62,174 nt of DNA, from assembly GCA_035549295.1 (NCBI GenBank), contig DASZRG010000026.1, forward strand, positions 1-62,174, given 5' to 3'. The position numbers and the translations under genes were made by a program. A model generated the notes under the pieces. That model saw nothing but the letters and a program-made list of their open reading frames with translations. It did no database searches and was not told where the DNA came from. This DNA is from Patescibacteria group bacterium (lineage in GTDB: Bacteria; Patescibacteriota; Microgenomatia; Levybacterales; GWA1-39-11). Positions 1 to 62,174 of this stretch are shown one piece after another (position 1 is the first letter of the stretch; every line of letters starts with the position of its first letter).

Positions 1-3000
1 ATACTGAGACGTTGCCAGTGTCTGCACTTCCAAGTGTTAGATTCTGTTTGTTAGTTGTTGCGATTGTTCCATCACCTGTGATGTATAGAGCATTGTTTGG
101 TGTTGATCCTGAGATAGATGCTGTTGGAGTACCACCTGATATGTTAAGAACAGCAAATCGAGCGGAGCTCGTTGAGGTCCCGCCAAGCAAAAAGTCTTGA
201 GTCTGATTATTCTCAGCAATAACCGAACCGATCGATTGAAAAGGACTATCTGTGCTTCCCACAGGGCATGCAGCTGATCCAGTAACTATACCGTTTGAAG
301 TAGTTACACAAGCAGCTGAACCAACTGTAACACCGGCCAATCCATTCACGCTTAGGTTATTTGAAGGACCGACAACAAAATTGACATTGCCAGTATCTCC
401 TCCACCTAGCGTCAAAGTCTGACGATTGGTAGTTTGAAGAAATCCTGTGCCTGTTAGAAATGTTGCATTATCGGCAGTTCCCGCTGCAATTGATGCGGTT
501 GGAGTACCGACATTCATGTTAAGAACTGCGAAACGAGCGGAGCTTGTTGAAGTACCACCCAATGCAAAATCAACAGTGCTGATCGTTGGAATGATAAGAC
601 CATTTTTTCTTTCCCATATTTGGGTGTTGGCAGTTGAAACGTCAATCCATGAAAGGTGGCCAGCCGCATCCGATGAAAGGACATATCCTGCAAGCGTTGC
701 GTCTGATCCAGGCCAATTGTAAGTAACCCCATTCAATTGAGTTGAACCAATACCGACAAGATTGCCCGATGCGTCAATTCTCTGGGTTCCAGCACCGACT
801 CCAGTATTGATTCCAGTAGTACCATTGAGCGTTGTACCAGTTATGGTATTGCTGGTTGTGATAGTTCCAAATCCCACTGATATCATTCCAGATACAAGAT
901 TCCCGACCGATGTAAGGACTGAATTAACAACTGATCCGCCAAGTGTATTACTTGATAAAACACTGGCTCCGTTGATTTTGTAGGCTCCGCTGTTGGTCAA
1001 ATCTATGTTACCCGATGCATCCACATTAAAAACGGTAACACCGCTTGAGGAAGCGGTGATGATATTTTGATCCGAACCCGTATAGGAAAATACGGAAAGC
1101 GCCTGACCTGGCGGTGCGCCTTCTACTTCAAACTGTCCAATTGGATTTGTCTGCCCTATACCAAGCGCACCTTTTGCATCTATCGTAAGTGCGACTGCAT
1201 TATACAAGTCACTGATTGACGAATCAGCAAGATTGAAGCTTCCTGTGAACTTTGCAATTCTGTTTGTGTCACCGCTTCCACCTATACCGGCGCCGGTCCC
1301 AGAACAGTTGCCTGAAGTATCACAGATGGTTCTTGATCCCCAGAAGAGATCGCCTGTTGGTGCACCACCGGCTGCTGATGTATTGAGAACATTGTTGTTA
1401 CTCGCTGCTCCGAGCCTTATACCACCTGAGACATCGAGCTTTTGTGAAGGTGTGCCTGTTCCAATACCAACATTGCCGCCGCTTAAAGCTGTGATAGCAG
1501 CGCTACCCGCTGGCGCAATAACTATATCTCCCGTCGACGCGTCTCCAAGCGTGAATGTATTGAGGTTAGTTGTACCGATAGTTGGAGTTGAACCAGAAAG
1601 AGTTATGTTGCCAGCGATTGTTGCCGTTGGAGTACCGGAGTTGACATTGATGAAGCCAAACTTTGCCGATGCTGTGGAATTGCCACCGATGAGGACGTCC
1701 TGAGTCAAGATCTTTGGATACAAAGTCCCATTCGCACTATTCCAGGGTCCAATTCCTGTTGGATCAATCCACGTTGGATTGGCACCTGATCCATTTGTTG
1801 AAAGAATAAAGCCTGCTGTTGATGGGGCAAGTGCCGCCATCGTGCCTATGCCGTTGAAATAAGGAACTGCTCCTTGGACAATTGCTGAGAAGTCCTGGCC
1901 TGTACCGCCATACTGAGTGGTTATTGTATTGCCATTCCATGAACCGGCAGTAACTGCACCGCCATTTATAACAACTGAATCAAGAGAGATACTACCGGCA
2001 CCACCCCTTGGACTTAGGAAGATATCACCCGTTGTCGATCCTCCTATGGTGAGCTTGTTGCTAGCTGGTGTCTGAACCGATCCATCGGCTGATAAATATA
2101 TTCCTTGTCCTGATCCATTTTGAGCAGAAAGACTTGCGATAGGTGTTCCACCTGAAACGTTTAATACTGCAAACTTTGCGGAAGCAGTGCTGTTGCCACC
2201 AAGTATCAAGTCAAGCGTTGTAACTCCTGTGTATATCGACCCGTTTGAAACAACCCACTGCTCTGACCCAAGCTGACAAACACCGGTTCCTGTAACGATA
2301 CCGCCCGAGACAGTTACACAAGAAGGTGTACCCTGAGTTATACCAGCCGAACCGGCTGAGAAAAACGTTGATCCATATACGTTATTGAATTGGTCAGAGA
2401 GTGATCCAAGATCGTAAGCCTGATCGGCGTCTGGTCCAATAGATCCTGCAACTGTTAGTTTAAAAGGAGTTGTCGCTGTACCGATACCAACAGTGTCACC
2501 TGAATTTACAAGATTTACAACGCTTCCAGACTCTTGCCATGGGCTAGTTGATGCAACGATATTTGACGAAATAGTCAATGACTTTGCGCCAGTGTCGGCC
2601 GAAAGACTAATACCGCTTCCTGCTATGAAATTTAAAGTATCATTATTTCCACTAGCTGTTATAGTATCAGATCCAGTCACAATATTCTTAAATGTATCGA
2701 CTGATGGAGCACTAACTGTACTCGAAATGGTTGTTCCAGATATTGATATACCGGATCCTGCAGTAAGTGCTATCGCACCTGTTTGACCGCCAATCGAAAG
2801 AACACCCGTGTTGGTAATAATAGGATTTTGTCCGCCGGTAACTGAAATCCCAGCCCCAGCCGTCACGCTGTATATGACGTTTGACGCAGTTAGTTTTCCG
2901 GTTCCCGCATTGATATCGGCATTTTCTGTATCTATACCGCCAACTGCTGAGGTTAACCCCTGGATTTTTACGTTCTTAAGAAAACTAGCGTCTTCTTTGA

Positions 3001-3586
3001 AGAATGTTGGAATATTGAATTTGATTGTGAACATTGGCTGTCCGTCTGTGGCAGCTAAAACGCTCTCCCCTTTTCCGGATACTGACTCAGCAAATGTCTG
3101 CTGGCCTTGTGCTGTTTTAGTTTTGTTGGAGTTATTTGAAGTTATTGAGCTTGATAAGAATGTCTGTGTTAGAACAACAATCATGAAAACTGCTGCTAGA
3201 GTTGCAACGGCCGATAAGAGTAGCATGCGGACTGCTCGGTCCATTTTGAACTTGCTAGTTCGTGCAACTTCAGCCCTAATCTCTGAGTCAGCTACCAAAG
3301 CTTCGGTTATATTGAACGGCGCCTGAGGTGTCTCAATGATCTCTTGAGACGAAGGGGAGGCAGAAGAAACAGGAGCAATCGACGCGACGGCAACTGCCTT
3401 CTTCTCTTTTTTCTTTTCTATAAGCTTATCCCAAAAACCCGAGATCTGTGTTGCTGTATATCTTCTGTGGTTTCCGTCTGTTCTTTGGGGGACCAATATG
3501 CCCCTTTCTTCCCAGCGTCTTAGAGTCTTTGTAGATACTTTTAACTTCTTCGCGGCCTCTTGAATGCTTAATAATTTCTCGTCCAT
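1..3586 (-). CDS. Giant single-pass membrane fibre/adhesin-like protein with N-terminal MerR/excisionase-type HTH; C-terminus lies beyond the left window edge
   Basis: Not in the supplied ORF track. Manual minus-strand translation from the ATG at 3586-3584 stays open to nt 2 (about 1195 codons). It reads MDEKLLSIQEAAKKLKVSTKTLRRWEERGILVPQRTDGNHRRY (HTH_17/MerR-like), then a hydrophobic helix AVRMLLLSAVATLAAVFMIVVLTQTF (about nt 3172-3241). After that come G/T/S-rich repeats with the recurring unit LLGG(N/T)STxSA(K/R)FxVLNxxxGTPTASI. The + strand track ORFs at 12-3326 all share one frame and are antisense shadows. Confidence 0.8.
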   Translation of the reverse strand, partial: MDEKLLSIQEAAKKLKVSTKTLRRWEERGILVPQRTDGNHRRYTATQISGFWDKLIEKKKEKKAVAVASIAPVSSASPSSQEIIETPQAPFNITEALVADSEIRAEVARTSKFKMDRAVRMLLLSAVATLAAVFMIVVLTQTFLSSSITSNNSNKTKTAQGQQTFAESVSGKGESVLAATDGQPMFTIKFNIPTFFKEDASFLKNVKIQGLTSAVGGIDTENADINAGTGKLTASNVIYSVTAGAGISVTGGQNPIITNTGVLSIGGQTGAIALTAGSGISISGTTISSTVSAPSVDTFKNIVTGSDTITASGNNDTLNFIAGSGISLSADTGAKSLTISSNIVASTSPWQESGSVVNLVNSGDTVGIGTATTPFKLTVAGSIGPDADQAYDLGSLSDQFNNVYGSTFFSAGSAGITQGTPSCVTVSGGIVTGTGVCQLGSEQWVVSNGSIYTGVTTLDLILGGNSTASAKFAVLNVSGGTPIASLSAQNGSGQGIYLSADGSVQTPASNKLTIGGSTTGDIFLSPRGGAGSISLDSVVINGGAVTAGSWNGNTITTQYGGTGQDFSAIVQGAVPYFNGIGTMAALAPSTAGFILSTNGSGANPTWIDPTGIGPWNSANGTLYPKILTQDVLIGGNSTASAKFGFINVNSGTPTATIAGNITLSGSTPTIGTTNLNTFTLGDASTGDIVIAPAGSAAITALSGGNVGIGTGTPSQKLDVSGGIRLGAASNNNVLNTSAAGGAPTGDLFWGSRTICDTSGNCSGTGAGIGGSGDTNRIAKFTGSFNLADSSISDLYNAVALTIDAKGALGIGQTNPIGQFEVEGAPPGQALSVFSYTGSDQNIITASSSGVTVFNVDASGNIDLTNSGAYKINGASVLSSNTLGGSVVNSVLTSVGNLVSGMISVGFGTITTSNTITGTTLNGTTGINTGVGAGTQRIDASGNLVGIGSTQLNGVTYNWPGSDATLAGYVLSSDAAGHLSWIDVSTANTQIWERKNGLIIPTISTVDFALGGTSTSSARFAVLNMNVGTPTASIAAGTADNATFLTGTGFLQTTNRQTLTLGGGDTGNVNFVVGPSNNLSVNGLAGVTVGSAACVTTSNGIVTGSAACPVGSTDSPFQSIGSVIAENNQTQDFLLGGTSTSSARFAVLNISGGTPTASISGSTPNNALYITGDGTIATTNKQNLTLGSADTGNVSV

Positions 3587-4729
3587 TATGGGCAGTCTTT
3601 TAAGCCTTTCGACTTAAAAATAAATTCTGTTGTGAAAATCATGGACATTCAAAGCTGATTGTCCAATTTTTTTCTGTACATCCATAGTACTCATATTTTT
3701 CATACCGTGTCAAGCACTTTTCATAATAAAAAAACGCGATTTTTGAGGCTAAATGTCTAGTATTTTACTTTTCACGATAAATTCTTACAGAAAATCCTCA
3801 GAAATCTATAACTTTTGATATACTCTTTTTCCTAGATTTTTCACGGGATAGTGGAAATGCTATGGGATTGTAGAAGGGTATCAAAACATCAAGGGCCTGC
3901 CTTCCGGCAGGCAGGTATCAAAAGTATCAAGATTATCAGAAGTATCAGAAGCATCAGAGTTTCAGATAACAAGAAGTATCGGCTGGTCGGAGAATCAGGG
4001 GGTCTGATGGTCAGAGATTTCAGAGAATCAGAGAATCTAAGTGTTTCAGAGATCAGATAGTCGAAAAATCAGAAGAGCTAAATTAGTACTCGCGCTTCAC
4101 TCAGTGCAAGCAAAACAAGAGTTAACAAATAACCACCTAGACACCTGTGCTAGACAGAGCTATAAACCGTAGTCCGTAGTCGGTAAGCAGTAAGCATGGA
4201 TATTTGACGGTAGATTGCATACCTCACAGCAGATACCCAACTCCCCGCAATTACCACTATCTTTGCGGTTAATTTGCTATCACTCAAGACATCTCGAAGA
4301 CTTTGACCCACAAGTTATCCGCCGTTAAATACTTCACTGTTGAACTCTTTTACTGATAGACTGCTTAACCGCATAACTATTCTACAAAACCGCACTCTAT
4401 ACTCTATACTATAAGTTCTACTATAACTTGTCCTTTCACAACACTGTATCTTGTAGTATATCCTCCAGGATACCCACAATTATGTTATAGTTTTATTACA
4501 TACTTTAACGTTAATATCGGGACAAATAGCTTCATATGTCTAATTTTTACGCCATTATTTTCTCCACTTTTTGGGTCTTTTTAGTGATCAAAAAAACCTT
4601 TTTATCGAACTAAATTATTTATCACTCTAGATCGTGAAACGATAACTTTTTATTACTTTAGGACTATTTTGAATATTTGAATAATGAATAATGAAGAAAG
4701 AATAATGAACAAAGAGATACTAGAGACTA

Positions 4730-4765
4730 CCCGCCTGCAACGCTATGCGTAGCATTGCGAGCAGG
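4730..4765. repeat. Small palindromic element P1, copy 1
   Basis: CCCGCCTGCAACGCTATGCGTAGCATTGCGAGCAGG, flanked by AGATACTAG at 4715-4723 and 4771-4779. Confidence 0.8.
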
Positions 4766-4926
4766 ACATTAGATACTAGGAATTACTTTTAGTGATTAGG
4801 ATTAAAAGAATTAGTGATTAGTATTTCTAGTGCATAGAACCTAGTACTTAGTGCTCAGTTAAAATACAAAAAAATGAACTATATTCTATTTCCTATGTAC
4901 TTGAGATTTGTTCGTGATACTTTTGA

Positions 4927-5748
<822 letters not shown>

Positions 5749-5766
5749 TTGTGCGATGATTAGATT

Positions 5767-6501
5767 ATGGTAGAACTGTCCTATACCACCTACATTACAT
5801 TATTTATAGGGATTGTCATTCTGTGTGGTCTTCTCGTTTACGTGACAATTTCGTATTTCATCTCTATGAAAAGTCTTCGCGAGACAAATAAAAGACGCGA
5901 AGAACTACTGTCTCGCGCTCAAAATGACTATCAAGAGATAATTTCTGCTGCTCAAAAAAAAGCTGATGGGATAATAATGCAAGCGACAAAAATAAACCAG
6001 GAGACAGAAAGCAACCTTAATCAAGCGGTCATAAATATCTCGGAGAAGGAAGAAGAAGCAATCAGAACCAAGTCAGAACAGGTCATCAACAACTTTGAAA
6101 ACAAGCTCAGAGAGCTGAATGATAACAATATCAATCTATTCAAAACAACATCAGATGATTTCGGTAAGTTTGTAAATAATCACTTTGATGAAGTCAAAAA
6201 AATCCTCCAAGATCAGACCATGGAATCAAAAAAATTAGCCGAGGAAAAAATTCAAGGTGAATACGATGCACTCGAGAAAGAGCTCGCAGGATACAAGGAG
6301 GCGCAGATTAAAAAGATCGACGAAAACGTATATCAAATACTTTTTAATATCTCAAAGATCGCATTTGGACGCGGACTCAATCTCGAAAACCATGAGGCTC
6401 TTGTAAACGAAGCACTTGAAGAGGCAAAAAAACTATCAAACAGTAGCCCAGTCGCAATGGCCGCCGCAGCTGAAAGAGAAGGAGCAAGTAATGCAAACTG
6501 A
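5767..6501 (+). CDS. atpF: F-type ATP synthase subunit b (long form)
   Basis: One N-terminal TM helix (ITLFIGIVILCGLLVYVTISYFI) followed by a long charged coiled coil. Located between the c-like gene and delta. Confidence 0.7.
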   Translation: MVELSYTTYITLFIGIVILCGLLVYVTISYFISMKSLRETNKRREELLSRAQNDYQEIISAAQKKADGIIMQATKINQETESNLNQAVINISEKEEEAIRTKSEQVINNFENKLRELNDNNINLFKTTSDDFGKFVNNHFDEVKKILQDQTMESKKLAEEKIQGEYDALEKELAGYKEAQIKKIDENVYQILFNISKIAFGRGLNLENHEALVNEALEEAKKLSNSSPVAMAAAAEREGASNAN

Positions 6502-6985
6502 TAAAGCAAAAGGAACAATACTCGACTATCTTATAACCGAGGAGGACAGGCGCGATATACTCTCTCTACTTTCTGACGTTGAGGAAAATCTGTTCAAGAC
6601 AGATGACTCGCTAAAAAATGTAATTGGCAGCAATGCGCGCTTTGGCAGAATATTAACAGAATTTCTCCCACCTGATTGGCAGAGTCCCGAGAGCAGCGAG
6701 ACTATTGGAAGCATGATTATGGGAATCAAAAATGAAATCGTGGCTATTCCAACTGTCAACGTTGTACTCGCCATCATGGCAAATGAAAAAATTCTTAGCA
6801 TGCTTGAGTCATTTGCCCGAGATGAGCTTGGGAAAAAGGTACTATTTAAAATAGACGTAAACCCCGATATCATAGGAGGGGCAATCTTCATAATAGATGG
6901 GAATTATCTTGACTTTTCACTACTTCGAAAATTAAATGAAGCAGCAATTCAAAAGAGAGACCAAATAAATGCGCTGATTGGCTGA
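6491..6985 (+). CDS. atpH: F-type ATP synthase subunit delta (OSCP)
   Basis: The ATG at 6491 overlaps the atpF stop (ATGCAAACTGA). The C-terminal NPDIIGGAIFIIDGNYLDFSLLRKL matches the delta/OSCP C-terminal pattern. Track ORF 6416-6985 starts further upstream, inside atpF. Confidence 0.7.
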   Translation: MQTDKAKGTILDYLITEEDRRDILSLLSDVEENLFKTDDSLKNVIGSNARFGRILTEFLPPDWQSPESSETIGSMIMGIKNEIVAIPTVNVVLAIMANEKILSMLESFARDELGKKVLFKIDVNPDIIGGAIFIIDGNYLDFSLLRKLNEAAIQKRDQINALIG

Positions 6986-6996
6986 GTTAACCGCTT

Positions 6997-8505
6997 ATGG
7001 ATGATTTTCAGAAAAGCTTAAAAGAGATTGGTGAGGTTGGGTTTGTAAAAGAAGTAACGGGTGCGATAGCCTTTGTAACTGGCCTACCCCAAGTCAGACC
7101 TGACGAACTCGTAATATTTGAAAACGGAGAGATAGGCCAAGTATTCACCTTAAAACCTGATGCCGTTGAAGTCTTAACCTTCTCAAAGACTCCCATTCTA
7201 GTTGGTACAAAAGTTGCAAGATCAGGAAGGCAGTTTGAGGTACCTGTAGGAGAAGAGCTGTTATCAAACGTCATTGACCCTTTTGGCAATTCATTTGAGA
7301 ACCATAAACTATTCAAAAAGCCAGGACAAATGAGGCCGATTCATAGCGCACCACCTGGCATCAAATCGAGAAAGTCTATCAAAAGATATTTTGAGACAGG
7401 AGTATCGATCGTCGATCTCATGGTTCCTTTAGGGCGCGGACAGCGCGAACTCGTCATCGGCGACCGTAAGACTGGTAAGTCAAATTTCCTTTTGCAAACT
7501 ATGGTTTTTGCGGCAAAACAAGGCGATATATGCATCTATGCAGCTATTGGTAAAAACAAGATAGATATCAAAAGAACTGAGGAATATTTCATAAAAAACG
7601 GTGTTATCAATCGCGTCATAATCATTGCTTCATCGTCGCAAGACCAGCCAGAGATCATCCATCTTACACCCTACTCTGCGATGACAATCGCAGAGTATTT
7701 CAGAGACCAAGGACACGATGTGCTCTTGGTGCTTGATGATTTATCAACGCATGCCAAATTCTATCGCGAGATATCACTCATCGGACGACGGTTCCCTGGC
7801 CGAGACTCGTATCCGGGAGATATGTTCTATATGCATGCAAGGCTCCTTGAAAGGGCCGGAAACTTTGCAACTGAAAAAGGTGATGTTTCCATAACCTGCC
7901 TTCCGGTCGTTGAGACTCTTCAGGGAGATCTGTCAGGCTTCATCCAAACCAACATCATGTCTATGACTGATGGCCATATTTACTTTGATAGCAACCTTTT
8001 CTCTCAAGGTAGACGACCATCTGTTAATCCGTTTTTGTCTGTTACTCGTGTCGGTCATCAAACACAAAGCGACTCAAAACGCAGTATTTCACGCGAGCTT
8101 TTGACCTTTTTAACGCTTTTTGACAAAATGCAGAACATAGTCCACTTTGGATCAGAATTATCTGAAAACGTCAAAATTGTTCTTGAGACGGGCGGTAAGA
8201 TCCTCGAGCTTTTTGATCAAGAGTCAGACAAAGTCATACCTGTTAATGTTCAATCCATTGCGCTAAGCCTTCTTTGGGGCGATGACTTTAAGAGTATGGA
8301 AATATCAAAGCTTACATACTACAAAGAAAAAATATCAGAACAATATCAAAGTGATTCTAACTACAAACAAATGGTTGATGAAATAGTAAATAAGTCTAAT
8401 TCCTTCAACGAGATGCTTTCAAAAGTGAGAGAGAATTCGGATAGATTTAACGTCAACTTACCAAAGCAGGAAGCACCAGTTATGCCGAATTTTCCGAAGA
8501 AGTAA
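6997..8505 (+). CDS. atpA: F-type ATP synthase subunit alpha
   Basis: P-loop GDRKTGKS; PGRDSYPGDMFYMHARLLERA; 502 aa. Confidence 0.95.
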   Translation: MDDFQKSLKEIGEVGFVKEVTGAIAFVTGLPQVRPDELVIFENGEIGQVFTLKPDAVEVLTFSKTPILVGTKVARSGRQFEVPVGEELLSNVIDPFGNSFENHKLFKKPGQMRPIHSAPPGIKSRKSIKRYFETGVSIVDLMVPLGRGQRELVIGDRKTGKSNFLLQTMVFAAKQGDICIYAAIGKNKIDIKRTEEYFIKNGVINRVIIIASSSQDQPEIIHLTPYSAMTIAEYFRDQGHDVLLVLDDLSTHAKFYREISLIGRRFPGRDSYPGDMFYMHARLLERAGNFATEKGDVSITCLPVVETLQGDLSGFIQTNIMSMTDGHIYFDSNLFSQGRRPSVNPFLSVTRVGHQTQSDSKRSISRELLTFLTLFDKMQNIVHFGSELSENVKIVLETGGKILELFDQESDKVIPVNVQSIALSLLWGDDFKSMEISKLTYYKEKISEQYQSDSNYKQMVDEIVNKSNSFNEMLSKVRENSDRFNVNLPKQEAPVMPNFPKK

Positions 8506-8582
8506 TCTGGCACTTGGCTTTTAGCTCTTAGCTTTTGGTTAAGAATTTGATATTTGAAATTTAACACTTGAATTAAACTAAC

Positions 8583-11001
<2,419 letters not shown>

Positions 11002-11013
11002 CCTCAAAAACGT

Positions 11014-11349
11014 ATGGATAACAAGATAAAAACACCACCCCAACCAGCAGTTGACCCCAAGTCAAAACAATTGATTCATGTAACAGTTCGTGACAAAAAT
11101 GGGATACTCGTAAATGATGACGTGAGGGCTGTTACGTCATACAATGACGTTGGGCTTTTTGATGTCCTACCATGGCATACCAACTTCATATCTCTTATCA
11201 GACAAAAGCTGGTGCTTCACAAAAAAGACGCGACAAATAAAGAGATGAAGGTAGGACTAGGACTACTCATGGTAACTGATAATGAAATTCACGTCTATTT
11301 GGGGCTTCCAGACGCCGCAGCCGCCGCGGCTTTATCGCAGAATAAATAA
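11014..11349 (+). CDS. atpC: F-type ATP synthase subunit epsilon
   Basis: 111 aa directly after atpD, with an N-terminal beta-sandwich-like sequence (VTVRDKNGILVNDDVRAVTSYNDVGLFDVLPWH). Confidence 0.8.
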   Translation: MDNKIKTPPQPAVDPKSKQLIHVTVRDKNGILVNDDVRAVTSYNDVGLFDVLPWHTNFISLIRQKLVLHKKDATNKEMKVGLGLLMVTDNEIHVYLGLPDAAAAAALSQNK

Positions 11350-11790
11350 TCAAGACTGATCTGCTTGCGTAGATGATTGTTCAAGGAAACTATCCAGCGC
11401 TGGAGAAAAGAAACTTATATCATCCATATCAACGACTTCCCTTCTTGCATCATCTGCAGAGATCTTATACCCATCAATCCTTGTCAACTCCATTACATTA
11501 GGAGCACCTTCAACATATAAATGCGCCACTGCTGAATCAGGTATTCCATCAGGAACGCTCAAGCTTACACCCATCTCAACAGTAGCACCGCTTCTCAAAA
11601 CAATAGGCTTAACATCTTGGCCTTCTTTGCCTTCAAATCTATGAAGAACCCGATCATACATATAACCTGCAGCGTTTCGTGCCCTCTCACGACCGGCTTC
11701 ACGAATACGCTTAATATTATTTCTTTCATTAACTGCAGCTGCATAAGTGCTTAGATCGGGGACTCTAGGCGTTTCGGTCGAGTTTGACAT
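11350..11790 (-). CDS. Hypothetical protein
   Basis: 146-aa ORF convergent with atpC, with zero spacer. TATATA lies 6 nt before the ATG. No family recognised. Confidence 0.55.
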   Translation of the reverse strand: MSNSTETPRVPDLSTYAAAVNERNNIKRIREAGRERARNAAGYMYDRVLHRFEGKEGQDVKPIVLRSGATVEMGVSLSVPDGIPDSAVAHLYVEGAPNVMELTRIDGYKISADDARREVVDMDDISFFSPALDSFLEQSSTQADQS

Positions 11791-11915
11791 AAATTCTATA
11801 TACTTTATTGGAATTTATTCTTACGGTCAACTGATGCAAAACGCATCAAAAGGTTAATTAATGTGTCAATATTCATTGAAAATACTCTGAGGTAATATTA
11901 TAATTTCAAATACGC

Positions 11916-12593
11916 ATGGAGAGAGAAGAATTAATACTCAAGATAACAGCTAACACTCCACAAATAGATAGCTTTTTGTCGGTTGTTTCAAGTATGGATG
12001 GCGTTGAAGTAATAAGTAGACAACCGGCTCCCAAAATTGAAGGCGTACCGATTCAAGCGGGTGCTGAACCCGTCGCAGTTGCGCCACTTACACCTGAGCA
12101 AGCTAGGTGGAAGGAGGAGCTTGAAAGCACTGAAGCGCGAGTAGAAAGAGTTCTTGATCTTGCGAGCCAAGGTCTTAATATAAAATCATTCATTCGTTTT
12201 AATCAGGCTTTAAACAAAACCAGCAAATTGTATGAAGATATTAAATTTGATGAGGAGTTCGTAATGAGGACTCTTGATTTGTTTAGGCGTACTATTCTTG
12301 CGTATGAGGTAAACCACCCCATAGACAATCCTCCCTACAGAAATCCAGATTCAAGAAGCTCAAGGGACTTTAGATATGCAAAAAGGCCAAATAGAACAAT
12401 TAATATAAGGTTGCTTCGTGCAATTTTTGACCATTATGGCTTTGAAAATGAAAAAGGAATAGGCCTATCTCGCAAGGAGATTAGCGAAAAAGAAGACTAC
12501 GATGCTTCAAACGATATAAGCTCAGGTCTAGTCGATATTAGGAATGATTTCTTCCCCACACCCTGGCTCCCCGTCAAAATCCAGCCATATTAA
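11916..12593 (+). CDS. Hypothetical protein
   Basis: 225-aa ORF with a TATAAT at 11899-11904 upstream. No family recognised. Confidence 0.55.
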   Translation: MEREELILKITANTPQIDSFLSVVSSMDGVEVISRQPAPKIEGVPIQAGAEPVAVAPLTPEQARWKEELESTEARVERVLDLASQGLNIKSFIRFNQALNKTSKLYEDIKFDEEFVMRTLDLFRRTILAYEVNHPIDNPPYRNPDSRSSRDFRYAKRPNRTINIRLLRAIFDHYGFENEKGIGLSRKEISEKEDYDASNDISSGLVDIRNDFFPTPWLPVKIQPY

Positions 12594-12763
12594 ACTAAAT
12601 CAATTGCCTATATCCATTAAGCTAGATCCTGTCCAATCAAGTTCACCTATCGATAAAAACATTATCTATATACGATTTATAGAAACCTAACATCTTTTAT
12701 AAGTAAAACCATAAGTTATTTCCCTCTTGTTATTACTGGTATACCGGTATATAAGTAATATAT

Positions 12764-13210
12764 ATGCCTAGGGTTTCTAAGAATAATCTTTTAGATAAGC
12801 AGCAGATTCAGAAATTGGAGAAAGAACTTTATTTACTACTCTCTTCATTTAAGCAAGAGGATCAGCTAGAAATATTCTTGCAAGATTTTCTGAGCGATGA
12901 AGAGCGAGTTATGCTCGCAAAGAGGCTCGCTCTCTACAAAGCAATTCAAGATGATCTAGAGTATAAGTACATATCAATGCTTTTGGGCCTTAGCTTTGAC
13001 ACGATCAGAATTCATAAAATAAAAAGCTTCATGAAGTCGGGGCTGTTTCATGATACCATCAAGAAAGCGCCGAAGGTAGAACTTAAGGAGAATAGAAAGA
13101 TCGTGGAGGGGGCAGTAAATGTCGCTGAATACATGCTCTCGGTGCCAGATAGCATAAAGAAGAGAAAACTAACTCCTACGAACTTCGACACTCGTCCTAA
13201 AAGTAAATAA
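12764..13210 (+). CDS. TrpR/YerC-YecD-like small DNA-binding protein
   Basis: FLQDFLSDEERVMLAKRLALYKAIQDDLEYKYISMLLGLSFDTIRI follows the Trp-repressor-related pattern (F..D.L...E...LA.RL....L....Y..I....G.S..TI.R). Confidence 0.55.
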   Translation: MPRVSKNNLLDKQQIQKLEKELYLLLSSFKQEDQLEIFLQDFLSDEERVMLAKRLALYKAIQDDLEYKYISMLLGLSFDTIRIHKIKSFMKSGLFHDTIKKAPKVELKENRKIVEGAVNVAEYMLSVPDSIKKRKLTPTNFDTRPKSK

Positions 13211-13219
13211 AAAATTGTG

Positions 13220-13291
13220 AGCCTTCTCAGGGATTCGAACCCAGGACCTGCTGTTTACAAAACAGCTGCTCTACCACTGAGCTAAGAAGGC
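13220..13291 (-). tRNA. tRNA-Thr (anticodon UGU), no encoded CCA
   Basis: Reverse complement: GCCTTCTTAGCTCAGTGGTAGAGCAGCTGTTTTGTAAACAGCAGGTCCTGGGTTCGAATCCCTGAGAAGGCT. It folds as a cloverleaf with anticodon stem GCTGT/ACAGC, loop TTTGTAA and T-loop TTCGAAT. There is one U-U mismatch in the T stem. Confidence 0.85.
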
Positions 13292-13295
13292 AAAG

Positions 13296-13372
13296 AGATA
13301 TTAAATATTATAGATTAGATATTATATTGAAGATATTTTTATAATATGTAATATGTTATCTACAATCTATAA
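13296..13372. repeat. AT-rich word element (TATTATAGATTAGATATTATAT ... TTTTTATAATATGTAATATG); near-copy at 31087-31165, shorter copies at 15661-15700 and 32829-32864
   Basis: Direct comparison of the four loci. In every case the element lies just upstream (in the minus-strand sense) of a minus-strand gene: both tRNA-Thr genes, the pyrF-like operon and the TagA-like gene. Confidence 0.8.
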
Positions 13373-14143
13373 CTTAAGAATTTTAGCAGATAGTCAAAGT
13401 AAATTAAATATCAAAAATCAAACCCGATTAAATCGCGTTCAAATATCAAAAACAAAACAAATAATGCTTAAAACTTTTCATGCGAGAATTCGTGCGTAAT
13501 ATTTCACAAAATCTTAGCAATTAATATACCTCTATTGCTAACAGAAAATTGGCCAATTAGACGAATAAGTATATCAAAGACAATCATTTAGCTTCGGGAA
13601 ATTCGGACGTCTACAGATAATCTCACCAAGTATTTTTATCGGTAAAGTAAGGGAAGTTGGGATAGTTTGGGAGATGAAAATGATAATTTTTGAGCTTGGG
13701 AAATTCTCAGAAACGCTTGTTTTTTCTTATCACAAACTTATCAAAAGATATTTTCACCATGCCTAACTTTTTACGAAATGAAGCTGGTGATATTATGAGG
13801 AAAATTGGTGAACATAAAATTTACATGCGAATTTTCTACAAATTTAAATAGTGCGAAATTTTGCGAATTGAGAGGTAGACAAGATGAAAGAATTACGAGT
13901 TAATTCTTAAATTGTTCATTTTAAAAATTAATTGGTAATTGGAAATTTGAAATTGGATATTCCCCTTTGATACTTTTGTTTACCCCGAACTAGATTCGGG
14001 AATACCTGTGATACTTTTGCTACCTTTCAAAAAAGGATTGGGACAGGATGAAGTGCGACGTGAAGTCGCGGCGGATCGATAGATCCACTTTTACATCACC
14101 CTGCCCCGGCACCTTATCTAGTTGCGAGAGTTTTCAGACCAGA

Positions 14144-14632
14144 CTAGCTGGCGGACTTGGCTTTTTGCCTTTCCCTCTCCAGCTTACGCCGATAAGAGGC
14201 ATCAACCTCGCGCAATGCGGCGGGAGGCGTGAATCGGAGAAGCTCATCCTCGAAAGCGTGGAGTTGACTATCCAGCTCAAGAATCGCTGACCGGAGATCC
14301 GCCTCGGACATTGAGTCGAGGTTTTGGGTTATCGCGGCAACCAGGTCGCTCGGAAGCCTCTTTTCTGCCTTGAGGGCGCGAAGCTTACGAGCAAGCCAGA
14401 AGTAGTAGAGGCGATTGCATGATTTGCAATCGTCGTCGTCGCCGAGGTCAACCCCTGTGGCTGCTTGATCAGGATCGATCTCGCATCCACAGAACGACCA
14501 GATGAAGTACTTCCCGCGGCGGTTCATTGACCGAGATATCCCGTAACCCCGGTGATTTTTTTTGCCCGAAGTCGACTTACCCCAGTAAACCATATCGGGC
14601 CGGGTGGGATCGATGATGCTGGCCTGGGTCAT
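14144..14632 (-). CDS. Hypothetical protein with a CxC...CxxC cysteine cluster and C-terminal coiled coil (islet 1)
   Basis: Track ORF 14144-14701. The ATG at 14632 has GGAGG 7 nt upstream. Sequence: MTQASIIDPTRPDMVYWGKS...FCGCEIDP...CKSCNRLYYFW. No family recognised. Confidence 0.6.
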   Translation of the reverse strand: MTQASIIDPTRPDMVYWGKSTSGKKNHRGYGISRSMNRRGKYFIWSFCGCEIDPDQAATGVDLGDDDDCKSCNRLYYFWLARKLRALKAEKRLPSDLVAAITQNLDSMSEADLRSAILELDSQLHAFEDELLRFTPPAALREVDASYRRKLERERQKAKSAS

Positions 14633-14719
14633 GGCGCTTCCTCCGACAAGGGTTAAATTCGACCGAAAAGTCGAACTCGAGTTTGCCTGTACTGCTACCA
14701 ATGTCGTCCTCCTGACGAA

Positions 14720-15178
14720 CTAAGCGAATGCTGGTCGGCTAACAGGTTGCGTGTTTTGCATACGCTGTCGATTCTGTCGACGCTGCCGGCGCTCAGATCT
14801 CCTTTTGTCAATTTTTTCTCTGCGCCAGTTGCTATGCGCTTCCTGTCCCTTTCTCTTCCAGTCATCTGCTGTCGTAAAACTGCGGACGACCCACTCGATC
14901 TGCCCTACTGGCTGTTGGTTTTCATCAGCAAGAAACAGCGCGTCGTAAACGAACTTGACTTGCTGCATTCGCTTTAGCTCACGGATACTCCTGATCTTCG
15001 TGCCGAAGCAAACCTTTCCATCTTGAATATCGGCAAATACAAACAAGTCGAAGCTTGCTTCGATTTTGGGCCGCCCATGTAAATTGGGCGTGATACGCAC
15101 GATTCGATGGGTGTGGTCGATGACGGCCGCACCAGATGCGATCTGGCCCGGAAGCGTGTGAAGAGGCGGTCCTGACAT
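14720..15178 (-). CDS. Hypothetical protein with an arginine-rich basic C-terminal tail (islet 1)
   Basis: AGGAG lies 4 nt upstream of the ATG at 15178. The C-terminus is KIDKRRSERRQRRQNRQRMQN. No family recognised. Confidence 0.6.
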   Translation of the reverse strand: MSGPPLHTLPGQIASGAAVIDHTHRIVRITPNLHGRPKIEASFDLFVFADIQDGKVCFGTKIRSIRELKRMQQVKFVYDALFLADENQQPVGQIEWVVRSFTTADDWKRKGQEAHSNWRREKIDKRRSERRQRRQNRQRMQNTQPVSRPAFA

Positions 15179-15206
15179 TTATCTCCTGTCGTAGGTCCAA
15201 AATACT

Positions 15207-15266
15207 CACCCTAAGGGTGGCTAGTCAGGCACAAATATTTGTACCCAAATAGCCACTCTCAGGGTG
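15207..15266. promoter_or_regulatory. Two copies of the 13-bp palindrome CACYCTNAGGGTG, each adjoined by GCTA/TAGC, upstream of the islet-1 operon
   Basis: CACCCTAAGGGTGGCTA at 15207-15223 and TAGCCACTCTCAGGGTG at 15250-15266. They lie 30-90 nt upstream of the ATG at 15178 (minus strand). Confidence 0.4.
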
Positions 15267-15544
15267 TTTTTTACTCTCGCAAGTTATCAAGGTGCATTCT
15301 GGCTTTTAGCACGTGGCACTTAGCTTTTGGTTTATGCTACTAAACCAGGTAAATGCGCAAGGCGGAGCCAAAATTTAGCAAATCTTACCAGAAATAATGC
15401 TTAAATGCAAACTATGGGCCTATTTGTAAGAGAAATTTTTTATATACTCTGGGACAAGTTATTTTTCACACAAATGACAACTTATTTTCAAAAGGAGAAT
15501 AACATCTGGGGAATTAAAGAAGATTAACTGTGAGCCGATGGTGA

Positions 15545-15581
15545 CCCGCCTGCAGCGCTATGCGTAGCATTGCGGGCAGGG
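15545..15581. repeat. Small palindromic element P1 (CCCGCCTGCAGCGCTATGCGTAGCATTGCGGGCAGGG); second copy at 4730-4765
   Basis: The two copies differ at 2 positions over their shared 36 nt. Each folds as CCTGC..CGCTATGC-GTA-GCATTGCG..GCAGG and each is flanked by short direct repeats. Confidence 0.8.
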
Positions 15582-15586
15582 ACTAG

Positions 15587-15659
15587 AGCCGATGGTGAGA
15601 CTTGAACTCACGACTTGCTCTTTACGAAAGAGCTACTCTACCAACTGAGTTACATCGGC
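15587..15659 (-). tRNA. tRNA-Thr (anticodon CGU), no encoded CCA
   Basis: Reverse complement: GCCGATGTAACTCAGTTGGTAGAGTAGCTCTTTCGTAAAGAGCAAGTCGTGAGTTCAAGTCTCACCATCGGCT. The cloverleaf is perfect, with anticodon loop TTCGTAA. Confidence 0.9.
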
Positions 15660-16192
15660 GAAAAATATATTATAGATTAGATATTGCATATTATATAGAG
15701 GAATTAACGAACACAAAAACGAAGTTAAAAGTGCAGATAAAAATGATCCCATGATACCCGTGGTACACTTGATACCCGTGATACCCTTAAATAATATCTG
15801 CCCTTAAACACTTGTAGGAAACGCTTCCCCGACATGTAAAATGGGAGGGGTGCAAGCCTAGTCCACGGACTAACCTAAATTCACCTTATTTCCATCCTTG
15901 CGGATAAATACCCGATCGGAAAAGTTGTAGAGGAAAACATGTTTCCTACAAATTTGTTCAAGAGCAAGATTCATTATAGAATCGCGATTTTTCACTGTCA
16001 AGATTTAAAATACTATGTTGGACAAGAAAATAGAACACTATTTTAAAAAACTAATATCCAAGCAACAAATTACAAATAAATTGTAAATTTTAAACTCTAA
16101 AAAGATGCAGCTTTGATTTTGAGATTTATAGATTTGAAGATTATTTGAAAATTGGAATTTTGTAATTGAAAATTAAATGATACTATTATGGT

Positions 16193-18925
16193 ATGCTACA
16201 TTTTCGGGCTTTATTTGATAAATATAGAAATAGGCGTGGCTTGACGCTGGTATTCTTATTTGTTCTTGCCTGTATTTCATTTGCTCTAGTTGGCTTCGTT
16301 CTACCCACCCAAAAAAATCAAAACCTACGTGTATTGATAGGAAAAGAGCTCTTCCCAACACCAAGCAAAAATCAGGCAACATCATACAAAATAGAGTTAG
16401 AGTTTGACACATCAACTCAAAAAATCGCTATCCAAAAAATAACTGCCATTCCAGAGAAAATCGTCACCAACACTCGACTCTCAGGTCAATCCCCATATGA
16501 ACTTGCATTGTCAAACGATAAATCCCCCGAAGCTTTTCGCGAAAAAATAACAATTTTTCAGCGAGTTATCGCACATTCTTCCAACCAAAAAGAAAATCTA
16601 CCGACCAACATCAAGTTTCCTGAAAAAGTTGCAACAATTATCTATACACCATATGTAAAAGACGTCGACTCCGTAGTAATTTATAAAAATGGGAAAGCTG
16701 TCGCAAAAACAAAAGTACCTGACAAAGAAAAGTCATATGAAGCTTTTATTCCTGTTAGTGTTGCTGACAATGGTAAGTTAAAAATAGCAATTATTGGTGA
16801 TGGTCTAGGTGGCAATTTTCAGTCGATGGCGCAAAGCTTCATCTCTTCTATTGCAAATGTTGCACCATATGGAAATACTGCCGATCTGATGGATTTTATT
16901 CCATACGACGGCGCGGCGTCGGCCGGATGCACAAATGGATCAAATGGGATCCTCAACTGCATACAGAGCGCGACAATGCAAAGTGTAATGCAGCAAGTCA
17001 TGAGCGCAACTGGTGCACAAGGAGTTGTCGTATTATCAAATGGGGGCGGAATTAGCGCGACAATGCCCGGCATTCCAGGACCAGCAATCATAAATACCTC
17101 CGATCAACCCACAGGACTTACATGGATCGCGACACATGAATTTCTGGGTCATGAAATAGCCCAACTAAATGACCGATATTACAATGCGGATGTTGGTGGT
17201 GGCGGCGATATCGGAATTACAAATAACAACTGCTCTCGCAATCCGAACGGTGAGTCTTGGTGGAAAACAGCAGACCCAAATTCTGTCGCAACGCTTGGGT
17301 GCCAATCAGCAACAACTTATGCACCCTACCCCAACACCTGCGGAGTCGGAAAAGGAAATGAAAATTCTATCATGTCAGGAAATTGCAATCACAGCGGCCA
17401 ATTTGATCCTGTTGAATCTTATTGGATAAGCAATTATATTATCCCCAATCTTGGATCAAGTGGTTCATCCACTGGCGGCGGCACCGGATCATCAGGTGGA
17501 AGCACGGGCGGAGTTTGTCAGTGTCTACATGGTGGGATTGTTGTTGATGGACCAGGTGGATCAAATATTGATTATGACCATACTGGAACGTGTGGTGTCG
17601 CCTATTACGGAACAGACAACAACTGGTATGCATGTACATCAACTGGCTGGGGAAGCCCAATTCCTGCCGGAAGCTGTCTAAATGGCCGCATTATTGACGA
17701 TAAAACAGGCGCTTTTATATCCAATGAATACGTTGGGACACCTGGACAAGCTGTCTGCGGAGCTGATCATCACTGGTACACTTGCAACAATGGCGACTGG
17801 GGACCTGCGGGACCAGCATGTGGCGGTACATCATCTGGGAGTGGATCGTCGTCAGGAGGAGGCTCGTCATCTGGCGGCGGATCTACCCCGCCTCAAAACA
17901 CAAACGGTTACAGCCTGACACTAACACCTAGTAAAACTACTTACGTAACTGGTGAGGTAGGTCAACTGTGTTACAAGTTAACTCCCGCCAATGTACCTTT
18001 TCATGCAGTCCTAACCCAATCGATGAATAACGGACCGTTTGGCGTACTTTTAACTTGGGATGACGATGGAAATGGCGGCGGCGGATGCATACCATCAACT
18101 GCTGCCAATGTCCCAGGATCTTACACGCTCCAACTCCAAGCAGTAGCAAACAGTGGACAGGCATATGCGCAAACTAACTTAACAATCGTCGCAGGAACTC
18201 CACCCACGATTAGTCCAACAGGTGCTACAATTAGCCCAACGAGCGGCACTACTCCGCCAGTCTCACCAACGACCGTGACAAGCCCAACCGTTGCTGTATC
18301 ACCAACAGAAGTTGTACCAACACTCGTACCAAATGCGACTGATACTCCAGCTGTATCACCAACTCCAGCCATAAGCGACACATCAACTCCTGTCCCTTCC
18401 CAAAACCCAACGAGCGCTCCGAGCGTCGCGCCGACTATCACATCCGACAACGGTCAAGTTGGAATATCGCTCACGATTCCAGGAATCGGCGGCAATACTG
18501 GCCTTGGAGAAAATGCCAATCCAACAGGTGGCGTAAAAAGCGGCATGATACAAATAAACGGCGGAGACACCCAAAACGTTACATTCAACTTTAATTCACA
18601 ATCTTTCACATTTAATAGCTTGGCTCCCCTCCCCCAAGCAACTTATGAAATAAGGGTGAGAACAGACAATTCGCTGTGGCGAGATCTGGGATTTGTAAAT
18701 GTTGCGACCGGCACGACAATAAATCTTCCGACAACGACGCTTGTCATGGGAGATCTCAACCAAGATAACCAGCTGGACCTGATGGACTACAACATGCTCA
18801 TCTCATGTTACGGAAATGCTTCATGTGACCAAAAATCGTCAGCCGATTTCAATATGGATGGGAAAGTGGATGAGAGAGATGTGAATATATTCTACTCAAG
18901 CCTAGCCAACCGAGTGGGAGACTAG
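16193..18925 (+). CDS. Secreted or anchored M64-like zinc-metallopeptidase-like protein with Cys-rich module, PT-rich linker, Ig-like module and C-terminal dockerin
   Basis: N-terminal anchor LTLVFLFVLACISFALVGFVL. ATHEFLGHEIAQLNDRYY (His at nt 17135) resembles the M64 motif HEFGHSFxxLxDEY, but with one extra residue (HExxxH). The C-terminal GDLNQDNQLDLMDYNMLISCYG...ADFNMDGKVDERDVNIFY forms two dockerin-type Ca-binding loops. Confidence 0.75.
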   Translation: MLHFRALFDKYRNRRGLTLVFLFVLACISFALVGFVLPTQKNQNLRVLIGKELFPTPSKNQATSYKIELEFDTSTQKIAIQKITAIPEKIVTNTRLSGQSPYELALSNDKSPEAFREKITIFQRVIAHSSNQKENLPTNIKFPEKVATIIYTPYVKDVDSVVIYKNGKAVAKTKVPDKEKSYEAFIPVSVADNGKLKIAIIGDGLGGNFQSMAQSFISSIANVAPYGNTADLMDFIPYDGAASAGCTNGSNGILNCIQSATMQSVMQQVMSATGAQGVVVLSNGGGISATMPGIPGPAIINTSDQPTGLTWIATHEFLGHEIAQLNDRYYNADVGGGGDIGITNNNCSRNPNGESWWKTADPNSVATLGCQSATTYAPYPNTCGVGKGNENSIMSGNCNHSGQFDPVESYWISNYIIPNLGSSGSSTGGGTGSSGGSTGGVCQCLHGGIVVDGPGGSNIDYDHTGTCGVAYYGTDNNWYACTSTGWGSPIPAGSCLNGRIIDDKTGAFISNEYVGTPGQAVCGADHHWYTCNNGDWGPAGPACGGTSSGSGSSSGGGSSSGGGSTPPQNTNGYSLTLTPSKTTYVTGEVGQLCYKLTPANVPFHAVLTQSMNNGPFGVLLTWDDDGNGGGGCIPSTAANVPGSYTLQLQAVANSGQAYAQTNLTIVAGTPPTISPTGATISPTSGTTPPVSPTTVTSPTVAVSPTEVVPTLVPNATDTPAVSPTPAISDTSTPVPSQNPTSAPSVAPTITSDNGQVGISLTIPGIGGNTGLGENANPTGGVKSGMIQINGGDTQNVTFNFNSQSFTFNSLAPLPQATYEIRVRTDNSLWRDLGFVNVATGTTINLPTTTLVMGDLNQDNQLDLMDYNMLISCYGNASCDQKSSADFNMDGKVDERDVNIFYSSLANRVGD

Positions 18926-19045
18926 CCGCAAGGGTTTAGCGTTTAGCGGTTAGGGGTTAGTTAAGAACTAAGAACCAACCGCCAACAGCCAACCCCAAAT
19001 CTCTTGACTTACCTTCCGCTTTCGCTCTATTCTAGATACGTGGGT

Positions 19046-21373
19046 ATGTTTTCATATCGAGAGTTTTTGCGCGAGTTTAGACGAACTGTATTTTTCAAGC
19101 GCGGCGGCGGCCTCGTGCTTTTCGGCATAGTACTTTCAGCTCTCTCCTTTACTCTACTCACATATCAATATTTACCGGAGTCAATTAACCCCCAGCAATC
19201 CTATCAGAGTTTAATTAAAGTAAGTATTAGTGATTACTACATTCCATTTACTGATGCCCCCTATAGTGGAAAGACAGAAATACCAAAGTCTGGACACACT
19301 TGTACAGATGGTAATGATGGAGTTAAAACAACAGGAGGAATACTTGGAACAACTAAATATGCCTGTAACAAAGATTCATCTGGCAATCAATCAATTTGTA
19401 CGGATATCGGAGATGGTTATCTTCGCTGCTCAGCAACAAAACCAGTTACATCTCTTTATACCAACAACGGCAGTAATTCATATACCTGTTCTACTGATAA
19501 ATTAAAAATCACCAAAACATCAGGAGAGGATGTAATTTCATGTCCGTCAATTGGAGGACAACAATCATATTGCTATAACACAGCAGGAGATACCAATGCA
19601 TATGCTTGCGGCATTCCGGGTAATCCAAATCCCATAATCACTGGGCCAACGTCTACTCCTGCGCCGTCATCAGGTCTTCCGCCAAGTGATGCAACTTGCA
19701 ATCTTAACAATCCACAAGCATATTGCGTAGGCTGGGTTTTATCGCCAGGAAATGACCTCTACAATCCGCCAGCTTTAACTTCTGATGCTTCAGCCTGCTG
19801 GGCAAGATGCAATAGTGATCCAAATTGTCTTTCATATAGTTGGCATAAAGTCACAAGTAATGGGCTGGGTGAATGTTGGGAGAAAAATATAGTTAATACT
19901 CCTATCAAAAATATAGAATATAACTCAGGTCTTGTTTATCCAAAGACTCCAGCTCCAACTGTTCCACCACCAGTCAAAGTTACTCCACCGCCAGCAGGAC
20001 CTCCTCCCGGAACCAATCTTCTAACAGGAACTTGCGACCATGGTGGAATAGTTGTTGATGGGCCTGGTGGGTCAAATATAGATACCAACTTTTCTGGTCA
20101 GGTAGGAAATGCATATTACGGAACGGATAACAATTGGTATGCATGTACTTCAAAAGGCTGGTATGGACCAATTACTGCCGGCAGCTGCCTCAATGGGAAT
20201 ATTATTGACGCAACGACTGGAAGCGCTTTAACAACTGAATTTGTCGGTGAGCCAAATCAATTTGTCTGTGGTGCAGACTTTCAAAACTGGCAATGTAATG
20301 GAGCTGGAGTCTGGGTTGCAAAGGGCGGTTCATGCGGACGTCCTGCAAGCACCTGCACTGGAACCAACAAGCTAGCATGTAATAGCGACTGCTGGTCTGT
20401 TACGTCATCTGCGTGTGCAGTTCCTTACTCTTGTCCGACAGGCGCAGGCGGACCCACATGCTCACAACCTGCTGGTGGATCATCCGGCGGAGGAAGCGGT
20501 AGCGGAAGCGGAGGCAACCAAACTCCACCTCCACCACTGACAACTCCGACACTTCCAGCTTGTCAAAATAATGGCACAACCTCACTTGCATGTGGTCAAA
20601 AATGTCTTTGCGTTGGAGCGGGTGATGCGTCTTGTGATCACAGCCAAATAACACTCGATTCGCCAACGAATACCTGTGGTACGGGTGCTAAATGGACTTG
20701 TGCTTCAGGCGCGTCCAACCCTATTTGTCAGCCGGCAACGAGTCCGACCAGTGCGATTAGTCCAACAGTTGCAACAAGTCCTACTGTTGTAACAAGTCCA
20801 ATAGTTGCCGTTTCCGATACGCCTATACCCGGTCTAACTAGCACAAATGCTCCCACCTCAACTCCAATTATTACTGGTACAAGTATTGGACTTTATTTGA
20901 CCCTCGATGGTGTCGGATCAAATGCATCGATTGGTCAGAATAACAATCCTATCAATGCCAATATGCCTGTCCAAGTCCAGATATTTGACGTAACAGGCAA
21001 CAAGATTCAAGAGACATCGGGAACGCTTAATTACAACTCGCAAAGCGCACAATTCGAAGGAGTTATCGCACTCGGCAATCTTCCGACCAATCCTTACAAC
21101 ATCAAAGTCAGATTCAACAATACTCTATGGAAGAGAGTAAGCAGCATAATAACAGCAGGACAGTCTACCAAAATTCCATCGGTCAAACTCATAAACGGAG
21201 ACCTAAATGGCGACAATCAACTTGATCTTCTGGACTACACAACTATGATATCCTGTTATGGTACGGGCCAGTGTAGTCAGAAAGCTGCGGCCGACCTCAA
21301 TCTCGACGGCGTAGTTGACGAGAAAGATTTGAACCTCCTCTATTCCCACTTCGCCGTGCGCGAAGGAGACTAG
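19046..21373 (+). CDS. Secreted Cys-rich protein with PAN/apple-like segment, shared Cys-rich module, Ig-like module and C-terminal dockerin
   Basis: Track ORF 19004-21373 starts at TTG; the ATG at 19046 gives MFSYREF. CWARCNSDPNCLSYSWHKVTSNGLGECWEKN is PAN/apple-like. The C-terminus is GDLNGDNQLDLLDYTTMISCYG...ADLNLDGVVDEKDLNLLY. Confidence 0.75.
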   Translation: MFSYREFLREFRRTVFFKRGGGLVLFGIVLSALSFTLLTYQYLPESINPQQSYQSLIKVSISDYYIPFTDAPYSGKTEIPKSGHTCTDGNDGVKTTGGILGTTKYACNKDSSGNQSICTDIGDGYLRCSATKPVTSLYTNNGSNSYTCSTDKLKITKTSGEDVISCPSIGGQQSYCYNTAGDTNAYACGIPGNPNPIITGPTSTPAPSSGLPPSDATCNLNNPQAYCVGWVLSPGNDLYNPPALTSDASACWARCNSDPNCLSYSWHKVTSNGLGECWEKNIVNTPIKNIEYNSGLVYPKTPAPTVPPPVKVTPPPAGPPPGTNLLTGTCDHGGIVVDGPGGSNIDTNFSGQVGNAYYGTDNNWYACTSKGWYGPITAGSCLNGNIIDATTGSALTTEFVGEPNQFVCGADFQNWQCNGAGVWVAKGGSCGRPASTCTGTNKLACNSDCWSVTSSACAVPYSCPTGAGGPTCSQPAGGSSGGGSGSGSGGNQTPPPPLTTPTLPACQNNGTTSLACGQKCLCVGAGDASCDHSQITLDSPTNTCGTGAKWTCASGASNPICQPATSPTSAISPTVATSPTVVTSPIVAVSDTPIPGLTSTNAPTSTPIITGTSIGLYLTLDGVGSNASIGQNNNPINANMPVQVQIFDVTGNKIQETSGTLNYNSQSAQFEGVIALGNLPTNPYNIKVRFNNTLWKRVSSIITAGQSTKIPSVKLINGDLNGDNQLDLLDYTTMISCYGTGQCSQKAAADLNLDGVVDEKDLNLLYSHFAVREGD

Positions 21374-21482
21374 GAAACCTGCCGGAAGGTATCAAAAGTA
21401 CCATAAGCATCAAGGATATCAAAAGCTAATCTCTGGATTAAAATATTGGTGGCATTGGTAGTAATTGTAGTATTATTAAACT

Positions 21483-22832
21483 GTGTTTGAGAAATTATTC
21501 CCTACTTATCGCAGACTTGGATTATTCCTTTTCTTGGCTGTTGCTGTTTTGTCTATCCCTTTCACGCTCTCGCTGCTGTCTCATCAACAGGACATAAGAC
21601 AGCATGCTGACTATGAGGATACCTCCACTCAACCGCCGCCGAATTATAACGATCAGACTCAAAGCAATACGTCAATCGCAGTTGGTGGCGATACAACAAC
21701 ACAAGCAGGAGACGTTACTGGATATGAGAAAACCCCTTTCGGAACGGCCTCATGTGGACCAGGCGGATGTTTTCTTGCAAATGGCGATGAGGTGGGAGAT
21801 GTAAATGGCAAGATGGCAATTACAAATGGTGCCTCGCTAACTTGCGGTTCCACTGGATGTGTAAACGCAAATGGAACGACTGTAGATCCAAATGCTGCAC
21901 GCCAGTCTCTTGGTCCAGGTCTTCAAGCCTGCACCACTCTGGCATCAAGGAATGGCTTTCCAAATGTCCAACAAATGTGCCAATATCACGACCTGTCAAA
22001 CCCCATGTGCCCAGTTGTTGGTGCCACAAATGGTCTTTGCTGTGACGCGTGTGGATCCGCCGATACACTGTCGCCTGCGACAAACACTTCGCTCTATGTA
22101 ACGCTTACTCCTACTCCAATTCAATCGACACCAACTTCAACACCAAGACCCACCAGAACACCAACCCCGATTAAGTCTGGAATTTTTTCAACTTTAACTC
22201 CGACCCAATCCGTAACAACATTCATGCCGCCCGATACTGTAACCCCGATTCAATCGATACCAACGGAGATTCCGACTCAAAATGCCGAAATAGCATCAGT
22301 AGTAAGTCCAACACAACAAGCATCACAAACAACTCCGGGCGCAACCAGCATAAATCTTTCAATAAAAGTTGAAGGAGTTGGCTCAAACACAACTATCGGA
22401 GAGAATCCAAATCCCAATCCGTCAACCCAATATATTAATGTTTCGATCTTTGACTTGAATAATAACTTTCTTCAAGAAATCCCTTCCTCAGTCAACTATG
22501 ATAGCCCCTCTTCGACTTTCAAAAATATAATATCTGCAAGTATTCCAAGCGGCACCTACAAGCTCAAAATCAGACTTGGAAATACTTTGTGGAAAGCTAT
22601 TAATAATGCTGTTCTAAACTCTCAAACAACCCCTATCTCTGTCTCGATCGTCCCCGGAGACCTCAACTCAGATAATTCTCTTGATCTGTATGACTACAAC
22701 ACTATGATATCTTGTTATGGTACAAGCCAGTGCAGTCAGAAAACTCAAGCTGACCTCAATATGGATGGCAAAGTTGACGAGCAAGACCTGAATATCCTGT
22801 ATTCCGAGTTTACGAACCGACAAGGAGACTAG
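21483..22832 (+). CDS. Secreted Cys-rich protein with Ig-like module and C-terminal dockerin
   Basis: GTG start. N-terminus RLGLFLFLAVAVLSIPFTLSLLSHQQDIRQHAD. C-terminus GDLNSDNSLDLYDYNTMISCYG...ADLNMDGKVDEQDLNILY. Confidence 0.75.
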   Translation: MFEKLFPTYRRLGLFLFLAVAVLSIPFTLSLLSHQQDIRQHADYEDTSTQPPPNYNDQTQSNTSIAVGGDTTTQAGDVTGYEKTPFGTASCGPGGCFLANGDEVGDVNGKMAITNGASLTCGSTGCVNANGTTVDPNAARQSLGPGLQACTTLASRNGFPNVQQMCQYHDLSNPMCPVVGATNGLCCDACGSADTLSPATNTSLYVTLTPTPIQSTPTSTPRPTRTPTPIKSGIFSTLTPTQSVTTFMPPDTVTPIQSIPTEIPTQNAEIASVVSPTQQASQTTPGATSINLSIKVEGVGSNTTIGENPNPNPSTQYINVSIFDLNNNFLQEIPSSVNYDSPSSTFKNIISASIPSGTYKLKIRLGNTLWKAINNAVLNSQTTPISVSIVPGDLNSDNSLDLYDYNTMISCYGTSQCSQKTQADLNMDGKVDEQDLNILYSEFTNRQGD

Positions 22833-22942
22833 ATGATAGGAGTTAGGGGTTGGCGTTTGGGGGTTAGCAAAAGACTAAAAGCTAAGAGCTAAATGCCAAC
22901 CGCCATTCACTACTCTTGTTTCGCTGTCGCCAATCTCCTATC

Positions 22943-24529
22943 ATGAAAATTGTGTTTGAAAAGATCATTTCATCAAAAAAAAGGCTTGGACTATTTTTGT
23001 TTGTAGCAACTGCGCTTCTTTCTATCCCCTTCACTCTCTCGCTTCTTGCAAGACAACAAGATCTTCGCCAGCATGCTGATGATGGTGGGTTTGGAGACAT
23101 TTGTCTTGATTGTCAGCTCAATGGTGATGGTGGTGGAAGCCCACCTCTTGGTGGTGGAGGAATTTTTGGTGGCGGTGGAACAGTTGTCGGAGGAGTTGGT
23201 GGCGGTGGAACTCTGACATGTGACCAACTAGCACAACAAAACGGAGCATCATCCATGGCAGCATACTGTTCAGCCAATGGAGGACTTTGTCCAAGTACTG
23301 CAAATGGAACATGCGGGTGCACAAGTTGTGCCGGTGGTACGGGCGGAAGCGCAACAGGAGCCGGCGGCTCTCAACAAAATACAACAGGCGCACTTACAAA
23401 TTGCACAGTAGACAATTCATATATCGCAGTAGATAGTGATGAGCAAAGTGAAGTGGATCTCATAAATCAATACAGACAACAAAATGGCCTACCGGCTCTG
23501 CCACTCTCACTCGCTTTGACTCGCGATGCTGCTTGGATGACCAAGGACATGGGAGATAAAAATTACTTTAGTCATACTGATTCAGCAGGTAGATCTTGGG
23601 ATACTCGTGCATCACAATGTGGCTATCCCGACTTCGCAGCAGATATTCTTGATGCTGGTACCGGCAACATAACCCCTCAATCGACCCTTGTTGATTGGCA
23701 GAACTCTCCAGGACACGACAAAGTCATAAAAGATCATATCGACGGTACTGATACCACTTACGACTGGAAAGCCATAGGAATAGCCCATTACACGGCAAGT
23801 AATGGCCAAACTTATTGGGATGCGGTATTTGGTCTGACAAATGACGGCGGTGTTGTGCCAACAATTGCCGCAACGCCAACACCGACCAATACTCCTACTC
23901 CAACGTCGCATCCGACAGCAACACCAATACCGACTCAGGCCGGACTTTCACCAACACAAAGTCAATCAAACCCAACTGCTACTCCAATCGTCCAACAGTC
24001 GCCAACTGCAACTCCTACTCTTGCTGCAAATTCCAGTGCGATTTCTATTAACTTTACGCTTCCAGGTATTGGCGGTAACCAAAATGCAGGTGAGAATTCC
24101 AATCCAATGTCCTACAATTTACCCACCGAAATTGCAGTATATGATCTGTCGGGAAATAAACTTGCAGACAACAATTTAACCGCATCATACAACTCAACAA
24201 CCTTCATCTACAATCTTCAAGCAGCACTGGGTGCGGCAGCTGGAACTTATGACTTTAAAATAAGAACAGCATCATCTCTTTGGAAAGATATAGGAACAGT
24301 CACGGTATCTGTTGGACAAGTTGCCAATGGTGGAACCGTTGCGCTCATCACGGGTGACCTAACACAAGACAACTCACTTGATCTAGCCGACTATAACGCC
24401 ATTATTTCATGCTATGGCGACAATCCTTGCGCCAACCCTCAAGCCGCAGATCTTAATATGGACGGGATAGTTGATGAACGCGACCTCAACATCTTCTACT
24501 CGGGACTCTCAGCGAGACAGGGAGACTAG
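22943..24529 (+). CDS. Secreted CAP/SCP (PR-1-like) domain protein with Ig-like module and C-terminal dockerin
   Basis: The ATG at 22943 gives MKIVFEKIISSKKRLGLFLF (track ORF begins at 22916). YRQQNGLPAL...FSHTDSAGRSW...WQNSPGHDKVI...GQTYWDAVFG follows the CAP/SCP pattern. C-terminus GDLTQDNSLDLADYNAIISCYG...ADLNMDGIVDERDLNIFY. Confidence 0.8.
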   Translation: MKIVFEKIISSKKRLGLFLFVATALLSIPFTLSLLARQQDLRQHADDGGFGDICLDCQLNGDGGGSPPLGGGGIFGGGGTVVGGVGGGGTLTCDQLAQQNGASSMAAYCSANGGLCPSTANGTCGCTSCAGGTGGSATGAGGSQQNTTGALTNCTVDNSYIAVDSDEQSEVDLINQYRQQNGLPALPLSLALTRDAAWMTKDMGDKNYFSHTDSAGRSWDTRASQCGYPDFAADILDAGTGNITPQSTLVDWQNSPGHDKVIKDHIDGTDTTYDWKAIGIAHYTASNGQTYWDAVFGLTNDGGVVPTIAATPTPTNTPTPTSHPTATPIPTQAGLSPTQSQSNPTATPIVQQSPTATPTLAANSSAISINFTLPGIGGNQNAGENSNPMSYNLPTEIAVYDLSGNKLADNNLTASYNSTTFIYNLQAALGAAAGTYDFKIRTASSLWKDIGTVTVSVGQVANGGTVALITGDLTQDNSLDLADYNAIISCYGDNPCANPQAADLNMDGIVDERDLNIFYSGLSARQGD

Positions 24530-24643
24530 TCATATTAAGTATTAAGCAAAGGGCTTGGCAATTTGTTTTAACTAAAGGCCAAAAGCTAAAAGCCAAACTC
24601 TAGATTTGTAGTATTACCCTCATTTATCGTATAATCCGAGGCT

Positions 24644-25717
24644 ATGACAAATGCAATCGAATCAGATACGAAAACCGCATACGGCATGTACATCTTTGAT
24701 GGAGCTAGAATAGATAATCCTGATCGTTTAGAAAATCAAGAATTATTAACTCTCTGGGATGCAGAGATAGATACAGCTTTTGAAGAACTTTATAGCATGT
24801 ATTCCTCTAAAAAAATCCCACGTCTCATAGATCTACTATCCCATGCTGCTACAAATAAGTCGATTGCCCGAAAAAGAAAGAATTCTTATCCATCCCCAAG
24901 ATCGAGGACAGAATCGCAAGAGAACGAGGCGAGGGAGTTCAAATGGTATGAAAATAGATGGCGACAAATTGAAATGAGAAATATTCTTACTGCTCTAGAT
25001 TGGAAAAACCAAGGTGTTGCTGGAATAAAAGCAAAAATTATACCACCACCTGATCCCACTCACATGCAAGACTCAATCGAAATTAAGTTTGATGTTGGCT
25101 ATGGTGAAAATTATATATCTAAAACCTCGCTGGATGGGTTTGCAAGATACCGATCGAAAGAAGAAATAGAAGATTTAGTCCGCTCTCCTTATGGTAAATA
25201 TATTCTAAATCGACCAAGTATCGATAGAGCTGAATCTCCTTCACCAGAACAATTACTTCATCTCTGGGAATCGGAAATTGGAGAAGCAGAAGACGAAATA
25301 GACTCCATAATAGGAACTCGAAATCTTGCATTTCTTGTTCCTTTGATGAGACACGCTTCAAGAAATACCTCAGAAGCAAGTAGAAATTCTAAAAACCGCC
25401 ACGATCCAAACTCGCCAGACTACGAAATAAGCCGAACGATGCATAGGTATACCAACAAATGGCAGGAAATAAAAATCTTGGCGATGTGCGAAGCTTTGAA
25501 AATGAAAAGAAGAGGAGATGAACGAGTAAAAGTTGCCATAGTACCCGCAAAACAAGGCGCGGAACAATATGGTGATACCCTAGTAGTTGAAATAAGCATG
25601 AATGATGGTCAAAATCCTTACTATACGAACGCATCCTACAAGGAATTAAAGCAAGCTTTAAACTCATCTGATCTAAGTGAATTTGACTCGTACTTCCAAA
25701 GCTCTAATGAAGAATAA
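24644..25717 (+). CDS. Hypothetical cytoplasmic protein made of two tandem copies of a domain of about 165 aa
   Basis: Residues about 12-165 and 183-345 align. For example, LLTLWDAEIDTAFEELYS...RLIDLLSHAATNKS...WRQIEMRNILTAL matches LLHLWESEIGEAEDEIDS...FLVPLMRHASRNTS...WQEIKILAMCEAL. Confidence 0.6.
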   Translation: MTNAIESDTKTAYGMYIFDGARIDNPDRLENQELLTLWDAEIDTAFEELYSMYSSKKIPRLIDLLSHAATNKSIARKRKNSYPSPRSRTESQENEAREFKWYENRWRQIEMRNILTALDWKNQGVAGIKAKIIPPPDPTHMQDSIEIKFDVGYGENYISKTSLDGFARYRSKEEIEDLVRSPYGKYILNRPSIDRAESPSPEQLLHLWESEIGEAEDEIDSIIGTRNLAFLVPLMRHASRNTSEASRNSKNRHDPNSPDYEISRTMHRYTNKWQEIKILAMCEALKMKRRGDERVKVAIVPAKQGAEQYGDTLVVEISMNDGQNPYYTNASYKELKQALNSSDLSEFDSYFQSSNEE

Positions 25718-25783
25718 AGCTTGATTGGACTTATTTGAAGAAAACTCTTTATTGAATCATCTCTTTGAGATATACTTTTAATT

Positions 25784-26593
25784 ATGAATGTTATTCACGC
25801 TGTCATACTCGGGATAGTTGAAGGTATTACGGAATTTCTCCCTATCTCATCCACTGGTCATCTCATACTCGTCTCAAACATATTACAAATTGCGCAAACT
25901 GATTTTGTAAAGACTTTTGAAATAGCCATTCAGTCGGGTGCTATACTCGCTGTTATAGCACTCTACTGGAGACGAATTATGCAAAATGTCCAACTTTTCA
26001 GGCACGTTGTCGTCGCATTCATACCAACAGGGATTGTCGGATTTGTTCTTTATAAATTGATAAAACACTACCTCCTCGGCAACTCAATGGTGGTAGTCGT
26101 ATCACTTCTTGTCGGAGGAGTTGCACTTATTGGTATAGAAATGCTTCTCGCAAAAAAAGCTAAGAAAAAATCCATTCTAGAAGATGGCTCCACCACAAGC
26201 CACACGCCACACGCAACAAGTCCCATGTCTTATGAAAAAGCTGCTATCATCGGACTATTCCAGTCGATCGCAGTAATTCCTGGAGTATCTCGCTCGGCCA
26301 GTACAATAGTTGGCGCGATGCTTCTCGGGGTAGATCGCACAACCGCGACAGAATTTTCATTTCTACTCGCCGTTCCAACAATGCTTGCGGCAACAGCACT
26401 TGATCTAAAAGACTCAAGCTTTTCATTTGGAACCAATGAGTGGATCGCACTTGGAGTAGGTTTTATCGTCGCATTTGCTGTTGCGATAGTTGCTATCAAA
26501 TGGCTCGTGAAATACGTCCAGACACACAATTTCATCGCCTTCGGCATCTACCGCATAATCATCGCGATTATCTTTTCCCTAATCCTAAAGTAA
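25784..26593 (+). CDS. uppP: Undecaprenyl-diphosphatase (BacA/UppP)
   Basis: N-terminal GIVEGITEFLPISSTGHLIL plus PGVSRSASTI; polytopic membrane protein of 269 aa. Confidence 0.9.
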   Translation: MNVIHAVILGIVEGITEFLPISSTGHLILVSNILQIAQTDFVKTFEIAIQSGAILAVIALYWRRIMQNVQLFRHVVVAFIPTGIVGFVLYKLIKHYLLGNSMVVVVSLLVGGVALIGIEMLLAKKAKKKSILEDGSTTSHTPHATSPMSYEKAAIIGLFQSIAVIPGVSRSASTIVGAMLLGVDRTTATEFSFLLAVPTMLAATALDLKDSSFSFGTNEWIALGVGFIVAFAVAIVAIKWLVKYVQTHNFIAFGIYRIIIAIIFSLILK

Positions 26594-26628
26594 ATCACCC
26601 AACAATTTCAATCCGTACCCACTCCACG

Positions 26629-26652
26629 CTTGCCAAGATCAGATCTTGACAG
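26629..26652. terminator. Palindromic hairpin of the CTGCCAAGATCWGATCTTGGCAG family (imperfect copy), downstream of uppP
   Basis: CTTGCCAAGATCAGATCTTGACAG, 36 nt after the uppP stop. Two further copies lie at 27379-27401 and 46645-46667. Confidence 0.5.
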
Positions 26653-26728
26653 GAAAAATGTGGGCCGGAAGTATAGGAAATTAGCTCGTGATACCCTAGT
26701 TTTATGTAATAGCCTAAAACAAAAATCT

Positions 26729-26749
26729 CCCTCTCCTGTTAGGAGAGGG
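26729..26749. terminator. Hairpin CCCTCTCC-TGTTA-GGAGAGGG downstream of the minus-strand gene 26793-27308
   Basis: 8-bp GC-rich stem seen directly, located between convergent gene ends. Confidence 0.4.
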
Positions 26750-26792
26750 TTGGGGTGAGGTAAGGAAATTAATCTGATACTCGTGATACTCT

Positions 26793-27308
26793 TTAAAGAG
26801 TGGCGAGGCCGGTGGGGACTTCAGATCTTCCTGATGCAATTGCTTCTTCAATTCCTGAAAAATCAGGAGCTTGCTGACTCGGCATCCAAGTGTGAGTCAT
26901 CGGGCTATAAAGACTTGCAGATTTAAAAGTGCTGTAATAAGCCCCAATGTTAAAATTCAAATCATCCTCTACTTTCACCCATTTATCATCTATGTTTCTC
27001 TTTACCTCATATGGCGCTTTACCTTTTTGCACTACAACGGCATAGTCACTAAACCGATTGTCTTTATATACTTGGAAATATACTATAGCGAGTGAGGAGT
27101 TTTGTTCGTGAATTGTAATGTAATCACCCTCCACCGACCCGTTAGGATTATATACGTATTTAGAATTGAGGTTGTATCTCATTGCTTGAGAAATTTTTAG
27201 ATTTATCAAATTAGCCCACGAATTGTAGTCATGCGGCCCTATTTCTTCAGGGGCGAGCGACGATAGATATCTCTTGTCTTTAAGTGATTCTAATTCATAC
27301 CTAACCAT
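26793..27308 (-). CDS. Hypothetical protein
   Basis: 171-aa ORF. TGaTATAAT lies 7 nt before the ATG. No family recognised. Confidence 0.6.
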   Translation of the reverse strand: MVRYELESLKDKRYLSSLAPEEIGPHDYNSWANLINLKISQAMRYNLNSKYVYNPNGSVEGDYITIHEQNSSLAIVYFQVYKDNRFSDYAVVVQKGKAPYEVKRNIDDKWVKVEDDLNFNIGAYYSTFKSASLYSPMTHTWMPSQQAPDFSGIEEAIASGRSEVPTGLATL

Positions 27309-27324
27309 GGTAGATATTATATCA
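27309..27324 (-). promoter_or_regulatory. Extended -10 promoter TGaTATAAT placed 7 nt before the ATG at 27308 (predicted leaderless)
   Basis: The minus strand reads TGATATAAT-ATCTACC-ATG. Confidence 0.55.
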
Positions 27325-27378
27325 TATTTAGTCTTATAGTTTTAGTATCCTTGGGGCTGAAGCGACAGGCGAGAAGCC

Positions 27379-27401
27379 CTGCCAAGATCTGATCTTGGCA
27401 G
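27379..27401. terminator. Perfect palindrome CTGCCAAGATC-T-GATCTTGGCAG downstream of the minus-strand gene 27461-28507
   Basis: 11-bp arms seen directly; it lies 60 nt beyond the stop of the surface-protein gene. Confidence 0.5.
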
Positions 27402-27460
27402 CAGGATTAGGCTATGCATATATGCTAATCTATATGGCAGGGATGAACCTTGCCACAAGT

Positions 27461-28507
27461 CTATTCGTCGGAGGATAGGCGGGTGCGTCTTTTGCGCTTG
27501 AATTTACTGAGCAATTTGTCTTTGAGCTCAGGCTTGGCATATGAAATGATCAAAAACAATGCCACCAAGACAATAACTACTGTGCCTACTGCTTCTTCGT
27601 GTCCCTGCAGTTTGTCAAAAATTGAGCCCCCCGCATTCGCGGGCGCGGGCGTTGGCGTGTCGGTAGGAGTGACCTCAGGGGTATCCGTAGGTGCATCTGT
27701 TGGAGTATCATCTACAGACTGAGATGAAACATCACTTGTAGTGTTAGTGGTAATAGGTGCAACGCTCGTGCTACCGGCACCAGGCGAGTTAGATACTTCG
27801 TTTGAATATGGGCCTGGAGTACCACAGCTATTGACCGCCTTTATAGCAAAATAATAGTTCTTCCCAGATGACAACCCTCCCACAGTGTATGACGTGACAT
27901 TTCCAACATTTGGGTTGCCATAGATATACTGCCCTGTTGCTATTCCATATGAGACTAGATAGTAAGAGACAGAGCCTGTTGATGGCGCAGTCCACGTGAG
28001 AGTCAAACCACTAGTACCTGATGTAGTTGGATTGTTGAGCGAGGGTGCGCTCGGTACCGTATCGGAACACGATGGTGTTGGAGTCGGCGTTGACGAGCTT
28101 GTAAACACCACCTGACCAAGAGAGTTAAGAGTTGTGGAGGTAGTGTTGTCCACTACATTGAGTGAATCAGTCCCTACGGTCGTCGAATGGATCGTAAATG
28201 TGGCGAGACCATTGCTGTCAGTCGTTGCCGATGAAGGGCTTATCACTGCTGCACTGTCAGAAGGCGCTATAACAGACACAGAGTCGCCTACAAGAGCATT
28301 TCCAGAGCTGTCGTGAAGTGTCACCTGGATACTAGACGTAGTTGATCCATCAGCCACAACGCTTGATGGGTTGGGTGAAAGCGTTGAGTGGCCAGCATCA
28401 GGCGGACTACCCGCAAGCACCATAGTCGCGGTCATAGTCGACATGAAGAAAAGCGACAAAAGAACGAACAATATTTTTCTTATAATTTCTGGCATATTTA
28501 TGCTCAC
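27461..28507 (-). CDS. Cell-surface protein: signal peptide, Big_1 (invasin-type Ig) domain, fibronectin type III domain, PT-rich linker, C-terminal TM anchor
   Basis: HSTLSPNPSSVVADGSTTSSIQVTLHDSSGNALVGDSV...DSNGLATFTIHSTTVG is Big_1-like. LTLTWTAPSTGSVSYYLVSYG...YTVGGLSSGKNYYFAIKAVNSCG is FN3-like. The C-terminus is VVIVLVALFLIISYA followed by KFKRKRRTR. Start is the GTG at 28507 or the ATG at 28495. Confidence 0.75.
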   Translation of the reverse strand: MSINMPEIIRKILFVLLSLFFMSTMTATMVLAGSPPDAGHSTLSPNPSSVVADGSTTSSIQVTLHDSSGNALVGDSVSVIAPSDSAAVISPSSATTDSNGLATFTIHSTTVGTDSLNVVDNTTSTTLNSLGQVVFTSSSTPTPTPSCSDTVPSAPSLNNPTTSGTSGLTLTWTAPSTGSVSYYLVSYGIATGQYIYGNPNVGNVTSYTVGGLSSGKNYYFAIKAVNSCGTPGPYSNEVSNSPGAGSTSVAPITTNTTSDVSSQSVDDTPTDAPTDTPEVTPTDTPTPAPANAGGSIFDKLQGHEEAVGTVVIVLVALFLIISYAKPELKDKLLSKFKRKRRTRLSSDE

Positions 28508-28617
28508 ACCCTAAATTTATGATAGCAAACTGAAATTCTGCTTGGAGTTTTCCAGCCCCACAACCTCCAAGGAATCTCCTTGTCAGGCACGCGCAGGGAG
28601 TCTCCTTGTCAGTAGGC

Positions 28618-28686
28618 AGGTTAACGGGTTAACGCGTTGCGTGTTAACGAGTTTTTCGCATTTTCATTATTCTTTATTCTTTATTA
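28618..28686. repeat. Composite word element (TTAACGRG array - TTTTCGCATT - TCATTATTC array), copy A
   Basis: AGGTTAACGGGTTAACGCGTTGCGTGTTAACGAGTTTTTCGCATTTTCATTATTCTTTATTCTTTATT. Related copies lie at 39036-39150, 44019-44129 and, inverted, at 35731-35850. Confidence 0.8.
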
Positions 28687-28803
28687 AAAACATAGCTCGT
28701 GATACTCTTGATACCTTTGATACCCGTGATACTTTTAAAATATGTGGGGGCGTTAAGTTGTGATCGAGTCGTAGACTCGACGAAACGGGTGCCCCCGAAC
28801 CCA

Positions 28804-29430
28804 CTAGTTAGTTACTCCGGCATGGCCGAAAGTCAAATCGAGAGGAATTCCTTCACGACATCCTGGACAAGCTTGTGGTCCGGGTTCGTAATTCGGTATC
28901 TCGAAAGTGGCCAGTGCGTAGAGCTCTGGAATATCAACCGCTTCGGCGGTGACATCTCCTCGATTCGCGAGTAGTCCTGCTCCGATAACGGTTGCATTAT
29001 TTGGGAGTGCGGCTTTCAGTCGCTTAAGGGAACCACCCGTTGTGACAATGTCGTCGACGAGAAGCGTCTTGAAACCCGATAGGGCCTCATAGTAACCGCG
29101 ACCGAAATAAAGATCCTGCTTACCAGGCACCTTCTCGGCGTAGTAATTGAAAACCTTTCGGCCTTCCATTCGCGTCAATACGCGTGATATCTCGTAACCC
29201 AAGACGACAGCACCGACAACCGGCGAAACCACTGCCTCAACGCCTCGCCCTAGATACTGCAAGGCAATTTCGTAGCAAAGGTCTTCGACGGCCTTTGGGT
29301 CGGGTGTCACGTAAGACTTTGCAAGGTATCCGAGTGAATGAAGGCCTGACTGAAGCTCAAAATGGCCAGTCAGGACTGCTCCAAGAGAAATGAGGAGTTC
29401 TTTTACCTCATCTCTTGTCATTCGCGGCAT
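28804..29430 (-). CDS. pyrE: Orotate phosphoribosyltransferase-like type I PRTase
   Basis: PRPP loop LLVDDIVTTGGS; N-terminal FELQSGLHS pattern; C-terminal CPGC. AAGGAG lies 7 nt upstream of the ATG. Confidence 0.75.
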   Translation of the reverse strand: MPRMTRDEVKELLISLGAVLTGHFELQSGLHSLGYLAKSYVTPDPKAVEDLCYEIALQYLGRGVEAVVSPVVGAVVLGYEISRVLTRMEGRKVFNYYAEKVPGKQDLYFGRGYYEALSGFKTLLVDDIVTTGGSLKRLKAALPNNATVIGAGLLANRGDVTAEAVDIPELYALATFEIPNYEPGPQACPGCREGIPLDLTFGHAGVTN

Positions 29431-29462
29431 GTGTCAACTCCTTCCTGCGCTGCTTGGTGCGA

Positions 29463-30092
29463 CTAGCGACCGTGGACGATGGCGAAACCACCCCGCCTGA
29501 TAGCTGTTGGATACTGCCTTCTTATAGGCATTCCGGCTTGACAGATTTCACAATCTGTATCCGGGTATTTCTTCACGTCGACCTGCGCCAACGAGAAGAT
29601 CCTGACATCGGACACGGCTGGTAACGGCTCTGCGTTGAGAAGGTAGCCGACGCTGGCAATAGTGCCCCCGTTGTTCGAAACTGGTACATCTGCCTTCTGC
29701 ACCATTGCATCGGGATAAATACCACCGATGAGCGCGATTCGCCCACGAAGGTAATCCTTTTGAGTCTCGTCAACCACCACTCTTCCATTTGGGTAGCCGA
29801 CGTCAATGACATGACCGACGACGAGGTTGGTCTGTCGAGTCCCATACGAGAGACCCAAGGCAACCTCGTAGCCTAATGTTGCGAATTCGGGACTAAAGGC
29901 AAAGACTGTGTCGATCTCGTGACCTTGCAGCCTTTCCTTGAACGCACTTGCCAGTGCTCTGGTATATTGTGGGTAGGCCGAAAGACCTGCCCAATCGAGA
30001 GCCATGTCAGTGTGCTCCATCAAGATGTCGAAGTGATCACGTAGGATCACCCCACACTTCTTGAGAATATCGACTACTTCGTCGCTTTCCAA
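29463..30092 (-). CDS. PRTase-fold paralogue with a degenerate PRPP-binding loop
   Basis: Same length class and same C-terminal CxxC (CEICQAGMP) as the neighbouring PRTase. The PRPP-loop position reads IALIGGIYPDAMV instead of VDDxxTTG. TTG start with AGGAGGAG 6 nt upstream, overlapping the pyrF-like stop. Confidence 0.55.
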   Translation of the reverse strand: MESDEVVDILKKCGVILRDHFDILMEHTDMALDWAGLSAYPQYTRALASAFKERLQGHEIDTVFAFSPEFATLGYEVALGLSYGTRQTNLVVGHVIDVGYPNGRVVVDETQKDYLRGRIALIGGIYPDAMVQKADVPVSNNGGTIASVGYLLNAEPLPAVSDVRIFSLAQVDVKKYPDTDCEICQAGMPIRRQYPTAIRRGGFAIVHGR

Positions 30093-30104
30093 AACTGTCT
30101 CCTC

Positions 30105-30929
30105 CTACGCTGCTTTCAGCGACTGTTCAATATCCTCGATGATGAGTTCCAGTGCTCGCTCAGACGAGCCAATCCTGAGGATCGGACTTCCGTCCTTGGC
30201 GTCGTACTCCTCAGGAGGACGCGTGATGGCGCGGCCGATAACGACAAAGACTGCCCCATTGCTGATTGCAATTCCCGGCGTATCGCCGCGATCCGCGTTC
30301 TGATCCCCTCTTGGAAACCAGACCGGGTATGAATTGGGGCATACTGGCATAAGCCTTGGAATGATTCCGTGTTCTTTCAGTGCCTCCAATTCTCCCGGAG
30401 CACAGACGAGACCATCAAAGCGCGCTTGGATTAGACCCCCAGCAAGCTCTACTACCGCTTCTTCGGCTGTCGCGCCAAAGACTCGATTACAGTCAGCTGG
30501 ATCCATGTCGGTGAGCGCGGTCACGCCGATTTTCAGCGCGCCGTTGTCAATTGCGGCTACCTGCTTGAGAGTGTTCATGCTATTTGAAGCATGAATCGTC
30601 ATCATGCGAGCCTGAATACCTGCCAGACTCTTGATCGACTCGACGACGGTGTTCGCGATATCGTGCTCTTTGATGTCAAGCATGACTTGATTGCCCATCA
30701 GGGCAAAAAGCTCTGCGAGCTGATCGTTGAAACTATCACGTTCGTACCTGGATGCAGCATCCTGCGCTGACGCATTGACAGCAAAGGTCCTCTCGATAAG
30801 CTGCCTTCCTTGCTTGAAGCCACAGTCGTAATGACCAAGACGCTTGACAATGTCTATCGCCTTTGAGGGGTGATCGACATCGAGCGCCGTGATAACTCGC
30901 TGTGCTGCAGTAAGATTTGCAACGTCCAT
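30105..30929 (-). CDS. pyrF: Orotidine-5'-phosphate decarboxylase family protein
   Basis: ITALDVD, GFKQG, the signature MLDIKEHDIANT (D-x-K-x-x-D-I-x-N-T) and VVIGRAITRP. Confidence 0.75.
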   Translation of the reverse strand: MDVANLTAAQRVITALDVDHPSKAIDIVKRLGHYDCGFKQGRQLIERTFAVNASAQDAASRYERDSFNDQLAELFALMGNQVMLDIKEHDIANTVVESIKSLAGIQARMMTIHASNSMNTLKQVAAIDNGALKIGVTALTDMDPADCNRVFGATAEEAVVELAGGLIQARFDGLVCAPGELEALKEHGIIPRLMPVCPNSYPVWFPRGDQNADRGDTPGIAISNGAVFVVIGRAITRPPEEYDAKDGSPILRIGSSERALELIIEDIEQSLKAA

Positions 30930-31086
30930 TGTTTGTTCCCTAACTCCTTAAAGTGCTAAAAAACTTACACAGTAAACCCTGTGCTGGCTGATGGGAATTA
31001 TACAATTGACAACTGACAATTGACAACTGACAGGGAAGTAAAAGGTATCAAAAGTATCAAAGGTACCAGAAGTATCAAGGGGGTTT

Positions 31087-31165
31087 ATATATTAAATATT
31101 ATAGATTAGATATTATATAAACTTGGAATTTTTATAATATGTAATATGCAATATATAATATGTAG
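31087..31165. repeat. AT-rich word element, copy 2 (see 13296-13372)
   Basis: TATATTAAATATTATAGATTAGATATTATATAAACTTGGAATTTTTATAATATGTAATATGCAATATATAATATGTAG. About 80 nt, closely similar to 13296-13372. Confidence 0.8.
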
Positions 31166-31378
31166 AAATTGGCCTCAAGAATGGAAGATCTGATGGGGTT
31201 TGACCGTATTTGAGCATGCTAATTTATGCCAATTTTTGGTGCGAATTAATGCAAAAATGCATCGTCATTCTGAACTCGCTTCAGAAGCTCATGTTGAGGT
31301 CCTGAAATAAATTCAGGACGACAATTAATCAATCTGGGAGATTCTAGTTTCTAGTCTCTAATATCTAGTATCTAATTA

Positions 31379-31591
31379 CTATTGTTCTGACTTGGCCTGT
31401 ATGCCGAGGAGGTACATAACTGCTTCTTTTTTATATCTTCTATCCCCTCTTGAATTAATTCTTATTGCAGGGAGCTTTCCGCGTTTTCCCCATCTTTTGA
31501 TAGTAAGTGGAGAAACTCTGAGAATCTCTGCGACTTCACGTACCGTAAGTAGATCTGGAAGGTTGCTGATTGATATATTTTGCTGTGGCAT
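31379..31591 (-). CDS. Small excisionase-family (HTH_17) DNA-binding protein
   Basis: MPQQNISISNLPDLLTVREVAEILRVSPLTIKRWGKRGKLPAIRINSRGDRRY. Track ORF 31379-31660 has a longer, unlikely N-terminus. Confidence 0.7.
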   Translation of the reverse strand: MPQQNISISNLPDLLTVREVAEILRVSPLTIKRWGKRGKLPAIRINSRGDRRYKKEAVMYLLGIQAKSEQ

Positions 31592-31932
31592 ACTATTTAA
31601 AAATCTGTCTATCTGTATAAGATATGCAACTAGACTAACAAACACCATCAGGGGTGTCAAGGACTAAAATTATTATGAGTTTTAGAGATTAAAATTTTGT
31701 AAAAATAGTGTCAGCTTAATGACAACTTTTGGAGGTTCAGGGGAGGGAAAATACTTTGGGATGTTTGTATCAAAAACGGACTACGCTACCCTAAAGTTTC
31801 CGAATGTTTACTCCGAATTATCCCAAATACTTGGATTGAAGTGAAAATTTTAGCTAGATCATATTAGGCACAATTAGCCTCAAATCTATTCGGTTTATTC
31901 GGACTAACAATTTGGATCCATTCGTGATGGGC

Positions 31933-32715
31933 CTAATTTTCTGGAGATTTTAAACGATTACCAAGCCAGGTCCAAAAAATTAGGGCCCCAAAAACGGCCA
32001 ATCTCAGCTGGCGGAAAATTCTCCACGGCTGGCGGACAAGACGAAACAACCATTCGAGGCCAATTTTTCTCAAAAAAGCTGGCGCTCGTACTACCCTCTC
32101 TGATAAAAAATCAAACGATCCGCCCACAGCCATCAGTACTGTTGCTGGAACTTCAGACTTGTGAGACTCGATCCACTTCTCCTGTTTAGGAAATCCCAGC
32201 CCAACATACAAAATATCTACACCCGACGCGCTCATTTTCTCCCTGTCGTATACGTCTGATGCATATCCGATAGTCATTTTTGGACTGATTTTTTGCAAGC
32301 GCTTGCCAGCCTCAACTGCTACCCCCTCCTGAGAACCGATTAATCCAGTCACGACGGGCCGTTTTGATATAGAGAGGTCATGTTTTTGTAAGTGTTGAGT
32401 AAGACTTTTCATGAAATCGACACCAGCTATTCGACGCCTAATAGGCAGACCAAGTAGTCGAGCTCCAACAACCACTCCCACTCCATCTGGCAAGGCTATA
32501 TCTGCTGAGTTGAGAAGTGACTTGAGGCTATTATCAAATTGTGCAGCCACAATCTGCTCAGGGTTGGGAGTAAATATAACAACCTGTCTGTCTCCAGGCA
32601 AGTTCTTCGTACCTGTCTTAGACCTTTCCGAGAGCTTTTTTTCAATATATTCTAGGATCTCCTCCTCTGAAGCGGTTGTAATTTTAACTCCCAAAAGTTT
32701 TATTGAACTTAGCAT
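31933..32715 (-). CDS. WecG/TagA/CpsF-family glycosyltransferase
   Basis: IFTPNPEQIV, GLGFPKQEKWI, GGSFDFLSERVVRAP and GLEWLFRLVRQPWR. Confidence 0.85.
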   Translation of the reverse strand: MLSSIKLLGVKITTASEEEILEYIEKKLSERSKTGTKNLPGDRQVVIFTPNPEQIVAAQFDNSLKSLLNSADIALPDGVGVVVGARLLGLPIRRRIAGVDFMKSLTQHLQKHDLSISKRPVVTGLIGSQEGVAVEAGKRLQKISPKMTIGYASDVYDREKMSASGVDILYVGLGFPKQEKWIESHKSEVPATVLMAVGGSFDFLSERVVRAPAFLRKIGLEWLFRLVRQPWRIFRQLRLAVFGALIFWTWLGNRLKSPEN

Positions 32716-32727
32716 ATTTTGATTATA
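32716..32727 (-). promoter_or_regulatory. TATAAT placed 6 nt before the ATG at 32715 (predicted leaderless)
   Basis: The minus strand reads TATAAT-CAAAAT-ATG. Confidence 0.55.
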
Positions 32728-33062
32728 CTACGAGATGAGATATATTTTGAATAATGAATAACGAATAAGGAATAATGAATAAATTTATTGAACTGCAATT
32801 TTGATCGTGATTTACCAAACTTTCTAACATATTAGATATTATAGATTAGATATTATAGAAATTACTTCTATGAGTTTAATTTGTTGTGGAAATAGTGGCA
32901 TATTTGTGTGAAAAATTGGGGATTATTTGGCGTTTAATATTTGACTATGAGATTTAGTATATGGTTATCAGTTCTCGGTTTTCAGTTATCAGAATCTGGT
33001 TTGTTAGTTTTCAGGTTGCCAGTTTTGCTTCGGTCAATTGTCAATTGTCAATTGTTCCAATC

Positions 33063-34070
33063 CTAGTCCTTATTAATACTTCTCTTATATAGTTCCAGGT
33101 TCTCAAGTGCGACCCCTACTCCACGGATGACGCAAAATAGCGGATCTTCAGCAACGTATGCAGGTACTCCCGTCTCAGATGCAATATAGCGATCGAGGTT
33201 CTTAAGGAGCACTGTTCCACCTGTCAGGACTATCCCCTTTTCTATTATGTCTGATGCGAGCTCTGGGGGTGTTGCCTCAAAAACTTCTTTTATAGCCGTT
33301 ATCATAGACTTTAGGACTGGCTGGATCGCCTCGTTTGTTTCGGCCTCTGTCACTTCAATCGCACGTGGAAGACCCGTCACGCTATCTCGCCCCTTGACCT
33401 CCATACTCTTTTTCCCACCATCGCTCACTATTGCCGATGCAAGCTTCATTTTGATCTCCTCAACCGAACGTTCTCCAACTAGAAGATTGAATCTCTTTCT
33501 AATATAGTTGGCAATTGCCTCCTCTGTCTTGTTGCCTGCGACCCTTATCGACTTGTGAACCACGACTCCACCCAGTGATATAACCGCAATATCCGTCGTT
33601 CCACCACCACTATCAAGGATCATGTGCCCTGTTGCCTGTGCGATAGGGATTTTTGCGCCTATTGCAGCTGCAAGCGGCTCCTCTATCAGATACACGTTGC
33701 CTGCCCCTGCTGCCGAACATGCATCGAGCACTGCACGCTTTTCGACCTGAGTAACACCGGATGGTATACACACCATAACTTCAGGCCTCATAAAACGACT
33801 TCGTCCTGCGACCTTGTCTATAAAATAAGAAAGCATGGATTGGGTTATCACATAGTCTGCAATAACTCCGTCTTTCAGCGGTCTTGTAGCAACAATATTT
33901 CCAGGAGTTCGACCGAGCATCTCGCGAGCCTCAGTCCCAACAGCAACAACACGGTTGTCATCTGCGCGAACCGCTACAACAGTAGGCTCATTGAGAACCA
34001 CTCCTTCACCACCTAGATAAACGAGAATATTAGCAGTGCCTAAGTCAATTCCTACGCGCTTGGATAACAT
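33063..34070 (-). CDS. mreB: Rod-shape-determining actin homologue MreB
   Basis: VGIDLGTANILVY, EPLAAAIGA, DSGGGTTDIAVISLGG and VLTGGTVLLKNLD. Confidence 0.95.
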   Translation of the reverse strand: MLSKRVGIDLGTANILVYLGGEGVVLNEPTVVAVRADDNRVVAVGTEAREMLGRTPGNIVATRPLKDGVIADYVITQSMLSYFIDKVAGRSRFMRPEVMVCIPSGVTQVEKRAVLDACSAAGAGNVYLIEEPLAAAIGAKIPIAQATGHMILDSGGGTTDIAVISLGGVVVHKSIRVAGNKTEEAIANYIRKRFNLLVGERSVEEIKMKLASAIVSDGGKKSMEVKGRDSVTGLPRAIEVTEAETNEAIQPVLKSMITAIKEVFEATPPELASDIIEKGIVLTGGTVLLKNLDRYIASETGVPAYVAEDPLFCVIRGVGVALENLELYKRSINKD

Positions 34071-34525
34071 AAATTAAACAGATTTAATACGAGCAATTAG
34101 ATACTAGCTACTAGAAACTAGTTTCTAATTTCTAGTCTCTAGTTTCTCGAATAACATATCAGACTACAACTCAAATCTATCATTTTTTCCCAAAATGAAC
34201 GGGAGCAAGATTAATAAGTTATAGCATCGAGTAGGATCTGTTTCAATAGATCAAAGAGAATCAACGCTGAATAATTATTCAACGTAATAACCCAATACTA
34301 CCAATATACAAATAAACAAATCAATAAAAGACAAAATTATTTAATTCCTTAAATGATTTAATAATTGATTCCGATTTAATCGGGATTGATTGGGTTATTG
34401 GGTTATTTGTTTATTGGGTTATTAAAATGGCTTACCCTGCATCATTTACAGTATTTGTAGTATTTGTAGTATTGGCCCGCTGATAGTTTTCAGTCGGGAT
34501 AAATAGTATTATAATTGAGAGAGCT

Positions 34526-35707
34526 ATGAGTAAGGTTATTCTGTCGAGCATTGCGATAGGACTTTTTGTGCTTACATTTGGCACTGGGGTCATCATGTAT
34601 GCTAACGGATACAGATTCAATTTCGGTGGCGGGGGAACAGGGAACATAAAATTCATCGAGGGCACTGGGATACTTGTTGCAACAAGCAAGCCCGACGGAG
34701 CACGAGTTATAGTAAATGGTCATCTAACAACCGCCACCAACAATACTATTAACCTCTCACCTGGTGAATATGACGTGAAGATAGAAAAAGACGGTTATCT
34801 CACCTGGGACAAGAAGATAACTATAAAAAAAAGCCTTGTATCAGAAGCAAACGCACTACTTCTACCAAATACCCCCAAACTTGAAGCAGTTACAACAATC
34901 GGTATTTCAAATCTAGTAATAGATCCTACTCAAACACTTCTTGCTTTCACTGTTGCTTCAAACTCTGCCTCAAAAAACGGTATATATTCGCTTGATATGA
35001 GCGCCCAATCGCTAATATTTCTAGGAGACTCTGGAACACAGCTTGTAAGCGATATCACTGATCTGTTCTCGACTGCTAAATTGTCTTTCTCTCCCAATAG
35101 TAAGCAAATTTTAGCCAGTCTACCAAATGGTACATACTATTTACTCGATAGCCGCGCCGGTGGTCAAAGTCCACAAGACGTTACAAATACTCTGACACTC
35201 GTCACACAAGACTGGCAGCAACAGCAAATAGACCGCGACAAAAAGCTTATGGCGTCTTTGCCATCAAAACTCATTCCGATCGCAACAAAATATTTTACGA
35301 ATATAATCCCATCTCCAGACGGCAACATGCTCCTTTATACAGCATCTTCTTCAGGAACTTTAAAACTAGTTGTTAATCCTCCTGCGCCATCTGTTAACTC
35401 CACACCAGATCACCGCCAAATAAAAGCAGGAAATAGCTATGTATATGACATCAAAGAAGATAAGAATTATGAAATTGGAAGCTCAGACACACACTATTTG
35501 TGGCATGCAGACTCGCGACACCTTGTCTATGCACAAGACGGGCATGTAAATGTAGTGGAATTTGATGGCGGCAACCTAACAACAGTCTATGATGGGCCAT
35601 TTCTCGATAATCTTGTATTCCCATGGTCTAACGGCTCAGGAATCGCTATCCTGACGCGCCTTTCACCCTCCGTACCGTATAACCTATATCGCCTGGGACT
35701 GCAGTAA
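34526..35707 (+). CDS. PEGA-domain membrane protein with a TolB-like beta-propeller-type C-terminal region
   Basis: N-terminal TM, then ILVATSKPDGARVIVNGHLTTATNNTINLSPGEYDVKIEKDGYLTW (PEGA motif). Confidence 0.7.
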   Translation: MSKVILSSIAIGLFVLTFGTGVIMYANGYRFNFGGGGTGNIKFIEGTGILVATSKPDGARVIVNGHLTTATNNTINLSPGEYDVKIEKDGYLTWDKKITIKKSLVSEANALLLPNTPKLEAVTTIGISNLVIDPTQTLLAFTVASNSASKNGIYSLDMSAQSLIFLGDSGTQLVSDITDLFSTAKLSFSPNSKQILASLPNGTYYLLDSRAGGQSPQDVTNTLTLVTQDWQQQQIDRDKKLMASLPSKLIPIATKYFTNIIPSPDGNMLLYTASSSGTLKLVVNPPAPSVNSTPDHRQIKAGNSYVYDIKEDKNYEIGSSDTHYLWHADSRHLVYAQDGHVNVVEFDGGNLTTVYDGPFLDNLVFPWSNGSGIAILTRLSPSVPYNLYRLGLQ

Positions 35708-35730
35708 ATGGATATCCCAATCAAGAAGCA

Positions 35731-35850
35731 AGAATCATGAATAATGAATAAAGAATAATGAAGAATGAATAATGAAATTAGGAAAAACTCTTTAACCCGT
35801 AACTCTTTAACTCGCAAACCCGTTAACCCGTTAACCCGTTAACCCGTTAA
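35731..35850. repeat. Composite word element, inverted copy D
   Basis: GAATAATGAATAAAGAATAATGAAGAATGAATAATGAAATTAGGAAAAACTCTTTAACCCGTAACTCTTTAACTCGCAAACCCGTTAACCCGTTAACCCGTTAACCCGTTAA. This is the reverse complement of the arrangement seen at 39036-39150. Confidence 0.8.
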
Positions 35851-35897
35851 TATACATAATACTTGATACTCGATACTGGATACACTATCCTTAATCC

Positions 35898-36359
35898 ATG
35901 CAACTACTTGCGGATGCGACTCAGAGCGGACAGGTGAATTTGGACGTTGAGGTACCCGCAACAAGCCTCAATAGCACTCCAACAGGAACAAATTCAACAG
36001 GTTCGAGCGGCTCTTCTGGCTCAACGGGAGGTAAAACAGGTGGCGGATCATCCGCAGGACTTTCCGGAACTCCAACACAAGTTGGAATAGCGTCTGGAGG
36101 TAGAAAAGCATCAGATTCGAGCATTCTTGCCAACAACCCTGAAAACGTCCTTAAGACTCTTACTGCCCCACTCCAAGACTTTAATCAAGTTATTCTTGCT
36201 GCACTGTTTCTCGTTTTAGCGCTCCTCATAATGATCTTTATATTCAAAAACAAAATAGTTGAAGTAATCAACAACATAAAAGCAAAAACTGCCAAACAAG
36301 ACGTTCAAAAAAATCCAGAACAACCCAAATCACTTGACGAAATTCTAAACAAAGGTTAG
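35898..36359 (+). CDS. Hypothetical G/S/T-rich protein with a C-terminal TM helix
   Basis: 153 aa; low-complexity GSSGSSGSTGGKTGGGSS followed by VILAALFLVLALLIMIFIF. Confidence 0.5.
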   Translation: MQLLADATQSGQVNLDVEVPATSLNSTPTGTNSTGSSGSSGSTGGKTGGGSSAGLSGTPTQVGIASGGRKASDSSILANNPENVLKTLTAPLQDFNQVILAALFLVLALLIMIFIFKNKIVEVINNIKAKTAKQDVQKNPEQPKSLDEILNKG

Positions 36360-37825
36360 TTTGGAAGCTTTGCGGGATCAGCTGGCTGGGGTGCAGCCGT
36401 AGAAGATGAAGGTGCCTGAGCCTGAACTGCAGCCTGAGAGGCTGGAGCTTGTTGCACAGGTGGCGTAGGAGTTGCTGGTTTTGTCAAATCCTCAGTCAGA
36501 ATAGGCAAGGTGAAATGCGCCACGGTTCCTCCATTTTCTTTTGAGTCAAGCCAGATTTTCCCACCATGTGAATCTACAATTTGCTTTGATATAAACAGTC
36601 CAAGCCCAGAACTACCTGCTGATCTGTTGACCGGCTGGACTTTTTCGAAATTGCCTTCAACTTGGCCAAATTTCGTGAATAAAATGGCTTTTTTACTCTC
36701 CGGAATGCCAATACCATTATCAGTACAAGTAACCTCAACTTCTTTATCTTTTACTTCAACTTTTAGTTTTACAAACCCACCTTCATTTGTAAATTTGAGA
36801 CTGTTGGAAATAAGGTTGTTTATTACCTGCCCTACTCTTATCTGATCAAATAAAAATTGAGGAACAGTCACATTCTTATCAAATTCAAGTGTTATTTTCT
36901 TCTCACGCGCGGCATAAGAAAATACTTCAACGTGCTCATTTATAACCTTAACTATATCGCATAGCATCTTATTAAGCTTAAATTTACCTTCATCAAGCTT
37001 GGCGGCATCCAAAAAGTCTGATACGGTTGAAAGCATGTCGTTTGATGAATCAAGTATAATTCTTGGCATCTTATCTTTTTCTTCCTGGGCAAGAGCGGGA
37101 GACAGCATAAGCGAGGCCGCGCCGCGAATGGCAGTAAGCGGCGCCCGAAGCTCGTGCATCATCATATCAGTAAAGTCAGCGCGTATTTTCTCGGTTTTTG
37201 CCTCCTCGGTCTTTATGACGTCGTGAAGTCTCTGAATTGCGTTTTGTGCACTCGTCACAATCTTGTTTAGGAAATCTATATCTCCATCGTCATACTTGAT
37301 ATGATTTCTTGATGAGATGTTTATCATTCCAACAAGCTTGCCCGAAACCATCATCGGAATGTTGAAGTAAGTCTGCGGCACAGCACTCGCGAACTGGTCA
37401 GATGCTGCAACCGGTTTTGATTCGGCTTCAATCATCTCAATAGGCAGATCGCGCGTCGCAGGGTCAGACTCATTCATGGCATCTTTTATGATCTTCGTAA
37501 GCTTTTCTATGTATAAGCCATCAACAGGCTCTTTTTTGAAAGTTTTAATACTGATATTTCTGTGCTTAACGACTCCATATGATACAGTCGATAGCTCGAA
37601 AATATTCTCGGCGGTGAGCGCTATTGTCTCTGAGATTGATTCGAGGTTGAGTGAGTAGCCTATGCGGTCTGCAATTGACTGGAGAAGAGATAATTCAAAC
37701 ATTCGCCTTGCTATTTCTTTCTTTTGACGCTCAACCTGCTCAGTTTTCTTCTCATATCGGTACGAAAAATATATCGCAACCACAGCAAAGAAAACGTTTG
37801 TTAAAACGTAAAACCAAAGCATCAT
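36356..37825 (-). CDS. Sensor histidine kinase (N-terminal TM, GAF-like domain, HisKA, HATPase_c)
   Basis: H box HELRAPLTAIRGA, N/G boxes DNGIGIPESKK and GSSGLGLFISKQIV. The C-terminal tail is P/A/Q-rich. Confidence 0.9.
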   Translation of the reverse strand: MMLWFYVLTNVFFAVVAIYFSYRYEKKTEQVERQKKEIARRMFELSLLQSIADRIGYSLNLESISETIALTAENIFELSTVSYGVVKHRNISIKTFKKEPVDGLYIEKLTKIIKDAMNESDPATRDLPIEMIEAESKPVAASDQFASAVPQTYFNIPMMVSGKLVGMINISSRNHIKYDDGDIDFLNKIVTSAQNAIQRLHDVIKTEEAKTEKIRADFTDMMMHELRAPLTAIRGAASLMLSPALAQEEKDKMPRIILDSSNDMLSTVSDFLDAAKLDEGKFKLNKMLCDIVKVINEHVEVFSYAAREKKITLEFDKNVTVPQFLFDQIRVGQVINNLISNSLKFTNEGGFVKLKVEVKDKEVEVTCTDNGIGIPESKKAILFTKFGQVEGNFEKVQPVNRSAGSSGLGLFISKQIVDSHGGKIWLDSKENGGTVAHFTLPILTEDLTKPATPTPPVQQAPASQAAVQAQAPSSSTAAPQPADPAKLPN

Positions 37826-37872
37826 AATATTAGTATCAAGTATTTTGTAAGAAGTATCAAGAGGCGCGACGT

Positions 37873-37960
37873 AAAGGTATCAAAAGTATCAAGGGTATCA
37901 AAAGTATCAAATGCTAATTAGCCCGTGATACTCGTGGTACACTTGGTACCCGTGATACCC
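37873..37960 (-). repeat. 88-nt intercistronic GTATC-word hairpin element (copy between RR1 and the kinase)
   Basis: AAAGGTATCAAAAGTATCAAGGGTATCAAAAGTATCA - 12 nt - CCCGTGATACTCGTGGTACACTTGGTACCCGTGATACCC. Near-identical in both arms to 38342-38429, but the 12-nt loop differs. Confidence 0.85.
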
Positions 37961-37967
37961 TTTCGGC

Positions 37968-38336
37968 TTACTCTCCGATGATTCCCTTTATCTTCTCCGG
38001 GAGGTCGGTTGGGGAGACCTGGTATTTGAGGATATAGTCTGCTGCTCCACTATCAAGAGCGTCTTTTATGAGGTCGTTGCTTCCGAAGTTGGTAAGCATT
38101 GCCACAGGAATTGTCTTTAGATTGTCGTCGCTTTTTAGAGTTCGCAAGACATCATTACCTGACATATCAGGCATCATCTCATCAAGCAGGATCATATCAA
38201 ATTTCTGCTCGCGTGCCGCCTGGAGACCACTATTACCATCTGTTGCGATACGGACTTGATAACCAACAGCAGTCAAAGCAGTTTGGAAAACCGTTGCAAG
38301 CTGCTTATCATCATCCACTAATAGTACAGACTTCAT
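37968..38336 (-). CDS. Single-domain (CheY-like) response regulator
   Basis: LLVDDD, DMILLDEMMPDMSG and ADYILKY; 122 aa with no output domain. Confidence 0.9.
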   Translation of the reverse strand: MKSVLLVDDDKQLATVFQTALTAVGYQVRIATDGNSGLQAAREQKFDMILLDEMMPDMSGNDVLRTLKSDDNLKTIPVAMLTNFGSNDLIKDALDSGAADYILKYQVSPTDLPEKIKGIIGE

Positions 38337-38341
38337 TCTTA

Positions 38342-38429
38342 AAAGGTATCAAAAGTATCAAGGGTATCAAAAGTATCACAAGCAAATCTGCCCGTGATAC
38401 CCGTGGTACACTTGGTACCCGTGATACCC
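38342..38429 (-). repeat. 88-nt intercistronic GTATC-word hairpin element (copy between RR2 and RR1)
   Basis: Same length and arm sequence as 37873-37960. A third copy of the right arm lies at 15748-15786. Confidence 0.85.
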
Positions 38430-38438
38430 ATCTCGCGC

Positions 38439-38807
38439 TTACTCTCCTATTAGATCCTTGATCTTCATTGAGAGATCATCAGGTGTCATTTGGTATTTTA
38501 GAATATAGTCGTTTGCACCAGCGGCGATTGCTTCCTTGACTAGTTGATCATCATTAAAGTTGGTAAGGACTATTATAGGAAGCTTGGCGGTTGCTGGATC
38601 CTGGCGGAGGACTTTTATGATGCTATTTCCTGACATATCAGGCATCATTTCATCAACTATCATCACATCAAATTGGCTAGCCTTAACAAGTTCAAGTGCG
38701 TGCTTTCCGGAGTCTGAAACTTCTACTTCATAACCAACAGAAGTAAGTGCGGCCTTAAAAACATCGATTGCCTGCTGTTCGTCATCAACTACTAATACTC
38801 GCTTCAT
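38439..38807 (-). CDS. Single-domain (CheY-like) response regulator, paralogue of 37968-38336
   Basis: VLVVDDE, DVMIVDEMMPDMSG and NDYILKY; 122 aa. Confidence 0.9.
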   Translation of the reverse strand: MKRVLVVDDEQQAIDVFKAALTSVGYEVEVSDSGKHALELVKASQFDVMIVDEMMPDMSGNSIIKVLRQDPATAKLPIIVLTNFNDDQLVKEAIAAGANDYILKYQMTPDDLSMKIKDLIGE

Positions 38808-39035
38808 AGTTTCTAGAAACTAGAGACTAGAAAATAGATACTAGTTTCTAATATCTAGTATCTAATATCTATCTCAATATCTCATTCAAGGCTACCACTT
38901 AACAATTTTAAAAACAAGCCCCAAACACATAATTATTTACGTTTGGGGTGCAGTCCCGCATACACGCCCTTGCGACGCGTGGATGTAGACCACGGGAGCA
39001 AGTAAGTGATGTGCGGGGCAAGAGGTAATCAGAAT

Positions 39036-39150
39036 TAGTATTATGTATTATGTAGTAAGTATTAAGTTATGTTAACGAGTTAACGTGTTGCGTGTTAACG
39101 AGTTTTCGCATTATCATGCTTCATTAATCTTTAATCATTATTCATTATTC
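39036..39150. repeat. Composite word element, copy B (TAGTATTATGTA words - TTAACGAG array - TTTTCGCATT - CATTATTC array)
   Basis: TAGTATTATGTATTATGTAGTAAGTATTAAGTTATGTTAACGAGTTAACGTGTTGCGTGTTAACGAGTTTTCGCATTATCATGCTTCATTAATCTTTAATCATTATTCATTATTC. Confidence 0.8.
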
Positions 39151-39164
39151 ACAAGTTACCAGGG

Positions 39165-39179
39165 TGGTATAATATAAAC
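39165..39179 (+). promoter_or_regulatory. Extended -10 promoter TGgTATAAT placed 6 nt before the ATG (predicted leaderless transcript)
   Basis: TATAAT at 39168-39173 and ATG at 39180, with no purine-rich ribosome-binding site. Confidence 0.55.
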
Positions 39180-41468
39180 ATGGCTAACGAAACACTAAGG
39201 AGCCCTGAACATTTGTTATCTAACAGAAAACCCGTATTTGAAGGCGGTGCTTTTGATATCTCCGTTTTGTCTGAATCACCTACGGGACTTCAAGTTGTAA
39301 CAGATAAAACACTTAAGGTTAGTGAATTTTTCCCTGTCAACGCAGAGGGCAAAAAAGTATCTCCACTCAACCCTGACCAGCGCAAACAACTTGGAGAATC
39401 AATAAAGCTTGATGTTGACCGTGCACTCAGAAATGCAGTTGGACCTATAACTCCAGAGCACGATGAAGTTGAAGAACGAAAAAGAGAAACAGTACTTCGC
39501 GACATGCTCTCTCGCGGCAACTTTTCAGAAGAAAGAATTGAAGAAGCTGTCGCAAACATGCGTACTCATGAGGAAAAAATCAAATTTGATACGGCAAGGA
39601 GAAAAGCTATCGAGTCAATGACTGCTGCTGAACATACAAGATATCTTTTAAATTACTCTAATACTTTAAAAGTTGGCCTGAGAAACAAAGAAGAAAACAG
39701 CGGAACTATCACAACCGACCTTATAAGTGTGCCATATTTTGTATACAGGCTTTTTAACAAACCCGAGCTTAGCCCAGAAATTCATGCTTTTAGTGCAAAT
39801 TCGGCTGCGTCACTAATAGTTAGAACTCGCGGCGAAAATGGACAACGTGGTAAATTTATTGTTCAGCATAGACGTCACAATCAGCTATATGATGATATTC
39901 CAGGTGCATCGGCCGCCGGAATTTACGATGCAAAAATCAAAAGACATGGTAATGGTACGATAGAGCCGATAACTGAAAACGGTGTAGTCGGTCATGCTCT
40001 AAAGGAAACAGGTGAGGAAATTGGCCTCAAAAAAAATACAAAAATTGAGCCAATTAATACAGAAACACTTATTGAATTTGCAGAAGAAAAACTTCAGGCT
40101 GAAACAGGCGAAGAGAGACAAGCTATCAAGAATATTCGAATTACTGGACTTGCTCACGACAAAGTTGCTGTTCATGACGAATTCCTACTTTTTGCAGATA
40201 CAGATCTGACATATCAAGAACTTCTCGCCAATGCAAGACGTGCACCTCGTCAAGAAAAGCTTGATGACTTTGACTTTAGAGAAAAATTCTTTGCAATTGA
40301 TGCAACGGCTGAGGCTATAGAAAAGCTTATCGCAGAAAGTGAATGCCCACTACCTCCTACTCATTCAGCCGCATTTGTAGCAGCAGGATACCTATTGGTA
40401 CTTGAAGAAAAGGGACACGAAGCGGCAGAAGCATGGAAAACTGATATTCAGAAAAAATTCACTGACAATTGGAACAAAATAAATAGAAAGGCAGCAGACT
40501 TTCATCAAAGTCATCCTGAAATAAAAGAGAAATACCCAAATATCAACACTGAGGGCTACGACCCTAGCCTTATACCAGAGCTGCAAGGACTACCAAATCT
40601 AGAAGATGAACTTGATCGCTTAGGTATAAAAGAAGTTGAACAAGTTGACGAGGCATTTATCGTAGATGCAGATGGAGTTTTGACCGATATTCACACTAAA
40701 GAACTTGAACCCGGAATTGTTGATGAAATTATTGGAATTCTTGAAAACTCGACAATGTGTATCAATACTGGTCGATCACGCATTTGGTTTGAACAAATTG
40801 AAAATGCTATTAAAAACAGGATCATGGAACAGAAAAAAGATATGGAAATGATGAGAAACCTTTTTGTCGCCTGCGAGATGGGTGGCGTAACAATTGAATA
40901 TGACAGACATGGGAATGCGACTGAAAATATTGATCCCGAGCTAACAATACCTGAGGATCTAAAAAATGATCTAAGAACTCTTGCATCAAGATATGATTAT
41001 GGAGTTTTTTATGATGAGGAAAAAAAGACAATGGCGACCCTTGAAAGACAGAGAGACTACTCTCAAGATGATTTCAAAAACGAACTCCAAAACAAAGTAT
41101 TTGGCGAGATTTCAGCTCTCGTAGGACTGCATGAGGCATCTGAAAATTTAAAGTTTGCAAAGACAACTATTGCGATCGATGTTCAGGATAAAAAGGCAGA
41201 CAAAGGACTGGGCGCTAGAAAGTATAACGAGTGGCTTGCAAAAAGAAAGATAAAACCTGCCAAATTCATTGCTATGGGCGACAGTGAGAACGATGAAGAC
41301 ATGGCAAGCGAGCTTGCAAATGAGGGTGAAAATGTAGATTTTGTTTACGTAGGTACAGGAGATTTATCAAAAGATGGCAACCCTCAACACAACCGCGTTC
41401 AAGCTGCACCGTTTTACTCTGCCCTGGCCGCCCGCTTCCTTCGCGAACACCGACTAAGTAGATCTTAA
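39180..41468 (+). CDS. Multidomain protein: unknown N-terminal region, Nudix-like fold with degenerate Nudix box, C-terminal HAD-IIB-type phosphatase
   Basis: GHALKETGEEIGL resembles the Nudix box GxxxxxExxxxxxxREUxEExGU, with R replaced by K. HAD motifs are FIVDADGVLTD (DxDxT) and GDSENDEDMA. Confidence 0.65.
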   Translation: MANETLRSPEHLLSNRKPVFEGGAFDISVLSESPTGLQVVTDKTLKVSEFFPVNAEGKKVSPLNPDQRKQLGESIKLDVDRALRNAVGPITPEHDEVEERKRETVLRDMLSRGNFSEERIEEAVANMRTHEEKIKFDTARRKAIESMTAAEHTRYLLNYSNTLKVGLRNKEENSGTITTDLISVPYFVYRLFNKPELSPEIHAFSANSAASLIVRTRGENGQRGKFIVQHRRHNQLYDDIPGASAAGIYDAKIKRHGNGTIEPITENGVVGHALKETGEEIGLKKNTKIEPINTETLIEFAEEKLQAETGEERQAIKNIRITGLAHDKVAVHDEFLLFADTDLTYQELLANARRAPRQEKLDDFDFREKFFAIDATAEAIEKLIAESECPLPPTHSAAFVAAGYLLVLEEKGHEAAEAWKTDIQKKFTDNWNKINRKAADFHQSHPEIKEKYPNINTEGYDPSLIPELQGLPNLEDELDRLGIKEVEQVDEAFIVDADGVLTDIHTKELEPGIVDEIIGILENSTMCINTGRSRIWFEQIENAIKNRIMEQKKDMEMMRNLFVACEMGGVTIEYDRHGNATENIDPELTIPEDLKNDLRTLASRYDYGVFYDEEKKTMATLERQRDYSQDDFKNELQNKVFGEISALVGLHEASENLKFAKTTIAIDVQDKKADKGLGARKYNEWLAKRKIKPAKFIAMGDSENDEDMASELANEGENVDFVYVGTGDLSKDGNPQHNRVQAAPFYSALAARFLREHRLSRS

Positions 41469-41596
41469 AGATTGAAGAATAAAGATTAAAGAACAAAAAG
41501 CAAATATATCTCCCCTATCCAATCTATTTGATATTTAATATCGTTTGGACACTTCATTCCACGATCGTGGAACCTTATGTCCAAAATATCATCTAG

Positions 41597-41611
41597 TGCT
41601 ATAATGGCGGC
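41597..41611 (+). promoter_or_regulatory. Extended -10 promoter TGcTATAAT placed 6 nt before the ATG (predicted leaderless)
   Basis: TATAAT at 41600-41605 and ATG at 41612. Confidence 0.55.
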
Positions 41612-42088
41612 ATGCGAGAGATCGAGCCTGAAATTCACGACAGTCCCAAAAAACTACCTGCCACCAGATACGTCAGAACAACAGAACATCTTCGAGGCTT
41701 TGATGAAATCTATCAATTGACCTCGGGAAATAAAAGACTTGAGTTAATGATTGCCTATGAAGCAGATAGAATAAACGCCCAGACTCACCTTGGCACTATT
41801 GAAAACAAAGCTAAAAAAGACGGTTCAACTACGTCTTGCTATTTAGTAGCAAAAGATCTAATGCAAGAGTTAGCTTCGAAAAAAGGCATGCGGGTTGATT
41901 ATCTACTCGATACAACAGAGCCAAGCATGATTACTTGGGCTAGAACTGCTGGACTTGAAATATTCAATTTTTATGAAGCAAGCTATGGATGGAGCCCTAT
42001 CAAACACGCAATAAGATTCGTAGCCCGCGCGACAATCAACCCTGAGCAAGATTCTAAGGTAAGAGTTAGCGGAAATGAGAAGGGTTAA
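41612..42088 (+). CDS. Hypothetical protein
   Basis: 158-aa ORF with a leaderless-type promoter. No family recognised. Confidence 0.6.
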   Translation: MREIEPEIHDSPKKLPATRYVRTTEHLRGFDEIYQLTSGNKRLELMIAYEADRINAQTHLGTIENKAKKDGSTTSCYLVAKDLMQELASKKGMRVDYLLDTTEPSMITWARTAGLEIFNFYEASYGWSPIKHAIRFVARATINPEQDSKVRVSGNEKG

Positions 42089-42108
42089 ACTTTGTCAATT
42101 GTCACATG

Positions 42109-42957
42109 TCAGTTGTCAGTTGTTACTTTCGTCGTCGCACCATCGCTTATTATCTCTATCGTCCCGACTTCATCAGTTCGTTTATACGGCACATTATACT
42201 TTTTAAGAAGCGCGAGAACGCTAGGCTTCGGATGGTGGTAACGGTTGTGATACCCCACCGAAATGGGCACAAAACCGGGGTGAATTATATTGAAAGTCAG
42301 ATCATCCACTCCAGTATCTGACCCATGATGAGGAATTTTAAACAAGTCTAAATTATGAGGCACAGGAAGTGTATCAAGAATCTGATAGGTTATATCTCCC
42401 GTAAATAAACCCTTAAAGTTTTTATAAGTCAGAAGCTGTACAAGAGAATATGGATTGGTGTCAGTTGATGTGAAGCCTTTTTCGGGCCAAAGCGTAGTTA
42501 GCACGACACCATCTGAAACAACAAAGCGATCACCGGTCGTTATAAGTCTTGATGGTATCCCCTGCTCCTTGATGTCGCGAATAAGTGTCGCGAAAATGGC
42601 AGTATTATTTTTGTTATCGAGCGTCGAAGTATTGAACGAAAGCACCTTATAATTTTCTAGGACCTGAGTGAGTCCACCTATGTGGTCAGCATCCGGATGA
42701 GTCGCGAACATTTCTTCAATATCATGATCCCAAAAAGGCAAGTTCTTTGAAAGACATGCAACCATCTTTCCATTTTCAGGTCCTCCATCTATTACGATAT
42801 CGGCATTTTCAGGTGTTCTTATCAAAATACCATCCCCCTGCCCTACGTCACACACAAAAATATGTAATTTCTTATCAGACAAATACTGTGACTGATAGTA
42901 AAAAACGAGAATTAAGGCTAAAAAACAGAAGAAAATTATGATAAAAACTCGTTTCAT
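42109..42957 (-). CDS. comEC: ComEC C-terminal metallo-beta-lactamase-fold module encoded as a separate ORF with its own N-terminal TM helix
   Basis: VCDVGQGDGILI, HPDADHIGGL and HHGS. Confidence 0.8.
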   Translation of the reverse strand: MKRVFIIIFFCFLALILVFYYQSQYLSDKKLHIFVCDVGQGDGILIRTPENADIVIDGGPENGKMVACLSKNLPFWDHDIEEMFATHPDADHIGGLTQVLENYKVLSFNTSTLDNKNNTAIFATLIRDIKEQGIPSRLITTGDRFVVSDGVVLTTLWPEKGFTSTDTNPYSLVQLLTYKNFKGLFTGDITYQILDTLPVPHNLDLFKIPHHGSDTGVDDLTFNIIHPGFVPISVGYHNRYHHPKPSVLALLKKYNVPYKRTDEVGTIEIISDGATTKVTTDN

Positions 42958-43026
42958 TAAGTATTCTAGCGGACTTCCCGTATGCTAATTTATGCAAATT
43001 CTTACTGCGAATTGATGCATATGATA

Positions 43027-44016
43027 TCATTTGGATATAGTTGTTGGGTTTTTTGAAAACTTTAGCCAAATTGCCGCAACTATTAGATAGTAACCGGCGA
43101 CCAGAGTCCACGGAACTGTCTTCAATTCTACCATCTGCGAGTGTTTTGCAAAGTAGTCAATCACCAGAAAGAAGTATGAAAGAAGAGGTAGACAGAGATA
43201 CACGAGAGGTGCAGCAAGAACTGGAATTGGCGAAAGTATTGCCGCGATTCCACCCAATACCATAAGCGGCGGAACAGTCCACAGAACTAAAAAATTGGTG
43301 ACAATAGATATGACCGAATAACTTCCGAAGAATAAAAGCAAAATAGGAGTCGTCGCAATTTGGGCCGAGATAGTTGTCCTGAAATCTTCGAAAAAATCAC
43401 TCTTCATCACTCTTTTCATGATGGGGTCAAAGAGTATTATTCCCGCAGTTGCGGTAAAAGAAAGAATAAAGGAAATCGAAGTAATCACACTTGGGTCATA
43501 AAAGATCATAACAAAGGCTGTGAAAAGGAGCGCAATAAGTGAAGTATTTTGCCGTCCGACTATTCCAGCGCCCAGCGCAACAGTCCCCATGATAGCAGCT
43601 CGCATAATAGATGCTTGAAAATCAGCGAGTGCTGCATAGAAAAATATAACAAGAATTGTTGCCACCAAAGCGTGCTGTCGCCTCAAAAATAGGATCAAAA
43701 ATCCTAGCACAAAGGACGTTGCCATGCTAATGTTCATACCTGATGCTGCGATGATATGGAGCACTCCGGTCTTTTGGAAATTTTTCATCGCAGTCTTATC
43801 TAGAGTTTTATCCCCAAATACTATTCCCATTAGAAGATCTGCATCCTGCCCGCCCAAATACTCACCATAAACCTGCCTGATATGAGACTTCATCTCCGTG
43901 AAAATGCTAGGAGCGGGCTTTTCACTCGTGACTATTCCCGCAGACTGAGCCGAGGGATGATAGAAGTACAGACGAAGCGAGAGAAGAAGCAGGAGGATGA
44001 GAAAGAAGCGTATCAT
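43027..44016 (-). CDS. comEC: ComEC/Rec2 competence (DNA channel) membrane domain
   Basis: LLMGIVFGDKTLDKTAMKNFQKTGVLHIIAASGMNISM; polytopic membrane protein of 329 aa. Confidence 0.85.
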   Translation of the reverse strand: MIRFFLILLLLLSLRLYFYHPSAQSAGIVTSEKPAPSIFTEMKSHIRQVYGEYLGGQDADLLMGIVFGDKTLDKTAMKNFQKTGVLHIIAASGMNISMATSFVLGFLILFLRRQHALVATILVIFFYAALADFQASIMRAAIMGTVALGAGIVGRQNTSLIALLFTAFVMIFYDPSVITSISFILSFTATAGIILFDPIMKRVMKSDFFEDFRTTISAQIATTPILLLFFGSYSVISIVTNFLVLWTVPPLMVLGGIAAILSPIPVLAAPLVYLCLPLLSYFFLVIDYFAKHSQMVELKTVPWTLVAGYYLIVAAIWLKFSKNPTTISK

Positions 44017-44018
44017 AG

Positions 44019-44129
44019 TTAGTATTAAGTATTATGTAGGAAGTATTAAGCAAGTTAACGAGTTAACGAGTTAAAGTGTTAACGAGTTTTGCATTCTCAT
44101 TATTCATTCTTCATTATTCTTTATTCATT
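44019..44129. repeat. Composite word element, copy C
   Basis: TAGTATTAAGTATTATGTAGGAAGTATTAAGCAAGTTAACGAGTTAACGAGTTAAAGTGTTAACGAGTTTTGCATTCTCATTATTCATTCTTCATTATTCTTTATTCATT. Confidence 0.8.
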
Positions 44130-44788
44130 TATAAACTGATAAGGTCTCGTATCTTATCCATCGTCTTTTGCGTGATGGATTTTTTGCTGACGAGTTCGTC
44201 GAGCGACGAATATGGGCGGTTGTTGATGATCTTTGCAGCACTTACTGGGCCAATTGCAGGAAGACCCTCAAGCTGCTCTTCGCTTGCACTATTAACCGAA
44301 ACTAATCCTCCTGCATTTTCCGGATTAATATTGCCCGTGATACTTGTGGTACCCTTGATACCCGTGATACTCATGTCCACAGTACCCGTGATACCTTTAA
44401 CTTCTTCACCCTTTGCTGGAATATAAACCTTCTGGCCGTCGTATACTTTGGCCGCAAGGTTCACTGCATTGCGGTCTGCCACGGCTCCCATACCACCAGC
44501 AGCAATTAGCGCATCCTGAACTCGCGCATCACCAGATAGCTCATAAACCCCTGGCTTGAGAACTTGGCCCTCAACATCTACCTTTATTTTGCCACTTGGC
44601 GTAACTGATGTAGCTACTCCAGCCACCTGCTCACCTCTCTCAAATTTGACTGTAGCTGTCTTCTGCCCAGCTATCTGCATCACTCCAATTGCCAAAAATA
44701 TTAATCCAAGAACGAGAAGTCCTATAAAAAGCACATTACCTGAGACAAAACGTGAGAGTCTCTCCTGAAAACTACCTGAATCTTCCAT
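44129..44788 (-). CDS. comEA: ComEA DNA receptor (TM, SLBB-like domain, repeat-derived linker, helix-hairpin-helix)
   Basis: C-terminal VNSASEEQLEGLPAIGPVSAAKIINNRPYSSLDEL, with an N-terminal TM helix. Confidence 0.85.
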   Translation of the reverse strand: MEDSGSFQERLSRFVSGNVLFIGLLVLGLIFLAIGVMQIAGQKTATVKFERGEQVAGVATSVTPSGKIKVDVEGQVLKPGVYELSGDARVQDALIAAGGMGAVADRNAVNLAAKVYDGQKVYIPAKGEEVKGITGTVDMSITGIKGTTSITGNINPENAGGLVSVNSASEEQLEGLPAIGPVSAAKIINNRPYSSLDELVSKKSITQKTMDKIRDLISL

Positions 44789-44852
44789 GAGTTTAGTATT
44801 ATTCGTCCGAGGTTATGAAGTCAAGTGACATCTCCCTTGAGAGAGACGCTTC

Positions 44853-45860
44853 CTAAGGCCTTCTTAGACTTACAATGTTATTACTCTTGGATAAATCCTC
44901 TATACACCTCAACGTTTCTTCATGTCCATTGATCATATAATATCTATCTGTCCCTGACTGCGCACCAGTATGACGCGAGACATATGGATGTCTAACGCGA
45001 GCAACCGGCAGACCCTCATCTCTGAGCTCTTCATATAAATCGTTTACCATTGGATAACGAACACTATACCCTCCATCCCTGACTCCTGTCGATAGTGGAA
45101 CCAAAACACCCAAGCGAGCCATAAAATCAGCCGTACTCCATGCCTTACGACTTTCAAGAAATCTCAAGAAATTTGAGGCTTGACGGTCGTCCAAGAGACC
45201 ATCTCTCATAAAACCAATTATTTTGTACAGTTGGTCTCGACCCAAGCTCATATCAATTGAAGGATCGCCTCCTGAACCATCTAGAATTCTCTCGATATGA
45301 TCTGACTTTTGCTGCTTAATCATCTTCTTGTGGTTTTCCCTAAGCTGTTTGAGGCTAAGAATTCGTCTCTCTGAGTATTGCGCTATTGAGTTTGCAGGGC
45401 CGCGCCCACCAGTCTTTTTTTTAAAGTTTTTTCCCGGTTCGAGCCCAAATTCAAACTCATATGGTGATTTACTACTTGAAACAAGAGAATACTGCCAAAT
45501 ACTCTTACCATGAGCCTTTGCATGACTCTCAACAAGCCTCCACTCTGTAGGCTCAATAAAATCTGAGAACAATTTACGAGCTCTCGCAGCCTTTGGATAG
45601 TCATTGTCGTTAATTATTCTAGGTGTTTTTTCAGCCCTAGCCCTGGGTTCATCATCAGATTCTTCTTTAACGTCTCTTTGTGCTAAAACCAACTCACTGA
45701 ATGGAACGCTTACTGCATTTCCATCTGTAGATCGCTTGGCTGCATCTATCAAAATATATCCGACTAGCGCAGCCGCGCCTGTTATCTCGCGATCACCTAG
45801 CTTCAAGACAGCTACTGGGCTCTCTAAATTTATTGGCACTTCTGCTGACATAATGCTCAT
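44853..45860 (-). CDS. Hypothetical protein
   Basis: 335-aa ORF. A TATAAT at 45864-45859 lies 7 nt before the in-frame ATG at 45851, so the true start may be 45851. Confidence 0.6.
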   Translation of the reverse strand: MSIMSAEVPINLESPVAVLKLGDREITGAAALVGYILIDAAKRSTDGNAVSVPFSELVLAQRDVKEESDDEPRARAEKTPRIINDNDYPKAARARKLFSDFIEPTEWRLVESHAKAHGKSIWQYSLVSSSKSPYEFEFGLEPGKNFKKKTGGRGPANSIAQYSERRILSLKQLRENHKKMIKQQKSDHIERILDGSGGDPSIDMSLGRDQLYKIIGFMRDGLLDDRQASNFLRFLESRKAWSTADFMARLGVLVPLSTGVRDGGYSVRYPMVNDLYEELRDEGLPVARVRHPYVSRHTGAQSGTDRYYMINGHEETLRCIEDLSKSNNIVSLRRP

Positions 45861-45864
45861 TATA
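45852..45864 (-). promoter_or_regulatory. TATAAT placed 7 nt before the ATG at 45851 (predicted leaderless)
   Basis: The minus strand reads TATAAT-GAGCATT-ATG. Confidence 0.45.
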
Positions 45865-45915
45865 AAGTCTTTCCGAGGCTAAATCAATTATTATAAGACT
45901 AACTATAAGATTTTA

Positions 45916-45930
45916 TGCTATAATCCCACT
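45916..45930 (+). promoter_or_regulatory. Extended -10 promoter TGcTATAAT placed 6 nt before the ATG (predicted leaderless)
   Basis: TATAAT at 45919-45924 and ATG at 45931. Confidence 0.55.
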
Positions 45931-46638
45931 ATGGTATACGAAGATCTTCGCGGAAGGCTCGCAAATTATCCTGAAAACCAAAGCCCAGCTCAACAGCAAG
46001 CGCTTGAGGCTGCTTTCAATATATTAGAAATGAATGGAGTTGTCGATCTTCGAAGCAAACTTGGTCCTCAACCAGAAAAAACCACCATATCACCCGAGGC
46101 TGTAGAACGCGCAAATAGCCTGAGACATCAATATCTAAAAGGTCTTCCAAACTTCAATAATATATTCATGAATAACATAGGAGTTGATGAAAAAATTATC
46201 GGACTATCAGGTACACCAATATACACTCTTGGTAGCTATATCACCTCGGCAATCTTAAGCGATAGGGAACGTCTAGACTGGAATGGAGGAGCTAGTGCTG
46301 AAACAGAAGTAAAGATAGATGGCTATATCCTAGATGCAGAAAATGCATTACTAGAATCACTGGATTTTACAGATGCAGAAAATACACCAATATCAGAATT
46401 CTTAGCAGATGTGAAAAGACGCGGAGGATTATTAAATCGTGGCTACCCTGATGAAATATACGGATACCGCAATCCCTATATGCTGCCTCGAATAAAAACT
46501 GTGGGTCATTTTACAATGAGAACCGAGTCCGAAATTGAAAGTAATAGCAATTTTGGAACTATGAGAATGGAAGAAACAAGAAAAAGACTCACCGCACTAG
46601 GACTTGCATTCGCAACCGAAACCCTACCCCAAGCCTAG
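45931..46638 (+). CDS. Hypothetical protein with a C-terminal helix-hairpin-helix resembling the RNA polymerase alpha C-terminal domain
   Basis: GHFTMRTESEIESNSNFGTMRMEETRKRLTALGL resembles the alpha-CTD pattern (L..tE.EL..i.NFGkkSl.Ei..kL..lGL). Match made by eye only. Confidence 0.5.
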   Translation: MVYEDLRGRLANYPENQSPAQQQALEAAFNILEMNGVVDLRSKLGPQPEKTTISPEAVERANSLRHQYLKGLPNFNNIFMNNIGVDEKIIGLSGTPIYTLGSYITSAILSDRERLDWNGGASAETEVKIDGYILDAENALLESLDFTDAENTPISEFLADVKRRGGLLNRGYPDEIYGYRNPYMLPRIKTVGHFTMRTESEIESNSNFGTMRMEETRKRLTALGLAFATETLPQA

Positions 46639-46644
46639 TTTTTC

Positions 46645-46667
46645 CTGCCAAGATCAGATCTTGGCAG
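46645..46667. terminator. Perfect palindrome CTGCCAAGATC-A-GATCTTGGCAG between convergent genes
   Basis: 11-bp arms, located between the stops at 46638 (+) and 46714 (-). Confidence 0.55.
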
Positions 46668-46713
46668 ACGAATTGGATTGCGGAATCAGGCTAATCAATG
46701 CGGTTTAGATTAA

Positions 46714-49356
46714 TTAGATCACGAAATTGATTATCTTGCCAGGGACGTAAACTACCTTCTTCACTACTACTCCGTCAACGTAAGAAGCGACTACCTCGCG
46801 TGCCCTCTCCTCAACCCTCGCCTTATTCTCGATACTGGATACTGAATACTCAATACTGATTTCCCCTCGTCTCTTACCATTCACCTGGACAGGAATGACT
46901 ACTTCATCCTGTACGAGATACTTCTCATCATACTCCGGCCAGTTCTGCGTATGTATGCTTTGGCTCTTAACGGTTAGCTCTTGGCTCTTGGTTTTTTCTA
47001 ACCCCAAACCCCCAACTGCCAAACGCTGCCACAGCTCCTCCGCCAGATGCGGGGCGAATGGAGCCATGACTCTCAGGAATTTTTCCCATACCTCACTCCA
47101 ATTTATCTTAGTGCCAAGTTTTTGAGCATCGGTTAGGTCGTTGTAGAATTCCATCATTGTTGATATCGCAGTGTTGAAGCGCATTCCCTCGATATCATCT
47201 GTTATTTTCTTTATCGTACTATTTAGAAGTATATCAATCTGTTTATCTTGCTCTTTATTTTCGAGTGCATGTGTCTCCTCAAAGAGTCTATAGATCTTTT
47301 TAATAAAGCGCGACATCCCCTCAACTCCAGTAAGACTCCAAGGCTTCATCGCGTCAAATGGACCAAGGAACATCTCGTACATGCGCAGCGTATCAGCTCC
47401 GTATTTAGGGATAATATCATCTGGTGTTACGACATTGTGCCATCGTTTACTCATCTTTCGCGAGTCAGGTCCCAAAATCCAGCCTGGCGCACGAAGCTTG
47501 AGAAATGGCTCCTCACCTAGAGACTTCTCGATATATCCTGCGTCAAATATAACTTTCCAGAAGAATCGAGCAAATAGAAGATGTTGCACCACATGTCCCC
47601 CACCAACATAGACATCGACCGGAAGCCATTTTGCGATAGCTTCACGTGATGCGAATTCTTTTTCATTTTTGGGATCAACAAATCTCAAAAAGTACCATGA
47701 TGAGTCGACAAATGTATCCATAGTGTCGACCTCTCGACTTGCTGGTCCACCACATCCAGGACATGTGACACCTTCTTGAAAAGACTTTGACAAGGCTATC
47801 GGCGATTTACCAGTAGGTCTGAAATCAACATCGTGAGGAAGGAGAATCGGCAAATCTGACTCGGGAGCGGGATACCAACCAGCGTAATCGTCATTGCGAG
47901 GAGTCGAAGACGACGAAGCAATCTCCCGCGCTGAGACTGCCGCGCTATCGCTCGCAGTGACATTTTCTGTGAACCAAGATTTCCCATCGTGGGCGCACGA
48001 CTCACAATAGATCATAGGGATTGGAACTCCCCAATAACGTTGTCTTGATATCAGCCAATCTCGGAGATGATAAGTCGTCTTTTTCTCACCTATTTTCTTC
48101 TTATCAAGATCTGATATAACCTTATCAAATTCATCAGGCATCATAAGTCCATCCCAATCGCCTGAATTTTTGAGCACGCCACTCCCCACATATGCCTCAC
48201 TTAAATCTTTTGTCGTATCATCTTTTGATTTGAAGATTACTTGCTTTATTGGCAAGTTGAACTTGGTGGCAAATTCAAAATCGCGCTCGTCATGTGCCGG
48301 TACGGCCATGATCGCGCCAGTCCCATAGCCCATAAGTACATAGTCAGCTATCCAGACAGGTATCTTTTCGCCTGATACAGGATTTATACAATATAGGCCA
48401 GAAAATACTCCAGTTTTTTCTTTGTTCTCTCGTCTATCAGCATCACTCTTTGCTTTCGCCTCAGCCACATAACTTTTTACATCTTCTATATCGTAAGGAT
48501 CATTTAATATATCATTATCAGTTTTTGATATTTGCTTTCTGATATTCGATATTTCTTCTACTACAGGGTGTTCAGGTGACAAAACCAAGAATGTTGCGCC
48601 GTATAGCGTATCTGGTCGAGTTGTAAAAACATTGATTTCACGGTCTAAACCATCGATTTTAAATTCTATCAAAGCACCATCGGATCTGCCAATCCAGTTC
48701 TTCTGCTGGGTCTTAACTTCCTCGAGCCAATCAATACCGGCAAGATCATCGATCAGTCGATCAGCATAGTCAGTAATCTTGAAGAACCACTGATTGAGCT
48801 TCTTCTTGATAACCTCATCGCCAGAGCGTTCACACTTGCCATCAACCACCTGCTCGTTGGCCAGCACTGTCTCGCAGGACGGACACCAGTTAACATCTGC
48901 TTCCTGCTTGTAGGCAAGACCCATCTTGAAGAACAATGTAAATAGCCACTGAGTCCAGCGATAGTATTCAGGGCTACTCGTATCTATCTCATGACTCCAA
49001 TCGTATGAGAGTCCTACGCTTCTGAGCTGACGCTTAAAGGTCTTGATATTCTCATGAGTTGATTCATCAGGGTGAATTCCAGTCTTGATAGCATAATTTT
49101 CAGCAGGTAGTCCAAAAGCGTCCCACCCCATCGGATGCAAAACGCTTGCGCCTTTCATGCGAAAGTAGCGAGATATGATATCAGTACCCACGTAGCCTTC
49201 TATATGCCCCACATGAAGAGTCGCGCCAGATGGATAAGGGAACATATCAAGAACGTATTTTTTGTTCGCACCCGACTCATCGGTCTGATAGAGACCACTC
49301 TCCTCCCATTTTTTTTGCCACTTGGCCTCTATTTTTGAAGGATCATATTGATTCAT
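46714..49356 (-). CDS. leuS: Leucine--tRNA ligase carrying lineage-specific insertions
   Basis: PYPSGATLHVGHIEGY (HIGH region), KMSKRWHN (KMSKS) and the C-terminal VQVNGKRRG...VVYVPGKIINFV. Confidence 0.95.
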   Translation of the reverse strand: MNQYDPSKIEAKWQKKWEESGLYQTDESGANKKYVLDMFPYPSGATLHVGHIEGYVGTDIISRYFRMKGASVLHPMGWDAFGLPAENYAIKTGIHPDESTHENIKTFKRQLRSVGLSYDWSHEIDTSSPEYYRWTQWLFTLFFKMGLAYKQEADVNWCPSCETVLANEQVVDGKCERSGDEVIKKKLNQWFFKITDYADRLIDDLAGIDWLEEVKTQQKNWIGRSDGALIEFKIDGLDREINVFTTRPDTLYGATFLVLSPEHPVVEEISNIRKQISKTDNDILNDPYDIEDVKSYVAEAKAKSDADRRENKEKTGVFSGLYCINPVSGEKIPVWIADYVLMGYGTGAIMAVPAHDERDFEFATKFNLPIKQVIFKSKDDTTKDLSEAYVGSGVLKNSGDWDGLMMPDEFDKVISDLDKKKIGEKKTTYHLRDWLISRQRYWGVPIPMIYCESCAHDGKSWFTENVTASDSAAVSAREIASSSSTPRNDDYAGWYPAPESDLPILLPHDVDFRPTGKSPIALSKSFQEGVTCPGCGGPASREVDTMDTFVDSSWYFLRFVDPKNEKEFASREAIAKWLPVDVYVGGGHVVQHLLFARFFWKVIFDAGYIEKSLGEEPFLKLRAPGWILGPDSRKMSKRWHNVVTPDDIIPKYGADTLRMYEMFLGPFDAMKPWSLTGVEGMSRFIKKIYRLFEETHALENKEQDKQIDILLNSTIKKITDDIEGMRFNTAISTMMEFYNDLTDAQKLGTKINWSEVWEKFLRVMAPFAPHLAEELWQRLAVGGLGLEKTKSQELTVKSQSIHTQNWPEYDEKYLVQDEVVIPVQVNGKRRGEISIEYSVSSIENKARVEERAREVVASYVDGVVVKKVVYVPGKIINFVI

Positions 49357-49369
49357 AAGGCTAATTATA
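49357..49369 (-). promoter_or_regulatory. TATAAT placed 7 nt before the leuS ATG (predicted leaderless)
   Basis: The minus strand reads TATAAT-TAGCCTT-ATG. Confidence 0.5.
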
Positions 49370-49602
49370 ATCTAAATAGACTCAAATATGAAATATTAAA
49401 TACCAAAAATCAAAAATACATATTAAAAATAAAATATTTCAGATCTTCTATGTATATCTGCTATTTTCTTTTTAAGATTTAATTTGATGTTATAATTCAA
49501 ATCAATTGAGGGATTATCCCAAAGCTGACTAGTCGATAGTAAGGGGCGGGATATTCCAGCTCTTTACCAATTCGACACGGATTCAGAGAAAGGAATCGAA
49601 CA

Positions 49603-49881
49603 TTGAACCTAGAGGGATGGATTCTTTGCATCAGCATCTGGGGAATCGCTGGAGGAGCATGTTTCTATGGCTACCTTCGAACAAATGGATTCCCACGCAA
49701 GCTTCAGTCAATTTCGCTTACCATTACGTTCGTTTCAATCTTAGCTTTAGCTATGGTCGAGGCGAAAGCTCTCATCTATAGCCTGAGCCCAAATCCAGAC
49801 TGGGGCGGGATCGGTGCTGGTCTAGTAGCAATCTTGCTTTTCATGATAGCAAGACAACTTTACCCGCACCACAGAATCTGA
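49603..49881 (+). CDS. Small membrane protein (about 3 TM helices)
   Basis: TTG start with AAAGGAA upstream; hydrophobic segments WILCISIWGIAGGACFYGYL, ISLTITFVSILALAMV and GIGAGLVAILLFMIA. Confidence 0.5.
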   Translation: MNLEGWILCISIWGIAGGACFYGYLRTNGFPRKLQSISLTITFVSILALAMVEAKALIYSLSPNPDWGGIGAGLVAILLFMIARQLYPHHRI

Positions 49882-49908
49882 GAAATATAGGAAGAAAGGG
49901 AGATGTAA

Positions 49909-50256
49909 ATGACCTCAGTACCCGAGGAAAAAAACGTACAGTCAGCGGATCTGGGAACAGTGACGCTGACAATCGGAGAAAACGAACCCGTAGAGCTTTT
50001 CATTCCCAACACAGGTTTGGGAGGATACGCCACATGGTTCGACGTGTTACTACACAACACCAGACCTCTCTCATCGAATATCTCCTATCTCACGATCTCA
50101 AGTGGTAACTACGGAAACCGAGTACAAAAGATTGGAGATCTGGAAGGGGTTTTGGGCGTTGAGTTCAATGGTCAAGTACACTCAATGGAAGGACGTATAC
50201 CTCGAATTCGAGCTATGCAAGGCGATAGGATCAAATTCTATCGACTTAAGACTTAG
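49909..50256 (+). CDS. Hypothetical small soluble protein
   Basis: 115 aa with a strong ribosome-binding site. No family recognised. Confidence 0.55.
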   Translation: MTSVPEEKNVQSADLGTVTLTIGENEPVELFIPNTGLGGYATWFDVLLHNTRPLSSNISYLTISSGNYGNRVQKIGDLEGVLGVEFNGQVHSMEGRIPRIRAMQGDRIKFYRLKT

Positions 50257-50351
50257 ACCAAGAAGAAGACCATCGAAGACCCTGGACTCTACTACGAAGG
50301 TTAGTCAAACGCATCACAGATTCTGAGGACCAGATCGGATAGGAGGATCCG

Positions 50352-50771
50352 ATGCAAACAGCAAAAGCGACTTGGCGCGAAGCTCTCAATTCTTGCTTCA
50401 CCGTCATCTCGTTGCTGCTCGAGATCATCTTGTATACTTTCATAGTATACCTTAGACTCCTACCTCCTCTGGAGATGGAGACGTATAACAATGTAAGGGG
50501 GTTACTGATGGAAGACCTTGACTTGCTCACGAAGTGGTCGTTCTATGCGACGGTCACCCTTGAATCAATCGAGGAGGAGATCACAGAGAGAGCCTTGATG
50601 TGGGGATCAGCAACCGCGATCATCTGGACCCTCATCACGATCGGAAACGGAATAACACCGAATCCAATCTCGCTAGGACTTTTCGCGGTAGCCTTGTTCG
50701 CAGGAGGAATACTCACGCGGATACGACTTGACAATTTAGATCGACCCAAGATCAAAGCCAATCCCTATTAA
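50352..50771 (+). CDS. Small membrane protein (about 3 TM helices)
   Basis: 139 aa with a strong ribosome-binding site; hydrophobic segments CFTVISLLLEIILYTFIVYL, SATAIIWTLITIG and ISLGLFAVALFAGGIL. Confidence 0.55.
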   Translation: MQTAKATWREALNSCFTVISLLLEIILYTFIVYLRLLPPLEMETYNNVRGLLMEDLDLLTKWSFYATVTLESIEEEITERALMWGSATAIIWTLITIGNGITPNPISLGLFAVALFAGGILTRIRLDNLDRPKIKANPY

Positions 50772-50797
50772 CACCGTGTCGAGAAATTCGCGCTTTT

Positions 50798-50816
50798 CGC
50801 CTCCCTTTGGGAGGCG
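50798..50816 (+). terminator. Hairpin CGCCTCCC-TTT-GGGAGGCG after islet 3 (no U tract)
   Basis: 8-bp GC stem located 27 nt after the stop at 50771. Confidence 0.4.
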
Positions 50817-51049
50817 GAATTCTGATTCATATCAGAACCAAACCAACCCTGAATCAAGTTCAGGATAAACAAATAAGCGCACGACACCATTTAGCAATTA
50901 GCGTTTAGCGTTTAGATAAAATTCTAATGGCTAACTGCCAACCCCCAAGCGCCAACAGCAAGCTCCAGAACCTCCCTAATACCCAATACCAGATACTTGA
51001 TACCCTCGGTACTGGATACTGGATACTCAATACTATATACTTAATTACG

Positions 51050-51652
51050 ATGAAGCTCTTCACCCAATCTCTTTCAATTTTCTTAGCACTCGCCATAGTA
51101 CTAGTGATAACCAACACTCCACTCGACGACTATATTACTGTTATCTTAGGCATACTTATAATCTTTTCCATCATTTACGGAATTATCAAAAGGCGCGGCA
51201 AAAAAGATGAGGAGATATTTTCTGGATCTGCTCTTGAGGTATCGGGTGTTTCAATGATCCTGCTTCTTGCTATCTTTCTCACAGGGGGCCTTACTTCAAA
51301 CCTATTTTTCTTGCTCTACTTTCTCATGTTTGGGCTTGTTTTTCTGTTTGAGCCTGCAACGGTATTTGTACTCTTGATAGGACTTCTAGTAGTCTTCTTC
51401 ACATCTATATCTGATGGCGATCTATTCTCCAATCTGATAAGACTCGGCTCACTCGTCTTTCTATCCCCCATCTCATACTTCTTTGGCCGTGAGTTCCAAC
51501 GTCGCGAGAAACTTGCAGATGAAATCAATGATAAAACAGGCCAGATCATCGAAGACGCCGAGACCCTCAAATCCCATACAAAGAACTCTGATGCTATTGA
51601 TGAAATTGAAGATATCGAGAAGAAAGCCAAAGAGCTGAGGAATAAAGAATAA
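51050..51652 (+). CDS. Polytopic membrane protein with an acidic coiled-coil C-terminus
   Basis: Track ORF 50927-51652 begins inside word-repeat DNA. The ATG at 51050 (MKLFTQSLSIFLALAIVLV) is preceded by TATACT 8 nt upstream. Confidence 0.6.
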   Translation: MKLFTQSLSIFLALAIVLVITNTPLDDYITVILGILIIFSIIYGIIKRRGKKDEEIFSGSALEVSGVSMILLLAIFLTGGLTSNLFFLLYFLMFGLVFLFEPATVFVLLIGLLVVFFTSISDGDLFSNLIRLGSLVFLSPISYFFGREFQRREKLADEINDKTGQIIEDAETLKSHTKNSDAIDEIEDIEKKAKELRNKE

Positions 51653-51658
51653 CGAAGA

Positions 51659-52045
51659 ATGAATAATGATCAAAACGCTAAAATAAGATCATTTACTGAT
51701 TTAAACGCTTGGAAAGAGGGTCACAAACTAGTCCTACTTATATACAAAATAACAGCCAATTTTCCAAAGTCAGAAACTTATTCAATAGTAGATCAAATGA
51801 GACGCGCAGCAGCTTCGATTACGGCTAACCTTGCAGAAGGCTTTACTAGACAATACTATAGAGAGAAGATTCAATTCTATTATTTATCAAAAGGCTCTCT
51901 AGTTGAGCTTAAAAACTTTCTCTTAATATCAAAAGATGTCAGTTATTTAACTGAAATTGAATTTAAACAACTAATGGATCAGGCAGATTCTGTTGACCAA
52001 TTAATTCAAGGATTTATTCGAAAAAGCAGAACTTTCCTAAAATGA
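51659..52045 (+). CDS. Four-helix-bundle protein (23S rRNA intervening-sequence protein / Avd-like family)
   Basis: FTDLNAWKEGHKLVLLIYKITANFPKSETYSIVDQMRRAAASITANLAEGF. The stop overlaps the next ATG (ATGA). Confidence 0.8.
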   Translation: MNNDQNAKIRSFTDLNAWKEGHKLVLLIYKITANFPKSETYSIVDQMRRAAASITANLAEGFTRQYYREKIQFYYLSKGSLVELKNFLLISKDVSYLTEIEFKQLMDQADSVDQLIQGFIRKSRTFLK

Positions 52046-52779
52046 AATATATAGCTTCACTCGTCTTATTCATTATTCTTTATTCTTTATTCATTATTCA
52101 TGATGCTCATGCTCAGACGATGAGTAACGGATCATATATACTAGAGCAAGGGAATCTCAATTCCTTTGCAGGCAAAGCTACCGGATCAAACAACAAAGTC
52201 ACTTTCTCCTCGGGTACAACCGCCCAAGGAGTCTACACAGGCACAAATTATAAAATAAGGCAGGGCTTTCAGTATACTCAGTCGGCTGCCGGTAGCGGTT
52301 CATTTACATTTACAATATCTAGCGGGTCAATAAGTTTTGGCACAATTAACCCAGGAGAACCTATCACCCGAAATAGTACTCTGCTAATCTCGAGCCCGGA
52401 TTCAGGCTATCAAGTAATAGCATCTGAAGATCACAGCATGAGAAACTCAAATAGAGTTGATATTCCAGATACCAAATGCGATGATGGCAATTGCTCTGAG
52501 ACTCAATCCTCACTATGGACTTCCCCATTAACATTCGGATTTGGGTACAGATGTGACAATACAGCTTCGTCTCCTTGCGTTTCAGACTTTTTAACCTATG
52601 ATTCTTACCGTCAATTCGCGAATAAAGAGGCTTCAGAAAGTGCGCAAACAATCATGTCGAGTGATAATCCGGTAACAAATAATCAGTCAACAATAACTTA
52701 TAAAGTAAATATTTCGGGCTCGCAGGCCCCAGGAACATATCAAAATAGCATCTTGTATATCGCCTCCCCCTCCCTTTAG
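52042..52779 (+). CDS. Secreted protein, possibly WxL-like surface protein
   Basis: Signal peptide MKYIASLVLFIILYSLFIIHDAHA and C-terminal GTYQNSILYIASPSL. The family assignment is tentative. Confidence 0.6.
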   Translation: MKYIASLVLFIILYSLFIIHDAHAQTMSNGSYILEQGNLNSFAGKATGSNNKVTFSSGTTAQGVYTGTNYKIRQGFQYTQSAAGSGSFTFTISSGSISFGTINPGEPITRNSTLLISSPDSGYQVIASEDHSMRNSNRVDIPDTKCDDGNCSETQSSLWTSPLTFGFGYRCDNTASSPCVSDFLTYDSYRQFANKEASESAQTIMSSDNPVTNNQSTITYKVNISGSQAPGTYQNSILYIASPSL

Positions 52780-53205
52780 CTTCCCAATTAACCAATTATC
52801 AAATTCCAATTCACCAAACCAAACATCAATTTTAAATTGTTTAAACATTAAACATTTCTTAATTGGTTTGAAAATTGATTAATTGATCAATTGAAAATTT
52901 ATTTGGCCTTGGGTACTGTACAATAACTTACTCAAAAACCTATCACTTGAACTACTCTTTTGCCATTATCAGATTTTAGTCTAGGCCAAATATTTTGATC
53001 AGTTTGATATAGTCTATTTTTTCCCCGCAAAACATCATTTTTAGGTCTAAAATGACCTATTTTCTAGAAATTTTCTAATTATTATTACCGCACTAGCCTC
53101 AGTTTTTACCGAAAAACTATATGACTTTTTTGATCAAATAAATCATTTATGCCAACACAACGGCATTTATACCGCCGTTATATTTGCTATGAAAATTTAC
53201 CGCAG

Positions 53206-53220
53206 TGGTATAATCAAATT
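53206..53220 (+). promoter_or_regulatory. Extended -10 promoter TGgTATAAT placed 6 nt before the ATG (predicted leaderless)
   Basis: TATAAT at 53209-53214 and ATG at 53221. Confidence 0.55.
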
Positions 53221-54237
53221 ATGAAATTATCACCCAGGCATAGAGCTCTAAAATTATTATTTTCTTTATTCATTATTCTTTATTCATTATTCTTTATTCC
53301 TATAGGGGTTAATGCCGATAGCAACTCCTTCTCCCTCTCCATCTCACCTTCGATAACTGAAATAGTTGCAACTCCTCCTGCAAGCGTTGAGTCAAGAATA
53401 AGTATAGAGAACAAGTCAGGAAAAGAAGAAGACTTAAACATCAGCTTCATGCCCTTTAAAATGTCAAAGGCTTCAAATGGGAACATTGAATATATAAACG
53501 GGCAAGATAGCAACTTCGAACAAATAAGGTCAAAAATAAGTATTTACGACGGAAATAATGCCATCACGAGTGTCAAGCTCAATCCTTATGAGGAAAAGGA
53601 TTTAAAGCTAAAAATAAATATAGATGACTCGGCAGGTAAGAATGACTATTACTTCTCAGTTGTATTTGCAGCGAGCGATAATACTCTCAAGCCAAATTCT
53701 TCACAAACCTCAGGTGGGATAGCAACAAACATAATATTAACCACAAATGAAGCTGAAAAACCAAGCGGGCATATAGCTGACTTCTCGACTCCATTCTTTG
53801 AGAATCGAGGACCAGTTCCATTTACTTTACTTCTTGTCAATGATGGAGATCACTATATGATCCCTCGCGGACGAATAAGCCTTAAGGATATGTTTGGCCG
53901 TGATCTTGAAAGAATCGATATAAAGCCTGAATATATACTGGGTCATGGACAGCGATATTTAACTCAATACATTGATGAAAAAAACAATTCAACAATTAAA
54001 ACAATAAATCAATATAAGAATAATTCTGGGCACCCCATACTTATCTGGCCTCAAACGTTTCTTTTTGGAATATACAATGCAACGGCAGTTATAAAACTCT
54101 CAGACAGTGGCCCAACATTTACTACCACTACATCTTTTATTTCTATGCCTATATATCTTATTTTGCCAATTACTATATTCTCTGCAATCCTTCTGGGGAT
54201 CTATATCAAAGTGAAACAAAAGTCGGAAAAAAAATAG
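53221..54237 (+). CDS. Cell-surface protein with signal peptide and C-terminal TM anchor (architecture resembles DUF916/DUF3324)
   Basis: MKLSPRHRALKLLFSLFIILYSLFFIPIGVNA, with C-terminus IYLILPITIFSAILLGIYIKVKQKSEKK. Track ORF 53149-54237 starts upstream of the promoter. Confidence 0.65.
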   Translation: MKLSPRHRALKLLFSLFIILYSLFFIPIGVNADSNSFSLSISPSITEIVATPPASVESRISIENKSGKEEDLNISFMPFKMSKASNGNIEYINGQDSNFEQIRSKISIYDGNNAITSVKLNPYEEKDLKLKINIDDSAGKNDYYFSVVFAASDNTLKPNSSQTSGGIATNIILTTNEAEKPSGHIADFSTPFFENRGPVPFTLLLVNDGDHYMIPRGRISLKDMFGRDLERIDIKPEYILGHGQRYLTQYIDEKNNSTIKTINQYKNNSGHPILIWPQTFLFGIYNATAVIKLSDSGPTFTTTTSFISMPIYLILPITIFSAILLGIYIKVKQKSEKK

Positions 54238-54853
54238 AATCAGCATATATATTTGGCTTAAAGCTAGAGTTTTAAGCCATTTTTATCCCCGCAAAATACT
54301 ATATACAGCTAAATTTACCCGTGCCTAATTTATTGAGAGAATATTTAAGTTTTTCTACTAATCTCTTACGGCTTGGAGTAAATATTTTAAAAAGCCACTC
54401 TTCTGGCGCACAAAAAGAATAAAAAAGCGGTGTTTAAGAAAAAGTAAGGAGTTGGTAATAAAAGGGTTATTTAAATTTATACTGTTAAATTAAGCCAAAA
54501 AGGCCATCAAAACACTCTATCAATTGACCACATCGATTGATAATTGGATTATCAACCACTCTCAAAAGAAACTACTGTAAGAATACCTAACAAGTTATAG
54601 TACTTAAAGATTGATAGAGCAATAAGAGCGTGAAACAATAGTGAAAAAGTACCCTATCAAAATACATCAACCACAAAAAAAGCTGAATTCAGACATAATG
54701 ATATACTTTGATATAAATTTTGGTCAACGTGAAACATATTTTTACGGTAAAAAAGTCATTTCACGGTAATAACTGAACTTTTCATAGTCCCTATTTCTCC
54801 AAATAAATAGATCATTATATATCAAATAGCCTTGACTATTAAACTCTAGGTTA

Positions 54854-54881
54854 TTGACAATAAATATAGTGATAGGATAAT
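54854..54881 (+). promoter_or_regulatory. Sigma-70-like promoter TTGACA-N16-GATAAT upstream of the giant gene at 55027
   Basis: TTGACA at 54854-54859 and GATAAT at 54876-54881, about 145 nt before the ATG. Confidence 0.45.
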
Positions 54882-55026
54882 CTTTATGAGATCGGTAAAT
54901 AATCAGTATAATATGTATAATCTTGAGGCTAGTATAAATTCAACAAATATTACGGTAATCTTCATCGTGAAAAACTATTCTATGGCTGGGTTTCACAAAA
55001 TAGGAAATATATTAACACTTTAAAAA

Positions 55027-58000
55027 ATGAGCAATATAGGACTCCAATTCAAAAGTTATCTCCTTGAGAAAAAAAAAGTTAGTCATATCACTCTCAAGAA
55101 TTATTCATCAGATATAAGCCGATTCCTCAACTGGTATTCACAATACTTTGGCGTAGAATTCAGGCCCGACAATTTTGACTCAAAACTAATTAAGCGCTTT
55201 GTTGATGAAATGAAAAATGGAGGCGATCCTATCGCACGGCCATCCGCTCGCTCACTCGAGAGATACATCTCCACTCTCAAAAGGTTTGCCGACTTTATGA
55301 TTGCGACAAACCTAATCGTTGAAAATCCTTTTGCAAGCGATGAAAACCGTTCGCAACAGGCAACAGATGAGTGGAAAATGCGCGGATTCAAAGACTTTTT
55401 ATATGTAAATGGCGCATCTCGAGCTACCATGAAAAACTATATAGTCGATATTAACGCGTTCACTACCTGGATCAGCCAGAGCTTTGACTTTTCAGATATT
55501 TCAGATCCCGCCGAGCTCCTCACTAATTCTGTTCTTGAGCAATATAAAGTACGTCTAAAAGAAGTCTTTAATCTGTCTCAAGCGAGCATAGACCGCAAGA
55601 TTTCATCGATTAGAAAGTACTTTAAATATGCTGGCCGAGAGACTGAACTACCTGTAAAAGAGTATCAGAAGTTTATCAACACTGCTAAAGCTGAAGTTAT
55701 TGTGCCTGAACCAATTGCTACAACTGCCGAAAACACGCTAACCATGGATAGTCTGCAGCTTGAGCCGGACCCTGTTATGACTAGCTACTCGCCTATTCCG
55801 CCTTTTAGACTTGTTCAAAAGCTACTTCTTCCCTATCTGCTTCTTGAGGAAATGATCTCTCACAAAATAGCACTTGGAGTACGCCGCAGACACCTTGAAA
55901 CATATATCAAAGCAGGCGAGCAACTGCCAAAACCCGATGTTAAAAATACTAACACTTTACTAAATAGACTTAAAAATAACCGCCCCATGTGGTACAAAAG
56001 GTATCACAATATGGCATTTACCAATTATTTACACCTCGCTATCCTTATTATATATGCGACTATTTTGAGCATGATCATGTATAGAAATATGTTTGACAAC
56101 AAAAACGGCGTCCAAGCATCAACTATTGCACCTCAGCGCGTATTATCCTTTCAGGGTCGCCTAACAGATAACAACGACAATCCTATCACCTCGACAACAA
56201 GTGTAAGATTTCAGATATACAATGACGCAAGCGCATCGGGCTCTGCCCTTCTCTGGCAGGAGGTCGATTCTGTAACACCCGATAACAACGGTATTTTCTC
56301 AGTTCTTCTTGGCTCAGGAAGCAATTGCAACGGCCAACCCCTCACATCGCAAACAACGCCATGCGCAATTCCCCAAGATCTCTTTGGAACTCATGACAAT
56401 TTGTATTTGGGTATTGCGGTCCAGACAACTGCCGAGCTGACCCCTCGCCAAAAGATCGCAACTGTTGCCTATGCTGCCAACAGTGAGTCTGTACAAGGAA
56501 TGCTTCCCACAACAGACTCAAACGCCGGGCAGACAAATGTAATTCTTGCACTAGACTCATCTGGCAATCTAACGATAGGCGGGTCAGCTAATCCTACTTT
56601 TTCCGCGTCCGGCGGACAATTCAAGCTTTCTGGACAACCAATAGTTCTTGCAACCAACCCTGGCTCAAACGGCGATATTCAGCTAATACCTGACGGAACT
56701 GGAAAAATAGATGCAGAAGCTCCACTCGTAAACAATGGCACATCAGGAATAGTTACCCCAGGTGGCGTTGAGGTCGATGACCGGTTTGGAGTAATTGCAA
56801 CAGAGTCATCTGTCGCTGCCTTTATCGTTAATAACAATACAACAGGCGGCGATATATTTGCTGCATCATCAAGCGGCACTACTCGCTTCGTACTACAAAA
56901 CACTGGTGATATAAGCATTCAACCAGGAGCCTCAATTGATACATTAAGTATAGGTTCGATATCTATTGGTGGAACTAATGCTAGCACTATTTCGCTTGGC
57001 CGAATCGGTCAAGGAATAAGATTTCCAGGTTTCTCGGTACAAAACGGTGTTTTATATGATGAATATGGGACTGGCAATCTGCAGCAGGTAACAACATTTA
57101 CTCCTAACCAATGTCTTTTGTCAGGACCATCAAATCCATATTGGGGAGACTGTTCGCTATCCGGAAGCAGCGCTTTCTGGAATCAGGTTAATGGTGCACT
57201 ATCCCCCAACAATTCGACCGTCGACTTTCTCGTTGGCGGACAGTCAAGCGCCTCTGCTAAGTTCTCGGTAACGAACGTGAACTCTGGCACGCCAACTGCT
57301 AGTATCTCGGGTAATCTGATTGTCATGCCTAATGTTTCAAACTCAAGTGGTGGAAATGTAGGAATAGGTGTGGCTTCGCCAACTCATACGCTTGAACTCT
57401 GGAACGACGATGCTGCCAAATCTCTTACAACAACTTGGACTGTCACATCTGACGAGCGAACCAAGACTAACATCCAGTCATTTAACGACGGACTTGCCGT
57501 CATAGATCAAATAGATCCAGTCACTTTTACATATAATGGTCTCGGAGGGACTATAGCAGGTGCATCTGGGATCGGAGTAATCGCACAAGACATACAAAAA
57601 GTTGCTCCATATACAGTTGGTACATTTCAAGCAAAACTCAACCCAAATGATACAAATGAGACAACTCTACTCGATTTCAATCCCCACGCTCTTTTCTTCA
57701 TAACTATTAACGCGATTAAAGAGCTTGATGCAAAAATTGGCGCGCTTTCCCAGAATGTCGTGACTCAAGCAATTTCTGCCGGACAAGTCTCAGCGCAAAG
57801 CCTTAACGTCGCAACGAATTCAATTACTATTGCTGGTGTTAACCTAAAAGACTATATTGCAGAAGTCGTAGCAGAACAGCTCGGAACGAGTCAACTAGTT
57901 TCACCTCTTGCATCGACCAACCAAGTTAAGACAAACGTCATCTCACCACTTGCTGATGACTCGCATATTTCAATTGGACTTGATAAATCAAAAGTAACTA

Positions 58001-59067
58001 TCCATGCAACTGAAGCATCAGGTTCTGCCGTTGTCGCATCGATAGATAATTCAGGCAACGCCACATTCTCTGGAAGTCTCACTACTGCATCTGCTTCAAT
58101 CTCAGGAAACCTAACAGCAGCTGGCGATGCAACCGTTGCAGGCACATTGTATGCAAACAATATACAGGCGAGCTCAATAGAGGGACTTGATGATAGGATT
58201 AAATCTATCACGCAGGCAAACGACGGGTTCAACAATGTATCAAGACAAGCTATTTCAAACTACCATACAGAAATTGCATCCGAATCCGCTGGTCTTATCG
58301 CAAGCATCAACAACCAAGACGGAATTGTCGTCGGGCATTTCATTGATATTCAGAATCTATCTGCCGACTTTGGCACCTTTAGACAAGGCCTAACTGCACT
58401 CGGCCCATCTACATTTGCCGAGGCAAGTGTCTTGGGGACTTTGAGCGTTGGCAACAATATGACTTTTGACCAAAACTCTATCAACACTTACGGCACCGAT
58501 CTTGCAATACAACCTCTGAAGCAAGGTGCGGTTGACTTCCTGGCTGGTGCCGTCCGAATCGAGACCGATGGAACACTCAAAGTTTCAGGCAATGCATACT
58601 TTGCCTCAAACGTCACGGTTGGCGGCAATTTAAATACAAACGTCATCTCTCCTCTATCAAATAGCAAGCCGCTAACAATTACAAACTCAAAACCATCCGA
58701 TGGTGAAACAGGACTTGAAACCGATGACCACACATTACTTAACGTACAAGGTTCAGCCTCGGTATCAGGATCTCTTACTCTTGGCAAACTCAATTTCCCC
58801 CTCGTTGCACCAGCCTATGCAGTGTCTGATGTAGAGGTTGTCGCAACGGGATCTGCCGGCATGACAACTCTCAAGCAATACAGAACCGAAGTAACTATAG
58901 ATAACCCTATCGTAACAGATCATTCTCTTATATACATCTCGCCAGTCGGGCCATCAAACGACCAGTCGCTCTTCCTCATGCGCCAAGTCCCCGGAAAGTC
59001 ATTTACAGTTGGCGTCAATTCCCAAGCAATAAGCGACATCAATTTCAATTGGATAATCGTAAATTAG
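55027..59067 (+). CDS. Giant single-pass membrane fibre protein: two N-terminal tyrosine-recombinase core-binding (SAM-like) domains, TM helix, tail-fibre-like repeats, internal peptidase-S74 chaperone module
   Basis: FKSYLLEKKKVSHITLKNYSSDISRFLNWY...RSLERYISTLKRFADFM...NPF and FKDFLYVNGASRATMKNYIVDINAFTTW...IDRKISSIRKYFKY are core-binding-domain-like. TM helix AFTNYLHLAILIIYATILSMIMY at nt 56014-56082. VDFLVGGQSSASAKFSVTNVNSGTPTASISG matches the repeat unit of the gene at 1-3586. TSDERTKTNIQ...VTFTYN...GVIAQDIQKVAPY...INAIKELDAKIGAL is S74-like (nt 57440-57750). Confidence 0.85.
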   Translation: MSNIGLQFKSYLLEKKKVSHITLKNYSSDISRFLNWYSQYFGVEFRPDNFDSKLIKRFVDEMKNGGDPIARPSARSLERYISTLKRFADFMIATNLIVENPFASDENRSQQATDEWKMRGFKDFLYVNGASRATMKNYIVDINAFTTWISQSFDFSDISDPAELLTNSVLEQYKVRLKEVFNLSQASIDRKISSIRKYFKYAGRETELPVKEYQKFINTAKAEVIVPEPIATTAENTLTMDSLQLEPDPVMTSYSPIPPFRLVQKLLLPYLLLEEMISHKIALGVRRRHLETYIKAGEQLPKPDVKNTNTLLNRLKNNRPMWYKRYHNMAFTNYLHLAILIIYATILSMIMYRNMFDNKNGVQASTIAPQRVLSFQGRLTDNNDNPITSTTSVRFQIYNDASASGSALLWQEVDSVTPDNNGIFSVLLGSGSNCNGQPLTSQTTPCAIPQDLFGTHDNLYLGIAVQTTAELTPRQKIATVAYAANSESVQGMLPTTDSNAGQTNVILALDSSGNLTIGGSANPTFSASGGQFKLSGQPIVLATNPGSNGDIQLIPDGTGKIDAEAPLVNNGTSGIVTPGGVEVDDRFGVIATESSVAAFIVNNNTTGGDIFAASSSGTTRFVLQNTGDISIQPGASIDTLSIGSISIGGTNASTISLGRIGQGIRFPGFSVQNGVLYDEYGTGNLQQVTTFTPNQCLLSGPSNPYWGDCSLSGSSAFWNQVNGALSPNNSTVDFLVGGQSSASAKFSVTNVNSGTPTASISGNLIVMPNVSNSSGGNVGIGVASPTHTLELWNDDAAKSLTTTWTVTSDERTKTNIQSFNDGLAVIDQIDPVTFTYNGLGGTIAGASGIGVIAQDIQKVAPYTVGTFQAKLNPNDTNETTLLDFNPHALFFITINAIKELDAKIGALSQNVVTQAISAGQVSAQSLNVATNSITIAGVNLKDYIAEVVAEQLGTSQLVSPLASTNQVKTNVISPLADDSHISIGLDKSKVTIHATEASGSAVVASIDNSGNATFSGSLTTASASISGNLTAAGDATVAGTLYANNIQASSIEGLDDRIKSITQANDGFNNVSRQAISNYHTEIASESAGLIASINNQDGIVVGHFIDIQNLSADFGTFRQGLTALGPSTFAEASVLGTLSVGNNMTFDQNSINTYGTDLAIQPLKQGAVDFLAGAVRIETDGTLKVSGNAYFASNVTVGGNLNTNVISPLSNSKPLTITNSKPSDGETGLETDDHTLLNVQGSASVSGSLTLGKLNFPLVAPAYAVSDVEVVATGSAGMTTLKQYRTEVTIDNPIVTDHSLIYISPVGPSNDQSLFLMRQVPGKSFTVGVNSQAISDINFNWIIVN

Positions 59068-59164
59068 AGACTAGATATTAGATACTAGAGACTAGCAATG
59101 AATCAAAAAAATCATAATATCTAGTATCTAGTGACTAGTCCCTAGAATTGTGCTAGCATAAATT

Positions 59165-59908
59165 ATGGAGGGAAATGTCAACCAGGCGGCCACGCAGCCT
59201 CCACAAGAGAATGTACCGCCAGGGATACCCACGAGTAACCCTCCGCAAGAAAGTGATATGGCTACCAAATCTTTAAGGCTACAAAAACTCGAGATAGCAG
59301 GCTTGGTCACGATCATTCTAGTTCTTGGTGGCTCCATACTTTTCTTTGATCAAATAAAAAGTCTTGTTACGAAGCAAAACAAACCAATCCAAAAGACAGC
59401 TACAATCGTACCTGATCAACACACAACTGCATCTTCAGATCCTACCCCAACAACGGAGCCCGATACAGGACTGGTATGCGCAGGGTATAAAAGACTTGAT
59501 GAAGCACTTGCCCATATTGATACCGCATGTGCACTTGACCTCTCGAACCAGAACTTGAGCGAACTACCAAAGGATGTCTTGAAGCTAAAAAATCTGACCT
59601 CGATCAATCTAGATAATAATAAATTTACTGCATTTCCAGATGATTTAACAACTTTTACGAAGCTACAAAGAATAGATATGAAAAATAACCAGCTCACCAA
59701 TATTCCAAACTCTATTACCAAACTTTCTTCTTTGCAAATTATTGATTTTTCAAACAATAAATTGGCCACCCTTCCGAATATAAGTAGCATGTTATATTTA
59801 CAAACAATAGATGTTTCGCAGAACAATTTTTCTGCTCAAGAAAAAGAGTCAATAAACAAAATGTTCGATCAACGTAATTCTCCTCAAAAGACTGATATTA
59901 GACTTTAA
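59165..59908 (+). CDS. Leucine-rich-repeat protein with an N-terminal TM anchor
   Basis: LDLSNQNLSELPKDVLKLKNLTSINLDNNKFTAFPDDLTTFTKLQRIDMKNNQLTNIPNSITKLSSLQIIDFSNNKLATLP. Confidence 0.8.
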   Translation: MEGNVNQAATQPPQENVPPGIPTSNPPQESDMATKSLRLQKLEIAGLVTIILVLGGSILFFDQIKSLVTKQNKPIQKTATIVPDQHTTASSDPTPTTEPDTGLVCAGYKRLDEALAHIDTACALDLSNQNLSELPKDVLKLKNLTSINLDNNKFTAFPDDLTTFTKLQRIDMKNNQLTNIPNSITKLSSLQIIDFSNNKLATLPNISSMLYLQTIDVSQNNFSAQEKESINKMFDQRNSPQKTDIRL

Positions 59909-59927
59909 GGTAACTACTTAGTTATTC

Positions 59928-62174
59928 TTATTGACAAGTCTGTCCCCATGCAATATTAACTGGGATTGTACAGGCTGAATTCGAATAGTAACCCATATTG
60001 TAAGATACAGTACTCCCGCAAGATGCCGTTGTAGCCGATGTTCCGGAACAGATTGGCCATGGGGGGCTTGAATTCAACGTGCAAACACCATTATTAATTA
60101 CATATTGAGCTGCGTTTGAAGTAGCCGTGCACGCAGAGTATGCAGGGTATGGATAGCCATAAGTCGTTACACCATCGCAGTCCCAATCCCCAGAATCCCA
60201 TGTATTTCCTGCAAGATCATTTCCCTTAATGCCCTGTCCGCGTACGCCGCCGTGACCACCTGGATAGCCAGGTTGCGCATAATACTCTCCGTCAAAACAG
60301 TCAAGCGTTGAACTTTGTGCGGCTAGCCATCCTGTTGGCAAAGATCCGTTAGTACAGACTGATTGTTGAGCAAGCGTGTATGAGTCGCCATCGGTATCCG
60401 GATATCCCGTCTTCGTAACCCACTTTGAATTGTCGTTTGGAGCACAGTCACTTCCACCAAGTGCGGAAGTCGTTGCATCGGTATAAAGACTTGTGTTATT
60501 TCCTGGAGTTACATAAAAGGCAGCAAGAAAACCTGCTCCAACACCACCATTTGTCGATGTTGCATTTTTATTTCCCGAGGCGCCCGCCGCCGCCTGAAGT
60601 CCCATCGCCGCTGCAAGGGTTTGGTTGGAATTAGAATAATCCTCTTTCTCAGAAAGGGGCGATGTATATGACTGGAAGTTAGAAGTTATGTTTACACCCC
60701 ATAGACCTAGTAAAGTTTCATTGCTATTTGAAGTTGTTATGCCTGTCAGTGTTTTAGTACTAGTTCCTGTTGGAAAAAGACTACTAAGACCTGTGTCGTA
60801 TGCGATTGTACCTCCGCTTGCATTATCAAGCGTGATAATAGTGCCGCTCGCGAGCCCTCCTACTGCTTCGCTCCATTTCCATTGATAGTATGAAGGCTCA
60901 GTCCCAGATGATGTTATAGGCTTGTAGTATGAATAACAGACGTCTCCCGCAACGTTATTTGCAGCTCTACCACCTATTTGCACCCATGCAGATGGTGTCG
61001 CAGTCATTGATAGATTGAATGGTGAACTCGAGTCCACTGCACACAGGAGGGCAACAAGCATATCGCCATTACTAATAAGCGAGGGTTTAACAATCGACAA
61101 ATTATTTCCCGATCCTGTATTCGGATTCAGAGGCGCAACTTGCGCAATTGTATTCTTGGAAGCTCCAGAATAGTAATTGCGAATAAGAGGCTTCAAAGCA
61201 AACATAATTGACCCTCCATATGCTGTGCCAGATGTAAGAGTTGATGTCTGGATACCTGTCACACCAGGTGTAGTCTGAGTCATATCTGAAACTTCAAGAT
61301 ATAAATTAGCACCTGTGGAGGTTGATCCACCTTGCTTTCTAATAGTCCATCCAGAAGCAGGTGCAGGCACGCCAAAAGTCTTTGACGCAGTTGTCGTCAG
61401 ACCGGCAACGTGGAACACAACTGCATTGGCTGTCGCAGTCGTAACAGAGGGACCAGCAAATGCTGCCACAGGAACAGCGTTAGTACCATTTGCTGTTCCA
61501 CCACCTGATGTATCAATTGGTGAACTTGTATCAATCCCCGTGTATCTAAGTATAGTTACAGCTTCGTTTGTATCAGCTTGAAGCTGATAATATGATGGCT
61601 CGTTATTGGCGATTTTATAGTATGCAGAAGTAACGGTCTGAGTATTTGCGCCGCCGCCGCCATTATTTGTGATACTTTTGATCAGGGTATAGCCATATGT
61701 TGTAGGAGTAGATACTTGAAAAGATGGAACACCACCGGCTTTTGAAATAACAGTTACCATAAGTAGTAGATCACCATTTGCTGTATTATTTGGAGTATTT
61801 ACTAATACTCCTCCTCCACCAGAAGTACCGGTCGCAACCCCGGAGGTCGATGTTGATTTATAAGTAATGGTTTGAACAAGAGGTGTAGCAGCGCCAACGC
61901 ACATAGAAGCTGGTGAACCAGTATAATATCTATCTTGATCCGCATCTGCTGCTAGATTCGAAATGGATTGATAAATGCTCGAATTAGTATCGTCACAGTC
62001 AGTGTTATTAAGTACTCCTCCCACATAACAGCCCTGGACCCCCGCTCCATATCCATCACCATCAAGGTCCTGGTAAGAATTTGGCGTACAAGCTGTTGTG
62101 GCAAAAGAGAGAACGCTTCCATAAGCTGTACCGGCTGCATTTTGGGCAACAGAACAAAAGTAGTAAGTGGTACC
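59928..62174 (-). CDS. Large secreted Cys-rich protein with MopE-like DxDGDGY / DCDD motifs and duplicated beta-rich modules; N-terminus lies beyond the right window edge
   Basis: Track ORF 59928-62024 starts at an internal GTG. Manual translation shows the frame stays open to nt 62174 (...YQDLDGDGYGAGVQGCYVGGVLNNTDCDDTN...). Confidence 0.75.
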   Translation of the reverse strand, partial: GTTYYFCSVAQNAAGTAYGSVLSFATTACTPNSYQDLDGDGYGAGVQGCYVGGVLNNTDCDDTNSSIYQSISNLAADADQDRYYTGSPASMCVGAATPLVQTITYKSTSTSGVATGTSGGGGVLVNTPNNTANGDLLLMVTVISKAGGVPSFQVSTPTTYGYTLIKSITNNGGGGANTQTVTSAYYKIANNEPSYYQLQADTNEAVTILRYTGIDTSSPIDTSGGGTANGTNAVPVAAFAGPSVTTATANAVVFHVAGLTTTASKTFGVPAPASGWTIRKQGGSTSTGANLYLEVSDMTQTTPGVTGIQTSTLTSGTAYGGSIMFALKPLIRNYYSGASKNTIAQVAPLNPNTGSGNNLSIVKPSLISNGDMLVALLCAVDSSSPFNLSMTATPSAWVQIGGRAANNVAGDVCYSYYKPITSSGTEPSYYQWKWSEAVGGLASGTIITLDNASGGTIAYDTGLSSLFPTGTSTKTLTGITTSNSNETLLGLWGVNITSNFQSYTSPLSEKEDYSNSNQTLAAAMGLQAAAGASGNKNATSTNGGVGAGFLAAFYVTPGNNTSLYTDATTSALGGSDCAPNDNSKWVTKTGYPDTDGDSYTLAQQSVCTNGSLPTGWLAAQSSTLDCFDGEYYAQPGYPGGHGGVRGQGIKGNDLAGNTWDSGDWDCDGVTTYGYPYPAYSACTATSNAAQYVINNGVCTLNSSPPWPICSGTSATTASCGSTVSYNMGYYSNSACTIPVNIAWGQTCQ

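Follow-up and report, generated by a model that had tools for sequence, protein, structure and literature searches.

A predicted surface fibre of Microgenomatia with recombinase-type core-binding domains inside the cell and an internal S74 module

The window, a stretch of 62,174 nucleotides from an ultra-small, uncultured Levybacteria-like CPR bacterium, contains a chromosomal gene that joins domains typical of site-specific recombinases to a long fibre, and the question arises what DNA-binding-type domains do at the inner end of such a protein. The explanation that we favour, as somewhat more probable than all others together, is a surface fibre that cleaves itself at an S74 module and whose inner core-binding domains possibly feed back on their own gene.

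The fused gene, its family and its neighbours

The coding sequence (55027..59067, + strand, stop codon included) is one continuous reading frame of 1346 aa. The frameshift or assembly join that the earlier note had considered at about nt 56000 was looked for and not found, the frame being open throughout and collinear in hundreds of assemblies. Within the CPR class Microgenomatia the same fusion was found in 300 or more independent assemblies, with Levy-, Collier-, Woese- and Shapirobacteria and others among its carriers. The collinear architecture was recovered in about 100 database proteins and in 144 + 177 species genomes, and forms 154 clusters (50% identity clustering, E<=1e-30). The fused gene is real: it is single and uninterrupted, not artefactual, and does not belong to a prophage. 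Relatives are labelled "site-specific integrase/XerD" in the databases, and this label is a misannotation: lacking a catalytic domain, the protein is unable to carry out recombination. Some lineages encode the core-binding domain in a small gene of its own, so that covalent tethering is not obligatory. No description of the architecture was found in the published literature searched, in line with what the earlier note had supposed.

The surroundings of the gene are conserved as well. Over 85 orthologous loci searched by tblastn, a cluster of three genes lies upstream (50927..54237, +), consisting of a membrane protein gene (50927-51652), a gene for a secreted 245-aa protein (52042-52779; 56/85 loci) and a gene for a C-terminally anchored 362-aa protein of WxL-interacting-protein-like type (53149-54237; 66/85 loci). 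The latter gives a weak WxLIP_PGBD match, which is stronger at locus L087, and wherever the 245-aa and 362-aa protein genes were found they were upstream of the fibre gene on the same strand. Synteny extends to leuS, and housekeeping genes flank the locus. An integrase catalytic domain was absent from all neighbouring genes of nine loci, scanning of neighbouring genes revealed nothing else of phage type, the GC content runs through the fibre gene without a clear break, and the cluster contains no conserved protease gene. Both in the window and in six or more related loci, comEC and comEA are separated from the fibre gene by a few genes; they lie beyond leuS on the opposite strand.

Inner domains, membrane helix and outer fibre

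The two tandem core-binding (SAM-like) domains proposed for residues 1-210 were borne out by profiles and by structure. Phage_int_SAM_1 (PF02899) matches in two stretches with E=2e-20, best over aa 7-93 (domain 1, 55045..55305), and Phage_int_SAM_4 (PF13495) matches aa 121-201 (domain 2, 55387..55629) with E=2.7e-7; like the Peptidase_S74 match described below, both exceed the Pfam curated cut-offs. Only the first ~93 of 295 positions of the NCBIfam XerC/XerD models align, scoring 75 bits where the cut-off is 335, which indicates that the catalytic domain is absent, as had been claimed. The AlphaFold model of aa 1-394 (pLDDT 82.5), a prediction that the earlier note had recommended, consists of two four-helix bundles, the first with helices spanning residues 3-93, and a helix at aa 330-357, and its best PDB matches by Foldseek are the core-binding parts of XerA, XerD and VchIntIA. 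Conserved residues of domain 1 (T22, K24, N25, Y26, D29, R79, R85) have equivalents in domain 2 (K136, N137, Y138, D141, R190, K191, R196), and lysine or arginine is kept at equivalent places in both (K24/K136, R79/R190, K85-R86/R196-K197). At the canonical core-binding positions the basic residues are 89-100% conserved in both domains. Because of these conserved basic residues and a net charge of about +4 per domain, DNA binding is plausible, and we give its retention by both domains an even chance.

Both domains are predicted to be cytoplasmic. They are followed, after a conserved YSxFPPxRLxQK motif, by a long amphipathic helix (aa 258-295, 55798..55911; model pLDDT ~85), which was rejected as a membrane span: its best 19-residue window has 1-5 charged residues in every homologue, with a typical Kyte-Doolittle value of 0.3-1.8. 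The single hydrophobic helix of the earlier note corresponds to aa 330-357 (56014..56097; hydrophobic core 334-352) and has no charged residue in 51/51 aligned homologues listed. Before it stands a basic juxtamembrane motif, RPMWYKRYH (aa 319-327, 55981..56007), which is found as RPxWYKxYH in almost all homologues, with W322, Y323 and Y326 invariant or nearly so. The 30 aa before the helix carry a net charge of +5.3 versus +1.9 after it, and the cytoplasmic region is basic overall. This fits a protein that crosses the membrane once and has a cytoplasmic N-terminus, a topology called solely from hydropathy and charge, with ~330 residues predicted inside and ~990 outside. The proposed arrangement of a DNA-binding-type module inside and a fibre outside thus agrees with the flanking charges.

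The predicted extracellular part begins with a conserved base and stalk (aa 367-640, 56125..56946), which starts with VLSFQGRLTD and is 44-64% identical among close homologues. Its N-terminal domain (aa 367-434) resembles that of the MAT (mosaic adhesive trimer) proteins; the NCBIfam model NF053851 matches with 9.7e-10, which is below that model's cut-off, and the family profile matches the MAT protein Bd2133 (PDB 8ond_A) with E=1.2e-4. A central cassette follows (aa 641-807, 56947..57447), variable among homologues in a mosaic pattern, in which, in this protein, fibre or beta-helix sequence runs into S74; PHROG tail-fibre matches cover aa 562-911. The S74 intramolecular chaperone/self-cleavage module (aa 808-917, 57448..57777) was confirmed at the internal position given in the earlier note. 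Peptidase_S74 (PF13884) matches aa 808-864 with 4.5e-13, and a model built for aa 780-1346 has its best PDB match in the MyRF ICA domain (7dc3, E=3e-5), with the endosialidase chaperone 3gw6 as another match. In the motif TSDERTK, Ser808 (nt 57448-57450) and, five residues on, Lys813 (nt 57463-57465) form an intact SDxxxK dyad, with 538 residues C-terminal to the serine. Since the dyad is kept in 22/22 aligned S74-bearing relatives and the distance from the serine to the C-terminus is steady (392-547 aa) despite total lengths of 1134 to 2254 aa, the module is predicted to be likely active.

The remainder of the protein is a C-terminal module (aa 918-1346, 57778..59064), kept in 47/97 homologues whatever their total length. 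Across the family it measures ~430-550 aa and ends in a tailspike-like beta-sandwich, modelled here at aa ~1260-1346 (58804-59064) with the end motif FNWxIVN and a pLDDT of ~90 over the last ~87 residues. Short low-rmsd Foldseek matches to tailspike and R-pyocin fibre structures, for which the aligned region was not reported, probably belong to this sandwich. The autocleavage module, S74 here and Peptidase_G2 in some relatives, is always located directly before the C-terminal module; one or the other is present in 33/47 proteins with that module versus 1/50 without it, a count inflated by partial proteins that have neither. In the family, the segment after the cleavage site is conserved and the segment before it is variable, so that the piece that would be released looks more like an assembly module than like a sensing tip. 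The variable "head" is accordingly predicted to sit in the middle of the protein and not at its C-terminal tip. Of the proposal that autoproteolysis releases the distal part, the cleavage itself is probable in view of the intact dyad, while the piece to be released does not look like a sensing tip.

The upstream repeat and the possible readings

Upstream of the gene there is a promoter-like region (54843..54881, +) consisting of ACTCTAGG (54843-54850), TTGACA (54854-54859), 16 nt and GATAAT (54876-54881), which scores at 11/12 promoter positions; ACTCTAGG-N3-TTGACA, followed at 17-18 nt by TAnnCT, recurs in the 60 orthologous loci listed. Next comes a tandem repeat (54897..54932, +) of three 9-bp units, AAATAATCA, GTATAATAT and GTATAATCT, and then TGAGGCTAG, an array that would span about +9 to +44 if this promoter is used. 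The unit GTATAATCN resembles a -10 box and is present in two to three tandem copies across orthologues, even between those with only 30-40% protein identity. The sequence GATTATAC (reverse complement GTATAATC) was found in 66/82 upstream regions, whereas shuffles gave no more than 25. Of 77 occurrences of the tandem pattern in 972 kb, 76 are upstream of fibre gene orthologues, and a search of 596 Gb gave 82 exact matches, 37 of which have an orthologue immediately downstream. The RNA fold of the region was no better than in shuffles (z=+1.59) and an Rfam search gave no match. The unit varies by clade, being GTATAATCN with a 9-nt period in Levybacteria and GTCTAATNNN with a 10-nt period in Collierbacteria, where, in GTCTAAT, the second base of the TATAAT hexamer is changed from A to C. 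This A is usually the most conserved base of the -10 hexamer, and its replacement makes it unlikely that the Collierbacteria unit is a mere sigma-70 -10 box. The trailing heptamer GAGGCTA is present as its reverse complement in other clades, the array is inverted at one locus (L112), and in Woesebacteria-type loci the last unit is merely 8-20 nt from the ATG. No co-variation of protein and site was found, the core-binding motifs being the same in clades with differing units. The array, which is specific to this gene and kept throughout the class, is a candidate binding site of the core-binding domains; it could also be purely a promoter feature, for example -10 boxes in tandem, sites of sigma-dependent pausing or the actual -10.

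The protein is probably a trimeric surface fibre for contact with host cells or surfaces, with the variable middle cassette as its working head. S74 modules are folding chaperones that, where characterised, cut after the trimer has folded and are not known to respond to a signal. Here the module would aid trimer folding and then, we think probably, cut at Ser808, so that residues 1-807 would stay in the membrane and 808-1346 would be shed. The chances are balanced that this shed part serves mainly for assembly, setting off trimerisation at the C-terminal end. The likeliest target of the core-binding domains, tentatively, is the 9-bp array of their own gene, in its initially transcribed region, where they could exert a membrane-bound feedback on transcription. 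In a trimer, six core-binding domains would face the two to three units of an array, and interaction may be possible while transcription, translation and insertion hold the DNA of the gene near the membrane.

A serious but less probable alternative accepts the fibre and denies the DNA binding: the core-binding domains would be an anchor, an oligomerisation module or a protein-docking module, much as the cytoplasmic helix-turn-helix of RodZ reportedly binds MreB and not DNA, and the repeats would be a promoter or pause element specialised for strong expression of a surface protein. Core-binding motifs that do not vary with the repeat unit from clade to clade, units like perfect -10 boxes and, in several clades, a unit-ATG spacing that fits a leaderless or short-leader promoter agree with it. 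So do the split versions, in which the module can act as a separate protein, and a fibre held by only three transmembrane helices would plausibly be helped by a bulky cytoplasmic stop. A mere spacer, however, would not need the conserved basic residues, the Collierbacteria unit lacks the usual second-position A, and the reverse-complemented GAGGCTA and the inverted array suit a protein-binding site better. That the protein is a signal-released regulator, in which contact or load on the fibre leads to proteolysis that frees the N-terminus, as in MYRF or by RsgI/Notch-type intramembrane proteolysis after an autoproteolytic first cut, appears improbable. It has the three ingredients of MYRF (DNA-binding-type domain, membrane span and autoproteolytic S74) and the MyRF ICA domain as best structural match in its favour, but the S74 module lies across the membrane, 450 residues from the helix, and therefore its cleavage cannot free the DNA-binding end. 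The ~450 extracellular residues left after the cut are far too many for a site-2 protease without another cut, the cluster offers no conserved protease gene, and characterised S74 cleavage is not known to be signal-responsive. The idea of S74 cleavage as the signal step of a ToxR-like link thus finds no backing, as nothing suggests that it depends on a signal.

A connection with competence is more doubtful still; on that reading the fibre would touch a host cell, and the domains at its inner end would deal with DNA coming in or hold the chromosome at the site of contact. Some cultivated CPR bacteria are naturally competent and comEC and comEA are nearby; nevertheless, the position of these genes looks like general conserved gene order, and core-binding domains bind double-stranded DNA whereas ComEC delivers single strands, with no other link between them. 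Finally, that the gene is left over from a prophage or mobile element, or is a chimera made in assembly from an integrase fragment and a tail-fibre gene, is suggested by the integrase-type and tail-fibre-type profile matches within one gene and by the database annotation of relatives, but it is practically refuted by the collinear, junction-spanning fusion in hundreds of independent assemblies, the syntenic locus with its housekeeping flanks, the scanned neighbours without other phage genes and a GC content without clear break.

Comparison with known systems

The outer part is most readily compared with the MAT fibres of Bdellovibrio bacteriovorus, which have a beta-rich domain right after the signal peptide, an SDxxxK motif and variable tips (PMC10769870). 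In both, a beta-rich base directly follows a membrane-targeting segment, the long stalk is trimeric (predicted here), cassettes are exchangeable and, in a subset, there is a self-cleaving S74 SDxxxK chaperone; the relationship is detectable in sequence by the two base-domain matches given above. MATs have a cleavable signal peptide and no cytoplasmic part, whereas here a transmembrane anchor and 330 cytoplasmic residues are present; their S74 is terminal and ~140 aa are released, compared to 538 residues beyond the cleavage serine, and their variable part is the C-terminal tip instead of the middle. With phage tailspikes and fibres that carry an intramolecular chaperone at the C-terminus (endosialidase K1F 3gw6, T5 L-shaped fibre 4uw8, GA-1 neck appendage 3gud, and phi29 gp12 for the Peptidase_G2 type) the protein shares the S74 fold and Ser/Lys dyad, a sequence resembling a triple beta-helix before S74 and a terminal beta-sandwich like those of tailspike ends. 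Unlike them, it is a cellular, chromosomal and membrane-anchored protein, and its post-cleavage fragment, a conserved module in its own right, exceeds theirs in length by a factor of three to four.

MYRF is likewise a type II membrane protein with an N-terminal DNA-binding-type domain, one transmembrane helix and an S74/ICA module that lies internally and carries the Ser and Lys(+5) dyad (PMC3742440, PMC8326128). There the DNA-binding domain, of Ndt80 type and not of core-binding type, is followed by ICA and then by the transmembrane helix, all on the cytoplasmic side, so that cleavage frees a transcription factor; here the helix precedes S74 and cleavage outside leaves the inner domains in place. 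ToxR and CadC are membrane-bound one-component regulators whose winged helix is of OmpR type and whose periplasmic sensor is small. They share the cytoplasmic N-terminal DNA-binding-type domain, the one transmembrane helix and an outer domain, and differ from our protein by its recombinase-derived fold and its 990-aa outer fibre. ToxR binds tandem direct repeats upstream of ctxAB, to which the tandem units at this gene are a parallel; the ToxR-like idea, although still unproven, now has a concrete, testable candidate DNA target, with DNA binding and signalling both being inferences. The two N-terminal domains are clearly homologous to the core-binding domain of Xer recombinases, and differ from XerC/XerD by the missing catalytic domain. 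In this respect they come close to FliZ, which has a recombinase core-binding-like domain without a catalytic domain and recognises promoter elements resembling the -10 box (PMC3367168); FliZ is a small, soluble protein of Enterobacteria with one such domain, and its sequence similarity to the protein described here is not significant (NCBIfam E=0.041).

The recombinase-type N-terminus and its side of the membrane

The ORF at 55027-59067 (+ strand) is an unbroken frame of 1346 aa, and its N-terminus carries two copies of the core-binding (SAM-like) domain that stands at the N-terminus of tyrosine recombinases, as both Pfam and Foldseek found and as the earlier note had read from the DNA. That note had proposed a Pfam check with PF02899, PF13495 and PF13884, and all three gave matches above their curated cut-offs: Phage_int_SAM_1 (PF02899) at E=2e-20 in two stretches, the best of them at aa 7-93, Phage_int_SAM_4 (PF13495) at E=2.7e-7 over aa 121-201, and Peptidase_S74 (PF13884) in the outer part of the protein. 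An AlphaFold model of aa 1-394, obtained from 56 aligned relatives (pLDDT 82.5), has four-helix bundles at 3-93 and 118-205, a long helix at 258-295 and a further helix at 330-357, and the best PDB matches to this model in Foldseek were XerA, XerD and an integron integrase, via the core-binding parts only. The motifs TxKNYxxD and RxxSSLRK, with their basic residues, recur at equivalent positions of the two domains with 89-100% conservation, and each domain has a net charge of about +4; this conservation of basic residues would be compatible with retained DNA binding. The same note's claim that no catalytic domain follows also held. A Pfam search of the giant protein returned no match to the integrase catalytic domain PF00589 (R-K-H-R-H/W-Y active site), the XerC and XerD NCBIfam models were covered only at positions 2-93 of 295 (75 bits versus a cut-off of 335), and the place where the catalytic domain would follow is taken by a TM helix and a fibre. 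Since the catalytic domain is absent, the giant protein is not a recombinase, and no gene for a catalytic-domain partner was found among the neighbouring genes of nine loci. Separately, the core-binding domain is matched by chain 14 of PDB entry 9i5v (401 aa; its label is 'Ribosome-associated translation inhibitor RaiA'), with E=1.2e-4 for the single sequence and 3.7e-9 for the family profile, and either the label or the protein is worth inspecting.

The single TM helix proposed earlier corresponds to aa 330-357, where the best 19-residue window has a Kyte-Doolittle value of 1.5-2.6 and contains no charged residue in any of the 51 aligned homologues displayed; it is predicted to be the sole true membrane span. 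The helix at aa 258-295 reached high scores as a second span in a few homologues, but every best window contained charges (1-5 charged residues) and there are conserved Asp/Glu and Pro residues, so it is read as an amphipathic helix and not as a span. A near-invariant basic motif, RPxWYKxYH, lies directly before the TM helix, and the net charge is +5.3 in the 30 residues preceding it versus +1.9 after it. The N-terminus is hydrophilic and has no signal peptide, with 329 residues before the only hydrophobic helix. Because of the hydropathy, the basic motif, the charge asymmetry and the missing signal peptide, an orientation with the N-terminus inside and the fibre outside is favoured, a topology that hydropathy and the positive-inside rule alone support.

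The outer fibre, its autocleavage module and the C-module

The motif PPRxLSFQGRLTD follows directly after the TM helix and leads into a putatively MAT-like N-domain, matched below threshold by NF053851 at aa 367-434, ten residues past the helix (E=9.7e-10; 38.5 bits versus a cut-off of 60). A PDB search with the family profile matched Bd2133, a MAT protein of known structure (8ond_A), at E=1.2e-4, while a single-sequence search of PDB sequences with the fibre part gave no match; only the family profile and fold comparison did so. PHROGs tail-fibre families extend across aa 562-911.

The S74 module that had been placed internally, with Ser808 as catalytic residue, was recovered as well. PF13884 matches aa 808-864 with E=4.5e-13 (49.7 bits versus a cut-off of 22, model positions 1-57 of 58), and the SDxxxK dyad is intact (S808-D-E-R-T-K813), the catalytic Ser/Lys dyad being that defined in PMC3742440 and PMC10769870. 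In all 22 aligned relatives that bear S74, the Ser and the Lys at +5 are kept, as SDxRxK or SSxRFK. A model of aa 780-1346 matches the MyRF ICA structure 7dc3 in Foldseek (E=3e-5, target-normalised TM-score 0.68) as well as the endosialidase 3gw6, GA-1 3gud and T5 4uw8 chaperones. From the conserved dyad and these chaperone fold matches, cleavage at Ser808 is therefore likely.

The module is internal and does not form the C-terminal 140-155 or so residues: 538 residues follow the catalytic Ser here and 392-547 in relatives, whatever their total length. According to segment-wise BLAST, the family is conserved at both ends, from the core-binding domains through the TM helix and stalk to about aa 640, and again in the C-module (about aa 900-1346), which has the terminal motif FNWxIVN. 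The middle region varies, with S74, Peptidase_G2, LVIVD propeller, pectate-lyase, BNR, Laminin_G or Hint domains on a constant base. Peptidase_G2 is another autocleaving intramolecular chaperone. The autocleavage module always stands directly before the conserved C-module, as in the relative P0017, with Peptidase_G2 at 1500-1577 and the C-module at 1744-2160; S74 or G2 was detected in 33 of 47 proteins with a C-module versus 1 of 50 without, a contrast inflated by partial sequences. The last 87 or so residues form a beta-sandwich in the model (pLDDT about 90). In the fold search, tailspike and R-pyocin fibre structures matched over short lengths at low rmsd; the aligned region is not reported, and these matches probably map to this modelled terminal sandwich.

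The earlier picture is that of a sensing tip that could be released by cleavage. The part after the cleavage site is the conserved one and the middle cassette the variable one, and we infer the reverse: the C-module would be an enlarged assembly and trimerisation module that is shed after folding, so that the variable cassette would become the working tip. An internal self-cleaving module followed by a conserved module of 430-550 aa departs from the textbook C-terminal intramolecular chaperone.

Distribution and genomic setting of the family

The architecture is common to about 100 database proteins, nearly all from Patescibacteria, and many of these are annotated as 'site-specific integrase' or 'XerD'; the records named 'site-specific integrase' or 'recombinase XerD' include P0005, P0009, P0011, P0024, P0030 and P0031, among others. 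An exhaustive HMMER search with aa 1-394 gave 154 clusters (50% identity) at E<=1e-30 and 301 at E<=1e-10, the longest relatives reaching 6048 aa. Species-representative genomes contained 144 relatives of Levybacteria type and 177 of Collier-, Woese-, Shapiro-, Beckwith- and Gottesmanbacteria type, and two copies occur in a few genomes.

Gene order at the locus is conserved. One strand carries comEC, comEA, one further gene and leuS, and the other a membrane protein, a secreted 245-aa protein, a 362-aa WxL-interacting-protein-like protein and the giant gene; among 85 loci, the 245-aa protein is present upstream in 56 and the 362-aa protein in 66. In the window, this conserved upstream cluster of three surface genes (a multi-pass membrane protein and the 245-aa and 362-aa proteins) occupies 50927-54237 and is similar to the WxL surface-protein loci of Firmicutes; the 362-aa protein has a weak match to the peptidoglycan-binding domain of WxL-interacting proteins and a C-terminal anchor. 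A gene for a 23S-rRNA-intervening-sequence or bAvd-like four-helix bundle (51659-52045) is inserted in the cluster, as it is in 7 related loci. Such a neighbour suggested a diversity-generating retroelement targeting the fibre, and no template/variable repeat pair involving the giant gene was found in the window.

The integrase and tail-fibre/S74 profile matches could be taken for a prophage or an assembly chimera, but both are ruled out by the synteny and by recurrence in hundreds of assemblies. The double matches, combined with the integrase or XerD naming, may cause prophage finders to make false calls in CPR genomes and may distort surveys of their lysogeny or mobile elements. The profile matches, the hydropathy and charge support for an inside N-terminus, the unbroken ORF, the recurrence and the synteny thus speak against what the earlier note had listed as fatal to its reading, namely absent profile hits, an N-terminus outside the cell, or a frameshift or assembly join near nt 56000.

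Some Shapirobacteria-type loci have the core-binding domain on a gene of its own (159-164 aa), which abuts the fibre gene. In the loci L086 (core-binding gene 2535-3014, fibre gene 3001-9288) and L087 (2501-2995 and 3001-9972), the two genes abut or overlap in different frames, which is either a natural split or a frameshift, and the repeat element described below lies upstream of the small core-binding gene. Because of these separate genes, covalent attachment is considered dispensable; the core-binding module is functionally tied to the fibre and does not require it.

By its architecture, the giant protein is a probable trimeric adhesive fibre of a type that is common throughout one CPR class, with two unusual features, the cytoplasmic core-binding pair and the internal autocleavage site followed by a conserved module. 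CPR bacteria (Patescibacteria) are considered to live attached to other cells, and the molecules with which they make or sense contact are mostly unknown; we know of no cultured member of the class Microgenomatia. Since the family is a conserved, chromosomally fixed cell-surface fibre with an exchangeable head, it is a prime candidate for host recognition.

Other genes of the window were also recorded. ComEC is present as two ORFs on the - strand (42109-44016), with the Competence domain at 43027-44016 and the metallo-beta-lactamase domain at 42109-42957, and ComEA (44129-44788) adjoins them. Downstream of the giant gene lie a membrane-anchored leucine-rich-repeat protein (59165-59908) and a 698-aa Cys- and Gly/Thr-rich protein (59928-62024, - strand) with no family match; in relatives the downstream gene is usually one for a TPR protein instead. 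Two adjacent genes at 16193-18925 and 19004-21373 encode large proteins (910 and 789 aa) with terminal dockerin type I domains, and a PAN domain in one of them.

The upstream element, and how known systems compare

Conservation upstream of the giant gene is much stronger than a protein identity of 30-40% would suggest. On the + strand of the window, the element (54843-54932) consists of ACTCTAGG (54843-54850), a promoter-like pair of TTGACA (54854-54859) and, after 16 nt, a weak -10 box, GATAAT (54876-54881), three tandem 9-bp units resembling a -10 box, AAATAATCA, GTATAATAT and GTATAATCT (54897-54923), and TGAGGCTAG (54924-54932) directly after them. In its general form, ACTCTAGG-TTGACA, a weak -10 box, two to three tandem GTATAATCN units and YGRGGCTA, it is found at the equivalent position in about 115 related loci (L001-L085, L209-L288). 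The core GTATAATC (as reverse complement GATTATAC) occurs in 66 of 82 upstream regions versus at most 25 in shuffles, and 60 loci have the same layout, with one to three exact units at a spacing of exactly 9 nt. The unit differs between clades: in Collierbacteria it is GTCTAATNNN and repeats every 10 nt, whereas the array of Woesebacteria is made of mixed units and stops 8-20 nt short of the ATG, and the trailing heptamer GAGGCTA is present there as its reverse complement. The Levybacteria locus L112 (Baikal-deep-G183) is the sole case seen of an inverted array, with three exact units (GATTATACA x3, 4221-4247) between the TTGACA box and the gene start, which may be an inversion or rearrangement.

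The window has other short repeats. Arrays of a 9-nt unit, GTATCAARR, which is unlike that of the giant gene, are dispersed and mostly intergenic (3904-3962, 15699-15791, 21385-21427, 28687-28739, 31034-31083, 37866-37969, 38333-38438 and 44325-44377); two of them form inverted pairs (37873-37960 and 38342-38429) that would give long hairpins, and such arrays are nearly absent in relatives (3 of 85 loci). Short tandem repeats of two more intergenic families, of CTAGWWW and GAATAAT type, have a 7-nt period and lie at 31318-31387, 34078-34161 and 38801-38884, and also at 4678-4718, 32748-32788, 35724-35792 and 51639-51679.

The tandem pattern of the giant gene occurs 77 times in 972 kb of loci and window, 76 of them upstream of the giant gene. 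In a 596-Gb genome collection, where a 16-base pattern was too common, a 21-base version searched for exact matches, with degenerate sites outside its scope, gave 82 hits: 37 are on the same strand as an orthologue and 50-650 nt upstream of it, 4 more are known family loci, and the others belong to microsatellites of unrelated phyla. The idea of a wider regulon with this motif was rejected, all identifiable exact 21-base matches in Patescibacteria being at the orthologous gene. A structured 5' leader RNA or riboswitch was likewise rejected, the fold being weaker than in shuffles (z=+1.59, with an equal or better fold in 195 of 200 shuffles), and an Rfam search of the upstream stretch gave nothing at E<=1. 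The gene specificity, the conservation across clades and the lack of an RNA structure signal or Rfam match therefore point to an element that would act at the DNA level and be dedicated to the giant gene.

ToxR binds tandem direct repeats. FliZ has a core-binding-like domain that recognises sequences resembling the -10 box (PMC3367168). By analogy, the repeat array could be an operator for the giant protein's own core-binding domains. A special promoter or a sigma-dependent pause array is an equally good reading, and no co-variation between core-binding residues and repeat unit that would favour one of these was visible across clades at the conserved motifs. Extending the operator idea, we regard it as conceivable, if rather improbable, that the family is a transmembrane autoregulatory device in which the six core-binding domains of the trimer bind the 9-bp units that lie shortly after the promoter of their own gene. 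Transcription would then be directly coupled to the state of the outer fibre, whether its assembly, its S74 cleavage or its host-contact load; alternatively, the chromosome would be tethered at the site of host contact. If true, a DNA-binding domain of recombinase origin would here have a novel use, and the family would form a new class of DNA-binding proteins held in the membrane. The array is the most useful new lead; it makes the DNA-binding idea testable at the bench, with residues 1-215 versus the 27-bp DNA.

In line with the earlier note, which knew of no experimental characterisation, a literature search (word matching, non-exhaustive) found no description of this architecture, and to our knowledge no other fibre of such kind has a DNA-binding-type module at its cytoplasmic end. 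The observation itself is confirmed, and its interpretation is partly supported. In MAT fibres a beta-rich domain comes right behind the signal peptide, the stalks are trimeric and the tips exchangeable, and one subgroup carries S74 with SDxxxK (PMC10769870). The mosaic exchange of cassettes on a constant base is common to the Bdellovibrio MAT fibres and the giant-protein family, whereas the former have a cleavable signal peptide and no cytoplasmic domain and the latter has 329 residues before its helix; because it lacks a signal peptide and its S74 module is internal, the giant protein is not a canonical MAT fibre. MYRF offers a precedent for an internal S74 module, but the order here is core-binding (7-201), TM (330-357) and S74 (808-917), which puts S74 on the wrong side of the membrane for a MYRF-like mechanism. 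As for the ToxR-like link proposed earlier, the predicted topology, on hydropathy and the positive-inside rule, would agree, while the OmpR-type winged helix of such regulators is replaced by recombinase core-binding folds; the giant protein is ToxR-like in topology only.
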